NCBI GenBank assembly: GCA_965207375.1
Contig: OZ242274.1
Span: forward strand, 1,600,001-1,664,000
Length of the DNA stretch: 64,000 nucleotides
Source: Nitrosopumilaceae archaeon
GTDB taxonomy: Archaea > Thermoproteota > Nitrososphaeria > Nitrososphaerales > Nitrosopumilaceae
Direction: 5' to 3'
Part shown: positions 1 to 64,000 of the stretch, piece after piece
Layout: the number at the start of each line of letters is the position of its first letter
Position numbering within the stretch: position 1 is the first letter of the stretch
The notes under the pieces: model-generated
What the model was told of the DNA's origin: nothing
Seen by the model: only the letters and a program-made list of their open reading frames with translations
The model's database searches: none
Made by a program: the position numbers and the translations under genes

Positions 1-156
1 AAGATCAACATTACTGGACCTGTGCAAAATGAACGTCAAAAGTTAGAATTGATGGCACAATCAGTAGGTATTGATCCTACAGGAAAAAACACAGCGCAAT
101 TACGTGTGGCAGTCAATGAAAAAATAGGCCAAAAACGAATCAATGAAGAAACGTAA
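1..156 (+). CDS. 3' end of a hypothetical protein (partial, enters from the left edge)
   Basis: Frame 1 open from base 1 (KINITGPVQNERQKLELMAQSVG...INEET) to TAA at 154-156. Confidence 0.6.
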   Translation, partial: KINITGPVQNERQKLELMAQSVGIDPTGKNTAQLRVAVNEKIGQKRINEET

Positions 157-266
157 CTGTCATGTTTGTATGAATTAATTTTCATATATTTTTTACAAAC
201 AGCCAATGTAGTAAATAGATATAATGACAAAAAGAGTGGACATAATGTCCAATTTTGACAACAGTC

Positions 267-461
267 CTACTGATAGTCCATCTTACTTTTGATCTTATTT
301 ACTAGTGCAAATTCTTCTTTGAGATGTTTTGCAAGTAATTTTTCGTGGTCTTTTTTGTGTTTCCAGTAGATATTCAAAACCTCTTGTCTGGTTTTTGCAC
401 GATTCAAAGCTGTTTTGAATTTTTTGTGGGATTCAGCTACTTGTGATGTATAACTTGTCAT
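267..461 (-). CDS. small basic helical hypothetical protein
   Basis: 64-aa ORF with ATG start and plausible amphipathic composition; AT-rich promoter-like region upstream. Confidence 0.7.
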   Translation of the reverse strand: MTSYTSQVAESHKKFKTALNRAKTRQEVLNIYWKHKKDHEKLLAKHLKEEFALVNKIKSKMDYQ

Positions 462-633
462 GTATTAGTAACATAAATTAGAATAGATAACTTTAGAAAG
501 TGAGTATATTTGCACATTTGTGTGATTTAGATTGACCATTTACCTCTAGACCTAGGGGAGGGTATACAATAGGACCCATGCAGATCGGCTACCTCTACCA
601 AATCATAAATTAACAAGACAGTACGTTTTTGTA

Positions 634-3135
634 TTGAGATATTTCTGTCCAAACTGCAAATCAAGACTAGATTTTCATAAAACATTCAACAAACAAATTA
701 TGATTTCATGTACATGCGGCATTAAAACACTGTTAAATTATGCAAAAAACTCAGACGAGGTATATCTGGAATTTCTAACCTTATATGATGAGGGGAAAAT
801 TTCACCTCAAAACCTGCAAAAGTCACAAATGGCTGACATAGTTCGAGACCCAAAAGAAATTAAAAAACTAATTGGTAAATTCACACCTGGTGCAATAACT
901 AGTTCTGTACTTTACTCCCAACTTGATTATATTTCACATTATACAGTAATAAAAAACCCGCAGCCAAAAATGGGATGTAAAACCGATGAGTTAATTTTTG
1001 ATAAAAAACTATTAGAGTCACTTGAAAAAAAGGGCATTGTACAATTTTACAAGTTTCAAGAAGATGCAATTTGTCAAATCACATATGGAGAAAATATTGT
1101 AATTGAGGCCCCTACAGCATCAGGAAAAACAGAGGCATTTACAATTCCGGTAATTCAATGGATTAAAAATGAAAATATTTCTGCAAGTGTGGCTGCAATT
1201 TTTATTTATCCAACAAAGGCACTAGCCAGGGATCAATACCCGAAAATTTACGAGCTTGCAGAAAAGCTAGGAATTACAGTCAAGGTGTTTGATGGCGATA
1301 CAACTCAAAATGAGCGGAATAAAATCTTAATAGAGCCACCACAGATTATAATCACAAATTTTGATGTCATTCATTATCATTTATGGCACCAGACAAAATT
1401 TGCATCACTGCTATCTACAGTAAAGTTTGTAATAGTAGATGAGGTTCATGTGTATTCTGGAATATTTGGTTCAAATGTACACTATATCCTAAAGCGACTA
1501 GACCGCATTGCAAAAAATGTACAGTTTGTTGCAGCTTCTGCAACTTTAGAGAATGCAGAATCTTTTTGCAGCAAGCTGTTTGGAACAAAAATGAAACTCG
1601 TTTGCGGTCAAGGAAAAAAAGGAACAACTGACTTTGTGATGATCTTTCCATCACTTAGAACTCAACGTGCCCTAATGGTTGATCTTGTCAAAAAGCTAAC
1701 AAGAAAAAAACACAAGACCATGGTGTTTAACAACTCTCATCGGAATTCTGAACTGCTAGCTATACAGGCAAAAAAGCAAAAGGTAAACATTAGAGTACAC
1801 AGGGCAGGATTGATGGCAAATTATAGAAGATTTGTAGAAAAGGCATTCAAAGAAGACAAATTAGAGGCAATCTCATGTACTCCTACGCTAGAGTTGGGCA
1901 TTGATATAGGCAATGTGGATGCAGTGATATCTGCTACCATACCTGTAAACCGGTTATTTCAAAGAATGGGCAGAGCTGCTAGACAGGGACAAAACGGATA
2001 CGCATTTTTGGCACTAGGCAATGATCCAATATCGCAATACTACAAAAATCATCCAAAAGACTATTTTGAGGATATAGAAAAAACATACATTGATCCAAAA
2101 AATCCGTTTGTTGAAGAATGTCAAGTCTTGGCAATGGCCTGCGATATGCCGTTATCAAAACATGAACTAAAGGAACACTCTGAAACTATAAACAAACACC
2201 TCAAAGAAAAAAACCTTACACAAATTGAAAACAGATACGTTCCAAATTATGATAACATAAACTCTATACTAGCAAATTATAGTATACGCGGAATCGGAAA
2301 ATCAATAGATATCTTTTTGGGCGCAAAAAAGGTAGGGGACCGGATACTACCAATTGCCCTAGAGGAGCTACATCCGGATGCAATTTATTTTCTGGGAGGC
2401 GTTAGATACAGGGTCAAAAATCTAAACTATCCCAAGAAAAACTTTGCAACACTAGAAAAAATTCCAAAGGATTATCCGTATTATACCAAGGCATTAACAG
2501 AGGAATGGCCCACAATTCAAAGGGTATATGAGAAAAGGACGGCATATGGAATTGAGATTGCCTTTTGCAAACTATACATAAAAAAGCAGGTAATCGGATA
2601 CGTAAACATAGAATTGGGACAAGAAGCAATACAGGGCCAAAAAACCCTTTTAGATAATCCCTTAGAATATGACTTTGTAACAAAAGGAATGGTTTTTCAT
2701 GCACCAAGGCCCATTGATGTATTGTATCAGGCAGAAAACCCAGACCATGCAGAGGCAAGCGGATACCATGCAGCAGAGCACGTAATTATTGAGGGAAGCA
2801 ACACAATTACTGGAGGTGTATCTCAGGATTTGGGAGGAATTTCTATGGGTACATCAGGGCTGATTTTTGTATACGACGGTGCAATAGGCGGCAGTGGGGC
2901 AAGTAAGGCACTATATGACAGATTTGAAAAGGCCATAAAGCGAAGTCTTTGTATCATACAGGAATGTCCGTGTAAAGGTGAATCAGGATGTCCTAGATGC
3001 ACATATTCGTACAGATGTGGAAACAACAATGAATATTTGCACAAAAATAGTGCACTAGAGGTGTTTCAGAGAATGATACAAGGTGAAAATACTACAATAA
3101 CTGAACCAACTAAACAGGACAGGCCTCTAGTATGA
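634..3135 (+). CDS. DEAD/DEAH-box SF2 helicase with C-terminal DUF1998 Zn-binding domain (Hrq1/MrfA-like)
   Basis: Walker A APTASGKT, DEVH, SAT, TPTLELGIDIG, QRMGRAAR; C-terminal CPC...GCPRC...C. Confidence 0.92.
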   Translation: MRYFCPNCKSRLDFHKTFNKQIMISCTCGIKTLLNYAKNSDEVYLEFLTLYDEGKISPQNLQKSQMADIVRDPKEIKKLIGKFTPGAITSSVLYSQLDYISHYTVIKNPQPKMGCKTDELIFDKKLLESLEKKGIVQFYKFQEDAICQITYGENIVIEAPTASGKTEAFTIPVIQWIKNENISASVAAIFIYPTKALARDQYPKIYELAEKLGITVKVFDGDTTQNERNKILIEPPQIIITNFDVIHYHLWHQTKFASLLSTVKFVIVDEVHVYSGIFGSNVHYILKRLDRIAKNVQFVAASATLENAESFCSKLFGTKMKLVCGQGKKGTTDFVMIFPSLRTQRALMVDLVKKLTRKKHKTMVFNNSHRNSELLAIQAKKQKVNIRVHRAGLMANYRRFVEKAFKEDKLEAISCTPTLELGIDIGNVDAVISATIPVNRLFQRMGRAARQGQNGYAFLALGNDPISQYYKNHPKDYFEDIEKTYIDPKNPFVEECQVLAMACDMPLSKHELKEHSETINKHLKEKNLTQIENRYVPNYDNINSILANYSIRGIGKSIDIFLGAKKVGDRILPIALEELHPDAIYFLGGVRYRVKNLNYPKKNFATLEKIPKDYPYYTKALTEEWPTIQRVYEKRTAYGIEIAFCKLYIKKQVIGYVNIELGQEAIQGQKTLLDNPLEYDFVTKGMVFHAPRPIDVLYQAENPDHAEASGYHAAEHVIIEGSNTITGGVSQDLGGISMGTSGLIFVYDGAIGGSGASKALYDRFEKAIKRSLCIIQECPCKGESGCPRCTYSYRCGNNNEYLHKNSALEVFQRMIQGENTTITEPTKQDRPLV

Positions 3136-4412
3136 TTGTACCCTTATTGTTAGTTTGCATTCTGTTCTTGCCGCCTGTTTTTGCAGAATCTGATTTTGAA
3201 ATCAAAACGATTGCAGAAAACATGCAAATTCCATGGTCAATTGATTTTGCATCTGATGGGAGAATATTTTTTACAGAAAGAGGGGGCACAATAAGAGTAA
3301 TCGAGGATGGCAAGCTAATTTCTGAGCCTGTAAAAAAATTAAATGTAGGTTTCGTTGAGGGCGGACTGTTAGGTATTGCATTGGATCCAAACTTTGAGGA
3401 CAACCATCACATCTATGTCTATTACACGTATACTGATTTTTTATCCACATACAACAAAGTAGTAAGATTTACAGAGACAGATAATACACTTGCCAACGAA
3501 TTTGTTTTAATTGACAAGATTCCTGGAGGTCCAATACATGATGGGGGCAGGATAAAGTTTGCACAAGACAAAACGCTATACATAACAACTGGGGATGCAG
3601 GCAATCCAAGCCTTGCACAAGATCTTGATTCATTGGCAGGAAAAATTCTCCGAATAAATTCTGATGGAAGCATTCCAAAAGATAATCCGTTTGAAGATTC
3701 ACCAGTGTTTTCACTAGGACATAGAAATCCTCAAGGGCTAGATTGGCATTCTGATACAAAAAATCTGGTAATTTCAGAACACGGACCTTCAGGAGAGCAA
3801 GGTTTTGCCCATGATGAAATCAACGTCATATATGCTGGAAGAAATTACGGGTGGCCAAAAATTGTAGGGGATCAGATAAAAGAAAACATGGAAAATCCTC
3901 TACTGCACAGCGGGACATACACATGGGCACCATCTGGTGCAGCATTTTATGATTCAGATAAAATACCTGAATTTTCAGGCAAATTTTTGGTTGCAACACT
4001 TGCAGCAAAACACATCATGGCAATTTCGATGGATTTGGAAAACAACGAGATAAAGGACACAAAACAGTATTTTCTTGGAGATTACGGCAGGTTACGAGAT
4101 GTGGCAGTAGATGATCACGGTAATATCTATATTTTAACTAGCAACAGGGACGGACGTGGAAATCCTACCCTCAATGATGACAGGATTTTAAAATTAAGCC
4201 CAAGCCAAGATGCTGACAAAGACATACTCATAGACCCATCTATAAAAAAACAATTAGAAAGTATCTCAAATGAGGTAAAATGCAATCCTGGATTGAGTCT
4301 GATTTTCAAAGATATCGTCTTGAGTCCTGCTTGTGTGAAACCTGAATCCATACAAGAGTTAATCGATAGGGGTTGGGCTGTAGATTATATACCAAAGGCA
4401 TACTCAGAATAA
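3132..4412 (+). CDS. PQQ-dependent soluble sugar (aldose/glucose-sorbosone) dehydrogenase, secreted
   Basis: Signal peptide; motifs EGGLLGIALDPNF, HDGGRIKF, GHRNPQGL, DEIN, NYGWP, GRLRDV. Confidence 0.9.
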   Translation: MIVPLLLVCILFLPPVFAESDFEIKTIAENMQIPWSIDFASDGRIFFTERGGTIRVIEDGKLISEPVKKLNVGFVEGGLLGIALDPNFEDNHHIYVYYTYTDFLSTYNKVVRFTETDNTLANEFVLIDKIPGGPIHDGGRIKFAQDKTLYITTGDAGNPSLAQDLDSLAGKILRINSDGSIPKDNPFEDSPVFSLGHRNPQGLDWHSDTKNLVISEHGPSGEQGFAHDEINVIYAGRNYGWPKIVGDQIKENMENPLLHSGTYTWAPSGAAFYDSDKIPEFSGKFLVATLAAKHIMAISMDLENNEIKDTKQYFLGDYGRLRDVAVDDHGNIYILTSNRDGRGNPTLNDDRILKLSPSQDADKDILIDPSIKKQLESISNEVKCNPGLSLIFKDIVLSPACVKPESIQELIDRGWAVDYIPKAYSE

Positions 4413-4453
4413 CTAGGACACAAGATATTAGGAGCAAAATTTGTGATATTATT

Positions 4454-5284
4454 ATGGAAAAGGTCGCACTGGTAACTGGAAGCTCTAGTGGTATCGGATA
4501 CGAAACCACACTTGCATTGGCAAGGGATGGTTATCATACGTTTGCAGGTGTAAGAAGTATCTCAAAGGGCGACACATTACAGCATGCTGCAAAGGCAGAA
4601 AAGCTGCATTTAGAAATTATAGAATTAGATGTAGATGACGAAAATTTGATTGTATCTGCAATTAAAAAAATCATGACAGATACAGGAAGGCTAGATGTTT
4701 TGGTAAACAATGCAGGGTATGGTCAGTTTGGATGTACCGAGGATGTAACGGTAGCAGAGTTTAAAAAACAATTTGATACTAATTTTTTCAGCATCATTAG
4801 AATTATCCAAGAGGTAGCCCCCATAATGAGAAAGCAGTCCTCTGGAATCATTGTCAATATAAGTTCGGTGGTGGGTAGGATGGGACTGCCATGCTCGCCT
4901 GCATATATCAGTACAAAGTTTGCCCTAGAGGGATTAAGTGAATGTTTGAGATATGAACTAGGTCAATTTGGAATAAAGGTTACTCTAATTGAGCCCGGAG
5001 TTATCAAGACGAACTTTTTTGATTCGATGAAGGTTCCAAAATCAAATGCAGATCCAAAATACAAACAGCTAACCGATAATATCTTGTCAGGATTAAATCT
5101 AATGGTGGAGATGGGCACTGTACCCTCAGAGGTGGCAAGGATAATAATGAATGCAATTAGCGATGAGCCCATACTGCCAAGATATACCGCAGGTGCAGAT
5201 GCTGCAATGTTTATGGAGGCAAAAAAGATGAAAACGGATGTAGAGTTTGAAAAATACATGTCAAAAGAGCTGTTTCCAAAATAG
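4454..5284 (+). CDS. short-chain dehydrogenase/reductase (SDR)
   Basis: TGSSSGIG, VNNAGYG, YxxxK (YISTK); start moved to ATG 4454 (MEKVALVTG). Confidence 0.93.
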   Translation: MEKVALVTGSSSGIGYETTLALARDGYHTFAGVRSISKGDTLQHAAKAEKLHLEIIELDVDDENLIVSAIKKIMTDTGRLDVLVNNAGYGQFGCTEDVTVAEFKKQFDTNFFSIIRIIQEVAPIMRKQSSGIIVNISSVVGRMGLPCSPAYISTKFALEGLSECLRYELGQFGIKVTLIEPGVIKTNFFDSMKVPKSNADPKYKQLTDNILSGLNLMVEMGTVPSEVARIIMNAISDEPILPRYTAGADAAMFMEAKKMKTDVEFEKYMSKELFPK

Positions 5285-5503
5285 TAACTCGTCTACGATA
5301 CCAAAATTATTGTCAAGATGATTTTTTTACATTAACTGTCTAAATCCAAGTCTTTGTCAAGATTGCACATAGATACTAAAGATACGGTTTTATTATATCT
5401 GATGTTTTAATACGAGTACAATGCAGGGCATATTGACTTTGGTAATAATTTCTGCTGTCAGATATATTTTCTAGACAACTTTAGAAAGTCTATATGCTAC
5501 AAA

Positions 5504-6262
5504 TTATTTCATCATGTTTGCAATTTTGGTCAATACCTTTTGGGCTACATCATCAATCAAAGGCACGCTTGGCATCAAATATTGCAGGTCCCTTTTCCAG
5601 TTATCTTTCATCATGGTTATTCCTTTCTTTAATTTTTCAAAATCAAATTGCTCACCATAAAGAGCCAATTTTGAATTAATTAAATTTGGATCAATGACTA
5701 TTCTTCCCGATTAGATACCACATATCATACAGATGTCGTGGTCTATGTGCATATGTTATGACACGTACCTTCTCAGCCACTATTTCCTTCAGGGTCATAG
5801 TTGGAATGTAAAAGACGCTTGGTTCAAGGTTATCATAAAAATGAATAATTTGTCGATTTTCTTTACCGCCCAAAACATTTTCTCGTATGCTTAGGTCTAT
5901 CTTCACACTATTTGGGTATCCATTAAAATCATTATATTTAACAGAAAATCCCCTACTTTGCGCAACTGTCTTTTCCTCTTTTACCTCTGTAAAGTTTACT
6001 TGTTTATTGGCAATCTCTTTGATTAACAAATCATAAAGGTCACTTGAGATATCTTCACTGCACGTAAAGTCAAGATCCTCTGAAAACCTTGTTTCTGCAA
6101 AATACGCTTTCTTCAAGGCCGTACCTCCTTTGAAGACAACTTTGTTATTCCCATCAACTCTAGATATTATTGACAGTATGATTGTAAGTGCAAAATCTTT
6201 TTCCAAGGTACCTGCAGGAACTCTATATTTGCCTGCAAGAATTTTTATTTCATCGCCTTTTA
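5504..6262 (-). pseudogene. abiEii: AbiEii-family nucleotidyltransferase toxin (type IV TA), frameshifted
   Basis: LEKDF, FKGGTAL, RFSEDLDF, AEKV, HLYD motifs. The main frame stops at 5691, but the expected C-terminus (IVIDPNLINSKL...WKRDLQYLMP...ANMMK*) continues in another frame to 5504. No ATG at the expected 5' end. Confidence 0.8.
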
Positions 6263-7078
6263 GTGTTCCATCAAGTCTTTTAGCTGATTTTCTGTTCTAT
6301 TGATGATTAAACCAAAATCTTTCGAATATGCATATCTGTTCTTTACCGTTCCAGGATCAAGATAATGATATCCTTTGAAGGTATTTTTTTTGATTTTATC
6401 TACAATGTCACGTTTTATTTCAAGAAACGATAAAAGATAACCTAATCTTCTTAACACTACATTTACTCCAACATCACTTGCATGTTTTAGAACAACATCC
6501 CAGTTCACATCGTTTTCATCCCTGCAATTCCAGAGTGCCTTTGCTACTTCGATAATTCCACCACAATACTCTGGATGCATCAGTCCATCTATCAGAGTTT
6601 TTTCCTTTGATGATATGTTGAATTTAACATCTCCGGCTTTTTGCTCTACATATCCAAAAAACTTTTTCTTTGATAATGTTACAAATTCATACCTTTGATT
6701 TCCAAACTCCAAATTGCGTTTTCTTTTTGTTGTTGCCACAAATACTGTCAGGGGAATTTGCTCTGTCATGTCCCAGAAATTCATTGCAGTCCAAAAGGCA
6801 ACATAGTATACATCAATAATATGGGGCACAATTATCCCTGGATACTCTGTCCAATACTTTTCATATCCTGCCCTTGCAGGAACTAAAAGATACTTTCCTC
6901 TCTCAATCCTTTGTATGCATTTTTTGCGGGTCAGCTTTATTAGGATATTTTTTACCGAAGGAATGCTGGTTTTGAGAATTTTTTGTGCGTCTTTAAAGGT
7001 AAAGACCTCCATTTTGTCCTTTTCTAGCGTTAAGAGAAGTCGGTTCTCCCTGTCTCCCAAGATTAGATTTTGTGTCAT
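6260..7078 (-). CDS. abiEi: AbiEi-family antitoxin / transcriptional regulator (type IV TA)
   Basis: N-terminal wHTH (RIERGKYLL), YYVAFWTAMNFWDMTEQIP, SSKEKTLID, RRLGYLL; directly upstream of abiEii. Confidence 0.88.
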   Translation of the reverse strand: MTQNLILGDRENRLLLTLEKDKMEVFTFKDAQKILKTSIPSVKNILIKLTRKKCIQRIERGKYLLVPARAGYEKYWTEYPGIIVPHIIDVYYVAFWTAMNFWDMTEQIPLTVFVATTKRKRNLEFGNQRYEFVTLSKKKFFGYVEQKAGDVKFNISSKEKTLIDGLMHPEYCGGIIEVAKALWNCRDENDVNWDVVLKHASDVGVNVVLRRLGYLLSFLEIKRDIVDKIKKNTFKGYHYLDPGTVKNRYAYSKDFGLIINRTENQLKDLMEH

Positions 7079-7137
7079 ACAGGTCTCCTACTAAGAGACA
7101 TTTGTTACATGAAATATATAAATATTATAAGATGTAT

Positions 7138-7212
7138 AATTCGGAATTAGATTTGGGCACGGATTTTTGCTCTTGTTAGACGTGGTTTTCTAATTAAGAA
7201 TCACCTCTCGGA
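7138..7212. repeat. short palindromic dispersed repeat (family D), copy 1
   Basis: Aligns by eye with 55451-55526; ends GAATTAGA...TCTAATTA form an inverted repeat. Confidence 0.6.
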
Positions 7213-7528
7213 TTTCGTTCTACAAGAAACAATGCAAACAAACACAAAATCGTAAAATTGAAGGTATCTATGGAACCTTGTTTTGTCAGACTAGACGTTT
7301 CACAAAAAGACCATTCAAGTATCTATAAGAGATGCAGACTGCAATGAACTAGCCAACAAAAAGATACAAAACAATCCATATGACCTCAAGTACAACCTCA
7401 GATATCTGAGAATTGATTCATAATTGGCTAATTTTTGTAATTGATCGGTCTGTGGAAGCATCAATTTAGTGGGGTAAGAGTCATGTGTAGAATCATTAGG
7501 TAAGAACCTGTGCGTGTCATCTGACTTT

Positions 7529-8563
7529 TGTATTATATCAAAAGTCGGTCCGCTAATCATCAGTATCCTTCTCCATCCATTTTGGGTCACTTTTTCTGAT
7601 CGCATCAGGTACTTTTTTGTTTCTAAACGCCTGCAATGGAACCTCACAGTGCTCAATGTCCAGTGAAAAGTGCAGTCTGCGCTCATTGTAATAATCAACA
7701 TACTCTCTCAGATTTTCATAATGCCATATTTCCTCATCTATGCTGCGGTGGAATCGTTCCAGCTTGCCGTTGGTCTGTGGATGATACGGACTAGTGTTTA
7801 TCAGTATGATGTCTCTTTGTAAGAGCTCCTCCTCAAAGAGGGTAGGAGTCCACGTTTTCTTTTTCTTTCTACCGCTTCGTCCTACAAAACACGCACCGTT
7901 ATCAGATAGTATGGATGCAGGTGCGCCAAACCGCTTTATTGCAAGTCTTAGTGCCAGTACGGCATTCTCAGATGTTGCATGTTGAAACAGTGCAGCACCT
8001 GTTATACATCTTGAGGCATCATCAAGATATGTGACTAGATTCGTGCCTGTAAAGCGTGGATCTTTCATTTCATGCCAGTCCACATGCCACATGGCGTTTG
8101 CATATTTTCGCTCAAAGCGGACGTATTTTCGCTTTTTTGATTTTGCATCAGATGATATTATCATGCCGTTTTTTTTCATAATACGGTATACGGTACGATA
8201 GCTAATATCATAATTGTCCTGTAGTCTTTTTGCAGTACGCAGTACCCCTACAGGTTCATTCTTGTAGGCCTCAGTTACTAGACGTATTTGTGTAGATGTA
8301 ATTCCAATGTGTGGTCTACCTATTTTCACGTGAGTTGTTCCAGTAGCCTGAGCTCTGGCCCATAGTCTTCTTACGTGCCTTTCAGTAATTCCAAGATCCT
8401 GGGCTATCTGGGATGACTTTATTCCCTTTTTGCGCTGTCTAATTATGTATTGTCTGGATTCCTCTGTCAGTCTTTTTGCCATGGGTTTTCTTGATCGATG
8501 CAGTCTGAAATAATCAGCGATCGTCCTCCTGATCCTAGGCGGACTGACTTTTCGTACAATAGA
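7529..8563 (-). mobile_element. complete IS481-family insertion sequence with 15-bp target-site duplication
   Basis: Imperfect 25-bp terminal IRs TGTATTATATCAAAAGTCGGTCCGC / rc TCTATTGTACGAAAAGTCAGTCCGC; direct repeat GTGTCATCTGACTTT at 7514-7528 and 8564-8578. Confidence 0.9.
7553..8482 (-). CDS. IS481-family DDE transposase (HTH + rve integrase core)
   Basis: WHVDW, LDDASR, ILSDNG, PYHPQTNGKLERFH, YYNERRLHFSL. Confidence 0.93.
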   Translation of the reverse strand: MAKRLTEESRQYIIRQRKKGIKSSQIAQDLGITERHVRRLWARAQATGTTHVKIGRPHIGITSTQIRLVTEAYKNEPVGVLRTAKRLQDNYDISYRTVYRIMKKNGMIISSDAKSKKRKYVRFERKYANAMWHVDWHEMKDPRFTGTNLVTYLDDASRCITGAALFQHATSENAVLALRLAIKRFGAPASILSDNGACFVGRSGRKKKKTWTPTLFEEELLQRDIILINTSPYHPQTNGKLERFHRSIDEEIWHYENLREYVDYYNERRLHFSLDIEHCEVPLQAFRNKKVPDAIRKSDPKWMEKDTDD

Positions 8564-8636
8564 GTGTCATCTGACTTTCGTTAAATTGATATACGTAGTA
8601 CAATGAATTTTATCAAATTTCTAGAGATGAGAAGGG

Positions 8637-10205
8637 ATGGGAAAATGGAAAACATTACAACACAACGGCATACTATTTCCACCCGCATACGAATCTCAGG
8701 GGTTTTCCATCAAAATTCAAGGCAAAAAGGTTTCTCTAAGCATCGATCAAGAAGAGATGATATACCAATGGGCCAAAAAAAAGGATACCCCATATGCGCA
8801 AGACAAGACATTTCAAAAAAATTTCACTGCAGATTTTGTAAAAACGCTAGATTCAGAATTTAAAAAAACTAGATACACTGATATTGATTTTTCTGCTGCC
8901 TACAAAATTGTAGACAAAGAAAAAGCTGCCAAAGAAAATATGGGCAAGGAAGAGAAAAAATCACTTGCCGCTAAAAGAAAGGAGATGCGAGAGCAACTAA
9001 AAGAAAAATATGGTAGGGCCATCATGGATGGAAATGCAGTCGAGGTAGCAAATTACATGGCAGAGCCTCCAGGAATCTTTATCGGTAGAGGGGCGCACCC
9101 ACTTCGAGGAAAATGGAAGAGGCGCGTAACTGCAAAAGATGTTACACTAAACCTAGGAAAAGATGCAACGGTACCAGAAGGAGATTGGGGCAAAATCATT
9201 TACGATACTAGTTCAATGTGGCTTGCAAGCTGGATGGATGATTTGACGCAAAAACGAAAGTATGTTTGGCTAGCAGATACTGCAGGACTAAAACAGGAAA
9301 GAGACAAGGCAAAATATGAAAAGGCCGTTATTCTTGCAAAAAAGATTGATAAAATTAAAAACAATATTGTAAAGGACATGCAAAGCAAAGATCCCGAACA
9401 AAGTAGAATTGCAACTGTGTGTTACTTGATTTACAGAACTGCAATGAGGGTAGGAGATGAAAAGGATCCGGACGAGGCAGATACTGTAGGTGCTACAACT
9501 TTAAGAAAAGAACATGTAACAATCACAAAAGATGCAATAGAATTTGACTTTTTAGGAAAGGACAGCGTACGATGGAAGGAAAAGATGTCCATAATAGGAC
9601 ACGACAAGCAGTTTAGAGACAATTTGAAAAAACTAATACAAAGCAAAAAACCATCTGATGAGATTTTTGATTCGATTACATCGCGCCATGTCAATGCATA
9701 TTATTCAAGTATTGTAAAGGGGTTATCTGCCAAGGTATTTAGGACATATTTGGCTACCACTGTTGTCAAAAAATACCTAAAAGAACATGACAATATCAAA
9801 TCAAAATCCCCCAATACCAAACTTTATCATGCAAAACTTGCAAATCTAGAGGCTGCAAAAATGTGCAATCATAAACGCACTATACCAAAAACCTTCAAGA
9901 CATCACTAGAAAAGAAACGAAATACCCTAAAAAAAGCAAAAACCGTAAAGCCCAAAACCGAAAAGCAAAAGGAACGCAAAAAAGAAAGAATTGAAAAACT
10001 CAAGCTTCAAATAGATTTGGCTGAAAAAACAAAGGATTACAACTTGGGTACATCATTGAGAAATTATATAGATCCAAGGGTGGTAAAGGCATGGACTGAT
10101 TCTATGGATGCACAATGGAACAAACTATACACTGCAGCGCTACAAAAAAAATTCCTCTGGGTGCACAAGGAAAAACTCAATTGGAAAAAAATAGCAGCCA
10201 ACTAG
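8637..10205 (+). CDS. top1B: DNA topoisomerase IB (eukaryote-like, Nitrososphaerota hallmark)
   Basis: KWKTLQHNG, EPPGIFIGRGAHPLRGKWK, MRVGDEKD, FDFLGKDS, KVFRTY, CNH, GTSLRNYIDPR (catalytic Tyr). Confidence 0.96.
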   Translation: MGKWKTLQHNGILFPPAYESQGFSIKIQGKKVSLSIDQEEMIYQWAKKKDTPYAQDKTFQKNFTADFVKTLDSEFKKTRYTDIDFSAAYKIVDKEKAAKENMGKEEKKSLAAKRKEMREQLKEKYGRAIMDGNAVEVANYMAEPPGIFIGRGAHPLRGKWKRRVTAKDVTLNLGKDATVPEGDWGKIIYDTSSMWLASWMDDLTQKRKYVWLADTAGLKQERDKAKYEKAVILAKKIDKIKNNIVKDMQSKDPEQSRIATVCYLIYRTAMRVGDEKDPDEADTVGATTLRKEHVTITKDAIEFDFLGKDSVRWKEKMSIIGHDKQFRDNLKKLIQSKKPSDEIFDSITSRHVNAYYSSIVKGLSAKVFRTYLATTVVKKYLKEHDNIKSKSPNTKLYHAKLANLEAAKMCNHKRTIPKTFKTSLEKKRNTLKKAKTVKPKTEKQKERKKERIEKLKLQIDLAEKTKDYNLGTSLRNYIDPRVVKAWTDSMDAQWNKLYTAALQKKFLWVHKEKLNWKKIAAN

Positions 10206-10265
10206 GCATCTCAATTTTTGCCCATACGAATGATTTAATTTCCTATTAAAACACATATTTTTTGT

Positions 10266-10380
10266 GCCGGGGTAGCTCAGCCTGGTTAGAGTGCCAGTTT
10301 CATTGGTAAATTCTAGCAGTTCTCCAACTAAGGCAATACTCATAATCTGGAGGTCGCGAGTTCGAAACTCGCCCCCGGCA
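10266..10380 (+). tRNA. tRNA-Met(CAU), elongator type, with a 40-nt intron (10298-10337) at position 30/31
   Basis: Acceptor stem GCCGGGG/CCCCGGC-A, D arm, T loop GTTCGAA; removing the intron gives anticodon arm CCAGA-CTCATAA-TCTGG; BHB motif: TGCC/GGCA helix with AGT and ATA bulges. Confidence 0.93.
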
Positions 10381-10519
10381 TTACATCCTGTTTGTTTTTT
10401 GTAGATCTTGCGATCGCAAGTTTTTGATCGATAAAATATTGACTAATTTTTGTATAAAACCAAACAAAACAAATTTTGCACAAGTTTTATTAATATGGAA
10501 TTCATCCTTTCATCGATTT

Positions 10520-10876
10520 ATGGCAGAAAAAATCGTAAAAAAGACTCCAAAGACTAAGGGAGTAAAAGACAAGCCTGTCAAGGCCAAGGCAAAAAAACCC
10601 AAGACTACAGACAAGCCCAAAACAAAGACAAAACCCAAGGTCACAAAGACAAAACCCAAGGTAACAAAACCAAAAGCAACAAAACCCAAGGTAACAAAAC
10701 CAAAAGCAACAAAACCCAAGGTCCCAAAGTCAAAACCCCAAAAAAAAGTAAAAGAGGAAACAGTAGATATGGGAATAGTCATAGTAGAAGATGAGATAAC
10801 CATTGATCAGGAGAAAATCAACGAAGAACGACGAGCATATCTTGAGGAAGCAAGGTCTCAAGATGCCTTTGATTGA
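10520..10876 (+). CDS. Lys/Pro/Thr-rich low-complexity protein with acidic C-terminal domain
   Basis: KPKVT/KPKAT tandem repeats (30-bp DNA unit around 10651-10710) followed by EDEITIDQEKINEERRAYLEEARSQ; start moved to ATG 10520. Confidence 0.75.
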   Translation: MAEKIVKKTPKTKGVKDKPVKAKAKKPKTTDKPKTKTKPKVTKTKPKVTKPKATKPKVTKPKATKPKVPKSKPQKKVKEETVDMGIVIVEDEITIDQEKINEERRAYLEEARSQDAFD

Positions 10877-10911
10877 GCAATCCTTATCATCATTGGTGTT
10901 TTAGTGATATT

Positions 10912-11151
10912 ATGCGTGCTTTGTGTATGATTACTGTAAAGCCAGGAAAGGTGGATGTAGTAGTTGGAGTTTTGAAGAAAAAACGCAAGATTTCAAAAGA
11001 AATCATGATAGTTACTGGCAGGGCAGATATCTGCGTCCTGCTTACAGGCTCAATTGATGAGATAAACAATTTGGTAATTGATTTTAAAAAAATCAAAGAG
11101 ATTGAAACTACTGAGACGCTAATTGAGGTGGAGGTCAATTTAGGATGGTAA
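10912..11151 (+). CDS. stand-alone Lrp/AsnC ligand-binding (RAM) domain protein
   Basis: MRALCMITVKPG...VTGRADI...ETTETLI pattern; start moved to ATG 10912. Confidence 0.85.
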   Translation: MRALCMITVKPGKVDVVVGVLKKKRKISKEIMIVTGRADICVLLTGSIDEINNLVIDFKKIKEIETTETLIEVEVNLGW

Positions 11152-11363
11152 GGGCCATAGTTTTAGTAAAATCACCCAAAAAACTGATTGCAGCAAGATT
11201 ACGCAAAGTACAGGCAATTTACGACTCTTTTCCCACAAGTGGACAGTTTGATGCAGTTGCCATAATCGAGGTCAAAGAACTATCCATGATAAAAGATGTG
11301 ACCCTTGAAATTCAAAAGATCAATGGTGTAGAAAGAACAGAAACCATGGTAGAGGTTCAATGA
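11145..11363 (+). CDS. stand-alone Lrp/AsnC ligand-binding (RAM) domain protein
   Basis: TSGQFDAVAII...INGVERTETM. Confidence 0.85.
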   Translation: MVRAIVLVKSPKKLIAARLRKVQAIYDSFPTSGQFDAVAIIEVKELSMIKDVTLEIQKINGVERTETMVEVQ

Positions 11364-11411
11364 CTCTTTTACAACAGTTTGTTTTTATGTTACTTTTACA
11401 TACACAATAGA

Positions 11412-11825
11412 GTGAATATCAAAAAAGTTGGAAACGTAATTCTGGCAGTACAGGACATTGATAAATCTCTAGAGTTTTATCATGATCTCATAGGTTTGCC
11501 AATCAAGAACCAAAGACGCTCATGGGTGGATTTGGGAACTAGCGGCGCACTATTGAGCTTGCATCCGGCCTCACTTACAGCAGAACACATTGGAAGTTCC
11601 ATTGAAAATGGAATTACCGTTGGTTTTTTGGTTGGTGATGTTGAATCTGCAGTTGCCGAATTAAAGGAAAATGGCGTTCGCATATACAGAGACATTACAA
11701 AAAGAGAGGCAGGAAAAAATGCAATTGTATTGGATCCTGACGACTATCTGGTGTCATTGTTTGAACCCACATTTGAAGACAAAGCCCAGCAAACAGGCGG
11801 ATATCAAGGATTCACTCCGGCCTGA
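11412..11825 (+). CDS. VOC/glyoxalase-family protein
   Basis: VILAVQDIDKSLEFYHDLIGL, FLVGDVESAVAELKENGV, DPDDY; probable GTG start. Confidence 0.9.
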   Translation: MNIKKVGNVILAVQDIDKSLEFYHDLIGLPIKNQRRSWVDLGTSGALLSLHPASLTAEHIGSSIENGITVGFLVGDVESAVAELKENGVRIYRDITKREAGKNAIVLDPDDYLVSLFEPTFEDKAQQTGGYQGFTPA

Positions 11826-12210
11826 ATTGCCTTTTTTATTTTTGTAAAACTCAGTTTAGATATTACATTTAATTTTGAATTTTAATTTGAGGGGAGTTTA
11901 ATTTGAGAAAATCGAGACTTTTGTTTCGTGATATAGTCGTAGATGATTCTAGTTTAAAATTGCAATTATATTCAAATCTCAGATCAAAGATTTCACTGAA
12001 ACATTGTAGCGAATTATACGTTGTTGATGGGTTAACTGATGAAAAAGTTATCTTTTTATCAGCTAAGCGAAATGTGGCCAAAATCCTAGTCTGGCGGCGG
12101 CTTGGACTAATACATCAACTCAAAATCCATCTGTACTTTGAAAACTAGCATGGTCATAATACTCTGCAATCTTTTTTCTGCCCAACGATTAATTAAGTGA
12201 TTTTTTTTAA

Positions 12211-12597
12211 CTAAATTGTACGTTTTATCTTTAAAATCAAATTAGATATGCTTTGTACATCTGACTCTATTGAGATATAGTATACGTAATTGTTTTTTTG
12301 CAACAGTACGATGTAGACTTTATCATGCTGGATAGTAATGTGATCCAACTTGCCAATGGGTTTGACAAATTCCCTTCTCATGTTTAACAGACTCGATATC
12401 AAAAAAAACTCATTTTTAGTGTGATCAGTATTTAATAGTGGTTTTGTATCAGAACGCAACATTCCGGTCATGGTTCTTCCATATTGGTTTATCACCCCAA
12501 CATAACGAATTTTTTTAGAAAGTTTTAGTATGTTTTGACAATTTTTCCTCAATTTTACGATATTTGAATTCCATTTGTCCGAAGGTGTTTTGACCAT
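12211..12597 (-). CDS. thaumarchaeal roadblock/profilin-like protein (DUF6659-like)
   Basis: CQNILKLSKKIRYVGVINQYGR...MRREF...IGKL pattern; start assumed at MVKTP. Confidence 0.65.
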   Translation of the reverse strand: MVKTPSDKWNSNIVKLRKNCQNILKLSKKIRYVGVINQYGRTMTGMLRSDTKPLLNTDHTKNEFFLISSLLNMRREFVKPIGKLDHITIQHDKVYIVLLQKNNYVYYISIESDVQSISNLILKIKRTI

Positions 12598-12631
12598 AAT
12601 CAACAATTCTTTAAAATTTCTCCCAAACTTC

Positions 12632-13000
12632 CTATGGATTTGGTTTGGTTGTCTCATCTAGATGTTTTTTAAGTTCAAGGTTTTCCTTCATCAGTTTTTC
12701 ATTTTCTGATTTTAAAATACTGACTGATATTTGCTTTGTGTACAGCGGATGTCCCGGAGGAATAATTCTAGAGTTTTGTAATTGTAATAATTCTGAGGCA
12801 TGTTTTTGATACATTTGTTGGAAATCTTCAATATTTGGCATCAATGATGAGGCATCTCTTGTAATTTTTCTAGGCGTGCTAAAACTACTAGTCATAGGAT
12901 GCATCAATCCAGGAGGCAATCTTGGAAATTGCAAACTAGGCGGTATGACATTTGGGTTTAATCCAAAGAGTGTTTGCATGTGATGTACTGCTTCATCCAT
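12632..13000 (-). CDS. hypothetical protein, Pro-rich with C-terminal coiled coil
   Basis: 122-aa ORF; IIPPGHPLY followed by LKSENEKLMKENLELKK heptads. Confidence 0.7.
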   Translation of the reverse strand: MDEAVHHMQTLFGLNPNVIPPSLQFPRLPPGLMHPMTSSFSTPRKITRDASSLMPNIEDFQQMYQKHASELLQLQNSRIIPPGHPLYTKQISVSILKSENEKLMKENLELKKHLDETTKPNP

Positions 13001-13037
13001 GTTTTTTAATAAAAAAAGGTGTATTTTTGCCTTTGCT

Positions 13038-13133
13038 CAGCAAAGCCAAATGTGGCCCAAATTCTTAATCTGCCACGATTCTCTGCATTTTGGGATAGAT
13101 TTTGGCCTATTTTGCCCATATTTTGCTTAGATG
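13038..13133 (+). mobile_element. MITE family A copy
   Basis: CAGCAAAGCCAAATGTGG...core TTTTGGGATAGATTTTGGCCTATTTT...TTTTGCTTAGATG, shared with 17267, 17835, 21157, 50659. Confidence 0.8.
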
Positions 13134-13371
13134 TTACTAAATATACTGATTAGTTAAATTAAAGTCGTTTTTTGTAAAAAACAGTTGATCGCAGATCCTT
13201 ATAGAATATGCTAATTTGATCGCAGTTACTGATGGAGGGAATAAAACACTGCATACGGTGTAAAAAAGAAATTAAAAAGGCAGACTTGCATAAAATCGTA
13301 ATTTATGTAGTTAGAGACAGATTCACCGAGCACCATTACGAACATGTCGAATGTCCTGACAAATTCACAGT

Positions 13372-14154
13372 CTAGATGTACTCATAAACAGGATATAACT
13401 TTCCGCTGGTTCTAGAATGATACTTCCATTCGTTATTTTTCCAGACTATTAATTTGAATTCTTTTTGTGAATCTGGATGCAATCTAGAGTATACGTCTTC
13501 GCCGATAAGAATCTGATTAGGCTTTGCCATAGATTGGATTTTTGCAGCAATATTCATTGGAGGGCCCATAATATCTACGTGAGATTGCCTTGCATCAGCA
13601 CCGTACCGTACAATGATGTTTTGACCGTAATCGATTCCGATTTTAACCTTCAAATCTGGATAATCATACTGATTTAGAATTGGATTTATTCCATTTTCAA
13701 TAACTGTAATCATTGATTTGGCAGCACCTACTGCATTATCTGCTGCAAGCAACGAGTTTTCTTCAGCTATAAAGTATCCAATAACTGCATCACCTACAAA
13801 TTTTAAAACAAACCCATTATACCGATGAATGACAGATGCCATTTCTTGGGCAAAGGAACTGATAATTATTGCAATTTTTTCACTGGGAAGCTCTAATGTC
13901 ATTTGAGTGGATCCTACCAGATCAACGTAAAGTGAAATCATGTTCATCCGTTCAAACACATGCTTGCGCAAAAATTCTTCAGAATTATCAGTAACACCTG
14001 CATACTCGTATCCTTTTTTTAGTGCCCCCCAAACTCGGACCTGTGTGTCCTTGATTAATGCCTCTGAATCTTTAACCTCTATGTTATTTTTACCCATTAC
14101 AATATCAATTACGTCTGGTCCCAAATCCTGATTACTAGTGTTATTTTTACTCAT
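13372..14154 (-). CDS. class III adenylate/guanylate cyclase domain protein
   Basis: LYVDLVGST, LKFVGDAV, KIGIDYG, DIMGPPMNIAAKIQSMAKPNQILIG. Confidence 0.92.
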   Translation of the reverse strand: MSKNNTSNQDLGPDVIDIVMGKNNIEVKDSEALIKDTQVRVWGALKKGYEYAGVTDNSEEFLRKHVFERMNMISLYVDLVGSTQMTLELPSEKIAIIISSFAQEMASVIHRYNGFVLKFVGDAVIGYFIAEENSLLAADNAVGAAKSMITVIENGINPILNQYDYPDLKVKIGIDYGQNIIVRYGADARQSHVDIMGPPMNIAAKIQSMAKPNQILIGEDVYSRLHPDSQKEFKLIVWKNNEWKYHSRTSGKLYPVYEYI

Positions 14155-14160
14155 GTATCA

Positions 14161-14277
14161 TCACTCTAAAGGAAAGTCAATCCCACATATTTGACATCTT
14201 CCTCTTTTACCCTTGTATTTGTCATTATAGTACTCTATTAGATCATTGTTACAGTTATCACACGTCCACTTGCTCAT
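14161..14277 (-). CDS. 38-aa CxxC...CxxC zinc-ribbon microprotein (not in ORF track)
   Basis: MSKWTCDNCNNDLIEYYNDKYKGKRGRCQICGIDFPLE*; stop lies 6 nt before the cyclase ATG. Confidence 0.75.
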   Translation of the reverse strand: MSKWTCDNCNNDLIEYYNDKYKGKRGRCQICGIDFPLE

Positions 14278-14350
14278 GATTTAATTTGACGCTTTTTGTA
14301 TTTAAAATGATTCACTCAATATTTAATGTGGGCATAATCAAATATTCTAC

Positions 14351-15184
14351 ATGAGAATAGGAAACAATTCTACAAACGAATTCATTCTCCAACTCAACGA
14401 TGTTAATAAAAAAATTCAAGATAAATTTGTAGAAAAAATGAAACAAAAAACTATTGCAGTTCCAGCAAAGGTGATGTTAGGGAATTGCACAATAACTGAA
14501 CAGTTAACATTTGATCCAATTTTGGTACAAAATTATTTTAAAACAATAACTCAAAATTTACAAGGATGGACCATTCGCGACATAACCATTACAAACAATG
14601 AAGATATCAGAAGAATATTTGTAAAATATCAGGTAAAAGAGGGAAATTATTTGCTATCAGGACACATGTCTATTCAGTTTCATGTTTTGTTGTATTACAA
14701 GACAGATCACAGAGTCATAGAGGCACAAAAAGAGCTATCACAAATTATTGATTTGACAAAGGAAAAAGAAACAAAACTTGCAGATCAAAATGATCAATTT
14801 GTAATTGACAGATTACATGAGCTAGGATATACAGATTTGGATCATGAAAAATTATTTGAGATCCTTTTTGAAAACGACAAACTGCGAGAAAAAATATATC
14901 AAGACATTTATGAAAATTCGGATGTAGATTTTGAGAAATTATCAAAACAAAAGCAGAATCTGTTTGATGAGCTAGATTGTTTACTAGTTGAAACATATCA
15001 AACAAGTTCTGTATTAATTGATGATGCAAGACTAGTTACAGGGGAGGAAGGGTATCTGTGCACCTTTGATTTGGAATATGTAAAAGGAAACATACGTGAA
15101 GGCTTGTTTGATCCGAAAAAAATCCCAAATGCTATACAAGAGGATCTCAGAAAAAGACTGGTAGATTTTGAAAATTTACTATAA
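14351..15184 (+). CDS. conserved hypothetical protein
   Basis: 277-aa uninterrupted ORF; no motif recognised. Confidence 0.8.
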   Translation: MRIGNNSTNEFILQLNDVNKKIQDKFVEKMKQKTIAVPAKVMLGNCTITEQLTFDPILVQNYFKTITQNLQGWTIRDITITNNEDIRRIFVKYQVKEGNYLLSGHMSIQFHVLLYYKTDHRVIEAQKELSQIIDLTKEKETKLADQNDQFVIDRLHELGYTDLDHEKLFEILFENDKLREKIYQDIYENSDVDFEKLSKQKQNLFDELDCLLVETYQTSSVLIDDARLVTGEEGYLCTFDLEYVKGNIREGLFDPKKIPNAIQEDLRKRLVDFENLL

Positions 15185-15186
15185 TC

Positions 15187-15261
15187 GTACTTTGTAGAGT
15201 TGATTTGTACCTAAATGATGACATAATGATTGAAAAATTAGTCATGAGTTAAACCAAGTAC
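15187..15261 (-). mobile_element. MITE family B (IS66-type ends) with 8-bp TSD CTATAATC
   Basis: GTAC...CAAGTAC ends; CTATAATC at 15179-15186 and 15262-15269; core matches 18738 and 61816 copies. Confidence 0.85.
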
Positions 15262-15266
15262 CTATA

Positions 15267-15323
15267 ATCAAGAGGCCTAGAACTGAGGAGGGTTTTCCTC
15301 TAGGGGAGATCCGGCCTCCCGAC
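15267..15323 (-). ncRNA. candidate structured small RNA of unknown class
   Basis: GC-rich island; minus-strand 11-bp closing stem GUCGGGAGGCC/GGCCUCUUGAU with G-U pairs; inner hairpin GAGG-AAAAC-CCUC; TATATA about 25 nt upstream. Confidence 0.4.
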
Positions 15324-15445
15324 ATACTTTGATCGCTATAACGCAAGTATATAGGCATTTACTGAAAAATATGCCTAGTTTTTCTGCCAAAAAATCAAAG
15401 AAAATACAACAAGTCAAATATATCACTAGACTGCAAAATGTTCTC

Positions 15446-16651
15446 ATGAATCCAACATTACAAGAGGTAGAAAAGGCAAACAAAATACGTGGAACCGTAA
15501 TTAGAAAAACACCTCTGGTATATTCTCCAATATTTAGTAATTTAACCGGTTCTGAGATTTATTTCAAATCAGAGTTTCAGCAAAAAACTGGTTCGTTTAA
15601 AATTCGAGGAGCATATTATAAGGTTCAAACGCTCTCAGAGGACGAAAAAAGAAAAGGCGTAGTGGCAGCTTCTGCTGGCAACCATGCACAGGGGGTAGCA
15701 TATGCTGCAGCAACTAAGAATATTCCTTGTACCATAGTCATGCCAAAGACTGCATCTCCTGCAAAGGTAGCTGCAACTAGGGGATACGGGGCAAATGTAC
15801 TATTAGAAGGCAGTAACTATGATGAATCATCTGCAAAGGCATTACAAATATCGCAACAAACCGGAGCAACAATAATTCATGCATTTGATGACCCGCAGAT
15901 AATTGCAGCACAGGGCGTAATAGGATTAGAGATTCTAGAGGACCTGCCAGATGTTGATGAAATTTACGTTCCTATTGGCGGCGGCGGACTAGCAGCGGGT
16001 GTTTTAATTGCAGTAAAGGCAAAAAATCCAAATGTCAGAATAATTGGAGTCCAGTCTGCATCTTTTCCATCAATGAAGACTTCTTTACAGCAAAACTCTT
16101 TGGTTACTGATGGTGGAGACAGGACAATAGCTGACGGCATTTCGGTAAAAACACCTGGAAGAATTACATTTGAAATCATTCGAAAACTAATTGATGAAAT
16201 TGTTCTAGTAGAGGATAATGAAATTATCAAGACTATGTTTTTGCTAATGGAGAGAAGCAAAGTTGTAGTAGAGCCTGCAGGTGCAGTTAGTTTGGCATAT
16301 TTGCAGGCAAACAAGCCGTCTCCTGGCAAGAAGGTCGTAGCAGTTATGGGTGGAGGAAATGTTGACATGTATTTGTTGGGACAGATTGTAGACAAGGGCC
16401 TAGCAGCAGTAGGAAGACTGTTAAAAATTGAGATAATGTTACGTGACAAACCAGGCGCATTAAAAGAGGTGGTAGATGAAATAACTGCAGTTAATGCAAA
16501 CATTGTGGAAGTCATTCATGACAGAATCAGTTTTGATGTAAATGCAGGCTCTGTAAGTGTGACTTTGAGCTTGGAAACTGAAGGTAGGGAGCATGCAGAA
16601 AAACTAGTAGAGCATTTAAAGCAAAAAAACATTGAATTTAAGCTAAAATAG
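15446..16651 (+). CDS. ilvA: threonine ammonia-lyase with C-terminal ACT domain
   Basis: QKTGSFKIRGA (PLP Lys), ASAGNHAQG, PIGGGGL, GGGNVD, LRDKPGAL; start moved to ATG 15446. Confidence 0.95.
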   Translation: MNPTLQEVEKANKIRGTVIRKTPLVYSPIFSNLTGSEIYFKSEFQQKTGSFKIRGAYYKVQTLSEDEKRKGVVAASAGNHAQGVAYAAATKNIPCTIVMPKTASPAKVAATRGYGANVLLEGSNYDESSAKALQISQQTGATIIHAFDDPQIIAAQGVIGLEILEDLPDVDEIYVPIGGGGLAAGVLIAVKAKNPNVRIIGVQSASFPSMKTSLQQNSLVTDGGDRTIADGISVKTPGRITFEIIRKLIDEIVLVEDNEIIKTMFLLMERSKVVVEPAGAVSLAYLQANKPSPGKKVVAVMGGGNVDMYLLGQIVDKGLAAVGRLLKIEIMLRDKPGALKEVVDEITAVNANIVEVIHDRISFDVNAGSVSVTLSLETEGREHAEKLVEHLKQKNIEFKLK

Positions 16652-16653
16652 CC

Positions 16654-17223
16654 TTAATGGAATTTTTTTTCGTGAAATTTTACTAGTCCGTACTTTTTCA
16701 TCTCTTCGGATTCTTTGAGAACAGATTTGTGCTGGTTGATTTTATGCTGTTTTAGTTTATTTCTCAATTGTTCTGATTCATTTGCTAGTATTTTCAATGC
16801 ATAAATGGCAGCATTTGCAGCCTTGTTAATTCCAACGGTTGCAACAGGTGACCCGTTTGGCATCTCTGAGATTGACAACAGTGAATCCATTCCTCCAAAT
16901 GCAGAAAAGTTGGTCTTTGATTTTTTATGTTCTTTGTCATTGTACACCAAAATTGGAACGCCAATAACCGGTATTATAGTAAATGAGGCAATCATTCCAG
17001 GCAGATGTGCTGCACCTCCTGCTCCTGCAATTATTGCCTTTAGGCCGGTTTGTTCTGCATGTACGGTATAGTCTTGCAATCTTGATGGAGTTCTGTGTGC
17101 AGAAACAATCTGATCCTCATGTGTGATTTTAAACTCGTCTAGAATCTCTGCTGCACCCTTCATGATTCTGCTATCTGAGCTTGAGCCCATAATAATTCCG
17201 ATCAGGGGCTTTTTTGTAACCAT
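16654..17223 (-). CDS. purE: N5-carboxyaminoimidazole ribonucleotide mutase
   Basis: IIMGSSSD, SAHRTP, AGAGGAAHLPGM, MPNGSPVATV. Confidence 0.96.
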   Translation of the reverse strand: MVTKKPLIGIIMGSSSDSRIMKGAAEILDEFKITHEDQIVSAHRTPSRLQDYTVHAEQTGLKAIIAGAGGAAHLPGMIASFTIIPVIGVPILVYNDKEHKKSKTNFSAFGGMDSLLSISEMPNGSPVATVGINKAANAAIYALKILANESEQLRNKLKQHKINQHKSVLKESEEMKKYGLVKFHEKKFH

Positions 17224-17266
17224 GCATAAAGTGAATCGATGATGTTTTTATCTATAACTATATAAT

Positions 17267-17367
17267 CAGCTAAGCAAAATGTGACCCAAATTCTTACCCC
17301 GCCCATATTGTTCTGTTTACATTTTGGGATAGATTTTGGCCTATTTTTTCCACATTTCATTTAGATG
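17267..17367 (+). mobile_element. MITE family A copy (left of the RelBE module)
   Basis: CAGCTAAGCAAAATGTG...CACATTTCATTTAGATG; flanks ATAAT/ACAAT. Confidence 0.8.
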
Positions 17368-17410
17368 ACAATTACAAATATTTTTAATCTACAATTGCAT
17401 ATGTAAATAC

Positions 17411-17551
17411 ATGTCAAATACAAAACAGATTGATTCTCCGCCACTTACAGAGGCAGAGATTGTAGATGTGGAATATTTTCGTGCCCATCCAGAAGAACAC
17501 AAGGTCATGACACCTGAGGAATTTTTCAAAGAAATACATGGCAGTAGTTGA
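17411..17551 (+). CDS. 46-aa acidic putative antitoxin (not in ORF track)
   Basis: MSNTKQIDSPPLTEAEIVDVEYFRAHPEEHKVMTPEEFFKEIHGSS*; ends 2 nt before relE. Confidence 0.7.
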   Translation: MSNTKQIDSPPLTEAEIVDVEYFRAHPEEHKVMTPEEFFKEIHGSS

Positions 17552-17553
17552 AT

Positions 17554-17817
17554 ATGTGGAATCTGAAGATCAACGGCAGATTCGTCAAACAATACAAGAA
17601 TTTAGATTTGCAGATACAACAATTGGCAGACAAGGCAATATCAAACATTACATCGTCTCAAAACCCGTCTGATCTTGGCGTATACAAGTCCAATATCGGA
17701 GCATTTGCATATGAGCTTGGTAGAAAATACCGTATCATCTACTCAGTTACACATATGGAAAAAACAGTTGAACTTTTACGAATATGTGATCACAAATCAG
17801 TTTATGGTAAGGACTGA
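17554..17817 (+). CDS. relE: RelE/ParE-family toxin
   Basis: RFVKQYKNL, YELGRKYRIIYSV, LLRICDHKSVY. Confidence 0.85.
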   Translation: MWNLKINGRFVKQYKNLDLQIQQLADKAISNITSSQNPSDLGVYKSNIGAFAYELGRKYRIIYSVTHMEKTVELLRICDHKSVYGKD

Positions 17818-17834
17818 TTCTGTATAGTTATAGA

Positions 17835-17931
17835 CATCTAAGCAAAATATAGTCCAAATTCTTACCCTGCCACTGTTCTCTGCATTTTTGGGATAGATTT
17901 TGGCCTATTTTGCACACATTTTGCTTAGCAG
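17835..17931 (+). mobile_element. MITE family A copy (right of the RelBE module)
   Basis: CATCTAAGCAAAATATAG...CACATTTTGCTTAGCAG. Confidence 0.8.
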
Positions 17932-18358
17932 ATGATATCATTGTGATTTTTTGTAACGTCTGATTTTTCCCATATTTGTAGGTCTCTTGGTGACTATCTT
18001 GTTTAGTTATGGAATTGACTGATATTTCACTATTGATTTTTTACCAAGATCCGGCACGCAGTCAAGGATTTTTCATATGGGTGTTAATGTAGACGAATCT
18101 AGGAAAGAATTCCATATGCCTTGGACCTAAAGATGATCCATCAAAGGTAAAATAGAATAATGTAATCAAGGCATTGGATTATTCTTTGAGCAGAGCAGAT
18201 CATTGCCTAGATTCCTTTGATGAAATGCTTGTATTGCTTTCAAAACAGACTAGAGCAATATGTGTCAAAACACATTGTAAGATTCAAACCCAGAATCAAA
18301 AAACATTCAGATTTGTGCAAATAGTGATTCAAATCCACTATAATTTACGGTGATGCTC

Positions 18359-18496
18359 TCACATCTGGTTTTTCTTTAATTCGTTTAAGGCGTATTCTAT
18401 TCCATGAGATCTGCTTGAGAATTTTCTGGATTTGATTTCCGAGTCTAACCATTCGCACAGTTCCTTGTCAATAGACACACTGAATTTTGGTTTCAT
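18359..18496 (-). CDS. 45-aa ribbon-helix-helix (CopG-like) protein (not in ORF track)
   Basis: MKPKFSVSIDKELCEWLDSEIKSRKFSSRSHGIEYALNELKKNQM*: alternating beta strand plus the SRSxxI helix signature. Confidence 0.8.
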   Translation of the reverse strand: MKPKFSVSIDKELCEWLDSEIKSRKFSSRSHGIEYALNELKKNQM

Positions 18497-18737
18497 GATG
18501 TTCTCCTAATGGAACATCAGATACTATTTTAAATAAACATGATCAAAGTAATGCTGTTGGTATCAGAATCAGAATTTAAGAAAAAACCATTTCCTTCTTT
18601 GAGTGGCACAATACGATATCACACTGTAAAAAAGGCAGACAAGGAAGATAGTGACGATGACTAGTGGTTTGCAATATTTTGCAGTCCATAATTATAAAAA
18701 AATGATATGGGTTTGAAAGTCCCCTTGTAGCTTTTTG

Positions 18738-18820
18738 GTACTTGTTTACCTCATGTCTAATTTTTCAATCACTATGTCATCATTTAGGTACAAATCAACT
18801 GCCACTACGTGAACAAATAC
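18738..18820 (+). mobile_element. MITE family B (IS66-type ends) with 8-bp TSD GCTTTTTG
   Basis: GTACTTGTTTAC...GTGAACAAATAC, nearly identical to the IRs of the intact IS66 at 44154; GCTTTTTG on both sides. Confidence 0.9.
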
Positions 18821-18940
18821 GCTTTTTGCCATAATTGTGTGTATGTGGGGCTACTGTGGCCTTGCGTATGATATATTACAAAATTGCACATTTTAGACAA
18901 ACGATAAATTATGAATAAGGGGGGAAAATTTGTAGGTAAA

Positions 18941-20077
18941 ATGGGCAAAATTTTAGGAATTATAGGAGGAGGACAATTGGGCATGATGTTAACAGAAGCT
19001 GCCAAAAACATGGCAAAAATAGAGGATGTCATTGTATTGGATCCTACAAAAAATTGTCCTGCAGTGCAGGCAGGCGCAAAATTAATCCAGGCCGATTTTA
19101 AGGACGAGCAGGCAATTGAGGAGCTTGCAAAACATTGTGATATCATAACTTATGAAATTGAATCAGGAAACAGCGAGGTGTTGAAAAAAATGCAAAAAAA
19201 TACAGTTATCAATCCGTCCCCTGACACACTGAAAATCATACAAGATAAACTAGCACAAAAAACAATCCTGCACCAAAACGGCATAAGAGTTGCAGATTTT
19301 CATCAGGTATCCTCTGTTGCAAGTCTTCATGATTCTATCCAGGAATTTGGCTATCCTGTACTACTCAAGGCCAGACGTGATGCTTATGACGGACGTGGAA
19401 ATTACAAAATTGATTCAAAGGATCAGATTCAAACAGCATATAATTACTTTAAAGGCAAGCCCCTGATGGTTGAAAGGTTTGTTCCGTTTTCAATGGAGGT
19501 CTCTGTAATTGCAGCACGTAACACAGGCGGAGAGATTGCAACATATCCGCTAGTGGAAAACATGCATGAAGAAAACATATTGAGAACAACTATTGCACCT
19601 GCAAGAGTAAGTGAAGATATTGCAAAAAAAGCACAGCAACTAGCAGAAAAAACAATGAATGTTTTACACGGTGCAGGCGTATTTGGAATCGAAATGTTTG
19701 TTGCACATGATGAACTTTTAATCAATGAAATAGCACCAAGAGTCCACAACTCTGGGCATCATTCACTACACTCTAGTAAAACATCACAGTTTGAACAGCA
19801 TCTTAGGGCCATCATGGGACTAGAGCTTGGCAGTACAGAATTGCTACATCCAACAATTATGTATAATATTTTGGGGGAGGCCGGATTTGAGGGAAGATAC
19901 AAAACAGTTGATCCTAAAATGAAAAACTGTTTTCTTAAAATGTACGGCAAAGATATATCCAAACCAAAAAGGAAGCTTGGACACATCAATATTGTAGCAG
20001 AGGGTAACCAGACAGTTGATGACCTACTTGCAAAGGCAGAAAAAATAAAAAACATGCACATTCTCAAAGCACTTTGA
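18941..20077 (+). CDS. purK: N5-carboxyaminoimidazole ribonucleotide synthase
   Basis: GIIGGGQLGMM, AYDGRGN, INEIAPRVHNSGH, YGK...RKLGHI. Confidence 0.96.
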   Translation: MGKILGIIGGGQLGMMLTEAAKNMAKIEDVIVLDPTKNCPAVQAGAKLIQADFKDEQAIEELAKHCDIITYEIESGNSEVLKKMQKNTVINPSPDTLKIIQDKLAQKTILHQNGIRVADFHQVSSVASLHDSIQEFGYPVLLKARRDAYDGRGNYKIDSKDQIQTAYNYFKGKPLMVERFVPFSMEVSVIAARNTGGEIATYPLVENMHEENILRTTIAPARVSEDIAKKAQQLAEKTMNVLHGAGVFGIEMFVAHDELLINEIAPRVHNSGHHSLHSSKTSQFEQHLRAIMGLELGSTELLHPTIMYNILGEAGFEGRYKTVDPKMKNCFLKMYGKDISKPKRKLGHINIVAEGNQTVDDLLAKAEKIKNMHILKAL

Positions 20078-20597
20078 TGTCAATTGTTGCCACTCCAAAG
20101 TAATATCCTACAGCAATCAACGCAATACTCCATGCACAGGATCCCACAAATGTGTAGATTGTAAATTTTACAAATCCCATGTTGAGTAATCCTGCAGGAA
20201 TTGACACTAGGGAACGAATACCTGGAACTAGTCTTCCAAACAGAACCGACTTGTCCCCATATTTTGAAAACCACCTTTCAACTCGGATTATTTTATTCTC
20301 AGAGATTCGCACCTTTTTACAGTATCTCATAATTGCCTGGCGACCTAGCTTTAATGCTATACAGTAAATGACAAAGGCACCAACTGTGGCACCTGACCCA
20401 CCAACAATTCCTGCAGAAAATATGTGCAATACACTCATCTCATTTTGGAGAATGGTGTATCCGGCCAATGGAAATATGACCTCACTTGGAATCGGAGGAA
20501 AGAGAGTCTCAATTAGCGCTGCTAAAAACAATCCTGTATACAGATTATCTGCAACTAGGTCTGTGACCCATTGTATCACTGCTGCTATTTCACTCAT
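20064..20597 (-). CDS. DedA-family membrane protein
   Basis: ETLFPPIPSEVIFPLAG, GRLVPGIRSLVSIPAG. Confidence 0.92.
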   Translation of the reverse strand: MSEIAAVIQWVTDLVADNLYTGLFLAALIETLFPPIPSEVIFPLAGYTILQNEMSVLHIFSAGIVGGSGATVGAFVIYCIALKLGRQAIMRYCKKVRISENKIIRVERWFSKYGDKSVLFGRLVPGIRSLVSIPAGLLNMGFVKFTIYTFVGSCAWSIALIAVGYYFGVATIDIKVL

Positions 20598-20720
20598 CTT
20601 CGGTCAGGTAATAGTGTAGTTCGGTATAACATTCCGTACAGTATTGCTGAAAATCGGTATGATCACAGTCGTAGACCTTTTTTACGTCATTTTTACATTT
20701 TTTACAGACAGGCATATGGT

Positions 20721-21113
20721 TCAGGATTTTTTGATTTTAAGGGCGCCTAGTCCTACCTGGATTAGACCTGCAACAATTAAGGGAACCGTTTCAGATAATA
20801 CATTTCTACCAGCCTCTTTGGCCTCTACAGGATCTGCATTACCAATAACTACGGCACCTCCGATAATAATCAAGATACCTGCTACAATAATCATAATGCC
20901 TAGACCCTTTGAAGGCTCTTTTCTAGAGATAAAATACGCAACGATAGGCAGAATCAGCGACGGAAGGCCCAAACCCATGCCGCGTGTTTTGTGATCAAAT
21001 GGAATAAAGCCCTCTCCACTTTCAGAACTGTACCCTACAGCAACATCTGCACCATATACTGCCAATAATGCAATGGCGATTCCAGTAATTATAACAGATG
21101 CGGCTAGTGCCAT
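20721..21113 (-). CDS. small 4-TM membrane protein
   Basis: Four hydrophobic segments in a 130-aa ORF. Confidence 0.75.
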   Translation of the reverse strand: MALAASVIITGIAIALLAVYGADVAVGYSSESGEGFIPFDHKTRGMGLGLPSLILPIVAYFISRKEPSKGLGIMIIVAGILIIIGGAVVIGNADPVEAKEAGRNVLSETVPLIVAGLIQVGLGALKIKKS

Positions 21114-21156
21114 AAATCGAGAAATTTTCTTTCGTTAATAAATTTGGTGAAATGCT

Positions 21157-21258
21157 CTGCTAAGCAAAATGTGGGCAAAATAGGCCAAAATCTATCCCAA
21201 AATGCAAAGAGAGCAAATAGAGACAAGATAAGAATTTGAACCACATTTGGCTTTGCTG
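21157..21258 (-). mobile_element. MITE family A copy (inverted)
   Basis: Reverse complement of the family A core (AAAATAGGCCAAAATCTATCCCAAAATGCA). Confidence 0.8.
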
Positions 21259-21595
21259 TCAAGGCCGGATGCAAATAAATGAGTTCGACTGTATGTATGA
21301 TCGTGCAAAAAAATAGCATCATTTTATGGGGTCCACACATCTATGAAAATTGCACAACTCAATACATAGGCAGGGGTAGATTCACCACTAGGGTGATTAT
21401 CATGTGTTGACAAATTTGAAATGTCACAAGAATCTAGGCAGGATGTTAACTGTTTATTTTTCATGCTAAAATGATCTCAATTCATGGTATTTGGGTTAAT
21501 TTAATGTGGCACTAAATTAATTACGGCGATTTTGATATGTCACTACAATTTTACATAACCGAAAGTTTGAATTAGTAAAATATCTAATTTGTCTT

Positions 21596-22264
21596 ATGCA
21601 TGCAGTAATTTTGGCAGGAGGATTTGGAAAAAGGCTCAGACCCATAACTGACTATGTGCCAAAACCATTAATACCAATAGATAATGTTCCAATTTTAGAA
21701 TGGCAAATAAGATATCTGAAAAAATTCAAAATAACTGATATTATCATATGTACAGGATACAAGACAAAACAGATTGAAGAATTTCTTGAAATAAAATCTA
21801 ATTTTGGTATAAAAATCAAAGTATCTGTGGAAAAAACACCTCTTGGAACTGCTGGGGCCATAAAAAAGGCAGCCCAACACATCAAAGGCAGCTCATTTTT
21901 AGTTCTAAACGGGGATGTAATATCTAACATCAATCTAAAAACCCTGCAAAAGACACAAAACACAATAGCAGGTATTGAATTGCAAACTCAATTTGGTACA
22001 CTGACTGTTTCTGAAAATAAAATCTGCAAATTTACTGAAAAAAAACCCATTAAAGACGTCTGGATGAATGCAGGCATCTACCATCTGTCTTGTGATATTT
22101 TAAAATATTTACCGGCAAAGGGAGAAATTGAGAAAACAACATTTCCAAAATTGGCAAGACAGGGAAATTTACACATTACAAAGTTTACCGGTGTTAAATG
22201 GTTTTCAATTGATTCACACAAAGACATTGAACAGTGCTCCAAAATGATAAAGGCAATAAAATAA
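21596..22264 (+). CDS. sugar-phosphate nucleotidyltransferase (NTP_transferase family)
   Basis: AVILAGGFGKRLRPIT..PKPL, PLGTAGAI, NGDV, NAGIY. Confidence 0.92.
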   Translation: MHAVILAGGFGKRLRPITDYVPKPLIPIDNVPILEWQIRYLKKFKITDIIICTGYKTKQIEEFLEIKSNFGIKIKVSVEKTPLGTAGAIKKAAQHIKGSSFLVLNGDVISNINLKTLQKTQNTIAGIELQTQFGTLTVSENKICKFTEKKPIKDVWMNAGIYHLSCDILKYLPAKGEIEKTTFPKLARQGNLHITKFTGVKWFSIDSHKDIEQCSKMIKAIK

Positions 22265-22266
22265 GA

Positions 22267-22410
22267 TTAGGCCCCTGTTCTATGCAGGGTAACCATCATG
22301 TATGCAATTTCACTAACAAATGCCTCGTCCTGATGTTTTGAGGTGTATTGGTCAGCTAGCCTCCAAAAGTTGGCATCTTTGTCAGACGTCATCATTACTG
22401 TTGCCATCAT
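22267..22410 (-). CDS. possible 47-aa small protein
   Basis: MMATVMMTSDKDANFWRLADQYTSKHQDEAFVSEIAYMMVTLHRTGA* fills the intergenic gap; no motif. Confidence 0.35.
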   Translation of the reverse strand: MMATVMMTSDKDANFWRLADQYTSKHQDEAFVSEIAYMMVTLHRTGA

Positions 22411-22484
22411 ATACTTGGTTTAAAATATCAAATAATGGTTATAACCTCAATCATTTTTTACCTAATGCTAAAGATATGAAAAGT

Positions 22485-23297
22485 TTAGATGCGCTTTTTA
22501 ATCCAGTCAGCAACAATCTTTTTTGCAAATTCGTCAGTATCCATATCTCTGCGCTCAGATTGCTTTGCCAAAAAGTTTGATTGGCGCTTTGATAGTATGA
22601 TTGGGATTTTTTGCTTTGTCTTTATCTTTTTGGCGCGTTTTAACAGTGTTGCATGACCCATCTTTGGATTTGCAGTCAAAATCTTGATGTATTGCTTGCG
22701 GACAGGTGCGCCATACTTTGATATTTTATTTGCAATTATAACTGCCTTGTTTGTATTGGGTACTGCAATGTGTAGTTTTGTGGCCTCATCACGCGTTATG
22801 ACTTTGGGCACAAGTACCTTTAATTTTTCAGGAACTCCTGCAAATCCGTGTAATTTTTTAAATGTTGCAATGGACATGCCTAGTGTTCTAGCTGCCTTTG
22901 ATTGTGATTTTAACTCCTCTGCTAGGAAGACACAAGAATTTGCAAGCTCCCTTTGATTCATGTTTTTTCGGTGTATATTTTCAATGACAGATGCAGCCTT
23001 TGCATCGTGTAGGTCGTACTCTGTATTTTTTGTAATTACCAATGCTGGGATCTTTTTTGCACGCAATCGTTTTAGTGCTGCAAGCCTTCTTTGACCTGCC
23101 ATTAACTTGTATGTGCTTCTACCTTCTTTTTGAACAAGGGGCGGATTTTGCAAGCCTTCGGTTCTAATTGATTTTGCAAGCTCTGCAATGCCTTCTCTGT
23201 CCAATTTACGTGCCTGTGCATCCTTCCATACTATTATTTTATTTACTGGAATTTGTCTTAACCTATACTCTATTTTTGATTTGAAACGTTTTGCCAA
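22485..23297 (-). CDS. ParB/Srx-domain DNA-binding protein
   Basis: ELAKSIRTEGLQNPPLV, LMAGQRRLAALK, IENIHRKNMN, HTH; RHH-like C-terminus. Confidence 0.9.
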   Translation of the reverse strand: MAKRFKSKIEYRLRQIPVNKIIVWKDAQARKLDREGIAELAKSIRTEGLQNPPLVQKEGRSTYKLMAGQRRLAALKRLRAKKIPALVITKNTEYDLHDAKAASVIENIHRKNMNQRELANSCVFLAEELKSQSKAARTLGMSIATFKKLHGFAGVPEKLKVLVPKVITRDEATKLHIAVPNTNKAVIIANKISKYGAPVRKQYIKILTANPKMGHATLLKRAKKIKTKQKIPIILSKRQSNFLAKQSERRDMDTDEFAKKIVADWIKKRI

Positions 23298-23662
23298 TTA
23301 ATTTTATGGGGTATTAATTATATTAAATCGCCTTTGGTTTGTTTTGTTTAACTAATTACTATGACACTTGTGATGTTAAATTAAAAGCGATCACAAATTA
23401 ATATAAAAACTTTAAATTTTATTTTTAATTTTGACTGTATATACTTGTGAAAAAAGGTTTGATTGTACGTATTGCAGCCATGTGTATCGTATAACAGATC
23501 AGAAAATTACTGTCACACCAGTCAAACATTAGACTGAATTTGACCCGTTTTGCAGACTGGTATATGATGAAAAAGAATCCGAAATGTTACAATCTTGTGC
23601 ATTATTTATTTCTCAAATATTTGTGAAAAAAAGATAAACTAGAGGCTCTGCTACCCCTAGTC

Positions 23663-24625
23663 ATGAGAGTATCATTTAGTTTAGGTTCCTTGCTGAATAT
23701 ACCTGATATATCGCACTGTATAATGGAGCTAAAAAAAGAGCCAGACACAATATGGATTCCAGAAACCTGGGGGATGGAAAACTTTTCAATGCTTTGCTTG
23801 GCTGCAACAAAAACATCAGATGTAAAAATTGGCTCATCAATAATTAATATCTATTCTAGGAGCCCCTCACTAATTGCAATGGGGGCAGCTACAATAGATA
23901 CAATATCACATGGACGGATGGTTTTGGGTCTAGGGACAAGCAGCTTGCCCATTGTTGAGAACTTTCACGGCCAAAAATTTACAAATCCGCTTACTAGGAT
24001 GAGAGAATATGTGGAAATAATCCGGCTTGTACTGGGCGCAAAGCCTGTAAACTATAATGGACGTCATTTTAATTTAAAAAATTTCAGCTTGCTGATAAGG
24101 CCGTATAGGGAGAAAATTCCAATCTATCTTGCATCAGTTAACCAAAAAATGACAGAGCTTGCATGGGATGTGGCCGATGGTGTAATATTTTATCTCAGGC
24201 CTCAAAAGGAAATGAAATCAACAATACAAAAAATGCAGTCAAAGAGAAAAATTGATGTGACATGTCAGATAATAACTGCAGTATCAAAAGATTCAGAAAA
24301 GGCAATAACTAGAGCGAAAAAAACTTTGTCATTTTATATTGCAGTAGGAAAAGTATATCGGGACTTTATAGCTAAACACGGATATGAAAATGAAACAAGT
24401 GCAGTATACTCGGAGTATAAAAAATCAGGACTAGCCAACATACATGAATATATTTCAGATTCTATGTTACATGATTTAACAATATGTGGAACACCTGATG
24501 ATGTTAAAAAACAATTACACAAATTTGTAGATACGGGAATTGATCTGCCAATAATCCAGTTTAATCCAGTATCTGATACAAAAGACTCTTTTAGATTGTT
24601 ACAAGAAACCTTTGCAGATGTATAA
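23663..24625 (+). CDS. LLM-class (luciferase-like, probably F420-dependent) oxidoreductase
   Basis: IWIPETWG, RSPSLIAMGAATIDTISHGRMVLGLG, ICGTPDDV. Confidence 0.9.
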   Translation: MRVSFSLGSLLNIPDISHCIMELKKEPDTIWIPETWGMENFSMLCLAATKTSDVKIGSSIINIYSRSPSLIAMGAATIDTISHGRMVLGLGTSSLPIVENFHGQKFTNPLTRMREYVEIIRLVLGAKPVNYNGRHFNLKNFSLLIRPYREKIPIYLASVNQKMTELAWDVADGVIFYLRPQKEMKSTIQKMQSKRKIDVTCQIITAVSKDSEKAITRAKKTLSFYIAVGKVYRDFIAKHGYENETSAVYSEYKKSGLANIHEYISDSMLHDLTICGTPDDVKKQLHKFVDTGIDLPIIQFNPVSDTKDSFRLLQETFADV

Positions 24626-25734
24626 TGAACAAAGTTTCAATTTGTGCATATGGTGGAACAAAATTCTCAAAAGAGAATCTACAAGTGCACGACTTGATGT
24701 TTGATGCAGTCAAAGAACTGTTCCAATCAAATCCTGGCATTGACAAAAAAGACATTGATGCGGTTTTAGTATCTACAAATGATAACACAAAATATTTGGG
24801 ACCAATAATATCTGAGAGTATAGGAATTCAACCAAGAATCAGTCACAATATTGAAAGCATGTGCAATTCAGGCACAAATGCTATAGTTTCAGCATATTCA
24901 TATGTCACATCGGGGCTAGCAAATGCTGCAATAGTAGTAGGTGCAGACATCTTTGATGGACCTGGACAAATTCTAGAATGGGATGAATCACGGGGAGAGT
25001 TTAAACATCCAATTTTTTGGGCATCACTGTTTTCAAAGGCGTACAAAAGCAATTTTGGTGCAGATTCCCAAGATCTTGCCTTAATAGCTGCAAAAAATCA
25101 CAAAAATGCACAAAATAATCCCAATGCAATATCTGATAAGGCATATTCTGTTGAAGATGTCTTAAATTCCAAGCAGTTAACTGACGACTTGAGACTATTG
25201 GAGTGTTCTAGGCCATCGACTGGAGGCTGTGCAGTATTGTTGGCATCTGAAAAGATTGCAAAAACCATTACTGAACAACCCGTACAGATAAGTGGAATAG
25301 GGCAAAAAACAACATCTGCAGGATTTTTGAAGACAGATAATTTTACAAAGATGCAGTCAACAATATATGCTGCAAAGCAGGCATTTAAGATGGCACGCAT
25401 TGAACCCGAACATGTAGATGTTGCAGAAGTACATGATGCATTTGCAGTATGTGAGGCGTTAGCAGTAGAGGATATTGGAATGGTAAAAAAGGGAAATGGT
25501 ACAAAATTTTTGCAAGAATTATACGATACAGAAAATAAAAAAGTAAATCCGCGAGGCGGACTGATTGGTTCAGGTCATCCCTTAGGTGCTACCGGAATTG
25601 CCCAAACTATGGAAATAGTGCAACAGCTGCAAAACAATGCACAAAAGCGCCAAGTTTCTGACCCTAAAATAGGTCTGGTTCACAACATGTCTGCTGCTGC
25701 AACATCATCTACGGTACTCGTGATGTCAAACTGA
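24625..25734 (+). CDS. thiolase-family (SCP2-type) acetyl-CoA acetyltransferase
   Basis: ESMCNSG, DVAEVHDAF, VNPRGGLIGSGHPLGATG. Confidence 0.92.
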   Translation: MNKVSICAYGGTKFSKENLQVHDLMFDAVKELFQSNPGIDKKDIDAVLVSTNDNTKYLGPIISESIGIQPRISHNIESMCNSGTNAIVSAYSYVTSGLANAAIVVGADIFDGPGQILEWDESRGEFKHPIFWASLFSKAYKSNFGADSQDLALIAAKNHKNAQNNPNAISDKAYSVEDVLNSKQLTDDLRLLECSRPSTGGCAVLLASEKIAKTITEQPVQISGIGQKTTSAGFLKTDNFTKMQSTIYAAKQAFKMARIEPEHVDVAEVHDAFAVCEALAVEDIGMVKKGNGTKFLQELYDTENKKVNPRGGLIGSGHPLGATGIAQTMEIVQQLQNNAQKRQVSDPKIGLVHNMSAAATSSTVLVMSN

Positions 25735-25739
25735 CCGCA

Positions 25740-26024
25740 CTGATAATATCAAAATGCAACAGCTGCAAAAATGTGGCATGGCCTCCAAAAAAATACTGTA
25801 GCATTTGTTTTGATCAAACCTGTCTTGTTTCTGCCTCAAAAACCGGCACAATAGTTGAATTTTCAAAAAAAGATGACATCTATTTTTGCATAACTGATTT
25901 TGATGGAATTCAGTTATTATGTAGTCTAAAATCAGATGTATCTCCTACAGTTGGTCAAAAGGTAACATTACAGTACTACAAACGAGTAAAAAACAACAAT
26001 GTTTTTGAGGTTGGCCTCTGTTAG
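25740..26024 (+). CDS. DUF35/ChsH2-like Zn-ribbon OB-fold thiolase partner; start uncertain
   Basis: The frame extends upstream of the tracked GTG to give LIISKCNSCKNVAWPPKKYCSIC (two CxxC); no ATG, so a CTG or other non-canonical start is likely. Confidence 0.75.
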   Translation: MIISKCNSCKNVAWPPKKYCSICFDQTCLVSASKTGTIVEFSKKDDIYFCITDFDGIQLLCSLKSDVSPTVGQKVTLQYYKRVKNNNVFEVGLC

Positions 26025-26074
26025 TTATTGTAGAATAACCACGTATACTATATGTAAAAAAATTTCACAAATGC

Positions 26075-26617
26075 ATGGTTAAACAAATATCTCAAACTAT
26101 ATCTATGAGAAAATTAACTGCACAGGACATTAAAAATAAAAAAATTGCCAAAACTCGCAGACAGCGAGGTTATACGTGGGAAGACACGCTAGTAAAGCGG
26201 TTCAACGGAGCAGAGGCATGGCAGGGATTCAGACTTGGCTCACCTAGTGTGGCTTTGCCTGATATTTTGGCAGTAAACAATGAAAAAAGCATCATATATA
26301 CGATTGAGGCAAAATCTGGAACCGGTACCACACTACAGGTACCACATGATCAAATAATCAGATGTTTGAGATGGACTAATACCTTTGAGGTGTACAAAAC
26401 ACGCAATGTCATTTTAGCATTCAAATTCTTGGCAAAAAAACGTATAGGAATAGGCAAATACGAAAGCCGCAAGCTACGAGAATTCTTCAAGGTGTGGGAT
26501 TCTAAAATAAATCCAATTGATTGTGTGTGTACATATGAGGGCACAACATATGCACTGCAAGACGGCAAAAGACAGGAATTAAAACTAGATGAATATGCGA
26601 TGCCGTTTGAAAAATAA
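26075..26617 (+). CDS. archaeal Holliday-junction-resolvase-like PD-(D/E)xK nuclease
   Basis: RGYTWEDTLV, RLGSPSVALPDILAVN, IEAKS. Confidence 0.85.
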   Translation: MVKQISQTISMRKLTAQDIKNKKIAKTRRQRGYTWEDTLVKRFNGAEAWQGFRLGSPSVALPDILAVNNEKSIIYTIEAKSGTGTTLQVPHDQIIRCLRWTNTFEVYKTRNVILAFKFLAKKRIGIGKYESRKLREFFKVWDSKINPIDCVCTYEGTTYALQDGKRQELKLDEYAMPFEK

Positions 26618-26689
26618 TATTACAGTTTTTTTTGCAAAAATAATATATCTGCATGTTTGTCTTTGCGTAAAAATATGTTTTAATGATTA

Positions 26690-27097
26690 CATCAAATCAT
26701 TCAAAGATGCTACCATTCCATGCCATGATAAAAAGTACACACAATTTGACGTGCAATTATGATGAATCTAGTCTTTTAGAAAGGCAGTACCTGCACTTGG
26801 AATCAGCAAGCCTGAATTCATCTAAAAGAATACTCTAGAACAAAACGGTCATGCGGAGTCATTTCACAAGACACACAAAAAAGAGTACATCTGGCCACTT
26901 GATTTTGAAAGGTACCTCTGATGCAAAACCTGTCCTGGTTGACGCCTTGGGATTATAACACGGCAAGAATTCACTCATCTTTTGGATACATCACATTTAC
27001 TGAATTTGCATCACAGTGGAGGGAGACAAATAAACGATGGCTAAAGTCATTCAGAAATTAGTACAAAAAGTGGTACTAAAACAAGGGGTCCATTCTA
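26690..27097 (+). pseudogene. degraded IS3-family transposase C-terminus and right end
   Basis: TLEQNGHAESFHKTHKKEYIWPLDF, then DYN..RIHSSFGYITFTEF in shifted frames; end AAAAGTGGTACTAAAACAAGGGGTCCA. Confidence 0.7.
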
Positions 27098-27293
27098 CTT
27101 TGATCTAGAAAATTTTCCTTGGTACATCTGGTATTGTATCACAAATAAAAAAAAATAGTAAACATGTAGAGAATAAAAAATCTTAACTGTTAACATTGTG
27201 TCTAGATTTTTATTTTATTTTTTTAAAAAATAATTTTGTGTTTTAAAATTATCATAAATTCAAAACAGTGTTAACAGATACAAAACAGATCAT

Positions 27294-27368
27294 GTACTTG
27301 TTTGTCTCATGCTTAATTTTTCAATTATATCATCATGTGTTCACAAATTAACTCTTACGTGAAAGTAC
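27294..27368 (+). mobile_element. MITE family B, degenerate copy
   Basis: GTACTTGTTT...TAATTTTTCAAT...CGTGAAAGTAC; no TSD visible. Confidence 0.65.
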
Positions 27369-27663
27369 CATAAGCATTCTACAAAAACAATTATGGTTCG
27401 TTATTTGTACCAGATATTATTACAAAAAGAAGCATGCCGTAAATCAATATATGTCCTTATATAACCACACATGAATACCTAAAATCATGACAAATAAAAT
27501 TCAATCTGCAATTCAAATCTTTGCGAAATTCTTTTAGGTGCACCTCATGAAATTTTCTAGATTCATAATTTTAGCAGCATCGCCTGCAACAAGTGCCATA
27601 TTTACAGCCCGCTTGTCCCATTCTCAAATGGATTCAGATTACAAACACAAACAATGATAGATT

Positions 27664-30561
27664 ATGAAAAAAACACAACGACTGCAATTATCACCATCAT
27701 TGTTCATAGCCACATTTACAGTTGCACTTCTTGTAATGGCACCATTTGTGTATGAAAACGAGGCATTTGCATTACACAAAGGAGTTCACGATCTTGACCA
27801 CCCGTATATACCACAGGTTGACACTAATGGAAATTTTTATGATATTTATCTTGATCTTGAGACACGCCAAATTGTGTTTTACATAGACAGACACACCAAT
27901 AATTATCTCCATGCTGATCATGTATACATTCAACCTTCGAATTCTCCAAAATATTACATACCTGACTATTCCTATGTTGCATCCATATCTGGAAATTGGA
28001 CAAAATATACGCTTACCTTGTCAAGTGAAGTGGCCCAAAAGATATCGACAATGTATGATGAATCAAAAGCCAAAGGCTCCCAACCGGCGTTTGGAATTAA
28101 AAAAGGAGGCATATCTTATTATGATGAGGAACTTGGTATAATTAATAGAAATCCCGAAGTGCAACACGGACTAGAGGTGGTAAATGTCCTTGACCGCACG
28201 CCTCACATAACACTTGGTGGTGAGAAAATAATTATTCTAGAACAGTGGGATACATATTCTGATACCGACACTATCTGTACTGACAAAGATGACATGTATC
28301 CTGTATTTAGTCACAATGCTAGTACTGCCAATATGGGCCGTTTTGTAGTGGCATATACGTGCATCGATGACTCTGGAAATATGGCAGAACCGGCATACAA
28401 AACACTTTATGTCAATGCTAAAAGCCCACCAACAATCATAGTGCCATCAACACCACTCAAAACAATTGAAGGTACAGAACTAGTATACCAAATAAAATCC
28501 GACAGTTCCTCTGCAAAGTTTTACATTGTATCGCACAATGTTAGCTCTCAAGCAGGGCATGACCCTACCCTTACCACACAAGGTAAGCTGTCGTGGACTC
28601 CTTCTGAGAGTCATGGTAGACATGCAGATAATGTTTACCGCATAACAGTAAATGCAATTGATGCACACAGTAATGTGTCGCCGTCTAGGGACATATTTGT
28701 CATTGTAGCAGAAGAGAATTCTGCACCTAGAATCACATCATTTGACGAGATCAATGTTACACATGGCACAGATATATCTATTGACGTATCTACACATGTA
28801 AAAGATGATGATATCCCAAAAAATACAATTACATATTCAAAGGAGGGAGTAGGAAAGATTGACTCAGATACAGGTGTATTTACATGGATGACACAAGAAT
28901 CAGATGCAGGAACATATCATGTAAAATTTACAGTATCAGATGGTACGGTTAAAGTCAGCAAGATACAGACAATCATAGTTCGAGATATCACACCTCCAGT
29001 AATTCGTCCAATATCTGATATTACCATATCTGGCGACCTGCCTGCATCTGTAAAATTCCCACCATTTAATGCCATAGATGCTGTAGATGGTCCAGTTAAA
29101 GTAACGTGCACGCCAGCATCAGATTCATCATTTACTAAAGATGTCACTCTAGTCACATGTACTGCCACCGATACAGCAGGAAATGATGCTGACCCAGTCA
29201 TGTTTAGTGTTATGATTGTACCTGTACCAGACATTGAACCACCCACAATAATCCCAACTAAAATCCAAACATTAGAGGCGATAGACACTACATTAGTAAC
29301 AATTCCACTGCCCACCATAACAGACAATGTAGATGAGATAAATGACATATTACTTGAGATTAACATCACCGATGGCTATCACAAAATCTCATCTGATTTA
29401 ATATCGCATTCTTTTACAGTTGGAAATCATACCATTTATTGGCGCGCAACTGACACGGCTAATAATACTGCAATTGCAACACAGTTCATTAATGTCACGT
29501 CCCCAGTAATTGTCCCCATATCAGATGATGATATAACGCCTCCTTTGCCGCAAATATTCACAGGCGATGTGTTATCTAATGTTAATGGAACCTCCAATAT
29601 GGATACTAGACTGAACAATCTCAATGCAGAATATAAGCAATTAACTGAAACTGTTAAAAAATTAAAAAAAGATGTCACAAAATTAAAAGCTAAAATTGAC
29701 ACAACCTTTGACAATATTGCCGATTCAGATCAAAAATACAACAAACAGGAAAAAAAGATACAATCGCTTGAAAAAACTCTAGATAAACTACGGACACAAA
29801 AGGAGATGAAAAAAGAACTTTACAAATTTTATACAAATTCTGAACTTGTGTTTAAAAAGCACGGTGTAGATGCTGCCACAGACAACCACAGGTTGGTGCT
29901 TTTGTCTAGTCATGATTCATCTTGTAATATAGATTCTGAAAATAAACCGTGTTTTGCACAGTCAATTTACATTAATCAGAATCGTGAAAATTCAATGGTA
30001 CTAAAGAATATACGAAATCTTGATTCTTGGCCTAATCGTACCATCTATGTTGGTGATACCTTTGAGTGGACATACAATACAGCAAACTACAATATCAGTT
30101 CAATAGATATCATAGACTCTAATGGATTGAGAACAAGTACCTCGCCCAATTATGACAATTCTGTATTTGACTTTACATCTCAAATCCACGCATTCAATGT
30201 ATCAGGCGTATTTAATTGGAGCATGAGTGAATACCCATCAATACACGGAACCATAAGAGTAATAGATCTGCCTCTATTACAAGCATTGCACGAAGATGAT
30301 GACTCAAATGTGCAAGAAACAACAAAAATTGAAAATCTTGAGAAAAAAATTACTGTAAAGATCAAAAAGATTGAATCATTAAAAGATACCAAAAAAGATC
30401 TTCGACAGATCCTTGATAGTGCAAAGCGTGGTGAATATACACTAGAGGATCTTCGCACGATGAACAATGCAGAGATAAAAGAATTGTCAAAAACTACAAA
30501 GCATGTAAAAAACAAAATAATTGGATTTAATGATAAATTAAAGCCATACCTACATCCGTGA
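27664..30561 (+). CDS. large secreted/surface protein with DUF5011/cadherin-like/HYR Ig-type repeats and coiled coils
   Basis: Signal peptide; YTCIDDSGN, NSAPRI..DDDIP..ITYS..IDSDTGVFTW..FTVSDG, DITPPVI..DAVDG..VTCTATDTAGN; heptad regions flanking a beta-rich insert. Confidence 0.85.
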   Translation: MKKTQRLQLSPSLFIATFTVALLVMAPFVYENEAFALHKGVHDLDHPYIPQVDTNGNFYDIYLDLETRQIVFYIDRHTNNYLHADHVYIQPSNSPKYYIPDYSYVASISGNWTKYTLTLSSEVAQKISTMYDESKAKGSQPAFGIKKGGISYYDEELGIINRNPEVQHGLEVVNVLDRTPHITLGGEKIIILEQWDTYSDTDTICTDKDDMYPVFSHNASTANMGRFVVAYTCIDDSGNMAEPAYKTLYVNAKSPPTIIVPSTPLKTIEGTELVYQIKSDSSSAKFYIVSHNVSSQAGHDPTLTTQGKLSWTPSESHGRHADNVYRITVNAIDAHSNVSPSRDIFVIVAEENSAPRITSFDEINVTHGTDISIDVSTHVKDDDIPKNTITYSKEGVGKIDSDTGVFTWMTQESDAGTYHVKFTVSDGTVKVSKIQTIIVRDITPPVIRPISDITISGDLPASVKFPPFNAIDAVDGPVKVTCTPASDSSFTKDVTLVTCTATDTAGNDADPVMFSVMIVPVPDIEPPTIIPTKIQTLEAIDTTLVTIPLPTITDNVDEINDILLEINITDGYHKISSDLISHSFTVGNHTIYWRATDTANNTAIATQFINVTSPVIVPISDDDITPPLPQIFTGDVLSNVNGTSNMDTRLNNLNAEYKQLTETVKKLKKDVTKLKAKIDTTFDNIADSDQKYNKQEKKIQSLEKTLDKLRTQKEMKKELYKFYTNSELVFKKHGVDAATDNHRLVLLSSHDSSCNIDSENKPCFAQSIYINQNRENSMVLKNIRNLDSWPNRTIYVGDTFEWTYNTANYNISSIDIIDSNGLRTSTSPNYDNSVFDFTSQIHAFNVSGVFNWSMSEYPSIHGTIRVIDLPLLQALHEDDDSNVQETTKIENLEKKITVKIKKIESLKDTKKDLRQILDSAKRGEYTLEDLRTMNNAEIKELSKTTKHVKNKIIGFNDKLKPYLHP

Positions 30562-30599
30562 TAATTATTCTGAAATTAATTATTGACAAAATTCAATAG

Positions 30600-30770
30600 G
30601 TGGAAAATGGTTGCCTTGATTACTTTTTATGTAGACTGTTGACAGAACCAACAAGCATGACGTGGAGAGGATTGTGTATTCACAAGCTGCGAGGCAGTAT
30701 AGAGATCGTCTTTGGCAAATTGTAGCTAATCTAAAGCCTCTTTCTGTATATCAAAATCATGACTGCTCAT
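30600..30770 (-). pseudogene. HEPN toxin remnant with two in-frame stops
   Basis: MSSHDFDIQKEALD*LQFAKDDLYTASQLV...HACWFCQQST*KVIKA matches the HEPN N-terminal W...A..DL...ACF..QQ.AEK.LKA pattern; overlaps the MNT stop; left boundary approximate. Confidence 0.75.
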
Positions 30771-31074
30771 ACAACATTCTCCCATCACGAAGTGCGGCAT
30801 GGATTAAAGTACCAACTATGTATCGTTTGCGGTTTATCTCATCGGTGGTAACTATCACTATATCCTTGCTTATGAACAAATCCTTTAACAATCGTTGTAT
30901 CTCAATTGCAGTTTGGTGCTTGTCTGAGATTTTGTTCATTATGATCATTAAATCTACATCACTCCATTTCCTAGCGTCACTACGTGCCTGAGATCCGAAG
31001 AGCAAGATGCCTACAGGATCTAACCTCTTGACAATACGATCCACCATTATAGAGAGCATATCAGTAGTCATCAT
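30757..31074 (-). CDS. minimal nucleotidyltransferase (MNT antitoxin)
   Basis: LLFGSQARSDARKWSDVDL, KDIVIVT. Confidence 0.9.
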   Translation of the reverse strand: MMTTDMLSIMVDRIVKRLDPVGILLFGSQARSDARKWSDVDLMIIMNKISDKHQTAIEIQRLLKDLFISKDIVIVTTDEINRKRYIVGTLIHAALRDGRMLYEQS

Positions 31075-31435
31075 ATGGTTTCATCCTCGTCATTAGTTAA
31101 TACTATAACAATAACACTAGTTAATTTTTGTAGATTCATACTATATCTTGTCTTTAGTATAGGTATTTGCTATTATAAATAAGATGTAACACTTTGTTCT
31201 GATTCTCCAGCGTTATCTGTTGGTCAAAGTCGATATGCAAATTTTCTCCGGATTACCCGTGCCTAAAATTTCTTCAATTGCAGCATAATTTGCTTTTGTA
31301 CAGGTAAAAGAGATCAAAAATTTAACCATTTTTTGTAACTGTTTCGCTTTTTGAAGATCTCTCAGATAGTCATGCGCAACATCCCCTATCATTTGCAATT
31401 TGCCATTACTCAGGATATAATATACAGAAATAATG

Positions 31436-31670
31436 CTATCCTGGACTGTAGGAATTTCGTAAAATGTCATAAAAGATTGCATCTTGAATCTTGCTAGTTG
31501 TCAGTATGGTAAACAGTATGGAATTGGCCTCCATGCTTGCAGCAGAACGGTTCCCGCCTCCATTGTGCCGTATTGATACAAAACGCCGGTTCATTCTCTC
31601 CACTGTATTGTCAGGTTCTACCACGGTACATTTAGGGCCAAAAGTGCTCAAAAACTGATAGAGCAAGTAT
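31436..31670. pseudogene. IS66 relics: transposase C-terminus (minus) abutting an IS66 right end (plus)
   Basis: EPDNTVERMNRRFVSIR..GGNRS...ANSILFTILTT on the minus strand; GTACATTTAGGGCCAAAAGTGCTCAAAAA matches 45605-45633. Confidence 0.7.
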
Positions 31671-31769
31671 CTCACAAATATCAGGTACAAATCTTTGTTT
31701 TTTGTGTTAAAACAACAACGACAAAATCAAGAACAATCATTTTTTAATGAAGTAATACAAAACAATATC

Positions 31770-32561
31770 ATGGGAGAACCTTTAGCATTTGTAGACCCAA
31801 AAAAGGATCCAAAACACTATATCGCAAGATACCTAAATGAGCCAAATTACAAGGCATGGTTTGATCGTAACTATCCAAATTATACCATATACCAAGGAAT
31901 TGGAATTTCTGAAGAGCAATTCCACAATATTGTAAATCAATTAACTGAGATAGACATTCCAGAAAAAGATACATCAAAAGAAGGATTGACAAAATTAAAA
32001 GAGCTAGCAGAACAGCTAAAAGATACTGAATCTGAGAAATCTACACCTGATTCGTCCAAACCCCTCACCCAAGATATGGTTGATGATTCAGTAAAATCCA
32101 AAACAGAAGAGACACCACCTACAGAACCCAGAGGCGAAGACATTGCAAAATCTGTCTTTAATTCCCAATCAGATGAGAGTGCAGGATATGACAGGCGCAC
32201 ATTTGAAGAGTTTGTAGATGAACGTGTTTTAATCAGTAGAGATTTGTTTGGTAAAAAAGAAATGAAGATCAAAATCCTAGAGGTATCTGATGAACACCAG
32301 GAATCAAAGATACGATGGAAGTTTGGAGACCGAGTAAAGGTCAACAAAATCATTATCACCATCAAACACCTAGATACCATGGAGGTAGAGGAAGGCGAAT
32401 TTGACATCGAAGCCATAGAAAAGGAGCTAGCAGAAAAAAGGCACTATTCCTCAACTAACAGATGGATACCTGCAACTGATATCAAAAATGGATATGTGGT
32501 AAGCTCCAAACACACTGCACTGATTAGCGATGCGGTGGCACTAGACTATATTATATTTTGA
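31770..32561 (+). CDS. conserved hypothetical protein
   Basis: FVDPKKDPKHYIARYLNEPNYKAWFD N-domain, acidic linker, C-domain; start moved to ATG 31770. Confidence 0.8.
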   Translation: MGEPLAFVDPKKDPKHYIARYLNEPNYKAWFDRNYPNYTIYQGIGISEEQFHNIVNQLTEIDIPEKDTSKEGLTKLKELAEQLKDTESEKSTPDSSKPLTQDMVDDSVKSKTEETPPTEPRGEDIAKSVFNSQSDESAGYDRRTFEEFVDERVLISRDLFGKKEMKIKILEVSDEHQESKIRWKFGDRVKVNKIIITIKHLDTMEVEEGEFDIEAIEKELAEKRHYSSTNRWIPATDIKNGYVVSSKHTALISDAVALDYIIF

Positions 32562-32602
32562 GGGTGAAAAACCTTTAAAGACTAAGTTTTAGAAGCTGAT
32601 TT

Positions 32603-32917
32603 ATGATAACAAAAACGGTTCAGGCAAATGGAACAGAATTTATGGTGACCTTGACTGATCAGGTGATAAATCAGGTAAACAGCCTCAAACAACTATACAA
32701 TGCAGCATATGAGGATCCAGAAAGCTTCGAGCAGGTAAGCTCAGAGATATCCTCTACCATCAACGAGATTGCCACAGCAGCAGATCCCGAGCCTTCAGAC
32801 GGTGATCTAGACGATCTGATTCAGGAAATTATTAAAGTAGTAGACAACAAAGCAGCAGAAATACAAAAAGAGTTAGAGGACAAGCCTGCAAAAAAATCTA
32901 AAAAACAACATGTATAG
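32603..32917 (+). CDS. conserved acidic hypothetical protein
   Basis: 104-aa ORF with TTTAAA TATA box upstream. Confidence 0.8.
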   Translation: MITKTVQANGTEFMVTLTDQVINQVNSLKQLYNAAYEDPESFEQVSSEISSTINEIATAADPEPSDGDLDDLIQEIIKVVDNKAAEIQKELEDKPAKKSKKQHV

Positions 32918-32960
32918 AAAAATTCAAGAACTATACTAAATTATTATAGGTAGAACAAAA

Positions 32961-33092
32961 ATGGCAAATAGTTGCGAATGTGGAATATGTGGGCATCATG
33001 ATGAAGAAGAATGCATAAAAAATGAGTGTAGATGCTGTCTAAATTTTCATCAAAGATCAGGACCTAAACAAAAAGAGTCTCAATCCAAATAG
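32961..33092 (+). CDS. 43-aa Cys/His-rich metal-binding microprotein (not in ORF track)
   Basis: MANSCECGICGHHDEEECIKNECRCCLNFHQRSGPKQKESQSK*. Confidence 0.65.
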   Translation: MANSCECGICGHHDEEECIKNECRCCLNFHQRSGPKQKESQSK

Positions 33093-33174
33093 CAGCTGCA
33101 TTTTTTGGCAGCATGTCTGTGGCAGCCAATTAATCTATGGTCTCGGCAACTGCAAAGAATGCATTTTTTGGCCA

Positions 33175-33552
33175 TTATTTGAGATCCTCTAGGATGTATT
33201 TTATTTTTGTTAAGAGTCTTGCCTCCTCAAATGACTCTAAAATTTTAAACCGAATGTTGTGAATTCTGCCTGTATCCTGAGAATAAAGCGGAGCCATTAT
33301 GGCAATTTCACGTTCAAAGGAATAAGTCTGTAGATATCTTTCAGATATTGATGCTAATTCAGTATGGGTATCGTGTGGATTTTTTGCAGATTCTACTTTG
33401 TTTATTATAACCTGAAACAGTGCAACAATTTTGAGGATCTCCTTGTTGATAGTATCTAAATCCCCCGGCTTGTCTTCTAATTCAGAAAGCAGGTCATGAG
33501 ACTGTACAATCTGCATCAAAATATCTTTGAAATACTCGTCATATGTTACCAT
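33175..33552 (-). CDS. conserved helical hypothetical protein
   Basis: ORF MVTYDEYFKDILMQI...; no motif. Confidence 0.75.
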   Translation of the reverse strand: MVTYDEYFKDILMQIVQSHDLLSELEDKPGDLDTINKEILKIVALFQVIINKVESAKNPHDTHTELASISERYLQTYSFEREIAIMAPLYSQDTGRIHNIRFKILESFEEARLLTKIKYILEDLK

Positions 33553-33631
33553 GTGTAGTATCAAAAGCACAACAATCTAAAAGCTTTGATTTTTGTTTAT
33601 CTTTAAATTGGAACAATCACAGTCAAAAATA

Positions 33632-34966
33632 TTGCAGTCAGCATATTTGAAATGCATTGATCCCAAATGCGGTTTAGAGTATCCTATTGCCGAGATTCGA
33701 GTAGAATGCAATAAAGGACACCTACTTGATGTAAAATACAAAAAAGTACAGGCATTGCACCTCAAAGAAACGTTTCTAAAAAGAAGAAATTCTGAGGGCA
33801 GTATCTTTAATGAAAGTGGAATTTGGAGATTCAGAGAACTGTTAAACTTTTGTCAGATAGACACCGAAGATTTACAGCAATGTGCTACAAAACTAGTTTC
33901 ACTAGATGGAGCAGAAGGAAGACAGTCAAAGCCGTATCACATGTCAAAACCTGCAGAATTTGCAGGTCTTGATAACGAACATTTGTGGCTACAGCCTGAA
34001 GGATACAATCCAAGCGGCTCATTCAAAGACAACGGCATGGTCACCGCTGTAACTCATGCAAAGCTGGTAGGTGCCAAAAAAATTGTATGCGCCTCAACAG
34101 GTAACACATCTGCATCAGCAGGCATGTTTGCTGCAAACGAGGGAATGCAGTGTGATGTGTACATACCTGCAGGTCAGATAGCTCCTGGAAAATTAAGTCA
34201 GGCGTATCAGTTTGGAGCACAAATCATACAAGTTGATGGAAACTTTGATGATGCACTACGACAGTCATTAAATGATGCAAAAAACCACGACGGATACACT
34301 GTAAACTCGATTAATCCATTTAGAATAGAGGGGCAAAAGACAATTCCAATCAGAGCATTAGAGTATCTAAATTGGCAGGTTCCAGACTGGATTGTTTACC
34401 CAGGAGGCGCATTGGGAAACACATCAAGCTGTGGAAAGGCACTAGTGGAGCTATACGAGTGGGGATGGATTAAAAAAATTCCAAGAATTGCAGTAATAAA
34501 CGCTGCAGGTGCAAATACGCTCTCTGATTTGTACAATGGAAAGTTTGAAGGAGAATCATTGCGCTGGAACAAGGGCAATCCAAACACGGAACTAATTACA
34601 CGATACTATGAGGATTTAGATGATAAAGGTACAAGACCAAATACCAAGGCAACTGCCATACAAATTGGAAGACCTGCAAACATACTCAAGGGTCTAAGAG
34701 CACTTGAATTTACAAACGGCCTAGTAACTACTGTAAGCGACTCTGAAATGCTAGATGCAATGTCTGTAGTTGGCCTAAATGGATTTGACTGTGAGATGGC
34801 ATCTGGTGCAGCCTTGGCAGGAATTAAAAAACTAGTCGGCCAGGAAATTATCAAAAAGGACGATACCGTTGTTGGCATCCTTACAGGAAGGCAAAAGGAT
34901 GCAATGCTGCCCGTAGAGTATCACAATGATGTCAAAAATAGATTTGCAAAACCTCCTAGAAATTAA
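33632..34966 (+). CDS. thrC: threonine synthase
   Basis: NPSGSFKDNGM (PLP Lys), CASTGNTSAS, NSINPFRIEGQKT; TTG start with TTTAAA about 25 nt upstream. Confidence 0.95.
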   Translation: MQSAYLKCIDPKCGLEYPIAEIRVECNKGHLLDVKYKKVQALHLKETFLKRRNSEGSIFNESGIWRFRELLNFCQIDTEDLQQCATKLVSLDGAEGRQSKPYHMSKPAEFAGLDNEHLWLQPEGYNPSGSFKDNGMVTAVTHAKLVGAKKIVCASTGNTSASAGMFAANEGMQCDVYIPAGQIAPGKLSQAYQFGAQIIQVDGNFDDALRQSLNDAKNHDGYTVNSINPFRIEGQKTIPIRALEYLNWQVPDWIVYPGGALGNTSSCGKALVELYEWGWIKKIPRIAVINAAGANTLSDLYNGKFEGESLRWNKGNPNTELITRYYEDLDDKGTRPNTKATAIQIGRPANILKGLRALEFTNGLVTTVSDSEMLDAMSVVGLNGFDCEMASGAALAGIKKLVGQEIIKKDDTVVGILTGRQKDAMLPVEYHNDVKNRFAKPPRN

Positions 34967-35219
34967 TTTTAAATATAAATCAAAAAGACGGTGCATCTAG
35001 GCGTAGTTACAAAATTTGTCAAATATTTATTTAGGCTACTTGGTACTATCTTATACCAATTAGAATCACCCATAGAGTTTATGCATTAATTACTGGTCTC
35101 ATTTCCAAATTTATCTCATTTCTCAATCTATGTATGGTGCAATGAGTTTGTGTGGACAGTACCTATAATTGAAAATAGTAAATCAAGGTATCGTTTAAAT
35201 TGTTTTGAAAAAAATAATT

Positions 35220-37052
35220 CTATACCAAGTTTAAAAGTCTTAATTTTATTGAATCATCGTTACCAAGTTCTATGCGTTTTTCCCTCTCATCGGTAAGCGA
35301 ACTCAAGATGTTGGCGCCGTGTTGTTTTAATTTGTACAGGATATCATGTGGGGTAGGAATGTCATTTTCGTCCTTTTTGTACCCTGGTGCAGAAACTTTT
35401 GCAATTAATTTATCGGGCCAGGTGTCATATTTGCGCGAGTCAAACCACAACATAAAGCTTGTACACGTAGTTTCAACCACATCAAGAAGAGATTGTGGAA
35501 TCTTGTCACGTTTTTTTAAATCTTGAAAGATCTTTATGATTTCATCTTCGACGAATCGTCGTTGGTCTATTGGAATTTCTGCCATCGATATTCCTATAAA
35601 TCGTAAAATAAAATACTTTATAGTTTTCTTGCCAAATATTTGCATCTGCCTCTTGTATCTATCTTTAAAGTCACAAGTTTGAGATTTTTTGCCCCAGTTT
35701 CTACACAATTCATCTATAGTTGTTAGGAATATGTGCGGTATGATTAGTTCTTTGATCTTACGATTCAAAAAGACCTTGTCATATTCAATGCGTTCTGCAA
35801 GCGAGAATAGATCTTTTTCTGGCATCATGGCCCCATTAGGATCAATTGCATAGGCGTAATATGCCCTTGCAGTGGTGTTTTTCTTTAAAAGTCGACGTAA
35901 AGTAACACGATTCTGTATACGGGCAGGCTCTGAACCAAATCCATTAGTTTGTCTTTCAAAATAAAAATCATTAAAATGAGTTTTACACTGAGATACAAGA
36001 TCACGCAATTCATCTGCAGTTGCTATTAAATCGATTGGTTTAATCGGATTTTGTGTATTTGTAGTTTGGCTTATCAGTACGTGCTCATCATCATCTGCCG
36101 TTTCGTGTATAGTCAGTGTTACAAAAATATCTTCAATTGATTCAGGTGATTTTTCCAAGACATATGTAGTCTGTCGTCCATTTACCACTTTGAGATTCCT
36201 AACTATGAATTCATTGGGGGAAGTTTCCTCAAAACCATCACACACAGCAGTAATACCGTTATTTAGTTTCCAAAATTTCTTTTGCCTCACAGAATCTGCA
36301 ATTGTTTTTAATATCTCTCTGTTTGTAAGTGACATGCTTAGATGTTCACGCGGATTTTCTAGATAAATGGAACGTTTGTAAGGCTTTATTGATTTGATTA
36401 AATCATGGGCATTGACATGACCTAAGATTGATGCTTTTTTGGTGGTAGGATCAGGTCGTTTTATTATATTGCCATTAAAATGAATTTTGATGTCAGGAGT
36501 ATGGGGCGTTCTGACATGTGAAAGAATTTCATCCAAATCTAGTATTTCGATGTTAATATCTGGGGAAAGCTTGTCACATTCATCATGAATCAACTGTTTT
36601 GCCTGATCATTTAGTTTACCTGTTACTGCAAAAAGCAGGATCTTTTTAAGATTAGGATTTTCTTGCCGCAACATGTTATAATCTCTGGATTTTTGTTTAA
36701 AATTAGAATTAGCGTCGTTTGGACAATTTTCCAAATATTTTAGCGTCTCTCTAAAAGATAAAATTTCCTCCCGGTCTACGATATGATTTAGCGTACTGCT
36801 GAATTTTGACTGTACAATCCACACGGATTGATTAGTTCCATTTCCGTCATAGTCTATGTACAGTATATCTATACCATAATCATTGGAGCCATCAATGCTT
36901 ACTGCCTCATCAATATCAAGTTCACTGTCAATGTCTAAAATATTGGTACATACCCAGCGTGGAAATGCCTGATAGTCTTTGATATCGTATTCTTTGGAAA
37001 TGTTTTGTATCTCTTCTATAAATTGTGACTGCATCTGCTCATCAGACATCAT
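35220..37052 (-). CDS. AIPR-family (abortive infection phage resistance) protein
   Basis: DGSNDYGID, IVQSKF, ENPREHL, FWKLNNGITAVC, VVNGRQTT, TNTQNPIK..DL, YFERQ. Confidence 0.88.
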   Translation of the reverse strand: MMSDEQMQSQFIEEIQNISKEYDIKDYQAFPRWVCTNILDIDSELDIDEAVSIDGSNDYGIDILYIDYDGNGTNQSVWIVQSKFSSTLNHIVDREEILSFRETLKYLENCPNDANSNFKQKSRDYNMLRQENPNLKKILLFAVTGKLNDQAKQLIHDECDKLSPDINIEILDLDEILSHVRTPHTPDIKIHFNGNIIKRPDPTTKKASILGHVNAHDLIKSIKPYKRSIYLENPREHLSMSLTNREILKTIADSVRQKKFWKLNNGITAVCDGFEETSPNEFIVRNLKVVNGRQTTYVLEKSPESIEDIFVTLTIHETADDDEHVLISQTTNTQNPIKPIDLIATADELRDLVSQCKTHFNDFYFERQTNGFGSEPARIQNRVTLRRLLKKNTTARAYYAYAIDPNGAMMPEKDLFSLAERIEYDKVFLNRKIKELIIPHIFLTTIDELCRNWGKKSQTCDFKDRYKRQMQIFGKKTIKYFILRFIGISMAEIPIDQRRFVEDEIIKIFQDLKKRDKIPQSLLDVVETTCTSFMLWFDSRKYDTWPDKLIAKVSAPGYKKDENDIPTPHDILYKLKQHGANILSSLTDEREKRIELGNDDSIKLRLLNLV

Positions 37053-37481
37053 TTAATCATTGTATCGTATGTTTATAACCCTTGTAATGCAAATACAGCA
37101 AAATCTTGATTGTGATCATATTCTATTCTGAATTATTTTGAAAAAATTGATTGTAATCTTATGTTCTCCGATCAAGGAAATTATGTGATAAATCGTATGT
37201 GTTAACGTCTAGATTTTTACTCTTATTTTATGACATCTCAAATTCGTGTTTAAAATTTACCAGAATTTCAAATCAACGTTACGATTTTGACATATTCTAA
37301 AAAATTTGTTGATTAATGGTTTTTGCCTTGCATGGTCTTGACTGCAATCACAAAATAAGAATGTGCCAAAACTCTAATGCTGCAAGTACTCTTCCATTTG
37401 TCAACGTGTTGCTCACCGTGACGGATTGTCAGGTTATCCATGTGTTGGTACGTGCCAGTAACAGTTACATGCATGTCATTT

Positions 37482-39170
37482 CTAATAGTAATGATGCATC
37501 TGCCGCTGCTCCAAACCCTCCTGCTCCCAGTGGTTATGGTTTCTTCCAGGTTCTTTGTGGGCGTGAACGGTCCCGTCAATATGGCAATGAGTATTGTCAA
37601 TAAGGTCTTTTACAAAGACGTCATCTACATTCAAAACCATATTTACCGCCTCAATAGAGGATTTTAACATCTGCTCTTTGACTGCAGCAGTATCTATTAT
37701 TCCACTCAAAGACATATCCTCCACACCTCTGGCACTAGAGTTAATCCCGTACCACCTAATTTGTCCGGTTCCTGAGGTTTTTGCCCTTAACTGCGGCAGT
37801 ACATCTAGCGTATTCATACCCACATTTCTTGCCAATGTCAACGGTATTTCGTCTAATGCATCGGCAAAACTTTGTATCGCTATTTGCTCCTTTCCTTCTA
37901 TTGATTCTGAAATTTCTCTGACCCTTTGTGCAATTATTGCCTCACATGAACCGCCGCCGAAAACGACAAATGGATCTTCAATAAAGTTTCTCAGCACAAA
38001 GATCGCATTTTTTACCGTACGATGAAACTCGTCAAGGTATCTTTTTGAACTGCATCGCAGCAGGAGTGTTACTGATCTGGGATTTTTTGCCTCTACAAAC
38101 AACATCTTATCCTCGCCGACATTTCTCTCGTATACGGAGGATGCAAAACCCAATTCATCCTTTGAGATTTTTTCAACATCCTTGCATGTATGAGCACCTG
38201 TGGATTTTTCCAGCCACCATAAATCATTATATTTTACCCTCCGGACCGAGATTATTCCCTGTTTAGCAAAGTATTCCTGTGCCAATTCTCCTATACCCTT
38301 CCTTGATATGACCAGTCCGGCACCTGATTCAGCAACCTTTTTGGCCAGCAAAAGGACATCACTTCCTTCTTGCTTTAGGAATTGACTCATCTGGGATGGG
38401 CTGGTGATCTCTATTTCTGACTCTGCCTTTGTCCGCATGGTTTCTAGCGGGTCGTTTAACAGCAGAACCTTTACGTCTTGCAGGCAGATTGGCATTTCAG
38501 AACTATCCACAGTCTTGTCAATTACAGTTCCCATTACAAGCTGGATGTCCCATGAGTTGCCAGATTTTTCTTCAATTTTGATGTCGTCTATGTCTATCTT
38601 TTGATTGTTAAAATCTGCCACAGCACAGACTGCATCCATTATCATCGCCCGTATCTTTATATTTTCAGGCATGGCATCAAAGATTGCCTTTCCTTCCAAA
38701 CAAGAATCAAGTAGCTGCTCCATAAGATTCCTGTCAGTATGACTCGACTTGATCTTTATCTCCTCCAAACATGTCAGGGCAGCCTCCAAGCTCATTTCAA
38801 AGCCTCGGATAATTGCTGTTGTAGGTATACCCATGCTGCGTAGCTTTTGCGCATGTTTTAGCAATGCACCAATTAAGACTGCAGACGCTATAGTACCATC
38901 GCCCACATGCCTATCCACCGTATTTACTGCTTCGACAACTGTTTTTGCAGCAGGATGATCAACGTCTACCTTTCTCAGAAAAGCCCCGCCGTGATTGGTA
39001 ATGGTTTCCTCCCCCAAGATGTCTATGTAGACCTTATCCATTCCTCGTGGGCCAAAGGACGTCTTGATGGTTTCAGTTACTAGTTGTCCTGCAATGATAT
39101 TGTACATCTGCGATTCCCTGATTCCGATCCGCGAGAGTTCTGGATTGATTATGTCCGGATATTTCATCAT
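37482..39170 (-). CDS. divergent group II chaperonin (thermosome-like) with substituted catalytic Asp residues and a His-rich C-tail
   Basis: SFGPRGMDK, HPAAK, VGDGT, GGGSCE, FADALDEIPLTLARN; TNDG->TNHG, SLHDAL->TVKNAI; tail THCHIDGTVHAH...NHNH...MHHYY. Confidence 0.9.
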   Translation of the reverse strand: MMKYPDIINPELSRIGIRESQMYNIIAGQLVTETIKTSFGPRGMDKVYIDILGEETITNHGGAFLRKVDVDHPAAKTVVEAVNTVDRHVGDGTIASAVLIGALLKHAQKLRSMGIPTTAIIRGFEMSLEAALTCLEEIKIKSSHTDRNLMEQLLDSCLEGKAIFDAMPENIKIRAMIMDAVCAVADFNNQKIDIDDIKIEEKSGNSWDIQLVMGTVIDKTVDSSEMPICLQDVKVLLLNDPLETMRTKAESEIEITSPSQMSQFLKQEGSDVLLLAKKVAESGAGLVISRKGIGELAQEYFAKQGIISVRRVKYNDLWWLEKSTGAHTCKDVEKISKDELGFASSVYERNVGEDKMLFVEAKNPRSVTLLLRCSSKRYLDEFHRTVKNAIFVLRNFIEDPFVVFGGGSCEAIIAQRVREISESIEGKEQIAIQSFADALDEIPLTLARNVGMNTLDVLPQLRAKTSGTGQIRWYGINSSARGVEDMSLSGIIDTAAVKEQMLKSSIEAVNMVLNVDDVFVKDLIDNTHCHIDGTVHAHKEPGRNHNHWEQEGLEQRQMHHYY

Positions 39171-39230
39171 GACACTACCGTGCTGATATTTTTAAAGATT
39201 ATCAAGGATATTCCATGACGTATTCTATTC

Positions 39231-40823
39231 TCATGTTCCGATCGAGGACTTGGGCTTGTCGTCAGCGTCATCTGGACTGTTCGTGCCGACATCAAATCCT
39301 GAACTCATAAATTCACCCTTAAAGTGTTTCAGGTCCTCGCCTGCAATGATGTCTTCCTCTGGAGGTACATAGTCTCTGACATCATGACGTGCCTTGCCAG
39401 GATACCTGTTCTGTGTAGCAAGGGCAACACCTATGAAAACCACAAATGAAACAACTGGCGGGATCATCGTATCTAGACCCGCTAGCTCCTCTGGCATGGT
39501 GAAGAAAAACGACAGTCTGAGAAACGAGCCTACAAGCAATGACGCTATTGCTGCTGGCATGTTTGCCTTTTTCCAGAACAACCCAAATGTCAGTGGTGCA
39601 AACGCACCTGCAAACATGATATCAAATGCAAGAACCAAATAGATGCCCGGCGCAGGTACAAAGTAACCCAAGGTAGTTCCTGCTACCATCATTGGTATTA
39701 TTGTGACCCTCGTCATCCAGAGCAGCTTTTTGTCATCGGTGCCCGGCTTTCCCAGCCACCGCCTGCGTATGATTCTGGTTACTAGATTTCTAGATATGAC
39801 ACTTGATATTGCCAACAGTCCCCCGCTTGCAGTGGACATGGAGGCACCTATGACACCCATAAGTATGGCAGCCCCAACTACAAACGGAAGGTGTTCAGTT
39901 GCCAACAATGGCAAGGCAAAGGCTGGAACAGTATCTGGTGGGAGGTAGTACAGGGCAACTATTCCCAACATACTGGTTGGAACCACGGTAAACAGTGTCA
40001 AGGCACCTCCCATAAATGCCCCCCTCCTTGCAGTCTTTGGACTCTTTGCAGCAAACACCCGTTCCATAAAGTCAAGGGCAATGATATCCCCAAGACCTAG
40101 TGCAAGTATTGCACCCCAATTGATCAATGCACCGTTTCCAATATCAAACAATCCGGACAGATCCAGAAACTCTGGAGGGGCACTGTTGTATATGGCATCC
40201 CACGGTACACCAGAGAATCCACCTGCAAAGAAAAGAAAACCCACCCAGAATGCTCCAATTGCAAGATATACTTGGAACAAATTAGTATAGGCAGAAGCAA
40301 AGAGACCACCGGCAACGGTATATGCAACCACTACTAGCGCCGAGATCAATATTCCCCAAAAGTAGTTTATCCCAAAGACGGTTTCTAAAATGAATCCGCT
40401 TGCAGCTAAATTGCCTGCAACTAAAACTATAAAGCTAATAATCATCAGTACCCCCGATATTCCTTCTGCGCCATTACCATATCTTCGAAAATAAAAGTCA
40501 GGCAAGGTTATCATCATCATCTTGTTGAGTGGCTTTGCATAGAACATGGCAGTAATTAACAGGCAAACTCCTAGGCCTATTGGCACTACTGCACCTGCCC
40601 AAAATCCAAACTCAAATACAAGAGCCACGTTTCCAAGCGTAGAGTTGCCATCTACTGCCTGGGCAGCAAGCATTGTTCCGACCATTGCAAGCGGCAAACT
40701 TTTTCCTGCAACAATCAGGCGTCTCCCGCTCTGCTTTACCAGCTTTCCTGCTAGAACGCCAACTACTAGAGTCAAGATGATGAAGGCAGCTATTGCAATA
40801 CCAAAGTCTCCAAAGTCGGCCAC
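39231..40823 (-). CDS. sodium:solute symporter (SSS) family transporter
   Basis: About 13 TM segments; VAGKSLP, TLPDFYFRRYG, YTVAGGL, ERVFAAKS, ASMSTASG, GLFWKKAN. Confidence 0.92.
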   Translation of the reverse strand: MADFGDFGIAIAAFIILTLVVGVLAGKLVKQSGRRLIVAGKSLPLAMVGTMLAAQAVDGNSTLGNVALVFEFGFWAGAVVPIGLGVCLLITAMFYAKPLNKMMMITLPDFYFRRYGNGAEGISGVLMIISFIVLVAGNLAASGFILETVFGINYFWGILISALVVVAYTVAGGLFASAYTNLFQVYLAIGAFWVGFLFFAGGFSGVPWDAIYNSAPPEFLDLSGLFDIGNGALINWGAILALGLGDIIALDFMERVFAAKSPKTARRGAFMGGALTLFTVVPTSMLGIVALYYLPPDTVPAFALPLLATEHLPFVVGAAILMGVIGASMSTASGGLLAISSVISRNLVTRIIRRRWLGKPGTDDKKLLWMTRVTIIPMMVAGTTLGYFVPAPGIYLVLAFDIMFAGAFAPLTFGLFWKKANMPAAIASLLVGSFLRLSFFFTMPEELAGLDTMIPPVVSFVVFIGVALATQNRYPGKARHDVRDYVPPEEDIIAGEDLKHFKGEFMSSGFDVGTNSPDDADDKPKSSIGT

Positions 40824-40868
40824 TGTTAAGATTAGAACAAAAAATTATTTAAATATTGAAAATTTTGA

Positions 40869-40918
40869 GTAAAGTACGGTTTTACGAGTAAAAAATAATA
40901 CGTAAAGTACATTTAAGC
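40869..40918. promoter_or_regulatory. two copies of a GTAAAnTACnTTTA motif upstream of the symporter TATA box
   Basis: GTAAAGTACGGTTTTAC (40869-40885) and GTAAAGTACATTTAAGC (40902-40918); minus-strand TTTAAATA at 40846-40853. Confidence 0.55.
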
Positions 40919-41020
40919 AAAATTTTTACATAAAAATCATAAAAATTGCAAATTTTTTAAATATGCCATTTTATTTCAGAGAATCTTAAACTTTTTTATT
41001 TAAATTCCCGATCAAAACTT

Positions 41021-41182
41021 ATGGACAAACAATTTGCATTTGCAGTAATTTTGATAATTTTGGGCTTTGGACTGACTCAGGTAAATCAGGAAGACCCTTT
41101 TTTTAGTGGATTAGGGTATGGAACTGTTGCAATGGCTGCAATTTGGATAGTATTTAGAATAGTCAAAGATCTGAAAAAATAA
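41021..41182 (+). CDS. 53-aa two-TM membrane microprotein (not in ORF track)
   Basis: MDKQFAFAVILIILGFGLTQVNQEDPFFSGLGYGTVAMAAIWIVFRIVKDLKK*; TTTAAA upstream. Confidence 0.65.
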   Translation: MDKQFAFAVILIILGFGLTQVNQEDPFFSGLGYGTVAMAAIWIVFRIVKDLKK

Positions 41183-41491
41183 CCAGTGTAGAGTCTTTTG
41201 CATTAATCTTTGGCAAATAGACAGTCACCCATACTGCGGTCCACAATGTGAATAAAAAATTCACATCATATTGCAAGTGAATGGTCTAAAGAATATGCGT
41301 TACGTAACTGCTCCATTGATCAACACTGCTGTGCCTGCATTACAATAAGTGTACTCCACTTGTTACTACCATGTTGTTCACACAACGAAAAATTATTTAT
41401 TTTAAAAAATATCAAATTTACAAAAAATCATAACACAAAAAGACACCACAATTCAAGAGGTGATAAATTGTGATAATTACTACAACAATTC

Positions 41492-42855
41492 TAGACAGTA
41501 GCGCAACTACGACTTGGTCCAAATCTAACTCACTTGATCCAAGTCTGATTGACTTGTACTGTAAAGTTTACAGTCATTATGCTCTAGCCATGGCCTCCTG
41601 CGCTATGTCTAGCATTTTATTGTATGCAAATACCTTAAATGAAATCTCCCGAACTATGTTTTCCATCTTTACTGCCATTACAGCGCTTCCAAACATTCGC
41701 TTGAATGCCGAAAACATTATCTCAACTAGCCATCTTCTGCCGTATCCTACCTGTTTTTTCCACTTTTTCATATTTTCTGCACGTTGTGCATCAGTTAATG
41801 TTGCAAATGTATTGGCATGCACTCCTCCTCCAAGCTGTTCTAGTACAGCCTTTTTGCGCGCCCTGCCTCCCTTTCTACCACGTACCTTTGCAGCAGAGTT
41901 AGAAGCTACTGGTGATACCAGCTCGATTCCAAATAAATCACACATATCAAAGAACTTGCATTTTGAATACAGTCCATCACCTAACAGTCTGATATTTGGA
42001 TTATTGTCTTTGTCCTTTTCTTCCAAGCGAGTCTGAATTGTATCTGTTGAATCATATTCTTTATCCTGTTTTGTATCTTGTTTTTTTGTACCACTCTTTA
42101 CATTCTCCTGTTTTGTATCTAGTTTTTCTGTATCTTGTTTTTGTACCTGTACACCCAGATTTTCTAGTGCGGTTTCAATCATATTCTCTAGTCCCATTGC
42201 TTCTCCGGTACGCTCATCTGTAATCTCATAGGCAAGTATCTTCATGGTATCGTGATCAATTATTGTTGTAAATCTGATAAAACCACGCCTAACTTTGTGT
42301 TTGGCACGTATAAATTCTCCACGGGTACACGGCTCTAGGCCTGTACCGTCAGGTAGTATGCTGATTGTAACCTTGTTATTACCATTTTTTTTGAATGTCA
42401 TCTTTCCAAGCTTGTCTGTATCTAGTGCTAGAATGCGTGTGCGTATTTTTGTAAAATGTGGAACGTTGTCTTTACCAAGGGATTCTGCTGCTAATCCTTC
42501 AAGTACACGATATGACAATCCGCACATTGAACGTACTAGTGCTAGGGCAACAAACAACGAATCAGGATATTCATACGGATGTCCGTTTTTTTTCTTGTTC
42601 ATACTGCGTAACTCCTCTTGTATTTGTGGATCATCAAGACTTTTGTTGGTCAATGCAAGCTGTCTTCCACGTTCGATGTATCTTGCATCGTTTTGAGCAT
42701 GAGTAATTTTAGTTCCATCAGCTAGTTTAGGCACAAGCATACAAGTGATATCATGATCAAAAAGCACGTAATGTAAAAAATCCTGATGGATTAGTCTAAT
42801 ATGGGTCATTTCGTATGATTTTGAAGGATTTTAGGCAGGGTTGCGCTACTGTCTA
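41492..42855 (-). mobile_element. IS5-family insertion sequence
   Basis: Perfect 16-bp IR TAGACAGTAGCGCAAC; direct repeat AACAATTC (8 bp, extendable to AACAATTCTA) on both sides. Confidence 0.88.
41577..42809 (-). CDS. IS5-family DDE transposase (true start may be 42740)
   Basis: GHPYEYPD, LSYRVLEG, PHFTKI, PDGTG, LLGDGLY, WKKQVGYGRRWLVEIMFSAFKRMFG. Confidence 0.88.
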   Translation of the reverse strand: MTHIRLIHQDFLHYVLFDHDITCMLVPKLADGTKITHAQNDARYIERGRQLALTNKSLDDPQIQEELRSMNKKKNGHPYEYPDSLFVALALVRSMCGLSYRVLEGLAAESLGKDNVPHFTKIRTRILALDTDKLGKMTFKKNGNNKVTISILPDGTGLEPCTRGEFIRAKHKVRRGFIRFTTIIDHDTMKILAYEITDERTGEAMGLENMIETALENLGVQVQKQDTEKLDTKQENVKSGTKKQDTKQDKEYDSTDTIQTRLEEKDKDNNPNIRLLGDGLYSKCKFFDMCDLFGIELVSPVASNSAAKVRGRKGGRARKKAVLEQLGGGVHANTFATLTDAQRAENMKKWKKQVGYGRRWLVEIMFSAFKRMFGSAVMAVKMENIVREISFKVFAYNKMLDIAQEAMARA

Positions 42856-44153
42856 AACAATTCTAATACTTTCTCATCTAATAATACCATTACACGCAAG
42901 ACAGAAAAATACGAATCAACAAAAAACTGTCTAGAAAAACCTAGAGAACAACCTGATCACAATAGTGTAACCCACAAGGTCAAAGTAGATGAAGAAAAAG
43001 ATCACGTCTTGTACACATGTATCAACTGTGGTTCTGAGGACATAGACTGCATATGTATCAAAATCATAACGATGACTGATCTTCAGTAGATGGAAATTCA
43101 CCCCTAACCTGCGCCACCTGCATCGTACGGCATTCCAACAATTCTGATATATTCTAAAGCACACACCATAACTGCACCGATCATCTGTCTCATTGTAATG
43201 TTTGACTGTGATACGTCATCATATCGCATCAATGTCCACATGTTGCGCATGAAAACGCAAATAAAAAACAGAAAAATCCGAAACAGATGATTGCGACTAC
43301 TGGTTCTAGGTCTGAATTGTTCTAGCTGTCTGTAGCCTGTCTCTATTCCCCACCTACGACGATACGCCTTTGGCAGCATCTCAATCTCTTTGATGGCACG
43401 CTCCTGTGATAAATTGGTGGCAAAGACTACATACTTTTCAATTATTTTAGCATCAGGATCATTATACTTTTTGGATTTTCTGATAACTAGTGTAAAGGTG
43501 AATTCTTGTCCATCTTTGTTTTTCATGGTATGAGACGACACTGCATCTGCTTTTCCTTCGTGGAATTTTATAATGCTATTTTTGATTATGGCGTTTTTTA
43601 CTGCTGGCATAAGAAACGTATAATGATTTTCGTAGTGATTTCATGACCTCTACTGAGAAAAATTCTCTATCTAGCAGCAAAAGGCGTGGATGAATCTTGT
43701 ATTTTTGCAGATTTTTGGCAAATCTATGCACGAAATCTACATCAGAATCGTCTTTGGTTATTGGAACACAATCCAGGGTAGGATTTTCATCTTTAGCTAC
43801 TATCTGCATGGTAGCATAAGCCTCAAATTTGGTGGTGCCCTTGTATGATTTGGACCGTATCAGATAAGCCAAACTGCCCTTGTCGTATCTTGGTATGAGA
43901 TGTTTGTCCATTGCAATCAGTGTGTCTGTTTTGTGAATTATTGTTTTTATTGCAGGTCGTGCTGTCTGGAGTATCATTTCATTGCAGACATGTTCTGTTT
44001 GATCAGAACTCATGCCATTTATCATGTTGCGTATCCATTTTCCACCTGGTGCATCTTTGTTAGTTTCAAAATCTGCAGCTACGGATTCTGCAGTGATACG
44101 AGAACGACTCATTTCAGTTAGCATTGTTGTAAAATTTACTAGTTTGTATTTTG

Positions 44154-45648
44154 GTACTTGTTCACGTGGTGTCTACAATTTCACCATTTGTTCAAATTTT
44201 GATCACCATCAGATCTAAATCATTCTGACTCACAAGTTGTATAATGAGTACCATCAACTGGAAAAGTGCATACAAAAAGGAACACCGAAAAGTCCTTCTT
44301 CTTGAATCTCTAGTATCAAGTTTACAAAAAATCATATTACAAAAAGATGACCTCCTACTACAAAAAGATAAAAAAATTCAAGAGCTTACCAAACGTGACA
44401 ACTATCATGACAATTCCAATACTCCTCCATCTAAGGATTCCATTACACGCAAGCAGGACCGCAAAATACGTGCAGAGAACAAAAAATCTACTGGAAAAAA
44501 ACAGGGAGGACAACCTGGTCGCACAGGTGTAGCCCGCAAGGTCAAAGTAGATGAAGAAAAAGAGCACAAATTAGACACGTGTACCAAGTGTGGTTCTCAA
44601 GACATACACCATACAGACACCAAAATCAGGATAATAACTGATATTGTGAAAACTCCTCCTCCACATACTTGCAAGCACAAGATTCATGGGTATCATTGCA
44701 ACTGCTGTGGAGCTACTGACATTACACCCGAGGTTGACATTCCAAAAAAGGGTCAGTTTGGAAATGAAGTGATAAAGGAGATAATGGATAATCACATACA
44801 TCGCATGCCGGTACGTATGAACAAGGAGGCCATGAAAAGACGTGGAATCGAAATATCTGAAGGAGGTATTCAAAACATCATAGATACAGTCTCTGATGCG
44901 TTATTTGTGCCTGCAAATGAGATAAAAGAAAAGATACAGGAAGCCGAGATTCTGATAGCAGATGAGACATCAGAGCGACTGCATGGAAAGACTATATGGT
45001 TGTGGACGTTTCATAATCCAATTACAAGTGAGAATTTCTATATAATTAATCCCAGCAGAGGAGCAGACGTACTCAAGGAAATAATAGGTGACTCACAAGA
45101 TATAATCATTACCTGTGACGGATGGCCTCCATACCGCAGATATATCATCCAGAGATGTAACGCGCACCTAATACGTGAAATCAAAACAATATCACAAAAG
45201 AATCCAGATTCTAAAATTGCAAAAAATACACTACAATGCCTACAAAAGATATACCATGACGGCAAACATGTCCTAGACAAACCACCTGATTACAGAGAAT
45301 CATATGCTGTACAATTGGAAAAAAGAACACGTAACCTTGTCAAAAGGTATGCCAATGATGAAATTGTGGGTAAATTTGTAGCAAAACTGTCACGGGCCAT
45401 ACCTGACATGTTTCGGTTTGTCATAGACCCTCGTATACCATCTACAAGCAATCTTGCAGAGCAGAGCCTGCGTGAGTATGTCGTGTGCAGGAGAATACGT
45501 GGATGTCTCAGATCTGAAAAAAGTATGGAGCGTAGAGGCAATCTGTATACGTGTGTTACTACCTGGAAGAATCTGGGACAGGATTATCTAGCAGAGCTGG
45601 TTCGGTACATTTAGGGCCAAAAATGCTCAAAAATAGGTGAACAAGTAC
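44154..45648 (+). mobile_element. intact single-ORF IS66-family element with 8-bp TSD GTATTTTG
   Basis: IR GTACTTGTTCAC/GTGAACAAGTAC; GTATTTTG at 44146-44153 and 45649-45656. Confidence 0.93.
44244..45614 (+). CDS. IS66-family transposase (TnpC-like)
   Basis: NSNTPPSKD, KQGGQPG, CxxC zinc finger, ADET, CDGW, QRCNAHLIRE, TSNLAEQSLR. Confidence 0.93.
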   Translation: MSTINWKSAYKKEHRKVLLLESLVSSLQKIILQKDDLLLQKDKKIQELTKRDNYHDNSNTPPSKDSITRKQDRKIRAENKKSTGKKQGGQPGRTGVARKVKVDEEKEHKLDTCTKCGSQDIHHTDTKIRIITDIVKTPPPHTCKHKIHGYHCNCCGATDITPEVDIPKKGQFGNEVIKEIMDNHIHRMPVRMNKEAMKRRGIEISEGGIQNIIDTVSDALFVPANEIKEKIQEAEILIADETSERLHGKTIWLWTFHNPITSENFYIINPSRGADVLKEIIGDSQDIIITCDGWPPYRRYIIQRCNAHLIREIKTISQKNPDSKIAKNTLQCLQKIYHDGKHVLDKPPDYRESYAVQLEKRTRNLVKRYANDEIVGKFVAKLSRAIPDMFRFVIDPRIPSTSNLAEQSLREYVVCRRIRGCLRSEKSMERRGNLYTCVTTWKNLGQDYLAELVRYI

Positions 45649-46165
45649 GTATTTTGTATTGTCTGCTGTGCCAAATTGTATACCTGCAGTTCCAAGTGTG
45701 TTTGAGAAGATATTAAAGATCCTTGTCCCAATCTCTCTTCGGTGTGTTTGCCCACTTTTTTGTTGACGCACTAAAGTGGGTAGGCTCACCATTCTTTTAG
45801 ATCCATAGATCAAAAATAATTCAATTTTCTGTCAAAATATGTCGATTTTTCACTTTTTTGATAGGTTTTTCCATCTACTGATCTTATAGTATCTCCTCTT
45901 CGTACTAGACACAAGATTCAGGAATATCATTATATCAACTGTGGTTATATCTACATTGCACCAAATGTTGAGATTCCAAAGTGGAATCATTTTGGATATG
46001 ATACGATAGAAAAAATAATGAAAAACCACATACTGCATGACTGTAAAGGCAATAACGTTTGCAAAAGCGCTATAGTTTGAAAAGGATTATGCAGTACATG
46101 TCAAAGAATGCAAAGACCCTAGCAGTGCGTGATTCTATCTAGTTTGAATATTTGTATCAATTATT

Positions 46166-46906
46166 TCACAGGAATGCAGATAGTTTCCCAGAAGATAAAA
46201 GTCCGTGAATTATTATTGTCCCTATAATTACAGTTATGGTTCCAGTCATAATTTGCAGACCTTTTCTTAACTTGGTAACTCTAGACACAAGGCGGAGTGG
46301 AACAGACAATGTACTGCTTGCCACCATCATACCGATTATAGATCCTAATCCAAACACCAACACAAACGAAAACACACCGTACATGTCACCTAGTGTCACC
46401 GCACTCACTGCAATCAGGCTTCCGCTTCCTGCTAGGCCGTGAATACATCCTATTAGATAGGACTTGTGAGTGTGTGAGTGACTGTCTCCGTGTCTATGTG
46501 GATGAGTGTGAATTGGACCGTTTTCATGTACATGGGGATGCGAATGCCCCAGATGGATTTTCTTTTTGTACATCGATATCCCCAATGCCACCAGCATCAC
46601 TCCGACTGCAAGCTCAAATCCATCAAATATGACAGATGGAATTTTAAATGCAAGTACAAAGACCAAAAAGCTGACCAGAAGGATCATGGAGGTATGACCG
46701 AATCCCCATATGGCTCCCAGAAGGGAGTTTCTCAGTGTCGCCAGTCTAAAGGACACAGGTGCTTTCTTTCCTTTACTATTTTGCATCTGTATCATCACTG
46801 CACTGATGTGATCTGGTTCAAAGGCATGCAAGAGGCCTACTAAGAATCCAGCTGAAAGCAAAAGACCTGTGCTGTTACCCAGCTGGCCGAGTGTTTCTAG
46901 AAACAT
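46166..46906 (-). CDS. His-rich nickel/cobalt transporter (UreH/NiCoT-related)
   Basis: GLLHAFEPDH, WGFGHT, HSHPHVHENGPIHTHPHRHGDSHSHTH, GCIHGLAGSG, FGLGSIIGM. Confidence 0.88.
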   Translation of the reverse strand: MFLETLGQLGNSTGLLLSAGFLVGLLHAFEPDHISAVMIQMQNSKGKKAPVSFRLATLRNSLLGAIWGFGHTSMILLVSFLVFVLAFKIPSVIFDGFELAVGVMLVALGISMYKKKIHLGHSHPHVHENGPIHTHPHRHGDSHSHTHKSYLIGCIHGLAGSGSLIAVSAVTLGDMYGVFSFVLVFGLGSIIGMMVASSTLSVPLRLVSRVTKLRKGLQIMTGTITVIIGTIIIHGLLSSGKLSAFL

Positions 46907-47295
46907 CAGAATCCTCGCACGGAAGAACGCAACGCAATGTCCCGTACAGGTATCGGCCTGTACAGTGAAACAGTGTATTTTTTATCCAAAATCACCTCAA
47001 AATCTAGCCTCTGAAGCATCTCTGGAACTCCAATCATTACCTGCCCTGCAGATAAAATTGACGATGCATCTTGTCTTGTCCTGTTTGCGGTTTTTCCCTC
47101 CATAATATATGAAACAACAAAACCTGCAAACAGCAATAGCGTTTCATTGATGTTTATTTTTTGCTGTAGAGTCTGCATTTTTTGTATTTTTTCACATGAT
47201 GCAATAAATATCTCATCGTCTGGTTTTTGAAACCGGAACCTTTTTTTGTACGGCAAGATATCTGGCTCCCCGTGGATTGTTATTGTAATTTGCAT
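46906..47295 (-). CDS. orphan, divergent urease gamma-subunit (UreA)-like protein
   Basis: KININETLLLFAGFVVSYIMEGKT...ILSAGQVMIGVPEML...YRPI resembles UreA KLNYPEA...GK.V...VL...QVM.GVPEM...H.PI; no ureB/ureC in the window. Confidence 0.7.
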   Translation of the reverse strand: MQITITIHGEPDILPYKKRFRFQKPDDEIFIASCEKIQKMQTLQQKININETLLLFAGFVVSYIMEGKTANRTRQDASSILSAGQVMIGVPEMLQRLDFEVILDKKYTVSLYRPIPVRDIALRSSVRGF

Positions 47296-48411
47296 CTAAT
47301 CTCTCTTTGGTATCTCTGCCTTGGGATTGCCAAAATTATACGTGTTGCCAGTTCCCCGATAGTCGTGCGGCCGTACAGGACTTCCACCATCCAAGCCGCG
47401 CTTTGTAAGGGATAGGCCAGCAAGCAGTTCTACCACGAGTCTCTGTCCTAGGCCCGATGTTATGCCTCCATTGTAAGAGCTGTTGTCACTTACGTCATAG
47501 GCAGGCGATATCTCTACTAGGTCCATTGCAAACCTGTCGGGATCAAATGATTTGGATAACAGTCGAATCATCCTGATTCCTTCTCTTGATGTAAGGCCGT
47601 TTGGTTCGGGCTCTCCGGTTCCAGGTGCATATGCTGGGTCAAAGGAATCAATGTCCCAGCTGAGATAAACTGCGTCTGTGCCGTCGTTTGCCCTGTCTGC
47701 AATCTCCTTTGCAATGTAATCAATTCCTAATTCTTCTACATCTAGCATTGTAAACCATTGAAAGTCCTGGTCTGCCATCCATTTGTACAGGTCAGGACCA
47801 GGCCAATATCCCCTTGGTCCTACAAGGGAATAGTTCTTTCCCTTTAGGCAGCCCATCTCCATTATCCTCCGTATGTGTGCACCATGATCATATTTGTAGC
47901 CGGTCAGGCCTTGCGGTGCACAGTCTGCATGTGTATCAAAATGAATCATTCCAATGTTTTTGAATTTTTTGGCAAAAGCACGAACGTTTGCATATGTAAT
48001 GGAATGATCTCCCCCAAGCATGACTGGAATTCCATCCTGCTCAAGAACCTCCTTTACCTTTAAGGTCATTCTCTTGTGTGACTCTATTACGTCTCCTGGA
48101 GAAACCAAAACGTCCCCGTAATCCACAGTTCTAAAGGTGCCAAACGGATCAGCACCGGTCTCTATGTTGAATCTCTCATATGGTGGGGACGGAACAGTGG
48201 AGGCAGCCCTGATTGCACGTGGACCATACCTTGCACCCGGACGGATTGTAGTTCCAAAATCAAAAGGCTCTCCAATTATTGCAACGTCTGGTTTTACCTC
48301 TTTTAACTCCTTATGGGACTTGATCCAAGGTAGGTGAAGAAAGGTGTTGATTCCAACAAATGGAGCCACATCTGCCCCTCGATAGTCATCACCGTAAAAC
48401 TCCATTCCCAT
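47296..48411 (-). CDS. ureohydrolase (agmatinase/arginase family), substrate uncertain
   Basis: GEPFDFGTTIRPGARYGPRAIR, GGDHS, DTHAD, HG, SWDIDSFDPAYAPGTGEPEPNGL, DLVEISPAYD. Confidence 0.93.
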   Translation of the reverse strand: MGMEFYGDDYRGADVAPFVGINTFLHLPWIKSHKELKEVKPDVAIIGEPFDFGTTIRPGARYGPRAIRAASTVPSPPYERFNIETGADPFGTFRTVDYGDVLVSPGDVIESHKRMTLKVKEVLEQDGIPVMLGGDHSITYANVRAFAKKFKNIGMIHFDTHADCAPQGLTGYKYDHGAHIRRIMEMGCLKGKNYSLVGPRGYWPGPDLYKWMADQDFQWFTMLDVEELGIDYIAKEIADRANDGTDAVYLSWDIDSFDPAYAPGTGEPEPNGLTSREGIRMIRLLSKSFDPDRFAMDLVEISPAYDVSDNSSYNGGITSGLGQRLVVELLAGLSLTKRGLDGGSPVRPHDYRGTGNTYNFGNPKAEIPKRD

Positions 48412-48457
48412 AATGATTCAAAAAATACTGACAGATTTCAATAAATAAAGATTCTAG

Positions 48458-48474
48458 GTAAACTACGTTTAAGC
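48458..48474. promoter_or_regulatory. GTAAACTACGTTTAAGC motif upstream of the ureohydrolase promoter
   Basis: 15/17 identical to 40902-40918; lies just upstream of minus-strand TTTATTTA (48442-48449). Confidence 0.55.
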
Positions 48475-48529
48475 CTGCACACCACATAGAATGGATCTAA
48501 TTATAAACCAAATTAACCATGACTAATTT

Positions 48530-49741
48530 GTGTTTTCCAAGACCAAAAACGAGTGGAGCATAATCAACAAGGGACTCTACTGGGAGCGCTATAATGAATT
48601 CAAAAAGGCAATACGACAGTTTGACAAGGCGTTGCAGGTAGACCCGCAAAATATAGTTGCAAATACACATAAAGGAAATTCACTATACGAGTTAAACCAA
48701 TTTGTCGAGGCTCTGAAATGTTTTGAACTGATTTTGAGCACTGATCCAAAAAACATAACTGCCCTGCACAGCAAGGGACTGTGCTTAGAAAAGCTTGGCA
48801 GGTATAGGGAGGCAGTCTCGTCCTTTTGCAAAGTACTGGCAGTAGATCACAACTATTTAGATTCAAAGACATGCATGGCAGATTGCAAAAGCAGTATGGG
48901 CATGCACAGTGAGGCCATTGAGATTCTAAATGACGTACTAGAATATGATCCAAAAAATGTCTGGGCCATGTACAGCAAGGGCAGGATTCTTGGCAGGATG
49001 GGACAAAAACACAAGTCCATGACGTATTTCAGCAAGGCCGCATGGGAAGAGTCGATACAGTCAAAGAAATGCTATGAAACAGGCAAGCAATTGACTGACA
49101 GTGGCAAGCACGAGGAGGCAATAAAATGGTATTCCAAGGCCCTCAAGTACGATTCAAATAATTTGGATGCTCTAGTTGCCAAGGGTTGGACGCTGGATCT
49201 GGCGGGATTTTCGACAAAAGATGTCTTTCCATTCTTTGACAAGGCACTTGAGATTGACCCAGAGTTCACTCATGCATGGCTAAACAAGGGATTTGTCTTT
49301 GATCGTATTGGAATGTTTTCAAAAGCCACAGAATGCTTTGAAAACATCCTCAAGTACGATCCCAAAAATGTCAGGGCACTGTACAGCAAGGCAGTATCTT
49401 TGTTTTCATTAAAACAGTATAGTGCTGCTGTCTTTTTTTGCCAAGAAGCCATAAGAATCGAACCGTCTAACACCAAGGCATTATGTAGCATGGTGTGGAT
49501 CTTAGAACACAAGAAAAAATATGATGAGGCTCTCAAATATTGCGACCTAGCACTCAAATGCAATCCTCAATATGTCTATGCAATAAGTTACAAGGGAAAA
49601 ATTTTATTTTCAATGAAAAAATATGATGAGGCTCTCAAATATTATGAAAAGGCACTACAGTTAGATCCAAAAAACCAGACCGCAATATATTACAAAAACC
49701 AGACGCTTGAAAAACTTGAGAAAAGCAAAAAACAAATCTGA
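48530..49741 (+). CDS. tetratricopeptide-repeat protein
   Basis: About ten 34-aa units of the type A...KG..L...Y.EA...F.KAL..DP.N. Confidence 0.93.
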   Translation: MFSKTKNEWSIINKGLYWERYNEFKKAIRQFDKALQVDPQNIVANTHKGNSLYELNQFVEALKCFELILSTDPKNITALHSKGLCLEKLGRYREAVSSFCKVLAVDHNYLDSKTCMADCKSSMGMHSEAIEILNDVLEYDPKNVWAMYSKGRILGRMGQKHKSMTYFSKAAWEESIQSKKCYETGKQLTDSGKHEEAIKWYSKALKYDSNNLDALVAKGWTLDLAGFSTKDVFPFFDKALEIDPEFTHAWLNKGFVFDRIGMFSKATECFENILKYDPKNVRALYSKAVSLFSLKQYSAAVFFCQEAIRIEPSNTKALCSMVWILEHKKKYDEALKYCDLALKCNPQYVYAISYKGKILFSMKKYDEALKYYEKALQLDPKNQTAIYYKNQTLEKLEKSKKQI

Positions 49742-49825
49742 GAAAAACAGTCAGGTTATTCGTATTCTACGTTTCAAAACAAAACAGTACAAAATTCTTA
49801 TATCCTACAATTTGGTATCTAAACC

Positions 49826-50077
49826 ATGGTCACAGTAGCTACACCTGAGGATATAGAAAGGGAGGCAAGTAGAGTTATTAATTCACTGTACGGTCAAGTG
49901 TCTGACTTTAGGGTAAACACAACCTTTCAAATGCCAGAAAAGGGACCAAGGGAAGCTTGGGATGTTCAAGTAAACTTTATGCTAGACGGGCTCAAATATA
50001 CAGTAGATCTTGAGATACAAGAAAGCAACGGCCATGTAACCAATGCAAGATTGATTGACACCATGACGCCCCTCTAA
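49826..50077 (+). CDS. conserved small hypothetical protein (PepSY-like fold possible)
   Basis: 83-aa ORF with TATA-like TTATAT upstream. Confidence 0.75.
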   Translation: MVTVATPEDIEREASRVINSLYGQVSDFRVNTTFQMPEKGPREAWDVQVNFMLDGLKYTVDLEIQESNGHVTNARLIDTMTPL

Positions 50078-50095
50078 TCTTTATCAGGTATGCAA

Positions 50096-50614
50096 CTAGA
50101 CTGTCAGTATTTCTTTTGCCGCCTTAATCTTTTGAAGCAGTTCGTTTATGTGATTGTCTGCAAATCTTTCAAAAGATATGCGCTCAACCCTAGTCTTTAG
50201 CTTGCAGTGTCTCTGATATTCCTTTTGAAGCCAGTTAAAGTCAGATTCCTTTAACCTGATTACATTTCGTTGTGAATTGAACTTGGATTCAAAGAGGTTG
50301 GCAAGAAAATACCCTATAAAGTGCGCAAAGCATTTTATCTTGTATTTTTTCTCATACTCTTCTGTAAGCTGCATGTGGTTTTGTTGTAGCCAGTTTTTTA
50401 CGTCAGAACGAACAGTCAACGTATTGTATCTTCCCGTCAAGTCGACTGTAATCTTGTGGGTTTCCACCGAATATCTTCCAAGGTTTACCTCGTTCATCAA
50501 AATTATCAGGGTGCTTGGAAGAAACATTCCTGGATAAAATGTGTTGGTCATACTCTCTAGCAGGGACAACACGCTTGGTTTTAATCCAATTGTAGAGTAA
50601 CCCTCACCCGGCAT
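50096..50614 (-). CDS. conserved hypothetical protein (possible DNA-binding)
   Basis: 172-aa ORF MPGEGYSTIGLKP... Confidence 0.75.
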   Translation of the reverse strand: MPGEGYSTIGLKPSVLSLLESMTNTFYPGMFLPSTLIILMNEVNLGRYSVETHKITVDLTGRYNTLTVRSDVKNWLQQNHMQLTEEYEKKYKIKCFAHFIGYFLANLFESKFNSQRNVIRLKESDFNWLQKEYQRHCKLKTRVERISFERFADNHINELLQKIKAAKEILTV

Positions 50615-50658
50615 GGTTTAATTGTGTTACTCTATGTTATATGATTTGTGTCATACCC

Positions 50659-50718
50659 AGCTAAACGAAATGTGACTCAAATGCTTACCATATCACTATT
50701 GTTCTCTGCATTTTGAGG
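50659..50718 (+). mobile_element. truncated MITE family A copy
   Basis: CAGCTAAACGAAATGTGACTCAAATGCTTACC...TTCTCTGCATTTTG. Confidence 0.6.
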
Positions 50719-50980
50719 TACCTAGTTTTGTGTCGGGTAAACTTTTACACATCGCTATATAATCATGAACAATAAATTTTCAAAACAAACATTGTTTATA
50801 ATTTACAATCTTTTATCTAAGATTCAGCATTTTAGTTAAATGTTATTGATTCTGTAACAATCATTAAATAGCATTTTTTCTAACACAATATAGCTAGAAA
50901 ATCTATGATCGGTAAAGACACAGAGTTTGGAATTTTATGCATCATGTTACATCCTAGTATTTTTACATGTGGTGATATAA

Positions 50981-52231
50981 TTGGTTGAGCTGTGGATGGA
51001 AATTGCATCCCTTGCAGTACTAATAGGATTATCCGGTTTTTTTAGCGGTCTAGAGGTGGCCCTAGTAGGTACAAGAAGCTCCAAGGTATCACAACTTGTA
51101 AGTGAAGGCAAAAAAGGTGCAAAGGCCCTGCACAAACTAAAGACAAATCCTAGCTGGATGATGGCAAGTGTAAATCTTGGCAATAATTTAGTAAATGTTG
51201 GAGCATCTGCACTAGCAACAAGTGTTGCAATCCGAATGTTTGGAGACGACGGACTAGGAATTGCAGTGGGCGTTATGACCTTTTTAATTCTGGTTTTTGG
51301 TGAGATTACTCCAAAAACATACTGTAACGCAAATGCCACAAAGATTGCACTAAAGTTTTCATCTGTACTGTTGGCATTTAGCTATGCGCTGTACCCTGTT
51401 GTAAAACTATTTGAGTACATCACAAGAGGTGTAGTAAAAATGACAGGAAGCAGCTATGTACCTCCTCCTATTACCGAAGAAGAGATCAAGGGAGTAATTG
51501 ATCAGGGACTAGCAGAAAAGGCACTAGAAAAAGAGGAAAGAGAGATGGTGCGCGGGGCATTAGAGTTTGATGATACAGTAATTCGCAGCGTCATGACTCC
51601 AAGAACCAAAATGTTTACCTTGCATGCCAAGACATTTTTGTTTGAGGCGCTGCCACAGATTAATCAAAACGGCCACTCGCGAATTCCAATTTATGGCTCA
51701 AGCAAGGACGACATTGTGGGGTTTATTCATGTAAGAGATGTCCTAAAGGAGCTAGAAAAAGAAAACAACATGGTAACATTAGAACAGATTTCAAGGGAGC
51801 CAATATTTGCATCACAAGAAAAGCTTGTCAGCGGATTGCTCAAAGAGATGAAAGGGCGCAAAACTCACATGGCAATTGTAATAGATGAGCACGGTGGAGT
51901 CGAAGGACTAGTCACACTAGAGGATCTTTTAGAAGAGATTGTAGGTGAAATCGAGGATGAAAGTGACAAAACAAGGCCAAAGGGATACAGAAGAGTCGAC
52001 AAAGACACCATAATCACAAACGGCGATATTGAAATCGATGAGATAAACAAAATCTTTCAGACATCTGTTCCAGAAGGCGACGATTATGCCACACTAAACG
52101 GCCTGTTACATGAAAGACTACAGGACATACCGCAGCAGGGCGACAAAATTGAGGTCGATTCGCTACGAATCATAGTAGAAAAGGTGACTAAAAACAGACC
52201 AGAAGAGATAAGAATCGAGAAAACAGGCTAG
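50981..52231 (+). CDS. CNNM/CorB-type (hemolysin-family) membrane protein: DUF21 + CBS pair + CorC domain
   Basis: SGFFSGLEVAL, GNNLVN, FGEITPK, VMTPR, HSRIPIY, IDEHGGVEGLVTLEDLLEEIVGEIEDE. Confidence 0.93.
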   Translation: MVELWMEIASLAVLIGLSGFFSGLEVALVGTRSSKVSQLVSEGKKGAKALHKLKTNPSWMMASVNLGNNLVNVGASALATSVAIRMFGDDGLGIAVGVMTFLILVFGEITPKTYCNANATKIALKFSSVLLAFSYALYPVVKLFEYITRGVVKMTGSSYVPPPITEEEIKGVIDQGLAEKALEKEEREMVRGALEFDDTVIRSVMTPRTKMFTLHAKTFLFEALPQINQNGHSRIPIYGSSKDDIVGFIHVRDVLKELEKENNMVTLEQISREPIFASQEKLVSGLLKEMKGRKTHMAIVIDEHGGVEGLVTLEDLLEEIVGEIEDESDKTRPKGYRRVDKDTIITNGDIEIDEINKIFQTSVPEGDDYATLNGLLHERLQDIPQQGDKIEVDSLRIIVEKVTKNRPEEIRIEKTG

Positions 52232-53277
52232 CTTTGAGCAAAATGCTCTTGTAGTTTTTGCTTTTTTTCTGCCATGTGAAATATTGATTCAGTATGAGAA
52301 AATGCATCCTCATATGATTTTTCAAAAAGCATGGCCTGCATCAGCATGTGGTTTTCTGGAATTACAATTCCGGTCTGATCATCAGAATACATCATTTGTA
52401 TGGTATTGCCAATTGATCTAGTCATGTTGGCATGGATGTGAATCATGTTTGTGTCTTTAAATGCATAATCCATAGTATCTGCAAAATCTCTTACATCCTT
52501 TGTTCCTTTGGCAGTCCATAAAGTTGCCACGCCAAATTCGTTTTCAAAGGTATTGTGAATCTCTGATGGTTTTGGAGCCACGTCTTTGAATCGTACATCC
52601 ATGATGTGTAGATGCATCTGTCTGCTTGGAACCTTGATTGCCCTAACAAACAGAGGTGCATCTTTGCCAAAATATGTCTTGACATCATCGCCATGGTGGG
52701 GACTCTGAGTCATTTCTATGGTGTCAGGCATGTCTTTGTCTGTTTGTTCAATGTCTGCCCATCTGCGCACCAAGGTAACATCAAACCGAATCAAATCGTC
52801 TCCGAATCGCTCACGCAAAGGCTCTAAAATCCTGCCCATACCAGTAACATTGCAGCTTCCCTGCATAACGTGATGTTTGCCAAAGGCATCAGAATAATTG
52901 GCCCTAGAGTTAAACAATAAATCAGATACTGCAGTATTGCCCAAAATAGTCTCTCCACCCTGATAAATTGCCAAAAGATTTCTTGGCTCGTACATGTTCT
53001 TTTTATTATTGTATCCATGATTACTAGGGGATGCATCAATTACCAGATCAGCCTTGTCAAGGGCAGATTCTATAGTTCCTGCAACTTTATAGTTGTTAAA
53101 TTTTTCAATATTGTTTTGAGGAACATACACCAGCAGTCCTCTAGATGTAGCCTCTAAGACCTTATCATCAGGCGAGTATTTGCCTACGCCGACTAGCTCG
53201 ATTTGTGGATCGTCTTGTATAAAGGATGCAATCCTGCTTCCAATTGAACCATAACCGTTAACAAAGATCTTTTTCAT
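52228..53277 (-). CDS. gap: type II (archaeal) glyceraldehyde-3-phosphate dehydrogenase
   Basis: VNGYGSIGSRIA, YQGGE, SCNVTG (catalytic Cys), VRRWAD, SPHHGDDV, IVIPEN. Confidence 0.93.
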   Translation of the reverse strand: MKKIFVNGYGSIGSRIASFIQDDPQIELVGVGKYSPDDKVLEATSRGLLVYVPQNNIEKFNNYKVAGTIESALDKADLVIDASPSNHGYNNKKNMYEPRNLLAIYQGGETILGNTAVSDLLFNSRANYSDAFGKHHVMQGSCNVTGMGRILEPLRERFGDDLIRFDVTLVRRWADIEQTDKDMPDTIEMTQSPHHGDDVKTYFGKDAPLFVRAIKVPSRQMHLHIMDVRFKDVAPKPSEIHNTFENEFGVATLWTAKGTKDVRDFADTMDYAFKDTNMIHIHANMTRSIGNTIQMMYSDDQTGIVIPENHMLMQAMLFEKSYEDAFSHTESIFHMAEKKQKLQEHFAQS

Positions 53278-53569
53278 GTATATCGTGCAATTTATCGGGC
53301 TTTTTTAGTTATTGATGTGTATGTGTTTTTTGATTTACAGCCAACCCACAAAAACACAAAAACCCCCTACAAATCACATTCTATCAATTACCATCAAATT
53401 GATTATATAGTATTGCTGATGTGTCATAACCCAGTATCCTTGTAACAAGATGCGTACTTGATTTTGACTGGTATATTTCCAACCATACCAAGATATTGGT
53501 ATATCATGTTTATTGAAGATCGGCTTTTTTGGATAATACTAATCATATAGTACGGAACTAAATAATTTA

Positions 53570-54253
53570 ATGGAATTAAAAGAGGCACTTGAGAAATTTA
53601 AATCACACGGAATAAACACAGATGAGAACATAATACGCTACATACTTGATAACAAGGAGGAATTGTTTGTGCCTCTGGCAAAGATTGCAACATCTTTAGA
53701 ACAATGGCGTGACCTTGATGATTCAACATATATCCCAATATGTGCAATACATCTTTTGTCCACGATGGGACACTATCGGGCACATCTGGCAACAATTTCA
53801 GCAACGATAGAATATTTTGAATGTGCAGGTGACTGGCTGACAGAATATGCAGTATCTGTACTGGCACATATGGGAGTTGATGCTATATGGATGCTGTCTG
53901 CTATTGTACAAAACAACAACATGGACCAGTTTATACGAGATACTGCAGCACGTGCACTAGTTATGATTGCTATTGAGCACAAAGAGGTAAAATCAGACGT
54001 AATAACTACAATACAAAAGGCAATACAAAACGAAACTAATTCTATGATAAGAGCAGTGATTGTAAGTAGTCTGTTGGATCTAAAGGATCCTGACCTGTAC
54101 GAGTATCTAAAAAATTTGTTAAAAACAGGTTTTATTTCTAATACTTTTTTTGACATAAATGATCTTGACAGAATCTATGCAAACAAGGATCGCCACATAG
54201 GCCCACCTAGAAGGAATCCTCTAGACGTTTTTACATATAGATCAAGTAGATAA
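53570..54253 (+). CDS. DUF1186/HEAT-repeat-like helical protein
   Basis: AIHLLS...GDWLTE...FIRDTAARAL...LLDLK pattern. Confidence 0.65.
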   Translation: MELKEALEKFKSHGINTDENIIRYILDNKEELFVPLAKIATSLEQWRDLDDSTYIPICAIHLLSTMGHYRAHLATISATIEYFECAGDWLTEYAVSVLAHMGVDAIWMLSAIVQNNNMDQFIRDTAARALVMIAIEHKEVKSDVITTIQKAIQNETNSMIRAVIVSSLLDLKDPDLYEYLKNLLKTGFISNTFFDINDLDRIYANKDRHIGPPRRNPLDVFTYRSSR

Positions 54254-54315
54254 TTATTACATGACAAACGAATCGTAGATTTTAGAAAATAATGTTTTTA
54301 ATTCAAAATTCGATT

Positions 54316-54426
54316 ATGCATAAGGCTATTAAATCAAATGATATTGAGAATGTGGTTGTAGATATTGCACGTGTAGAATTTATACGAGAAAAAGAAGCTG
54401 CAATTACGGAGAGTTTGAGATGGTAG
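54316..54426 (+). CDS. possible 36-aa small protein upstream of the DUF3800-like gene
   Basis: MHKAIKSNDIENVVVDIARVEFIREKEAAITESLRW*. Confidence 0.4.
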   Translation: MHKAIKSNDIENVVVDIARVEFIREKEAAITESLRW

Positions 54427-54487
54427 TTATCGAGATTTTGTTTACATTTTCAAATCTAGAATCGTTTGATATTAGGTGAGGTCAATA

Positions 54488-55060
54488 ATGCTTGTTGGGG
54501 GAATGGATTTTTCAGGAAATAATGATTCCTATGACAAGTTTATCGCAATTGTGATTGGAACAGACAAGAGTATATCTACAATTTTTGATTCTATTGGATA
54601 TGAACACATCCACATGAGAAAGATACATCCCAAGGAAAAAGATGCAATAGTGTCAAGATTAAAGTTTGACGGCAAGAACAACATTGCGTTTTGTATCAGA
54701 GTTGACAGAAATATCATTACAAACCAAATTAGAAATCTGAGACGTATTAAGAAAAAAAATATCCCAAACGAAAAATTTTTTCGTGCATATAATTTAGCCG
54801 TGTCACGGCACATTGTAGAAAGACTTCAAAGGTTTACACTAGATCATGGTCAAAGATTAGAAGATGTGATCTTTCAATGTGATAGTGATTGTATAAGATT
54901 TGCAAAGGATGTTAATCTGAAATATTCTTACAAGGGTCAAGCATATGATTTATCCGATGTTGTTGCATGGTGTAATAATCGCGGATTGGAGCCAAATGGA
55001 GCAGTCGCATTAGATTTTAGTGATAGTATCAAGTCCATACTGTTACATGATTTTAAATGA
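54488..55060 (+). CDS. DUF3800-like (RNase H-like fold) protein
   Basis: N-terminal hhGhD-F-SGN (cf. DESG), IHM, QCDSD, C-terminal DLSDVVAW (cf. QLADxxA). Confidence 0.6.
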   Translation: MLVGGMDFSGNNDSYDKFIAIVIGTDKSISTIFDSIGYEHIHMRKIHPKEKDAIVSRLKFDGKNNIAFCIRVDRNIITNQIRNLRRIKKKNIPNEKFFRAYNLAVSRHIVERLQRFTLDHGQRLEDVIFQCDSDCIRFAKDVNLKYSYKGQAYDLSDVVAWCNNRGLEPNGAVALDFSDSIKSILLHDFK

Positions 55061-55128
55061 AAAACGCCTATACCCACATGAGCCTTAGTCACCAGCAAAT
55101 TGCTCGCACTAAGGATTCAAGTATAGAC
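55060..55128 (-). ncRNA. candidate structured small RNA convergent with the DUF3800-like gene
   Basis: Minus strand: GUCUAUAC/GUAUAGGC, UGA/UCA, CCUUAGU/ACUAAGG and AGCA/UGCU nested stems; TTTATAAT at 55155-55148; U5 tract after the stem. Confidence 0.6.
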
Positions 55129-55175
55129 AATTACAGTATAACAAAGTATTATAAAAATAGTAAGTATTAACTTAA

Positions 55176-55264
55176 GTACAAACTCAGGTCGTAAATTTTA
55201 ACCACAAAATTTTCATCTATGTTCAAAAACTAGGTATAGAATCAGAGATGGCTTGAGTATGTGC
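55176..55264 (+). mobile_element. MITE family C with 8-bp TSD TAACTTAA
   Basis: GTACAAACTCAGGTCG...TGAGTATGTGC; TAACTTAA at 55168-55175 and 55265-55272; second copy at 62977. Confidence 0.85.
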
Positions 55265-55450
55265 TAACTTAACACTGCTAGTTTTACTTGTTATGATAAT
55301 GGTGAGGACCCCGCTAGAAGGAGACCGATCATCAATGCACACTTTAGCAATAGGAGGCAATACAAAATATGAAAGACAAAAAATCAAAATAGAGCACAGA
55401 TGAGAAGGTACGTATCGTACTGCAGACCTTTAATTCAGAGACCGAGATTT

Positions 55451-55526
55451 GATTCGTAATTAGATCTAGGTATGAATTTTTGCTCCTGTGAGGCATGGTT
55501 TTCTAATTACAAATCATCTCTTTGGA
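55451..55526. repeat. short palindromic dispersed repeat (family D), copy 2
   Basis: Aligns with 7138-7212. Confidence 0.6.
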
Positions 55527-55866
55527 CTACCATGTGTCGTGTTTCATACACGTTTCGCAGCAGATTCCGCATCACAGACGAGTTAACGGCACATCTAGTT
55601 GCCTTTTTGGAGAATTAAGGTAGATGATCTAGATAGAACCTATGCAGAAAAAAAATTCCACAAGTACGCCATAGATTATCTTCTGAATATTTTACACATA
55701 GATCAAATAGATAGTCATGACAGATGAGCCGCATGTTTAAGAAATGAACTAGATCTTACGGTTCAGAAAAAAGATAACACGACAAGTGATGCAACAGTAC
55801 AAATCACAGTAACGGTACAATTCACATTTACAAAAGGCTAAATGTGTACAAAATTTAGCAAAACCG

Positions 55867-56562
55867 TTGATTCATGGACCTTCACTAGGATTAGGTGCAA
55901 TAATTACGGCAATAGCAATAATTTCATCGTTTTTGATCTTTGATGCAACCAATACCGAACAAGAATTGCAGATACAGCCTGCACCAGTAATAGATGAACC
56001 AGAAATTTCAAAAACAGTTTTCTTAGATAACGGCTCACCCATACTAGGTAACCCAGATGCCCCCATAACACTAGTTGAATTTGGCGATTATCAGTGTCAT
56101 TTTTGTAACGTATTTTTTCATGATACAAAACATGACATTGTACAAAATTACATAAACACAGGCAAGGTCAAGATGATTTTCAAGGACTTTACAATAATTG
56201 GACCAGATTCTATCAATGCTGCACATGCTGCCCATTGTGCAAATGATCAGGGAAAATTCTGGCAGTACCATGATGAGCTGTACAATAACTGGGCAGGAGA
56301 AAATAACGGATGGGCAAGCTCACAAAACCTGCTAAAGTTTGCTCAAAGTGTAAAACTTGACACAGGCAAGTTTACAAATTGCATGTTGGCAGCATCACAT
56401 TCAGGTATAATTGAAAACAGCAACTCTGATGCAAGAGCGCTAGAACTTACCGGTACACCAGGATTTTTTGTTATAGGTCCAAATAATGACATTACAAAGA
56501 TTGGCGGAGCACAGCCGTATGGCGTGTTTGAAAGAATCTTTGATTCTGAGCTGGAAAAATGA
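55867..56562 (+). CDS. membrane-anchored DsbA-family thiol-disulfide oxidoreductase
   Basis: LGNPDAPITLVEFGDYQCHFC, GTPGFF, GAQPY. Confidence 0.93.
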   Translation: MIHGPSLGLGAIITAIAIISSFLIFDATNTEQELQIQPAPVIDEPEISKTVFLDNGSPILGNPDAPITLVEFGDYQCHFCNVFFHDTKHDIVQNYINTGKVKMIFKDFTIIGPDSINAAHAAHCANDQGKFWQYHDELYNNWAGENNGWASSQNLLKFAQSVKLDTGKFTNCMLAASHSGIIENSNSDARALELTGTPGFFVIGPNNDITKIGGAQPYGVFERIFDSELEK

Positions 56563-56674
56563 AATATTTATACACAATACTGCGAAAATAGAACTAAAAA
56601 CTGCAAAATTTGATTAAAACACAAGATACTAGTAGCTCGATATCCTTTTATCTTAATTAACGGATGCTAGCTTG

Positions 56675-58061
56675 ATGGCAGCTGGAATTGATGATATTGC
56701 ACTGTATGTTCCAAAATTATACCTAGATGCGACTGATTTTGCCCAGGGCAGAGGTCTTGACCCATCCAAACTCCAAAAAGGATTAGGAGTATCACAGATG
56801 GCAATAGTTGATACAAACCAGGATCCTGCATGTTTGGCAGCAAATGCATGCCTAAAAGTAATGCAAAACAACAAACTATCTCCAGAAGATATAGGAAGAC
56901 TGTACGTCTCAACAGAGTCCGCCTTTGATGAATCAAAGGCAATGAACTCGTTTGTGATTGGCATGCTAGAGCAAATTTACGGGCAGGGCACATTTGAGCA
57001 CTGTGGAGGAGTTGAAACAAAGTTTGCCTGCGTTAGCGGCTCTTATGCATTATACGATAATACAAACTGGATTAGGGCAGGAGAGGCAGAGGGAAAGGCA
57101 GCCCTTGTAGTGGTCTCAGATATTGCAAAATACGACATGGGCTCAAGTGGCGAGATGACTCAGGGCGCAGGCGCAATTGCAATGCTGCTAAATGATGAAC
57201 CAAGACTCTTGGAATTTGATCCAAGGGTTACTGCCACATCTATCAAAGATGAATATGATTTTTACAGACCCTTTGGAAAGGAGACACCTATTGTACATGG
57301 TCAATATTCCAATCTATTGTATTTGATTCAGGTTAGAAAAGCACTAGATGCATACAAGAAAAAGGCACTAGACAGCAAACTAATCGAATTAAAACCAGGA
57401 GAGACAATACTGGATCATATAGATTACATCAACATGCACCTACCTTATAGCAACATGGGCAAAAAAGCATTGGCATATCTAGTAAGACATGAATGGAGAA
57501 GGCTGCCGCGATGGAGTGCCCTTGTTGAAAAGATTGGCGTAAAAGAGCCTGTTCCAAAGGATCCACGAGGGACAGTTGAATCGGTTCTACAAGATACAGA
57601 ATTTATGGCAAAGGATCATGAATTTACAAAGCGATTCACACAGACAGAAGAGTATCAACAAATTTACGAGTCAAAGCTTGCAAGCTCACTTGTTGCATCT
57701 AAAATGATTGGCAATCTGTACACTGCATCACTGTATCTTGGGTTCAGAAGTAGCCTAGAGTTTGAATACCAAAAGGGAATAGATTTGACTGGAAAAAGAA
57801 TCGGATTTGGCTCGTACGGCAGCGGCAGCAGTGCAATGGCCTTTAGTGGAGTCATTCAGCCAAGATATGAAGATGTTGTAAAGAACATGAATCTAGAGAC
57901 CGAAATCGGCCCGAGAAAAAAATTAAGTCTAGAGCAGTACGAAGATATTCATGAAAACAAGCTTACGCCAGAACAGTCACTGTTAGACTCTAGCCACGAA
58001 TTTGTCTTAATTGATGTAAAGACTGCTCCAGATTCTCGAGGGGAGCGCAGATACAGATTCA

Positions 58062-58069
<8 letters not shown>
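56675..58069 (+). CDS. mvaS: hydroxymethylglutaryl-CoA synthase
   Basis: STESAFDESK, KFACVSG (catalytic Cys), SDIAKY, EMTQGAGA, HLPY, GNLYTASLY, SYGSG. Confidence 0.95.
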
Positions 58070-59296
<1,227 letters not shown>

Positions 59297-59367
59297 CTAC
59301 TGCTTTGTGGAATTATTCATTAATCTTTTCCGCTTGGTTATTAAGAAAAGAAATCATAAAGACTGCA

Positions 59368-60684
59368 ATGACAAAAAGTGCCGTCTGGCATCCAAATACA
59401 CAGATGAGAGAATGGTCAAGCTTTGATAAAATCACACATGCAAAAGGAATGTGGCTGATTGATTCAAAGGGCCATAAAATGCTAGACGGTGTTGCATCTA
59501 TGTGGTGTAATGTGTGGGGTCATTCAAACCAAGACATGATAAGGGCAATTAATCAGCAGACGGCAAAATTGCAGCATTGTTCAATGTTTAATCTGACAAA
59601 TGAGCCTGCAGAAATTCTTGCAAAAAAGCTAGTTGCGCTTTGCCCCTCAATGTATCGTGTGTTTTTTTCAGATAATGGGTCTTCTGCAATGGAGATTGCA
59701 GTAAAAATTGCATTTCAATACTGGAAAAATATAAGAGATTCAAAAAAGACAAAGATTGCATCTCTTAAAAACGGATACCACGGAGATACATTTGGTTCAA
59801 TGTCGGTAGGATACGTGCCTGAATTTTTTAAAAAATTCAAGGCGCAGCTGTTTGACACAATACAATTTCCCACCCCAAACAGATACAGGCTTTCAAGAGG
59901 CACAACCTTGCAGGACTGTGAGAATACATGTCTAGAAAAAATCGAAAAAACATTTTCAAAAGATGACAAAATTGCAGCATTTGTCATGGAAAGTGGCGCG
60001 CAGCTTGCAGGCGGCGTAATTATCTTTCCAAAGGGATTCCAGTCAAAAATTCAAAAACTGTGTAAAAAATACGGCGTACTATTTGTTTTAGACGAGGTTG
60101 CCACAGGATTTGGGAGGCTTGGATCAATGATACAATACACTGAACAAAAAAGCAATCCCGACATTGTCGCATATGGAAAAATGCTTACAGGAGGATATGT
60201 CACAATGGCAGCTACTCTTGCAACAAAAAAGGTTTATGACTCGTTTTTAGGAGAGTTTGATGACAGGGTGCACCTGTTTCACGGACATACATATACTGGA
60301 AATCCAATTGCAGCAGCAGCAGCCGTGCAAAACCTGAAACTGTACGAAAAACACAAATTGATTCAAAAAATAGCAAAGACATCTAGGGTTTTTACAAAAT
60401 ATATCAATGAAATATCAGAATTAGACTCTGTAGGAGATATCAGGTACAAAGGAATGCTTGCAGGAATTGAGCTAGTATCTGACAAGTCTAAAAAAACCCC
60501 GGTAAAATATTCAAAATCAATAAACAAGATATTTTTTGAAAAGGCAAGGCAAAACGGTGTATATCTTAGAACACTTGGAAATATTATAATGATTGTGCCT
60601 CCATTGGCAATATCAGAAAAAGAACTATCAATACTAGTACAGAGAACCATAAAGACTATCTGCGACGTGCAAAAGATGAGCTAA
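59368..60684 (+). CDS. bioA: adenosylmethionine-8-amino-7-oxononanoate aminotransferase
   Basis: WHPNTQM, SMWCNVWGH, YHGDT, DEVATGFGR, GKMLTGG, HGHTYTGNP; start moved to ATG 59368. Confidence 0.95.
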   Translation: MTKSAVWHPNTQMREWSSFDKITHAKGMWLIDSKGHKMLDGVASMWCNVWGHSNQDMIRAINQQTAKLQHCSMFNLTNEPAEILAKKLVALCPSMYRVFFSDNGSSAMEIAVKIAFQYWKNIRDSKKTKIASLKNGYHGDTFGSMSVGYVPEFFKKFKAQLFDTIQFPTPNRYRLSRGTTLQDCENTCLEKIEKTFSKDDKIAAFVMESGAQLAGGVIIFPKGFQSKIQKLCKKYGVLFVLDEVATGFGRLGSMIQYTEQKSNPDIVAYGKMLTGGYVTMAATLATKKVYDSFLGEFDDRVHLFHGHTYTGNPIAAAAAVQNLKLYEKHKLIQKIAKTSRVFTKYINEISELDSVGDIRYKGMLAGIELVSDKSKKTPVKYSKSINKIFFEKARQNGVYLRTLGNIIMIVPPLAISEKELSILVQRTIKTICDVQKMS

Positions 60685-60743
60685 CCCCATATCATACAAT
60701 AGGTTAACAATTAATTACAACTATATCATCAAAAAACACAAGA

Positions 60744-61721
60744 ATGAATGAGCAAGAGTTTATTGTACAGTGTAAAGAAAACGTCCTGTCAGGTGTAGGT
60801 GTTTCATCTGAAGATCTTAAAAGACTAGTCAACGTATCAGATGATAATCTAAAATTACTGGCAGAATCTGCAAATGAAATTACCAAAGAATTTAACGGTC
60901 CAAAGGTAGACATAGAACAGCTGCATAATATAAAAAAAAATGCATGCAGTGAAGACTGTACGTTTTGTGGACAGTCTGCATTTTTTGACACACCGGTAGA
61001 TACGTATCAGCTGCCCCCTACAGAACAAATCATAACTGCAGCAAAGACTGCAAAACAGCAGGGAGCAGAGTCATACTGTTTAGTAGCTGCATGGAGACAG
61101 CCATCTCCAAAAGATTTTGATACAGTTTGTAGCATACTAGAGAAGATAAACTCTCAGGTCGGCATATCCATAGAATGTAGCCTTGGGTTTTTGACTGACA
61201 TACAGGCATCACGTCTGAAAACACTTGGGGTCAAAAGATACAATCACAATCTAGAAACATCAAAGTCAAAATTTCCAGATATCTGCACTACTCATACTTA
61301 TCAAGATAGGCTAGATACACTAATGATTGCAAGAAATGCAGGACTTGAGCTTTGTACGGGAGGAATAATTGGAATGGGAGAAACACGCAACCAAAGATTA
61401 GAATTGGCACAAGAGCTTGCAACACTAAGACCTGAAGAGGTTACAATCAACATCCTAGTACCTGTACCCGGAACACCATTGGAATTACAAACCCGACTGC
61501 CAAATCAAGAGATAGTTAGAATGTTTGCCATAGTCAGATTTGCGTTGCCTGAATCAATAATTAAAATCTCAGGGGGCCGCGAAACCAATACTGAGGATTC
61601 TGGAATGGAGTTGCTGCAAAGCGGTGCAAACGGCATAATTACTGCAGGATACCTTACAATGAGTGGAAATGACGCACAAAAGGACAAAAAACTGATTCAG
61701 AGTATTGGACTAGAAATCTAA
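60744..61721 (+). CDS. bioB: biotin synthase
   Basis: CSEDCTFCGQS radical-SAM motif, YNHNLET, CTGGIIGMGE, GGRE. Confidence 0.96.
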   Translation: MNEQEFIVQCKENVLSGVGVSSEDLKRLVNVSDDNLKLLAESANEITKEFNGPKVDIEQLHNIKKNACSEDCTFCGQSAFFDTPVDTYQLPPTEQIITAAKTAKQQGAESYCLVAAWRQPSPKDFDTVCSILEKINSQVGISIECSLGFLTDIQASRLKTLGVKRYNHNLETSKSKFPDICTTHTYQDRLDTLMIARNAGLELCTGGIIGMGETRNQRLELAQELATLRPEEVTINILVPVPGTPLELQTRLPNQEIVRMFAIVRFALPESIIKISGGRETNTEDSGMELLQSGANGIITAGYLTMSGNDAQKDKKLIQSIGLEI

Positions 61722-61815
61722 CATTTTTGTACAAAATATCACGCATGATACACTAGTATCCTTTTGTCTGCTTAATCTTGCTGTCATACTGTAACTATTA
61801 GAATCTGCTCAAATG

Positions 61816-61897
61816 GTACATGTTCATGTAGTGTAATGGATTTGTATCTAAAATGATGACCTGATGATTGAAAAATTAAGCATGTGTTAACAAGTAC
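61816..61897 (-). mobile_element. MITE family B with 8-bp TSD CTCAAATG
   Basis: GTACATGTTCA...AACAAGTAC; CTCAAATG at 61808-61815 and 61898-61905. Confidence 0.88.
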
Positions 61898-62030
61898 CTC
61901 AAATGTAAAAGGCTAGGTCTGGCGTGACGAATTTACGTGAATTGATCCTAGAATTAGATATGCAGTGAATCTAATCTCTTGCAAAGACACGTGTTCAAAC
62001 TAGATATAATAAAATATTGTACTTTAAGTA

Positions 62031-62505
62031 ATGTCAAAAAACAGAGATGACGAAATAATTAACTTGGGACTTGTCCTGAGAAACTTGGATAATTTTGACA
62101 TGTCTACATTTGATGGTAGATTGACATTACAAAAAACGGTTTACCTAATGCAGGCCTTGAATTTATCTTGGGCATAATTTCTCATGGTATATACGAGGAC
62201 CATATTCTTCACATTTGGCAAGTGTGGGTTTTGCATTGCAGGAAATTTATCATAAAATACCAATTGCAGGACATTTTGATAAGAAAACTCAGCAAAAATT
62301 TAATGGTTTTATTGAATTTATGGAAGATAAAAAAATGGATCCGGACAGACTTGAAATACTTGCATCCATCCATTTTCTTAGAAAGATATATCCAAAGATG
62401 ACAAAGGGTCAAATAATAGAAAAAGTAAAGAGTAAACAAAAGTATTTTACAAAAAAACAATGCGAACAAGCATGGCAGGAGCTCAAAGGGAGGTCTATGA
62501 TTTAA
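62031..62505 (+). pseudogene. YwgA/Panacea(SocA)-like antitoxin-type protein, frameshifted near 62160
   Basis: RLTLQKTVYLMQA continues in another frame as YLGHNFSWYIRGPYS...LEILASIHFL. Confidence 0.7.
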
Positions 62506-62506
62506 C

Positions 62507-62827
62507 ATGTCATTAAAAAGCAAAGAAACAGTTTTTCCTCAGAAAAAAATAACAAAAAACTTTCCTGAAGACTTTTCTGCAATATGTAAAAATTTAGATT
62601 TACTAGATGCAGGATTGTTTTTCATGTTGGCTGATGCCACATGCTCTGCCAAACCTACTGCAAATATTGAAAAGATTCACGTAGATGTGTTCAAAAAAGA
62701 GAAAATAGTTATTCCTAAAATTTCTGCAGGTAAAAAAGAGACACTAGAAATTCTAAACGATGTCAAATTAATCAGAGAGTTGACATTAAGCCGCAAAGAA
62801 ATTCAAAAGGGCAATACAATACCATAG
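62507..62827 (+). CDS. putative type II antitoxin (Phd/YefM-like C-terminus), possibly with a premature stop
   Basis: ETLEILNDVKLIRELTLSRKEIQKGNTIP*KKV; TAG where Trp would be expected. Confidence 0.55.
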   Translation: MSLKSKETVFPQKKITKNFPEDFSAICKNLDLLDAGLFFMLADATCSAKPTANIEKIHVDVFKKEKIVIPKISAGKKETLEILNDVKLIRELTLSRKEIQKGNTIP

Positions 62828-62847
62828 AAGAAGGTTCGGATTCCCGT

Positions 62848-62968
62848 ATAAACACAATAATACTATCATCGTGCTGCGAAAAATCCTATAAAAAAACTAG
62901 CAAAAAAGGCAGATCCCAAGCTCCTCAAAGCAATTAACATGTACATTGATCAGTTGGTACAATATTAG
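62848..62968 (+). pseudogene. RelE-like toxin N-terminal remnant
   Basis: IILSSCCEKSYKK / LAKKADPKLLKAINMYIDQL with a frameshift in an A7 run; no start codon; ends just before MITE C. Confidence 0.45.
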
Positions 62969-62976
62969 GCCCTCCA

Positions 62977-63067
62977 GTACAAACTCAGGTCGTAAATTTT
63001 TCAGGCATAAATTTTTCATGTATGTTCAAAAAGTAGGCATAGAATCAAAGGCGACCTGAGTATGTGC
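62977..63067 (+). mobile_element. MITE family C copy 2
   Basis: GTACAAACTCAGGTCG...CGACCTGAGTATGTGC; highly similar to 55176-55264; no TSD visible. Confidence 0.8.
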
Positions 63068-63201
63068 CTATAACTGTTAGTTTCATGACCTCACCAAAAT
63101 TTGTAATTTCCTCTTTATAGGTTATATAAGAATATATTTTGATTTACGGCATGCTTGCCAAAATAATAATACTTATATTCATTTTTTCCAACAGATCGTC
63201 C

Positions 63202-64000
63202 ATGAAGACATTACACTTTACAGTTACCCCCCCCCCCGTTAACTATATCATATTCTTGGCAGTTGTTGCAAGTGCATCTTTACTATTATTAGGTAACATA
63301 CAAGCAGCAGAAGCTGCACCTCATGGACTAGAATTTATGGCACCCCACACACCTGATGCTAACAACAACATTGACATATATCTTACAGAAGGTGAGCAGG
63401 GAGTCCGCATTTACTTTAATTTGGATAGGGCCCCAGACAAGCAAGACGGTGTTGGCCTATACACGCCTCGTATTACTTTTCCCCATATAGACAATGGTGA
63501 TCTAAACAGAATATCCTGTTTTGAAGGAGTAGGTGAAGGAACGGCAATTCCACCTGGTGTTCCACATGCAACCTACCAAAGATGGAGCACAGTTAATGAA
63601 AACGATCATGATTCTGCATGTGAGGGAACCAACAAATACCATTTTGAATTTAATAATAACAATTGGGACACACCACAATACATATACCTAAAAGCTGGTC
63701 ATGATAATGACGCTGATGATCATACGTTAACAGTGACTTTTGAGTCCCAGCACCCCTATAACGATCCTGGTACCAAAGCAAAAACAATAACACTCAGCAA
63801 TGGAATAAAGTATGAAATTCCAGCAAGAGATGGCTGCAGGAACTGCCATTACCACTGGTTAACCAATGACTATACAATTACAGTCCACATAACAGATGAT
63901 GATGCAGCAGATTATGTACCGCCAACGCATTCAGCACATTTTCGATTTTTAGATAGTTATGTTCCCGCACCAGAGGGGGAAAGAAATGGAAGGAACATAA
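63202..64000 (+). CDS. 5' part of a secreted adhesin-like protein (Calx-beta-like motifs), runs off the window; C11 tract at codons 9-12
   Basis: MKTLHFTVTPPPVNYIIFLAVVASASLLLLGNIQAAEA signal peptide; FNNNNWDTPQYIYLKAGHDNDADD and VHITDDD motifs; no stop before the window end. Confidence 0.85.
   Translation, partial: MKTLHFTVTPPPVNYIIFLAVVASASLLLLGNIQAAEAAPHGLEFMAPHTPDANNNIDIYLTEGEQGVRIYFNLDRAPDKQDGVGLYTPRITFPHIDNGDLNRISCFEGVGEGTAIPPGVPHATYQRWSTVNENDHDSACEGTNKYHFEFNNNNWDTPQYIYLKAGHDNDADDHTLTVTFESQHPYNDPGTKAKTITLSNGIKYEIPARDGCRNCHYHWLTNDYTITVHITDDDAADYVPPTHSAHFRFLDSYVPAPEGERNGRNI

Follow-up and report, generated by a model that had tools for sequence, protein, structure and literature searches.

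What could an arginase-family ureohydrolase contribute to an ammonia-oxidising archaeon when its gene is grouped with those of a urease-gamma-like protein, a nickel-type permease, a solute importer and a chaperonin? The question is raised by a locus of a Nitrosopumilaceae archaeon located in the window, the whole 64,000-nt stretch of DNA that was analysed (C1:1600001−1664000). We found the five co-oriented minus-strand genes described in an earlier note on this DNA, with the hydrolase stop codon TAG directly followed by the ATG of the UreA-like gene, and the UreA-like stop and permease start overlapping as TGATG. The IS nest and the small opposite-strand ORF (41021−41182, plus strand) reported within this set were also present. 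The IS66-type element occurred on contig C1 in 10 copies of ~1.5 kb with at least 98.9% identity, including one within the urease locus, and the mapped relatives carried no IS at the position of the nest. The module extended past the previously given coordinates to position 50614, taking in the genes for a TPR protein, an 83-aa protein and a probable regulator of the tandem ribbon-helix-helix (RHH) type. In relatives, the TPR gene stood beside the hydrolase gene in 26 of 30 mapped loci, and ORFs of the size of the 83-aa protein occupied the same position in five loci. We found no published description of this module in the literature.

Table 1. Features of the ureohydrolase locus, in window coordinates.
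Feature	Position	Strand	Evidence or remark
thsX, third divergent thermosome (group II chaperonin) paralogue	37482−39170	−	PF00118, 4.4e-131
sssX, sodium:solute symporter (SSS) family importer	39231−40823	−	PF00474, 3.3e-28
Two operator-like palindromes CGTA-N3-TAC	40869−40910		−46 and −78 of sssX start codon
IS nest, splits the module	41577−45614		ORFs and family matches
DDE_Tnp_1 transposase, intact, 410 aa	41577−42809	−	
Split DDE_Tnp_1, 182+168 aa	43104−44124	−	
IS66-family transposase, 456 aa	44244−45614	+	
nit, NicO/UreH-like Ni/Co secondary permease, His-rich	46166−46906	−	HX4DH motif; orthologues match NicO
UreA-like, diverged urease-gamma paralogue	46906−47295	−	PF00547, 1.1e-6, residues 40−115 only
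hyd, arginase-family ureohydrolase	47296−48411	−	PF00491, 1.9e-80
Operator-like palindrome CGTAGTTTAC (hydrolase strand)	48458−48467		−47 of hydrolase start, divergent hyd/TPR promoter region
TPR-repeat protein, divergent from hydrolase	48530−49741	+	TPR_1, 8.4e-64
83-aa protein, no Pfam family found	49826−50077	+	Position after TPR gene conserved
172-aa protein, probable tandem RHH	50096−50614	−	Conservation and structure model

Recurrence of this gene set in relatives shows that the arrangement is not due to chance. Among 151 genomes of the window's family, 65 carried the hydrolase and 21 carried urease without it. The hydrolase-positive genomes contained sssX in 62, thsX in 60, the UreA-like gene in 59, nit in 53 and urease in 62 cases, compared to 1, 3, 0 and 5 cases of sssX, thsX, UreA-like and nit, respectively, in the urease-only genomes. 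Across the family, sssX and thsX were each found in 63 genomes, the UreA-like gene in 59, always directly downstream of the hydrolase, and nit in 71, including 13 of the 65 genomes with neither hydrolase nor urease; one further thsX (G019, hydrolase-positive) was detected by tblastn only. All three urease-only genomes with thsX were at most 84% complete, and the three hydrolase-positive genomes without urease were only 76−85% complete. These counts indicated that the accessory genes track the hydrolase and not urease, although they overstate the support, since related genomes do not count as independent samples. In a class-level sample the module occurred in 3 of 14 families, all of them members of a single order, and MAGs with the label Nitrososphaera or Nitrososphaeraceae also contained loci with it. 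The proposal that the five genes form a unit was thus borne out by their co-inheritance across three families of ammonia-oxidising archaea.

As stated earlier, no urease gene lies in the window; single-copy ureA–G were located at C1:333.8−340.7 kb, a complete ureABC-ureDEFG locus 1.3 Mb from the module. Since this locus belongs to the same genome, the UreA-like gene is not the orphan it had been taken for. Distances tabulated by hand for the 39 genomes with hydrolase and ureC on one contig placed the two within 20 kb in 28; in the 11 others the module stayed together at more than 20 kb from urease. The order sssX..hyd-UreA-like-nit-thsX-ureDGFE/ureAB was seen at one locus (L039). The earlier note had considered that the accessory genes might be remnants of a urease operon that relatives still possess in full at this locus. 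At five loci of relatives the operon does stand alongside, with canonical ureA and the UreA-like gene both kept, which showed that the accessory genes are not such remnants.

The hydrolase keeps all metal ligands, as had been claimed; these (H136, D159, H161, D163, D253 and D255) were invariant, and the motifs listed before were located as GGDHS (133−137), FDTHAD (158−163), HGAHIRR (176−182), WDIDSFD (252−258) and GTGEPEPNG (264−272). The protein belongs to a distinct archaeal clade of the arginase family, which has GTGEPEP, YDHGA and a SDxxSYNGGIT insertion as its signature and also carries a conserved C-terminal extension. The hydrolase is under extreme purifying selection (98.7% amino-acid identity to its G080 orthologue, dN 0.009, synonymous sites saturated). 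Its pairing with sssX persisted in haloarchaea, where homologues of 50−52% identity adjoin an sssX homologue of 38−40% identity; the ZIP (L046) or ZnuA (L047) transporters next to these haloarchaeal hydrolases point to Zn or Mn there.

The best match among solved structures was GbuA of Pseudomonas aeruginosa (3NIO; 4e-51, 177.5 bits), which has a similar HGxxxRR loop but carries GTGTPE in place of GTGEPEP, and to which the archaeal clade adds the insertion and the C-terminal extension. We know of no metal-related neighbours of GbuA. The hydrolase was about as close to the Ni-dependent GdmH of Synechocystis (Sll1077, encoded with GhaA/GhaB; 7ESR/7OI1; 6e-49, 170 bits), a hexameric-type, urea-releasing member of the family with which it has the PEPxG loop in common. 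The position of Thr in GbuA and of the specificity residue Trp305 in GdmH is occupied by Glu267, so the hydrolase fails the published guanidinase signature, although it keeps the Thr, His and Glu positions of GdmH that PMC11410670 names for guanidine hydrolysis. Unlike GdmH, it has a thermosome paralogue, the UreA-like protein and the TPR protein as accessories, and the genome as a whole gave no HypA family match. The guanidinase of the comammox organism Nitrospira inopinata (9FEK; 166.6 bits) offers a similar nitrifier logic of guanidine import, conversion to urea and NH3, and urease; its permease gene adjoins that of the enzyme, and no dedicated Ni chaperone is reported (PMC11410670). An APC permease and a guanidine-I riboswitch are found there, in contrast to the SSS symporter and protein-type operator here, where no Rfam match was found; the same paper describes a screen in which ammonia-oxidising archaea yielded no guanidine genes. 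Metformin hydrolase (MetCaCb/MfmAB with MetAB; MfmA, 1e-34) is a Ni-dependent member of the arginase family whose genes accompany those of an importer and of metal chaperones (PMC11271267), but it is a heteromer with an inactive same-fold partner and has HypA/HypB-like chaperones, whereas the small partner gene here encodes a urease-gamma fold.

ThsX scored above the thermosome model NF041082 cut-off (485.9 versus 450 bits) and was 38−40% identical to the two other thermosomes of the genome. Its C-terminal tail (...THCHIDGTVHAH..HNH..EQRQMHHYY) contains 8 His within the final 45 residues, and the description of a His-tailed chaperonin held for all 17 orthologues, with 8−9 His in the final 55 residues compared to none in the two housekeeping paralogues. 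Helicobacter pylori HspA, a GroES protein with a His/Cys-rich Ni-binding C-terminal tail, is a comparable chaperonin-system component in an organism with a Ni enzyme; however, HspA is a group I co-chaperonin lid, whereas here the tail belongs to a dedicated group II chaperonin paralogue that tracks the ureohydrolase and not urease.

The window nit had no Pfam match of its own. Matches of 5 of 9 orthologues to NicO (PF03824; 1.4e-6 to 2.1e-4) and the HX4DH motif (HAFEPDH at residue 27) placed it in the Ni/Co NicO family, in agreement with its earlier designation as a Ni transporter; NCBIfam gave a weak RcnA match. NicO transporters carry Co also. UreH/NiCoT-type Ni permeases occur in urease clusters and resemble nit in size (~250 aa), multi-pass topology, the HX4DH motif, a His-rich loop (in nit, 34 residues with 12 His, beginning at residue 118) and a gene adjoining that of a metalloenzyme, but the distribution of nit matches that of the hydrolase (53/65) and not that of urease without it (5/21). 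It is present as a single copy, and the rest of the genome gave no NicO or HupE/UreJ family match; being the sole recognisable Ni permease, it may also serve urease. The neighbouring NicO permease and the His-rich accessory proteins suggest a link of the hydrolase to nickel, on which it may depend. A further metal-related feature is that in some lineages (L021, P0013) the hydrolase itself ends in a His-rich tail. SssX differed from the two DUR3-like urea transporters encoded at the urease locus (only 22−25% identity), and its best solved relatives were high-affinity choline transporters (1.2e-25).

The hydrolase and sssX promoters shared the CGTA-N3-TAC palindrome ~46 nt upstream of the start codon, at the only two exact GTAANNTACG matches in 64 kb. 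The sssX palindrome pair recurred in relatives at −45 to −51 and −76 to −83. Over 17 loci, a site was present at −25 to −60 of the hydrolase start in 14 and of sssX in 10, and 40 of 76 motif sites fell within 1.06% of the sequence. A further palindrome, CGTATTCTACG, was found at −55 of the gene for the 83-aa protein. Conservation of the 172-aa protein extended over 15 loci, with a mean column identity of 64%. It was modelled as two beta-alpha-alpha units (pLDDT 86) and weakly resembled, in structure, RHH proteins of tandem or single-chain type, namely TraY, single-chain Arc and AvtR (Foldseek E 0.16; VIA Z 4.9−5.0, residues 4−116); its nearest named atlas clusters were RHH families (0.82−0.84). 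It is therefore probably, as judged from the model, a tandem RHH DNA-binding protein and a candidate regulator of the module.

Could the UreA-like protein be a decaying, functionless ureA duplicate kept by operon inertia? It evolves fast (28−41% identity among genera, compared to 80−99% for the hydrolase), it scores under the NCBIfam urease-gamma cut-offs, and it was not found in 6 of the 65 hydrolase-positive genomes, including both of the same genus. Decay nevertheless appeared quite improbable, given an intact ORF in all 59 family genomes and in the Nitrososphaera- and Nitrososphaeraceae-labelled loci, always translationally coupled to the hydrolase (and, in the window, to the permease). 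The confident model (pLDDT 87.9) predicted that the urease-gamma fold is kept (4fur; Foldseek E 5.8e-6, TM 0.80) and an N-terminal beta-hairpin gained; the hairpin, a GEPD motif and invariant G9, N48, V86, G89, V90, P91 and I115 are conserved features of its own. With dN of 0.34 and saturated synonymous sites, dN/dS is at most ~0.13, and the protein is under purifying selection. As it was not found in six hydrolase-positive genomes, it cannot be an obligatory maturation factor. The idea that it or the chaperonin replaces HypA/HypB was not supported; UreDEFG could equally load the metal, and a dedicated maturation kit is hypothetical.

A biosynthetic or housekeeping role of the hydrolase, such as polyamine synthesis, with sssX importing an unrelated solute and no route to ammonia, was judged just as doubtful or slightly more so. 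Public annotations do name the protein agmatinase or guanidinobutyrase, and the arginase family includes polyamine-synthesis agmatinases; yet it scored under the agmatinase equivalog cut-offs (155.2 versus 174.3 and 206.7 versus 302), the genome encodes a separate agmatinase-like paralogue (~290 aa, 29−38% identity) that is widespread in the family sample, where arginase-family matches at E ≤1e-20 occurred in 139 of 151 genomes with or without the hydrolase, the hydrolase itself was confined to urease genomes save the three incomplete ones, and it shares an operator with the importer. Less easily set aside, although still unlikely, is a Mn- or Zn-dependent ureohydrolase of ordinary type (for instance a guanidinobutyrase or another agmatinase) placed by chance in an extended urease island, with nit, thsX and the UreA-like protein serving urease. 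The frequent proximity to ureC, the single string hyd-nit-ureABC-ureEFGD in G027, thsX adjoining ureD at two loci (L024, L039), nit as the sole recognisable Ni permease, GbuA as best match among solved structures, the haloarchaeal ZIP and ZnuA neighbours and the existence of Zn-dependent guanidinobutyrases (PMC11271267) all fit this view. Against it, thsX, sssX and the UreA-like gene were rare or missing in urease-only genomes, where nit was near its background of 13/65, the accessory genes stayed with the hydrolase when urease lay up to 1.3 Mb away, and the operator is common to hydrolase and sssX.

We therefore favour, with somewhat better than even confidence, the view that the module is a conserved accessory to the urease system in ammonia-oxidising archaea and allows the cell to draw ammonia from a guanidino compound. 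Metal ligands identical to those of Mn enzymes, the lack of nit in 12 of 65 hydrolase-positive genomes, its occurrence in the 13 genomes with neither enzyme, and the G027 order, which fits a permease serving urease, count against this reading. So do the Glu in place of Trp305 of GdmH, the published screen of ammonia-oxidising archaea, the haloarchaeal ZIP and ZnuA neighbours, the possible service of nit to urease and the six hydrolase-positive genomes in which no UreA-like gene was found. In the favoured scheme, sssX would import the substrate, probably a small, positively charged compound of guanidine type and perhaps guanidine itself, and nit would provide the metal, Ni or Co. ThsX would point its His-rich tail into the folding chamber and may help to fold or metallate the hydrolase. 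The UreA-like protein, produced in step with the hydrolase, may act as an accessory subunit that is useful without being essential. Through the common CGTA-N3-TAC operator, probably bound by the tandem RHH protein, the operons of the hydrolase and of the TPR protein would be co-regulated with the sssX-thsX pair. The hydrolase would split the substrate into urea and ammonia or an amine, and the urease encoded elsewhere in the genome would convert urea to ammonia for ammonia oxidation. The hydrolase probably provides these archaea, which also possess urease, with urea and ammonia to live on, released from a compound of guanidine type.

ORF coordinates confirmed the five minus-strand genes that an earlier note had grouped as a candidate nickel-dependent ureohydrolase system, namely an arginase-family hydrolase (hyd), a diverged urease-gamma paralogue (UreA-like), a NicO-type permease (nit), an SSS symporter (sssX) and an extra thermosome (thsX). 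The junctions read in the sequence were as claimed, the TAG of the hydrolase being followed directly by ATG and the next junction being a TGATG overlap, and the window holds no further urease gene and no HypA. The system is genuine and the right genes were grouped. The module is larger than these five genes: a divergently oriented TPR gene accompanies the hydrolase in 26 of 30 mapped loci from relatives, and a 172-aa protein is conserved in 15 loci.

Coordinates of the module genes, neighbouring elements and relatives' features discussed in the text
Feature	Sequence	Coordinates	Strand	Matches and remarks
AIPR-family protein, 610 aa	window	35220-37052		PF10592 6.1e-31
thsX, thermosome	window	37482-39170	-	PF00118 4.4e-131; NF041082 485.9 bits (cut-off 450); NF041083 481.5 bits (cut-off 400)
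sssX, sodium:solute symporter	window	39231-40823	-	PF00474 3.3e-28
Split DDE_Tnp_1	window	43104-44124		
IS66-family copy inside module	window	44152-45648		
nit, 246-aa membrane protein	window	46166-46906	-	
UreA-like, 129 aa	window	46906-47295	-	PF00547 1.1e-6, residues 40-115 only
hyd, arginase-family enzyme	window	47296-48411	-	PF00491 1.9e-80
TPR protein	window	48530-49741	+	divergent from hydrolase
83-aa protein	window	49826-50077		after TPR gene; no Pfam family
172-aa protein	window	50096-50614	-	no Pfam family
IS66-family copy between ureE and ureA	C1, the window's contig (outside window)	336637-338134		
SpeB-like paralogue	C1	1089625		
ParB-N/HTH_ParB protein	L021	4566-5540		
ParB-N/HTH_ParB protein	L018	14009-14758		
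ParB-N/HTH_ParB protein	L039	4658-5404		
ParB-N/HTH_ParB protein	L040	6086-7078		
Hydrolase with C-terminal extension	L021	5893-7146		
ureA/ureE remnants	L016 (G012)	12962-13108, 13210-13533		divergent; UreA residues 52-100, UreE residues 66-168
ZIP transporter	L046, haloarchaeal	9226-10080		
ZnuA-type binding protein	L047, haloarchaeal	11467-12939		

Three transposase genes separate the symporter from the permease: two of the DDE_Tnp_1 type, one intact and one split, and one of the IS66 family that lies on the other strand. The IS66-family element (~1.5 kb) has 10 copies on the contig with at least 98.9% identity, one of them inside the module and another within the urease locus, which points to recent IS activity and offers a possible route for rearrangements. 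The split DDE_Tnp_1 consists of two overlapping ORFs of 182 and 168 aa, and similar split pairs occur elsewhere in the genome (6–7 tblastn matches each). Immediately downstream of the thermosome lies the AIPR-family protein, which has no relation to the module and was not seen at that position in relatives. The G+C content is 0.43–0.45 at module genes (window 38000–40000 and 46000–48000) compared to 0.34–0.39 in most of the window.

We searched each module component in 151 genomes of the window's family, a sample whose tallies take in one or two genomes flagged as unpublished (G108, G109), on which none of the conclusions rests. Hydrolase orthologues, called at an identity of at least 80%, are present in 65 genomes and urease alpha in 83, of which 62 are hydrolase-positive and 21 carry urease without the hydrolase; completeness is 76, 84 and 85% for the three that have the hydrolase but no urease. 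The hydrolase distribution is nested within the urease-bearing genomes. The symporter (63 genomes) was found in 62 of the 65 hydrolase-positive genomes and in one of the 21 urease-only genomes (60% complete), thsX (63) in 60 and three (60–84% complete), with a 61st hydrolase-positive case, G019, visible by tblastn, UreA-like (59) in 59 and none, and nit (71) in 53 and five, nit also occurring in 13 of the 65 genomes having neither hydrolase nor urease. By these co-occurrence counts, which are descriptive and not a test because related genomes are not independent, the accessory genes follow the hydrolase rather than urease. A class-level sample of 201 genomes contained orthologues in 3 of 14 families, all in one order, comprising the window's family and two others.

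The label "orphan" given earlier to UreA-like was wrong, because the genome has a full urease system and such a system lies beside the module in many relatives. The complete urease locus, 1.3 Mb from the module, has the order DUR3-like transporter, ureDGFE, IS66 copy, ureABC and second DUR3-like transporter. Hydrolase–ureC distances, tabulated by hand from coordinates, were 20 kb or less in 28 genomes and above 20 kb on the same contig in 11, the window's genome included, while the two genes lie on different contigs in 23. The island is contiguous in the relative G017 (thsX-ureDGFE / ureABC / nit-hyd / TPR ... sssX); G027, of a different family, has hyd-nit-ureABC-ureEFGD without a separate UreA-like gene, and locus L039, from a MAG labelled Nitrososphaera sp., reads sssX..hyd-UreA-like-nit-thsX-ureDGFE/ureAB. 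In the haloarchaeal locus L047, ureF and ureD lie upstream of the hydrolase homologue. The neighbourhood orders, the ureC distances and the class-level distribution indicated an old module that is part of the urease neighbourhood and that, in the window's genome, moved away from it as a unit. In this genome the IS nest also interrupts the module, and its order has changed: in relatives the sssX-thsX pair lies on the TPR side of the hydrolase. G012 was ruled out as a test of UreA-like replacing canonical ureA: ureA and ureE have both lost their 5′ parts there, through loss of the promoter region they share or through faulty assembly, and this genome therefore tests nothing on replacement.

Comparison with G080, a genome of another genus that has UreA-like (loci L115/L116), gave 98.7% identity for the hydrolase (dN 0.009, synonymous sites saturated), 91.5% for sssX, 69.7% for thsX, 64.4% for nit and 53.5% for UreA-like, compared to 95% for the hydrolase and 84% for sssX with the same-genus G004 (L023), which lacks UreA-like. 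The hydrolase is thus under extreme purifying selection. The window's module resembles that of another genus (L115/L116 of G080 and L025 of G059 compared) more than that of G004; module exchange within the family, or unequal rates, may lie behind this.

Alignment by eye of the hyd/TPR intergenic regions revealed a conserved element beside an A/T-rich TATA-like box, with the core palindrome CGTA-N3-TAC. The exact pattern GTAANNTACG occurs twice in the 64-kb window (0.68 expected), 47 nt upstream of the hydrolase start and 46 nt upstream of the sssX start; further copies of the palindrome lie another 32 nt upstream of sssX and at −55 of the gene for the 83-aa protein. Of 17 archaeal loci, 14 carry the palindrome between −25 and −60 of the hydrolase start and 10 carry it over the same interval before sssX, and 40 of 76 palindrome sites fell into promoter windows making up 1.06% of the sequence, a count for which a p-value is not meaningful, the 17 loci being related. 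Because this operator-like palindrome is common to both, the hydrolase operon and the sssX-thsX pair are predicted to form one regulon despite the IS nest between them. In the model of the 172-aa protein (pLDDT 86), two beta-alpha-alpha units precede a set of helices. Its structural matches, to tandem or single-chain ribbon-helix-helix (RHH) proteins, are weak but agree with one another (TraY, Foldseek E 0.16 and VIA Z 5.0 over residues 4–116; single-chain Arc and AvtR, Z 4.9), with atlas leads to RHH families at 0.82–0.84. From this fold the protein, putatively of the tandem RHH type, is probably the module regulator, an assignment we make with modest confidence. A ParB-N/HTH_ParB protein recurs inside the modules of several relatives and is missing from the window; at L039 a pair of CGTA-N3-TAC sites lies just upstream of its gene.

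The PF00491 match of the hydrolase is full-length (profile positions 2–277 of 280), and the metal ligands H136, D159, H161, D163, D253 and D255 are all invariant in the hydrolase alignment. Placed by PDB bit scores and NCBIfam cut-offs, the enzyme appears about equally close to the guanidinobutyrase GbuA (3nio, 177.5 bits), its top PDB match by a narrow margin, and the Ni-dependent guanidinases (Synechocystis 7esr/7oi1, 170.2; Nitrospira inopinata 9fek, 166.6), and further from agmatinases (~121). It scored below the agmatinase SpeB cut-offs (TIGR01230 and NF002564; 155.2 compared to 174.3 and 206.7 compared to 302); a separate SpeB-like paralogue, of a kind common across the family sample, lies elsewhere on the contig. 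The hydrolase clade consists of ammonia oxidisers and haloarchaeal homologues at 50–55% identity. Its signatures are GTGEPEP, YDHGA and an inserted SDxxSYNGGIT, and the closest bacterial relatives have GTGTPEP.

The available text of a study of guanidine degradation lists four positions (Thr, His, Trp and Glu) that matter for hydrolysing guanidine and, among them, Thr97 and Trp305 (Synechocystis numbering) as determining guanidine specificity (PMC11410670). HMMER alignment to 7esr/9fek showed that the hydrolase retains the Thr (FGTTIR, residues 52–57), the His and the Glu of the guanidinases. In contrast, the position of Trp305 in the guanidinase GdmH is occupied by Glu267, within GTGEPEP, and by this signature the enzyme is not a GdmH-type guanidinase, which agrees with the report, in the same available text, that guanidine-degradation genes were not found in ammonia-oxidising archaea (PMC11410670). 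An additional carboxylate next to the scissile guanidinium would fit with a small, cationic substrate. The whole genome gave no PF01155 match for HypA/HypB-like chaperones of the GhaA/GhaB type, and a cobW family search returned only UreG and one weak match; comammox guanidinases, as far as the available text goes, likewise lack such chaperones (PMC11410670), so that missing HypA/HypB does not exclude guanidinase activity. An Rfam scan of window positions 37000–51000 with E up to 1 gave no match, and therefore no known guanidine riboswitch was found there.

The permease of the window has no Pfam match even at E 5; five of nine orthologues matched NicO PF03824, one above the cut-off at 28.4 bits. 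It carries HAFEPDH at residue 27, HX4DH being the NicO/NiCoT transporter signature, and a loop of 34 residues with 12 His, and its neighbours in the atlas bear nickel-transporter names (scores 0.95–0.98), which would place it in the NicO family. Translational coupling ties it to the hydrolase operon, and its frequency is 82% with the hydrolase compared to 24% in urease-only genomes and 20% in those with neither. We regard dependence of the hydrolase on Ni or Co as about evenly balanced. The NicO permease, its coupling and enrichment, the His-rich tail of thsX and the His-rich C-terminal tails on some hydrolase orthologues argue for it; the latter include L021, with 11 His in the last 70 residues, and the protein P0013, and in this lineage, outside the window's family, a His-rich extension of ~45 residues (HxHxHxH type) belongs to a hydrolase gene that directly precedes nit and ureABC. 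On the other side, Mn enzymes have identical ligands, 12 hydrolase-positive genomes lack nit, and the haloarchaeal loci L046 and L047 (hydrolase homologues at 50–52% identity) retain an sssX homologue with a ZIP transporter or a ZnuA-type binding protein, respectively, nearby instead of NicO. The available text of another source also lists Zn-, Fe- and Co-dependent arginase-family members (PMC11271267), which we counted on that side as well. A further point on that side is that urease may depend on nit too, the only recognisable Ni permease in the genome.

The genome encodes three thermosomes, and thsX scored above both thermosome cut-offs. The two housekeeping thermosomes are 38–40% identical to it and have Gly/Met/Pro-rich tails without His; the thsX tail has 8–9 His in 17 of 17 orthologues, including those of L039 and L040 (a Nitrososphaerales MAG), with the conserved pattern THCHxDGxVHAH...HNH...EQRQMHHYY. 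C-termini of group II chaperonins point into the central cavity, and the nearest known analogue of this tail is the His-rich Ni-binding tail of Helicobacter pylori GroES. For a hadal MAG, the available text of one report describes the additional thermosome, close to a symporter called "unique" and to urease, and reads it as pressure adaptation (PMC7265257). The distribution across the 151 genomes argues for a role of thsX tied to the hydrolase rather than to pressure.

The UreA-like model (pLDDT 87.9) has a urease-gamma fold, and Foldseek matched 17 urease gamma chains or domains (best 4fur, E 5.8e-6, TM 0.80). The protein begins with a two-stranded hairpin (residues 2–21) that canonical UreA lacks; this hairpin, with its GEPD motif, is conserved not only within the window's family but also in sequences from MAGs labelled Nitrososphaera sp., Nitrososphaerales or Thaumarchaeota. 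Public records label these proteins "urease subunit gamma"; the scores are below the urease gamma cut-offs (TIGR00193 and NF009712; 31.2 compared to 123 and 26.5 compared to 82.3). The gene is always directly downstream of the hydrolase and not before ureB, canonical ureA is present in the same genomes, and non-synonymous divergence is far below saturation. UreA-like is a genuine protein under selection, produced in concert with the hydrolase. A profile search of the 65 hydrolase-positive genomes did not find it in G002, G004, G017, G085, G128 and G131, and nit directly follows the hydrolase in the same-genus relatives. UreA-like was lost several times, including in both of these relatives, and an indispensable role is therefore ruled out. 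Complex prediction of the hydrolase with UreA-like scored 0.00, which we counted neither for nor against binding.

The best-supported reading of the module is a pathway of import, hydrolysis to urea, and urease; the earlier proposal of a Ni-maturation kit replacing HypA/HypB found no support here. We consider it unlikely that ammonia-oxidising archaea hold an unrecognised Ni/Co hydrolase for guanidine or a small guanidinium compound, with Glu replacing the GdmH Trp as another way to build the same pocket and the metal centre assembled by a new kit: a dedicated group II chaperonin, whose His-rich tail would carry metal within the folding chamber, and an adaptor derived from urease gamma, perhaps borrowing UreDFG of urease. 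If this were true, guanidine-type nitrogen could be oxidised by many of the ammonia-oxidising archaea of sea and soil, against the published view that they lack such genes. We rate the module as a ureohydrolase-based utilisation cluster whose accessory set is unusual and perhaps new. A literature search, with some subscription papers outside its scope, found no description of the module. Three oddities stand out: a group II chaperonin paralogue with a conserved, predicted metal-binding tail, a structural subunit of urease apparently recruited to another hydrolase, and a shared operator that would define a regulon.

Ammonia-oxidising archaea are the dominant nitrifiers of the ocean and of many soils; besides ammonia, they are known to use urea and, in a few instances, cyanate. 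Its presence in 65 of 151 genomes and in two other families, the extreme purifying selection and the tie to urease make the module a strong candidate for giving these archaea an additional source of nitrogen and energy. The published search, in its available text, found no guanidine genes in them (PMC11410670); a positive assay would therefore change how their use of dissolved organic nitrogen is modelled.

Follow-up and report, generated by a model that had tools for sequence, protein, structure and literature searches.

The window, i.e. the whole stretch of 64,000 nucleotides from a Nitrosopumilaceae archaeon analysed here, encodes a third group II chaperonin paralogue, termed CPN3, next to a transporter gene and, beyond an insertion-sequence block, an operon with an arginase-family ureohydrolase. 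The locus comprises the following genes and elements:

37482..39170, minus strand: CPN3, third group II chaperonin paralogue, 562 aa (ORF, Pfam PF00118, AF2 model, Foldseek)
39231..40823, minus strand: SSS-family transporter, 530 aa, 60 bp upstream of CPN3 (Pfam SSF)
41577..45614, no strand assigned: insertion-sequence block splitting the module (Pfam)
41577-42809 and 43104-44124, both minus strand: DDE transposase ORFs within the block (Pfam)
44244-45614, plus strand: IS66 transposase within the block (Pfam)
46166..46906, minus strand: NicO/NiCoT-like membrane protein of 246 aa; contains the HAFEPDH motif and a His-rich loop, LGHSHPHVHENGPIHTHPHRHGDSHSHTHKS (hydrophobic segments, sequence)
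46906..47295, minus strand: Urease-gamma (UreA)-like small protein, 129 aa (Pfam Urease_gamma, 1.1e-6)
47296..48411, minus strand: arginase-family ureohydrolase, 371 aa, the proposed client (Pfam Arginase, 1.9e-80)
48530..49741, plus strand: TPR-repeat protein, 403 aa, divergent from the hydrolase operon (Pfam TPR_1)

Sequence comparison and structure prediction identify CPN3 as a full-length group II chaperonin and as a third, specialised thermosome paralogue of ammonia-oxidising archaea (AOA). The Pfam family PF00118 (Cpn60_TCP1) spans residues 31-520 with 438.4 bits (cut-off 34.3), and a phmmer comparison with the chaperonin of Methanococcus maripaludis (Mm-cpn) gives 4e-110 over residues 3-522. 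CPN3 passes the cut-off of NCBIfam NF041082 (thermosome_alpha; 485.9 versus 450) and stays below that of the stricter TIGR02339 (479.7 versus 671.1). The AF2 model (pLDDT 85.7, pTM 0.82) contains an apical-domain helix at residues 258-281, the built-in helical lid, and Foldseek aligns it to Mm-cpn (3rus) with TM-scores of 0.85/0.92, the top matches being Mm-cpn and the Thermococcus KS-1 and T. acidophilum thermosomes (TM 0.83-0.93). Two other thermosomes are encoded in the same genome, both keeping D60, D388 and the GDGTT motif and ending in Gly/Met-rich tails; CPN3 shares 36-38% identity with these housekeeping paralogues. In a quick IQ-TREE run, with SH-aLRT as the only support measure, all 44 of 44 tail-bearing proteins form one clade (SH-aLRT 100) separate from 17 ordinary thermosomes. 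Nearly all CPN3 copies found in the genomes searched have an uninterrupted frame; one genome, G099, holds a remnant in the form of a 64-aa open frame. A look-up of sequencing runs covering positions 37300-41000 listed no RNA data, which has no bearing on whether the genes are expressed.

ATP site and histidine-rich tail of CPN3

Two regions set CPN3 apart, i.e. the ATP site and the C-terminus, for which we assigned the following features:

38991..38993, minus strand: codon of H60, in place of Mm-cpn D60 (alignment, translation)
38886..38903, minus strand: GDGTIA, phosphate-binding motif with the Asp kept and a lineage-specific T-to-I change (alignment, translation)
38007..38024, minus strand: HRTVKN, residues 383-388, with N388 at the Mm-cpn D386 site (alignment, translation)
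37485..37601, minus strand: His-rich C-terminal tail, residues 524-562, IDNTHCHIDGTVHAHKEPGRNHNHWEQEGLEQRQMHHYY (translation)

The first-pass annotation of this DNA had described a chaperonin lacking both catalytic aspartates, and alignment with Mm-cpn together with translation of the codons bears this out: ITNHGG of CPN3 aligns with TNDG, placing H60 at D60, and HRTVKN aligns with ARAVDD, placing N388 at D386 and introducing an additional histidine, H383. Both aspartates required for hydrolysis in Mm-cpn (D60, D386) are absent from the window's protein; PDB titles describe the Mm-cpn D386A mutant as a pre-hydrolysis ATP-bound state. The GPxGxxK, GDGT and GGG motifs and the sensing-loop Lys are all present, and the nucleotide-binding residues G40, P41, G43, D91, G92, T93, K161, G405 and G407 are invariant among 45 sequences. 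The middle Gly of the GGG motif, kept in the window's protein, is Ala in 80/120 close homologues. The change of GDGTT to GDGTI is present in the window, where GDGTIA aligns with GDGTTT of Mm-cpn, but is not conserved: across the 120 close homologues position 94 is T (81), V (17), I (10), S (10) or A (2), and all 120 retain the motif's Asp, so that on this alignment the T-to-I change is lineage noise.

The replacements of the aspartates are fixed among the close homologues (H60 in 119/120, N388 in 120/120), but they do not mark the family. The Nitrososphaera-type set has D60 in 120/120 and D388 in 118/120 sequences, and 118/120 of the Nitrososphaera-type and class-b relatives retain both aspartates together with the tail. 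Since these deeper relatives keep both features, the predicted impairment of the ATPase is a later, lineage-specific step, and alignment identifies the loss of the aspartates as a derived trait of the window's subclade rather than a family-defining one. H383, by comparison, is family-typical, being present in 120/120 close homologues and 118/120 of the deeper set.

The tail holds eight His within 39 residues versus seven in the other 523 residues of the protein, in agreement with the earlier description of a His tail in place of the Gly/Met-rich end that the housekeeping paralogues carry. Its designation as His/Cys-rich holds for His but not for Cys, of which there is a single one, missing from deeper branches. 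The eight His, arranged as three HxH pairs and one HH, are invariant in the nine tails compared, which come from class b and the window's own clade, and the same four His groups recur in the tails of a second family (f3). Among deeper homologues the tail is found in 119/120, the sole exception being a fragment, and 120/120 close homologues end in HHYY or a close variant. AF2 assigns the tail a pLDDT below 50, as for a flexible segment. The median dN is 0.079 for the tail and 0.248 for the body, i.e. the tail changes about three times more slowly, with tail dN below body dN in 684/703 pairs, synonymous sites being saturated in both; over the 224 unsaturated pairs dN/dS is 0.121 for the body and 0.055 for the tail. 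Among the best 150 representatives from a library of 1.84 billion proteins, only three have at least four His in their last 40 residues, and all three belong to the CPN3 family. The His tail is thus more than chance, and the substitution rates indicate that it is functional and under stronger purifying selection than the body.

As the substitutions and the tail are common to the orthologues, CPN3 comes through the refutation check set by the first-pass annotation and is not a case of local decay. The idea of a decaying duplicate, in which ATP site and tail have drifted, could draw on the two replaced catalytic residues and on the low identity to the housekeeping paralogues; it is refuted by conservation and retains practically no probability, given replacements fixed in 119-120/120 homologues, the low dN/dS of both body and tail and a frame intact in nearly all genomes, whereas the true remnant in G099 looks different. 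Searches of the openly accessible full-text literature returned no paper on an archaeal His-rich thermosome tail and no link between a CPN3-type chaperonin and an arginase-family gene.

Co-occurrence of CPN3 with a ureohydrolase and nickel genes

The gene order around CPN3 is maintained beyond the window. The SSS transporter gene lies directly upstream on the same strand in 41/49 related loci, and 36/37 loci that extend at least 7 kb upstream of CPN3 encode the hydrolase. Most related loci have no insertion-sequence block between the hydrolase operon and the SSS-CPN3 pair; in the window, the linkage of CPN3 and hydrolase outlasts rearrangement and insertion. CPN3 is found less than 5 kb from the hydrolase in 8/8 loci of f3, in six of them directly beside its operon. 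The UreA-like gene adjoins the hydrolase in Nitrosopumilaceae (f1), in f3 and in a third family (f5), and the TPR protein is encoded in 37/49 related loci, 5/8 f3 loci and 2/3 f5 loci. Clustering of an SSS transporter with an 'agmatinase' is noted in the accessible text of PMC11131427. Urease genes accompany CPN3 at some loci (ureE and ureABC at L011, ureB and ureC at L076, urease genes also at L077); in the window's genome 1.3 Mb separate the urease genes from CPN3, which remains grouped with the hydrolase and SSS transporter genes.

The same association is seen in the phyletic distribution, for which related genomes have to be regarded as non-independent samples. Of 201 Nitrosopumilaceae genomes, 74 encode CPN3, 72 the hydrolase and 69 both; the SSS transporter is encoded in 70, of which 68 have CPN3, and 67 have all three. 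The module genes fall in the same 18 of 27 genera, with equal patchy counts within genera. In f3 (78 genomes) CPN3 is present in 41 and the hydrolase in 42, with 41 in common. Three Nitrosopumilaceae genomes (G018, G070, G107) have the hydrolase and no detected CPN3, and five have the CPN3 tail and no hydrolase, four of these being 54-84% complete and one holding only the 64-aa remnant. Urease alpha is encoded in 71/74 CPN3-positive Nitrosopumilaceae genomes; CPN3 is, however, missing from 27/98 urease-positive ones, many of them 96-99% complete, 24 of which lack CPN3, hydrolase and SSS transporter alike, and 21/25 CPN3-negative f3 genomes have urease. CPN3 therefore tracks the arginase-family hydrolase and the SSS transporter, not urease.

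The hydrolase is 79-96% identical across two archaeal families with invariant GGDHS, DxHxD and DxD motifs, and H136 (GGDHS), D159, H161, D163 (DxHxD), D253 and D255, which we take to be the ligands of a two-metal centre, are invariant among 18 sequences of these families. Among solved structures it is closest to a guanidinobutyrase (3nio, 4e-51), 7esr (6e-49) and 9fek (8e-48), and also to 7oi1; these relatives include nickel-dependent guanidine hydrolases and a metformin hydrolase (nickel enzymes 7esr/7oi1 and 9fek). Arginase-family enzymes mostly use manganese, and the sequence decides neither between nickel and manganese nor on the substrate. The accessible text of PMC11410670 reports that the cyanobacterial nickel enzyme requires nickel-loading chaperones and that, by its criteria, AOA have no guanidine-degradation genes; we do not claim the hydrolase to be a guanidinase. 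A search of the window's genome for HypA found none.

The third family, f5, shows a different arrangement. All four of its genomes have tail-less thermosomes only, the hydrolase is found in three of the four, and all three copies carry a His-rich C-terminal extension of their own; 9-11 His within the last 55 residues are seen in 4/88 homologue clusters. The CPN3 tail and this extension match at 12/24 positions (E 0.029 in a single comparison), a marginal match that may be compositional and from which we do not claim homology.

Several observations connect the module to nickel. At L076 and L077, CPN3, NikR and NicO form an apparent operon with NikR and NicO downstream of CPN3 (NikR_C 1e-25 at L076 and 2e-25 at L077; NicO 7.6e-21 at L077), and in the window a NicO-like gene lies inside the hydrolase operon. 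Its 246-aa product has no match in Pfam at E-values up to 1; a homologue at locus L079, 35% identical to it, matches NicO with 1.9e-4, and the HAFEPDH motif is presumably a nickel-permease signature, so that the protein is a putative nickel permease based on this weak homologue match and the motif. NicO-like permeases occur in 91/201 genomes, including genera without the module, and are absent from most class-b genera, for which reason we rejected the permease as a strict module member. The first-pass annotation had suggested a role in nickel delivery and a link to the ureohydrolase, ideas that gain comparative support from the apparent NikR/NicO operon at two loci, the near-perfect co-occurrence with the hydrolase and the His tail of the f5 hydrolase.

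Proposed function of CPN3 and competing explanations

Since CPN3 combines a tail of eight invariant His with co-travel with a nickel-linked, urea-forming module, we propose that CPN3 of AOA probably folds the neighbouring urea-forming enzyme and loads its metal. Our main model, to which we assign a probability of about one half, sees CPN3 as a chaperonin dedicated to one client, the ureohydrolase, to which its tail would supply nickel; in it we infer nickel binding, the client, the site inside the cage and mixed rings. CPN3 belongs to a conserved AOA module together with the SSS transporter, the arginase-family ureohydrolase, the UreA-like protein, the TPR protein and often a NicO-type permease. 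The Gly/Met tails of chaperonins point into the folding chamber; in CPN3 this tail is swapped for a flexible segment with eight invariant His, which we propose to bind nickel. A high local concentration of nickel would surround the hydrolase during folding or be passed to it, so that its two-metal centre is filled, and CPN3 would replace the HypA/HypB-type loaders used by nickel-dependent relatives in cyanobacteria. Later, both ATP-hydrolysis aspartates were replaced (D60H, D388N) in the lineage of the window, where CPN3 probably joins the two housekeeping subunits in mixed rings without hydrolysing ATP itself, or acts as a holdase.

Several points weigh against this nickel-to-hydrolase model. 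Most arginase-family enzymes use Mn, and the sequence does not tell Ni from Mn; the NicO-like permease has a wider distribution than the module, and the window's copy lacks a significant Pfam match; the similarity between the CPN3 tail and the f5 hydrolase extension is marginal; the co-occurrence has exceptions in both directions; and urease is present in nearly all CPN3-positive genomes and often adjacent, so that NikR, NicO and the tail could serve urease. This last point leads to the published reading of the thaumarchaeal urease-locus Hsp60 homologue, whose proposed role in the accessible text of PMC5797428 is to stabilise urease, i.e. CPN3 as a urease-specific folding or stabilising factor. 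The urease genes at L011 and L076 and the 71/74 overlap fit such a role; yet about a quarter of urease-positive Nitrosopumilaceae genomes do without CPN3, most of these without the whole module, as do 21 urease-bearing genomes of f3, the window's CPN3 sits beside hydrolase and SSS transporter far from urease, and in f5 it is the hydrolase rather than a urease subunit that bears the His-rich segment. CPN3 is not present wherever urease is and, in the window's genome, lies outside the urease locus, which is not what a urease accessory factor would show, and we consider this role quite improbable.

CPN3 could instead act as a general nickel store or buffer without a particular client, also guarding against excess, comparable to Helicobacter pylori HspA or Hpn. 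The conserved His-rich tail and the NikR and NicO neighbours are in line with this, and HspA is described in the accessible text of PMC3856676 as a nickel storage pool, deletion of its extension lowering cellular nickel. A store should, however, follow general nickel use, i.e. urease, while CPN3 follows hydrolase and SSS transporter almost one to one, and selection maintains the whole chaperonin body, lid and ATP site included, making a pure store unlikely. A low probability likewise falls to a tail that binds Zn, Co, Cu or no metal and serves as a pH-sensitive, assembly or partner-docking element, read for example by the TPR protein, on a chaperonin without a metallation role. His-rich segments are not nickel-specific, the TPR protein is a neighbour in most loci and the HHYY end is kept throughout the close homologues; nickel is favoured by the linkage to NikR and NicO and by the even conservation of the three HxH pairs, and the TPR protein is also encoded in f5 loci that have no CPN3.

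A more far-reaching version of the nickel-to-hydrolase model, which we put forward tentatively as it is rather unlikely to hold in all its parts, combines folding cage and metal inserter: the floors of the ring chamber would be lined with dozens of nickel-binding His, one uncharacterised nickel-dependent ureohydrolase would be folded and metallated in one step, the marine-lineage subunit would be non-hydrolysing and the module would open a guanidino nitrogen source. His60 and His383 in the former gamma-phosphate pocket could form a metal site in the marine lineage, and the module, with transporter, hydrolase and a urease encoded elsewhere in the genome, would convert a guanidino compound to urea and ammonia.

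Relation to known chaperonins and implications

CPN3 resembles archaeal thermosomes and Mm-cpn in fold, lid helix, GPxGxxK and GDGT motifs and the nucleotide-sensing Lys; it differs by His and Asn at the positions of the hydrolysis aspartates in the window's clade, by His383 and by the His tail, and its patchy occurrence in operon context with a metabolic module contrasts with the thermosome as a universal housekeeping gene. UreE, HypB and SlyD are nickel metallochaperones with flexible His-rich termini, and some ring subunits of eukaryotic CCT hydrolyse little ATP; to our knowledge none of these joins a His-rich terminus and a low-ATPase chaperonin subunit in one protein. The HypA/HypB-like nickel loaders of the guanidine hydrolase GdmH, GhaA and GhaB, perform the job proposed for CPN3 but belong to an unrelated family.

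Helicobacter pylori HspA, a GroES, shares with CPN3 its being part of a chaperonin system, a His-rich C-terminal extension, a urease-reliant host and a link to NikR; according to the accessible text of PMC3856676 it binds nickel and acts in nickel-enzyme maturation and storage. There is no sequence relationship: HspA is a group I co-chaperonin lid and the cell's only GroES, with a His/Cys-rich extension serving hydrogenase and not urease, whereas CPN3 is a group II cage subunit and an extra paralogue. The Hsp60 homologue that Abby et al. (2018, PMC5797428) describe at thaumarchaeal urease loci probably belongs to the same family as CPN3; NCBI-named Nitrososphaera proteins 72-90% identical to the f3 CPN3 of L076 bear the tail. 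The accessible text of PMC5797428 makes no mention of histidine, nickel, arginase or agmatinase; in comparison to the account given there, we find the family in 74/201 Nitrosopumilaceae genomes, tracking the hydrolase over urease. Our data thereby correct the published view of a chaperonin absent from Nitrosopumilales and serving urease.

If the proposed function holds, CPN3 would be the first thermosome cage subunit with a built-in metallochaperone function, and the window's lineage would provide a natural chaperonin subunit without hydrolysis residues that is still strongly selected. CPN3 is a candidate answer to the question how arginase-family enzymes are loaded with nickel where HypA/HypB are lacking, a step described as unexplained for Nitrospira inopinata in the accessible text of PMC11410670. 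Under the tentative combined version, roughly one in three Nitrosopumilaceae and one in two members of the Nitrososphaera-type family would gain access to guanidino compounds. In ocean and soil alike, AOA rank with the most abundant microbes. A module that forms urea inside the cell from a guanidino compound, whether taken up or produced internally, would broaden the inputs of nitrification and tie them to nickel supply; nitrification would have a source so far overlooked, adding to the demand for nickel.

A chaperonin family with a conserved histidine-rich tail

37482-39170, minus strand: CPN3, a group II chaperonin; 562-aa ORF with a full-length Cpn60_TCP1 match (438 bits)

CPN3, encoded with two further thermosome genes in a 4.3-Mb genome of 4 contigs, scores above the NCBIfam thermosome_alpha cut-off and below the stricter archaeal thermosome subfamily cut-off. 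Its AlphaFold2 model, built on an input alignment of 45 relatives, is confident except for residues 523-562 (pLDDT 85.7, pTM 0.82) and overlays solved structures of group II chaperonins at TM scores of 0.83-0.93. Alignment to the Methanococcus maripaludis chaperonin, with codons verified, places H60 at D60, N388 at D386 and GDGTIA at GDGTTT, H383 being new; D60 and D386 we take to be the equivalents of GroEL D52 and D398. PDB titles describe the D386A mutant as the pre-hydrolysis ATP-bound state. Both other thermosomes of the genome have D60, D388 and GDGTT and end in APGGGPSAGPPGMPGM and SAGPPPGAEGGMGGMPPGMGGMPGMGGMPDMGGMM; the CPN3 tail is IDNTHCHIDGTVHAHKEPGRNHNHWEQEGLEQRQMHHYY, with 8 His per 39 residues compared to 7 in the remaining 523. 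The genome is the largest of 201 sampled for Nitrosopumilaceae, most being 1-2.7 Mb and a few 3.2-3.9 Mb in size.

We show that the intact chaperonin body and the His-rich flexible tail are both under selection, CPN3 being a conserved family rather than a product of decay. Among the 120 CPN3 matches listed in a search over 5.8 billion proteins (62-100% identity; labelled Nitrosopumilus where an organism is given), H60 is present in 119, and N388, H383 and the Asp of GDGT in all 120. Position 94 varies (T 81, V 17, I 10, S 10, A 2), so the GDGTT to GDGTI change, listed by the first-pass annotation, is lineage noise. No other 40-residue stretch of the protein is as well conserved as the tail, whose mean column conservation is 0.92 compared to 0.81 for the body in these homologues. 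Codon analysis of 38 coding sequences (the window and 37 related loci; 703 pairs) yielded a median dN of 0.079 for the tail and 0.248 for the body, tail dN falling below body dN in 684 of them; both regions are saturated for synonymous differences (about 0.8), and the 224 pairs with usable dS gave dN/dS of 0.055 and 0.121, respectively. With the substitutions near-fixed among the listed orthologues and selection on tail and body, the chance that CPN3 is a decaying gene is negligible, and we count local decay, which the first-pass annotation had weighed against its proposal, as excluded. At least four His in the last 40 residues occur in 3 of the best 150 chaperonins from a library of 1.84 billion representatives, all three belonging to the CPN3 family. 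Two representatives, P0123 (1057 aa) and P0126 (1047 aa), align to the chaperonin over two stretches apiece, as if two group II chaperonins had been fused in tandem.

A profile built on the C-terminal 62 residues matched strongly and over its full length in two families, Nitrosopumilaceae and a second, Nitrososphaera-type family (41 of 78 genomes); all other families searched gave nothing stronger than weak, partial hits on the helix preceding the tail. Proteins 72-90% identical to one CPN3 of the second family carry the NCBI name Nitrososphaera. Eight His, arranged as three HxH pairs and a terminal HH, are invariant across nine tails, drawn from the window's clade and a deeper branch (class b), as in the class b tail AMYTHTHGDGTTHSHTKGNKPHDHFDKLGKMQRPSHHYY, and the pattern recurs in the Nitrososphaera-type tail VVMAKPAYYTHTHSDGTTHSHRGGKQVHDHFDKLGKQQRPMHHYY. 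Of the His/Cys-rich tail described at first, the histidines thus hold up but the cysteine does not, a single Cys being present in the window's tail and missing from deeper branches.

In a quick maximum-likelihood tree, all 44 tail-bearing proteins form one clade (SH-aLRT 100) separate from 17 ordinary thermosomes, with the Nitrososphaera-type proteins basal and the window's clade most derived. Among the 120 homologues nearest the Nitrososphaera-type CPN3, D60 is present in 120, D388 in 118, H383 in 118 and the tail in 119, the exception being a 442-aa fragment. All six class b proteins have D388, position 60 being D in three, N in two and S in one, and three of eight Nitrososphaera-type loci encode Ser at position 388. 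Since deeper branches possess both tail and Asp residues, the tail arose before the Asp replacement, and the hydrolysis residues were replaced afterwards, at least two times. Loss of both aspartates, first put forward for the chaperonin as such, therefore applies to the window's clade, in which it is near-fixed, but not to the Nitrososphaera-type sample.

Linkage of CPN3 to an arginase-family hydrolase

Genes around CPN3 in the window
48530-49741, plus strand: TPR-repeat protein gene, divergently transcribed
47296-48411, minus strand: arginase-family hydrolase, first in the minus-strand gene order
46906-47295, minus strand: urease-gamma-like (UreA-like) gene (Pfam 1.1e-6)
46166-46906, minus strand: 246-aa membrane protein carrying HAFEPDH and the loop LGHSHPHVHENGPIHTHPHRHGDSHSHTHKS
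41577-45614: about 4 kb of transposase genes, one IS66 and two of DDE_Tnp_1 type, of which one is broken into two ORFs
39231-40823, minus strand: SSS transporter, with CPN3 60 bp further on
35220-37052, minus strand: AIPR (abortive-infection-like) protein, 610 aa, just downstream of CPN3 and outside the conserved module

CPN3 is co-inherited and syntenic with the hydrolase and the SSS-family transporter. In the window the transposase block separates the hydrolase operon from SSS-CPN3. Across 49 related Nitrosopumilaceae loci SSS is present in 46, directly upstream of CPN3 on the same strand in 41, and the hydrolase in 37; where a locus extends at least 7 kb upstream of CPN3 (37 loci), the hydrolase is there in 36. 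This linkage is kept through varying gene orders: most loci are divergent, the window and L004 have a collinear arrangement, and L042-L046 are rearranged. In the Nitrososphaera-type family, CPN3 lies within 5 kb of a hydrolase 79-84% identical to the window's in 8/8 loci, directly beside its operon in 6, with SSS in 8/8 and the UreA-like gene in 7/8. Directly following the hydrolase gene in three families, the UreA-like gene encodes a paralogue of urease gamma and is distinct from true ureA; its product might be a subunit or adaptor of the hydrolase. The TPR-repeat protein likewise stands beside the module in three families, the Nitrosopumilaceae proteins having about 400 aa and the others 168-257 aa (L074, L075, L078, L080-L083).

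Nickel regulator and permease genes are apparent operon partners of CPN3 in some lineages. Two loci, L076 and L077, show the single-strand order CPN3, NikR (NikR_C 1.1e-25 and 2e-25), transporter. The transporter of L077 is a NicO permease (7.6e-21); that of L076, a Nitrososphaera-type locus, is a ZnuABC-type ABC system (5350-7996, minus strand; ABC-3, ABC_tran, ZnuA) with the hydrolase operon on one side and CPN3 and NikR on the other. Urease genes are on the opposite side in both loci, and ureE and ureABC adjoin the module in L011. HAFEPDH in the window's membrane protein presumably resembles the NiCoT signature; a 35%-identical homologue has a weak NicO match (1.9e-4).

Among 201 Nitrosopumilaceae genomes, which as related genomes are non-independent samples, the CPN3 tail was found in 74, the hydrolase in 72 and SSS in 70, with CPN3 and hydrolase together in 69 and all three in 67. 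CPN3 and hydrolase are found in an identical set of 18 among the 27 genera, at equal or near equal counts within genera (e.g. 3/17, 3/17, 5/16, 4/16, 4/16, 3/16), a matching patchiness that speaks for joint gain or loss on repeated occasions. Five genomes have CPN3 without hydrolase, four being 54-84% complete and the fifth being G099, and three have the hydrolase without CPN3 (G018, in 210 contigs, G070 and G107). G099 is 99% complete and has neither hydrolase nor SSS; its tail match lies in a 64-aa open frame (C1:333793-333972), probably a remnant after module loss. A tail match in G071 (C2:725268-725453) lies in a 1122-aa open frame of about double normal length, which may reflect fusion to the gene upstream or read-through from it. 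The 78 Nitrososphaera-type genomes comprise 41 with CPN3 and 42 with the hydrolase, 41 having both, and in the odd one the hydrolase sits at a contig end. Unpublished genomes enter these tallies (G092, G369, G434 and G503), each shifting a count by one and none decisive alone.

Histidine-rich extension of the hydrolase where CPN3 is absent

The hydrolase is 79-96% identical across both families, compared to 42-74% for CPN3, with invariant ligand motifs. Homologues of about 55% identity occur in haloarchaea under the NCBI name 'agmatinase family protein'. The closest solved relatives of the enzyme are guanidinobutyrase 3nio, the cyanobacterial guanidine hydrolase 7esr/7oi1, the Nitrospira inopinata guanidinase 9fek, guanidinopropionase and metformin hydrolase. 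Published abstracts describe metformin hydrolases as nickel-dependent. According to the available text of PMC11410670, high activity of the cyanobacterial enzyme needs nickel-loading chaperones, no loader is known for the N. inopinata guanidinase, and the screen used there recognised no guanidine genes in AOA. SSS has been called a DUR3-type urea transporter (PMC6790972, in part) and described as clustered with 'agmatinase' in soil clades (PMC11131427, in part); for both proteins the substrate is putative. HypA was looked for and not found in the window's genome, which has a single UreG gene next to urease and two NikR genes at other sites.

A third family has the hydrolase in 3/4 genomes. Its thermosomes match CPN3 up to about residue 537 (46-48% identity) and end without a His-rich tail, no tail-bearing chaperonin being found in these genomes. 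There the enzyme itself, of 417-438 aa, bears a His-rich C-terminal extension in 3/3 loci (example YNFSMPNGSARYSDLHTHKDQKGRTQIHSHSHGHHGHNHTKRELENFKNDRRHRTSKRLK).

Hydrolases of the third family, extension ending in a basic RRHRTSKRLK-type motif
L082:5893-7146, plus strand
L083:9521-10837, minus strand
L084:7-1323, plus strand

On the same strand follow a NicO-like gene, a UreA-like gene and candidate ureABC and accessory genes, the latter assigned by position and size alone; a second UreA-like ORF lies between hydrolase and NicO-like gene in L083 and L084. Extensions are present in 6 of 88 hydrolase homologue clusters, four of them with 9-11 His among their final 55 residues. The pattern links the requirement for a His-rich segment to the hydrolase, whether the chaperonin or the enzyme carries that segment. 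We do not claim common descent of extension and CPN3 tail, the alignment being marginal (12/24 identical, E 0.029).

Proposed role in metal delivery

The nearest functional analogue of CPN3 is HspA of H. pylori, a GroES whose His/Cys-rich extension binds nickel (PMC3856676, in part). An Hsp60 homologue, probably of the same family, was noticed once before in urease loci of Nitrososphaerales and Nitrosocaldus, said to be missing from Nitrosopumilales and proposed to stabilise urease; the available text of PMC5797428 does not mention histidine, nickel or arginase. In the full texts searched we found no description of the tail or the replaced hydrolysis residues, and no report of the family in Nitrosopumilaceae or of its coupling to an arginase-family enzyme.

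A function as urease-specific helper appears improbable: urease alpha is present in 98 of the 201 Nitrosopumilaceae genomes and accompanies CPN3 in 71, but 27 urease-positive genomes do without CPN3 and 24 without any module gene, as do, for CPN3, 21 of the 25 genomes lacking it among the 50 Nitrososphaera-type genomes common to tail and urease searches, and in the window's own genome urease lies 1.3 Mb from CPN3. Slightly less improbable, though still unlikely, is a general nickel store, which would leave both the one-to-one tracking of the hydrolase and the maintained chaperonin body unexplained. To the same low degree we consider that the tail binds another metal or serves in docking; the conserved TPR neighbour might act as a co-chaperone or recognise the fixed C-terminus, but is also found in third-family loci without CPN3.

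We rate CPN3 as a group II chaperonin with a metallochaperone-like tail. Chaperonin C-termini are located at the cavity floor, and by likeness the CPN3 tail may lie there. In the reading we favour, the tail would bind nickel and the hydrolase would be the client, receiving its metal during or directly after folding. Because D60 and D388 are lost in the window's clade, its subunit would bind ATP without hydrolysing it and may act within mixed rings or as a holdase. Urea released by the hydrolase would then be split by urease, a proposal that would explain why the module is nearly confined to urease-positive genomes while urease does well alone.
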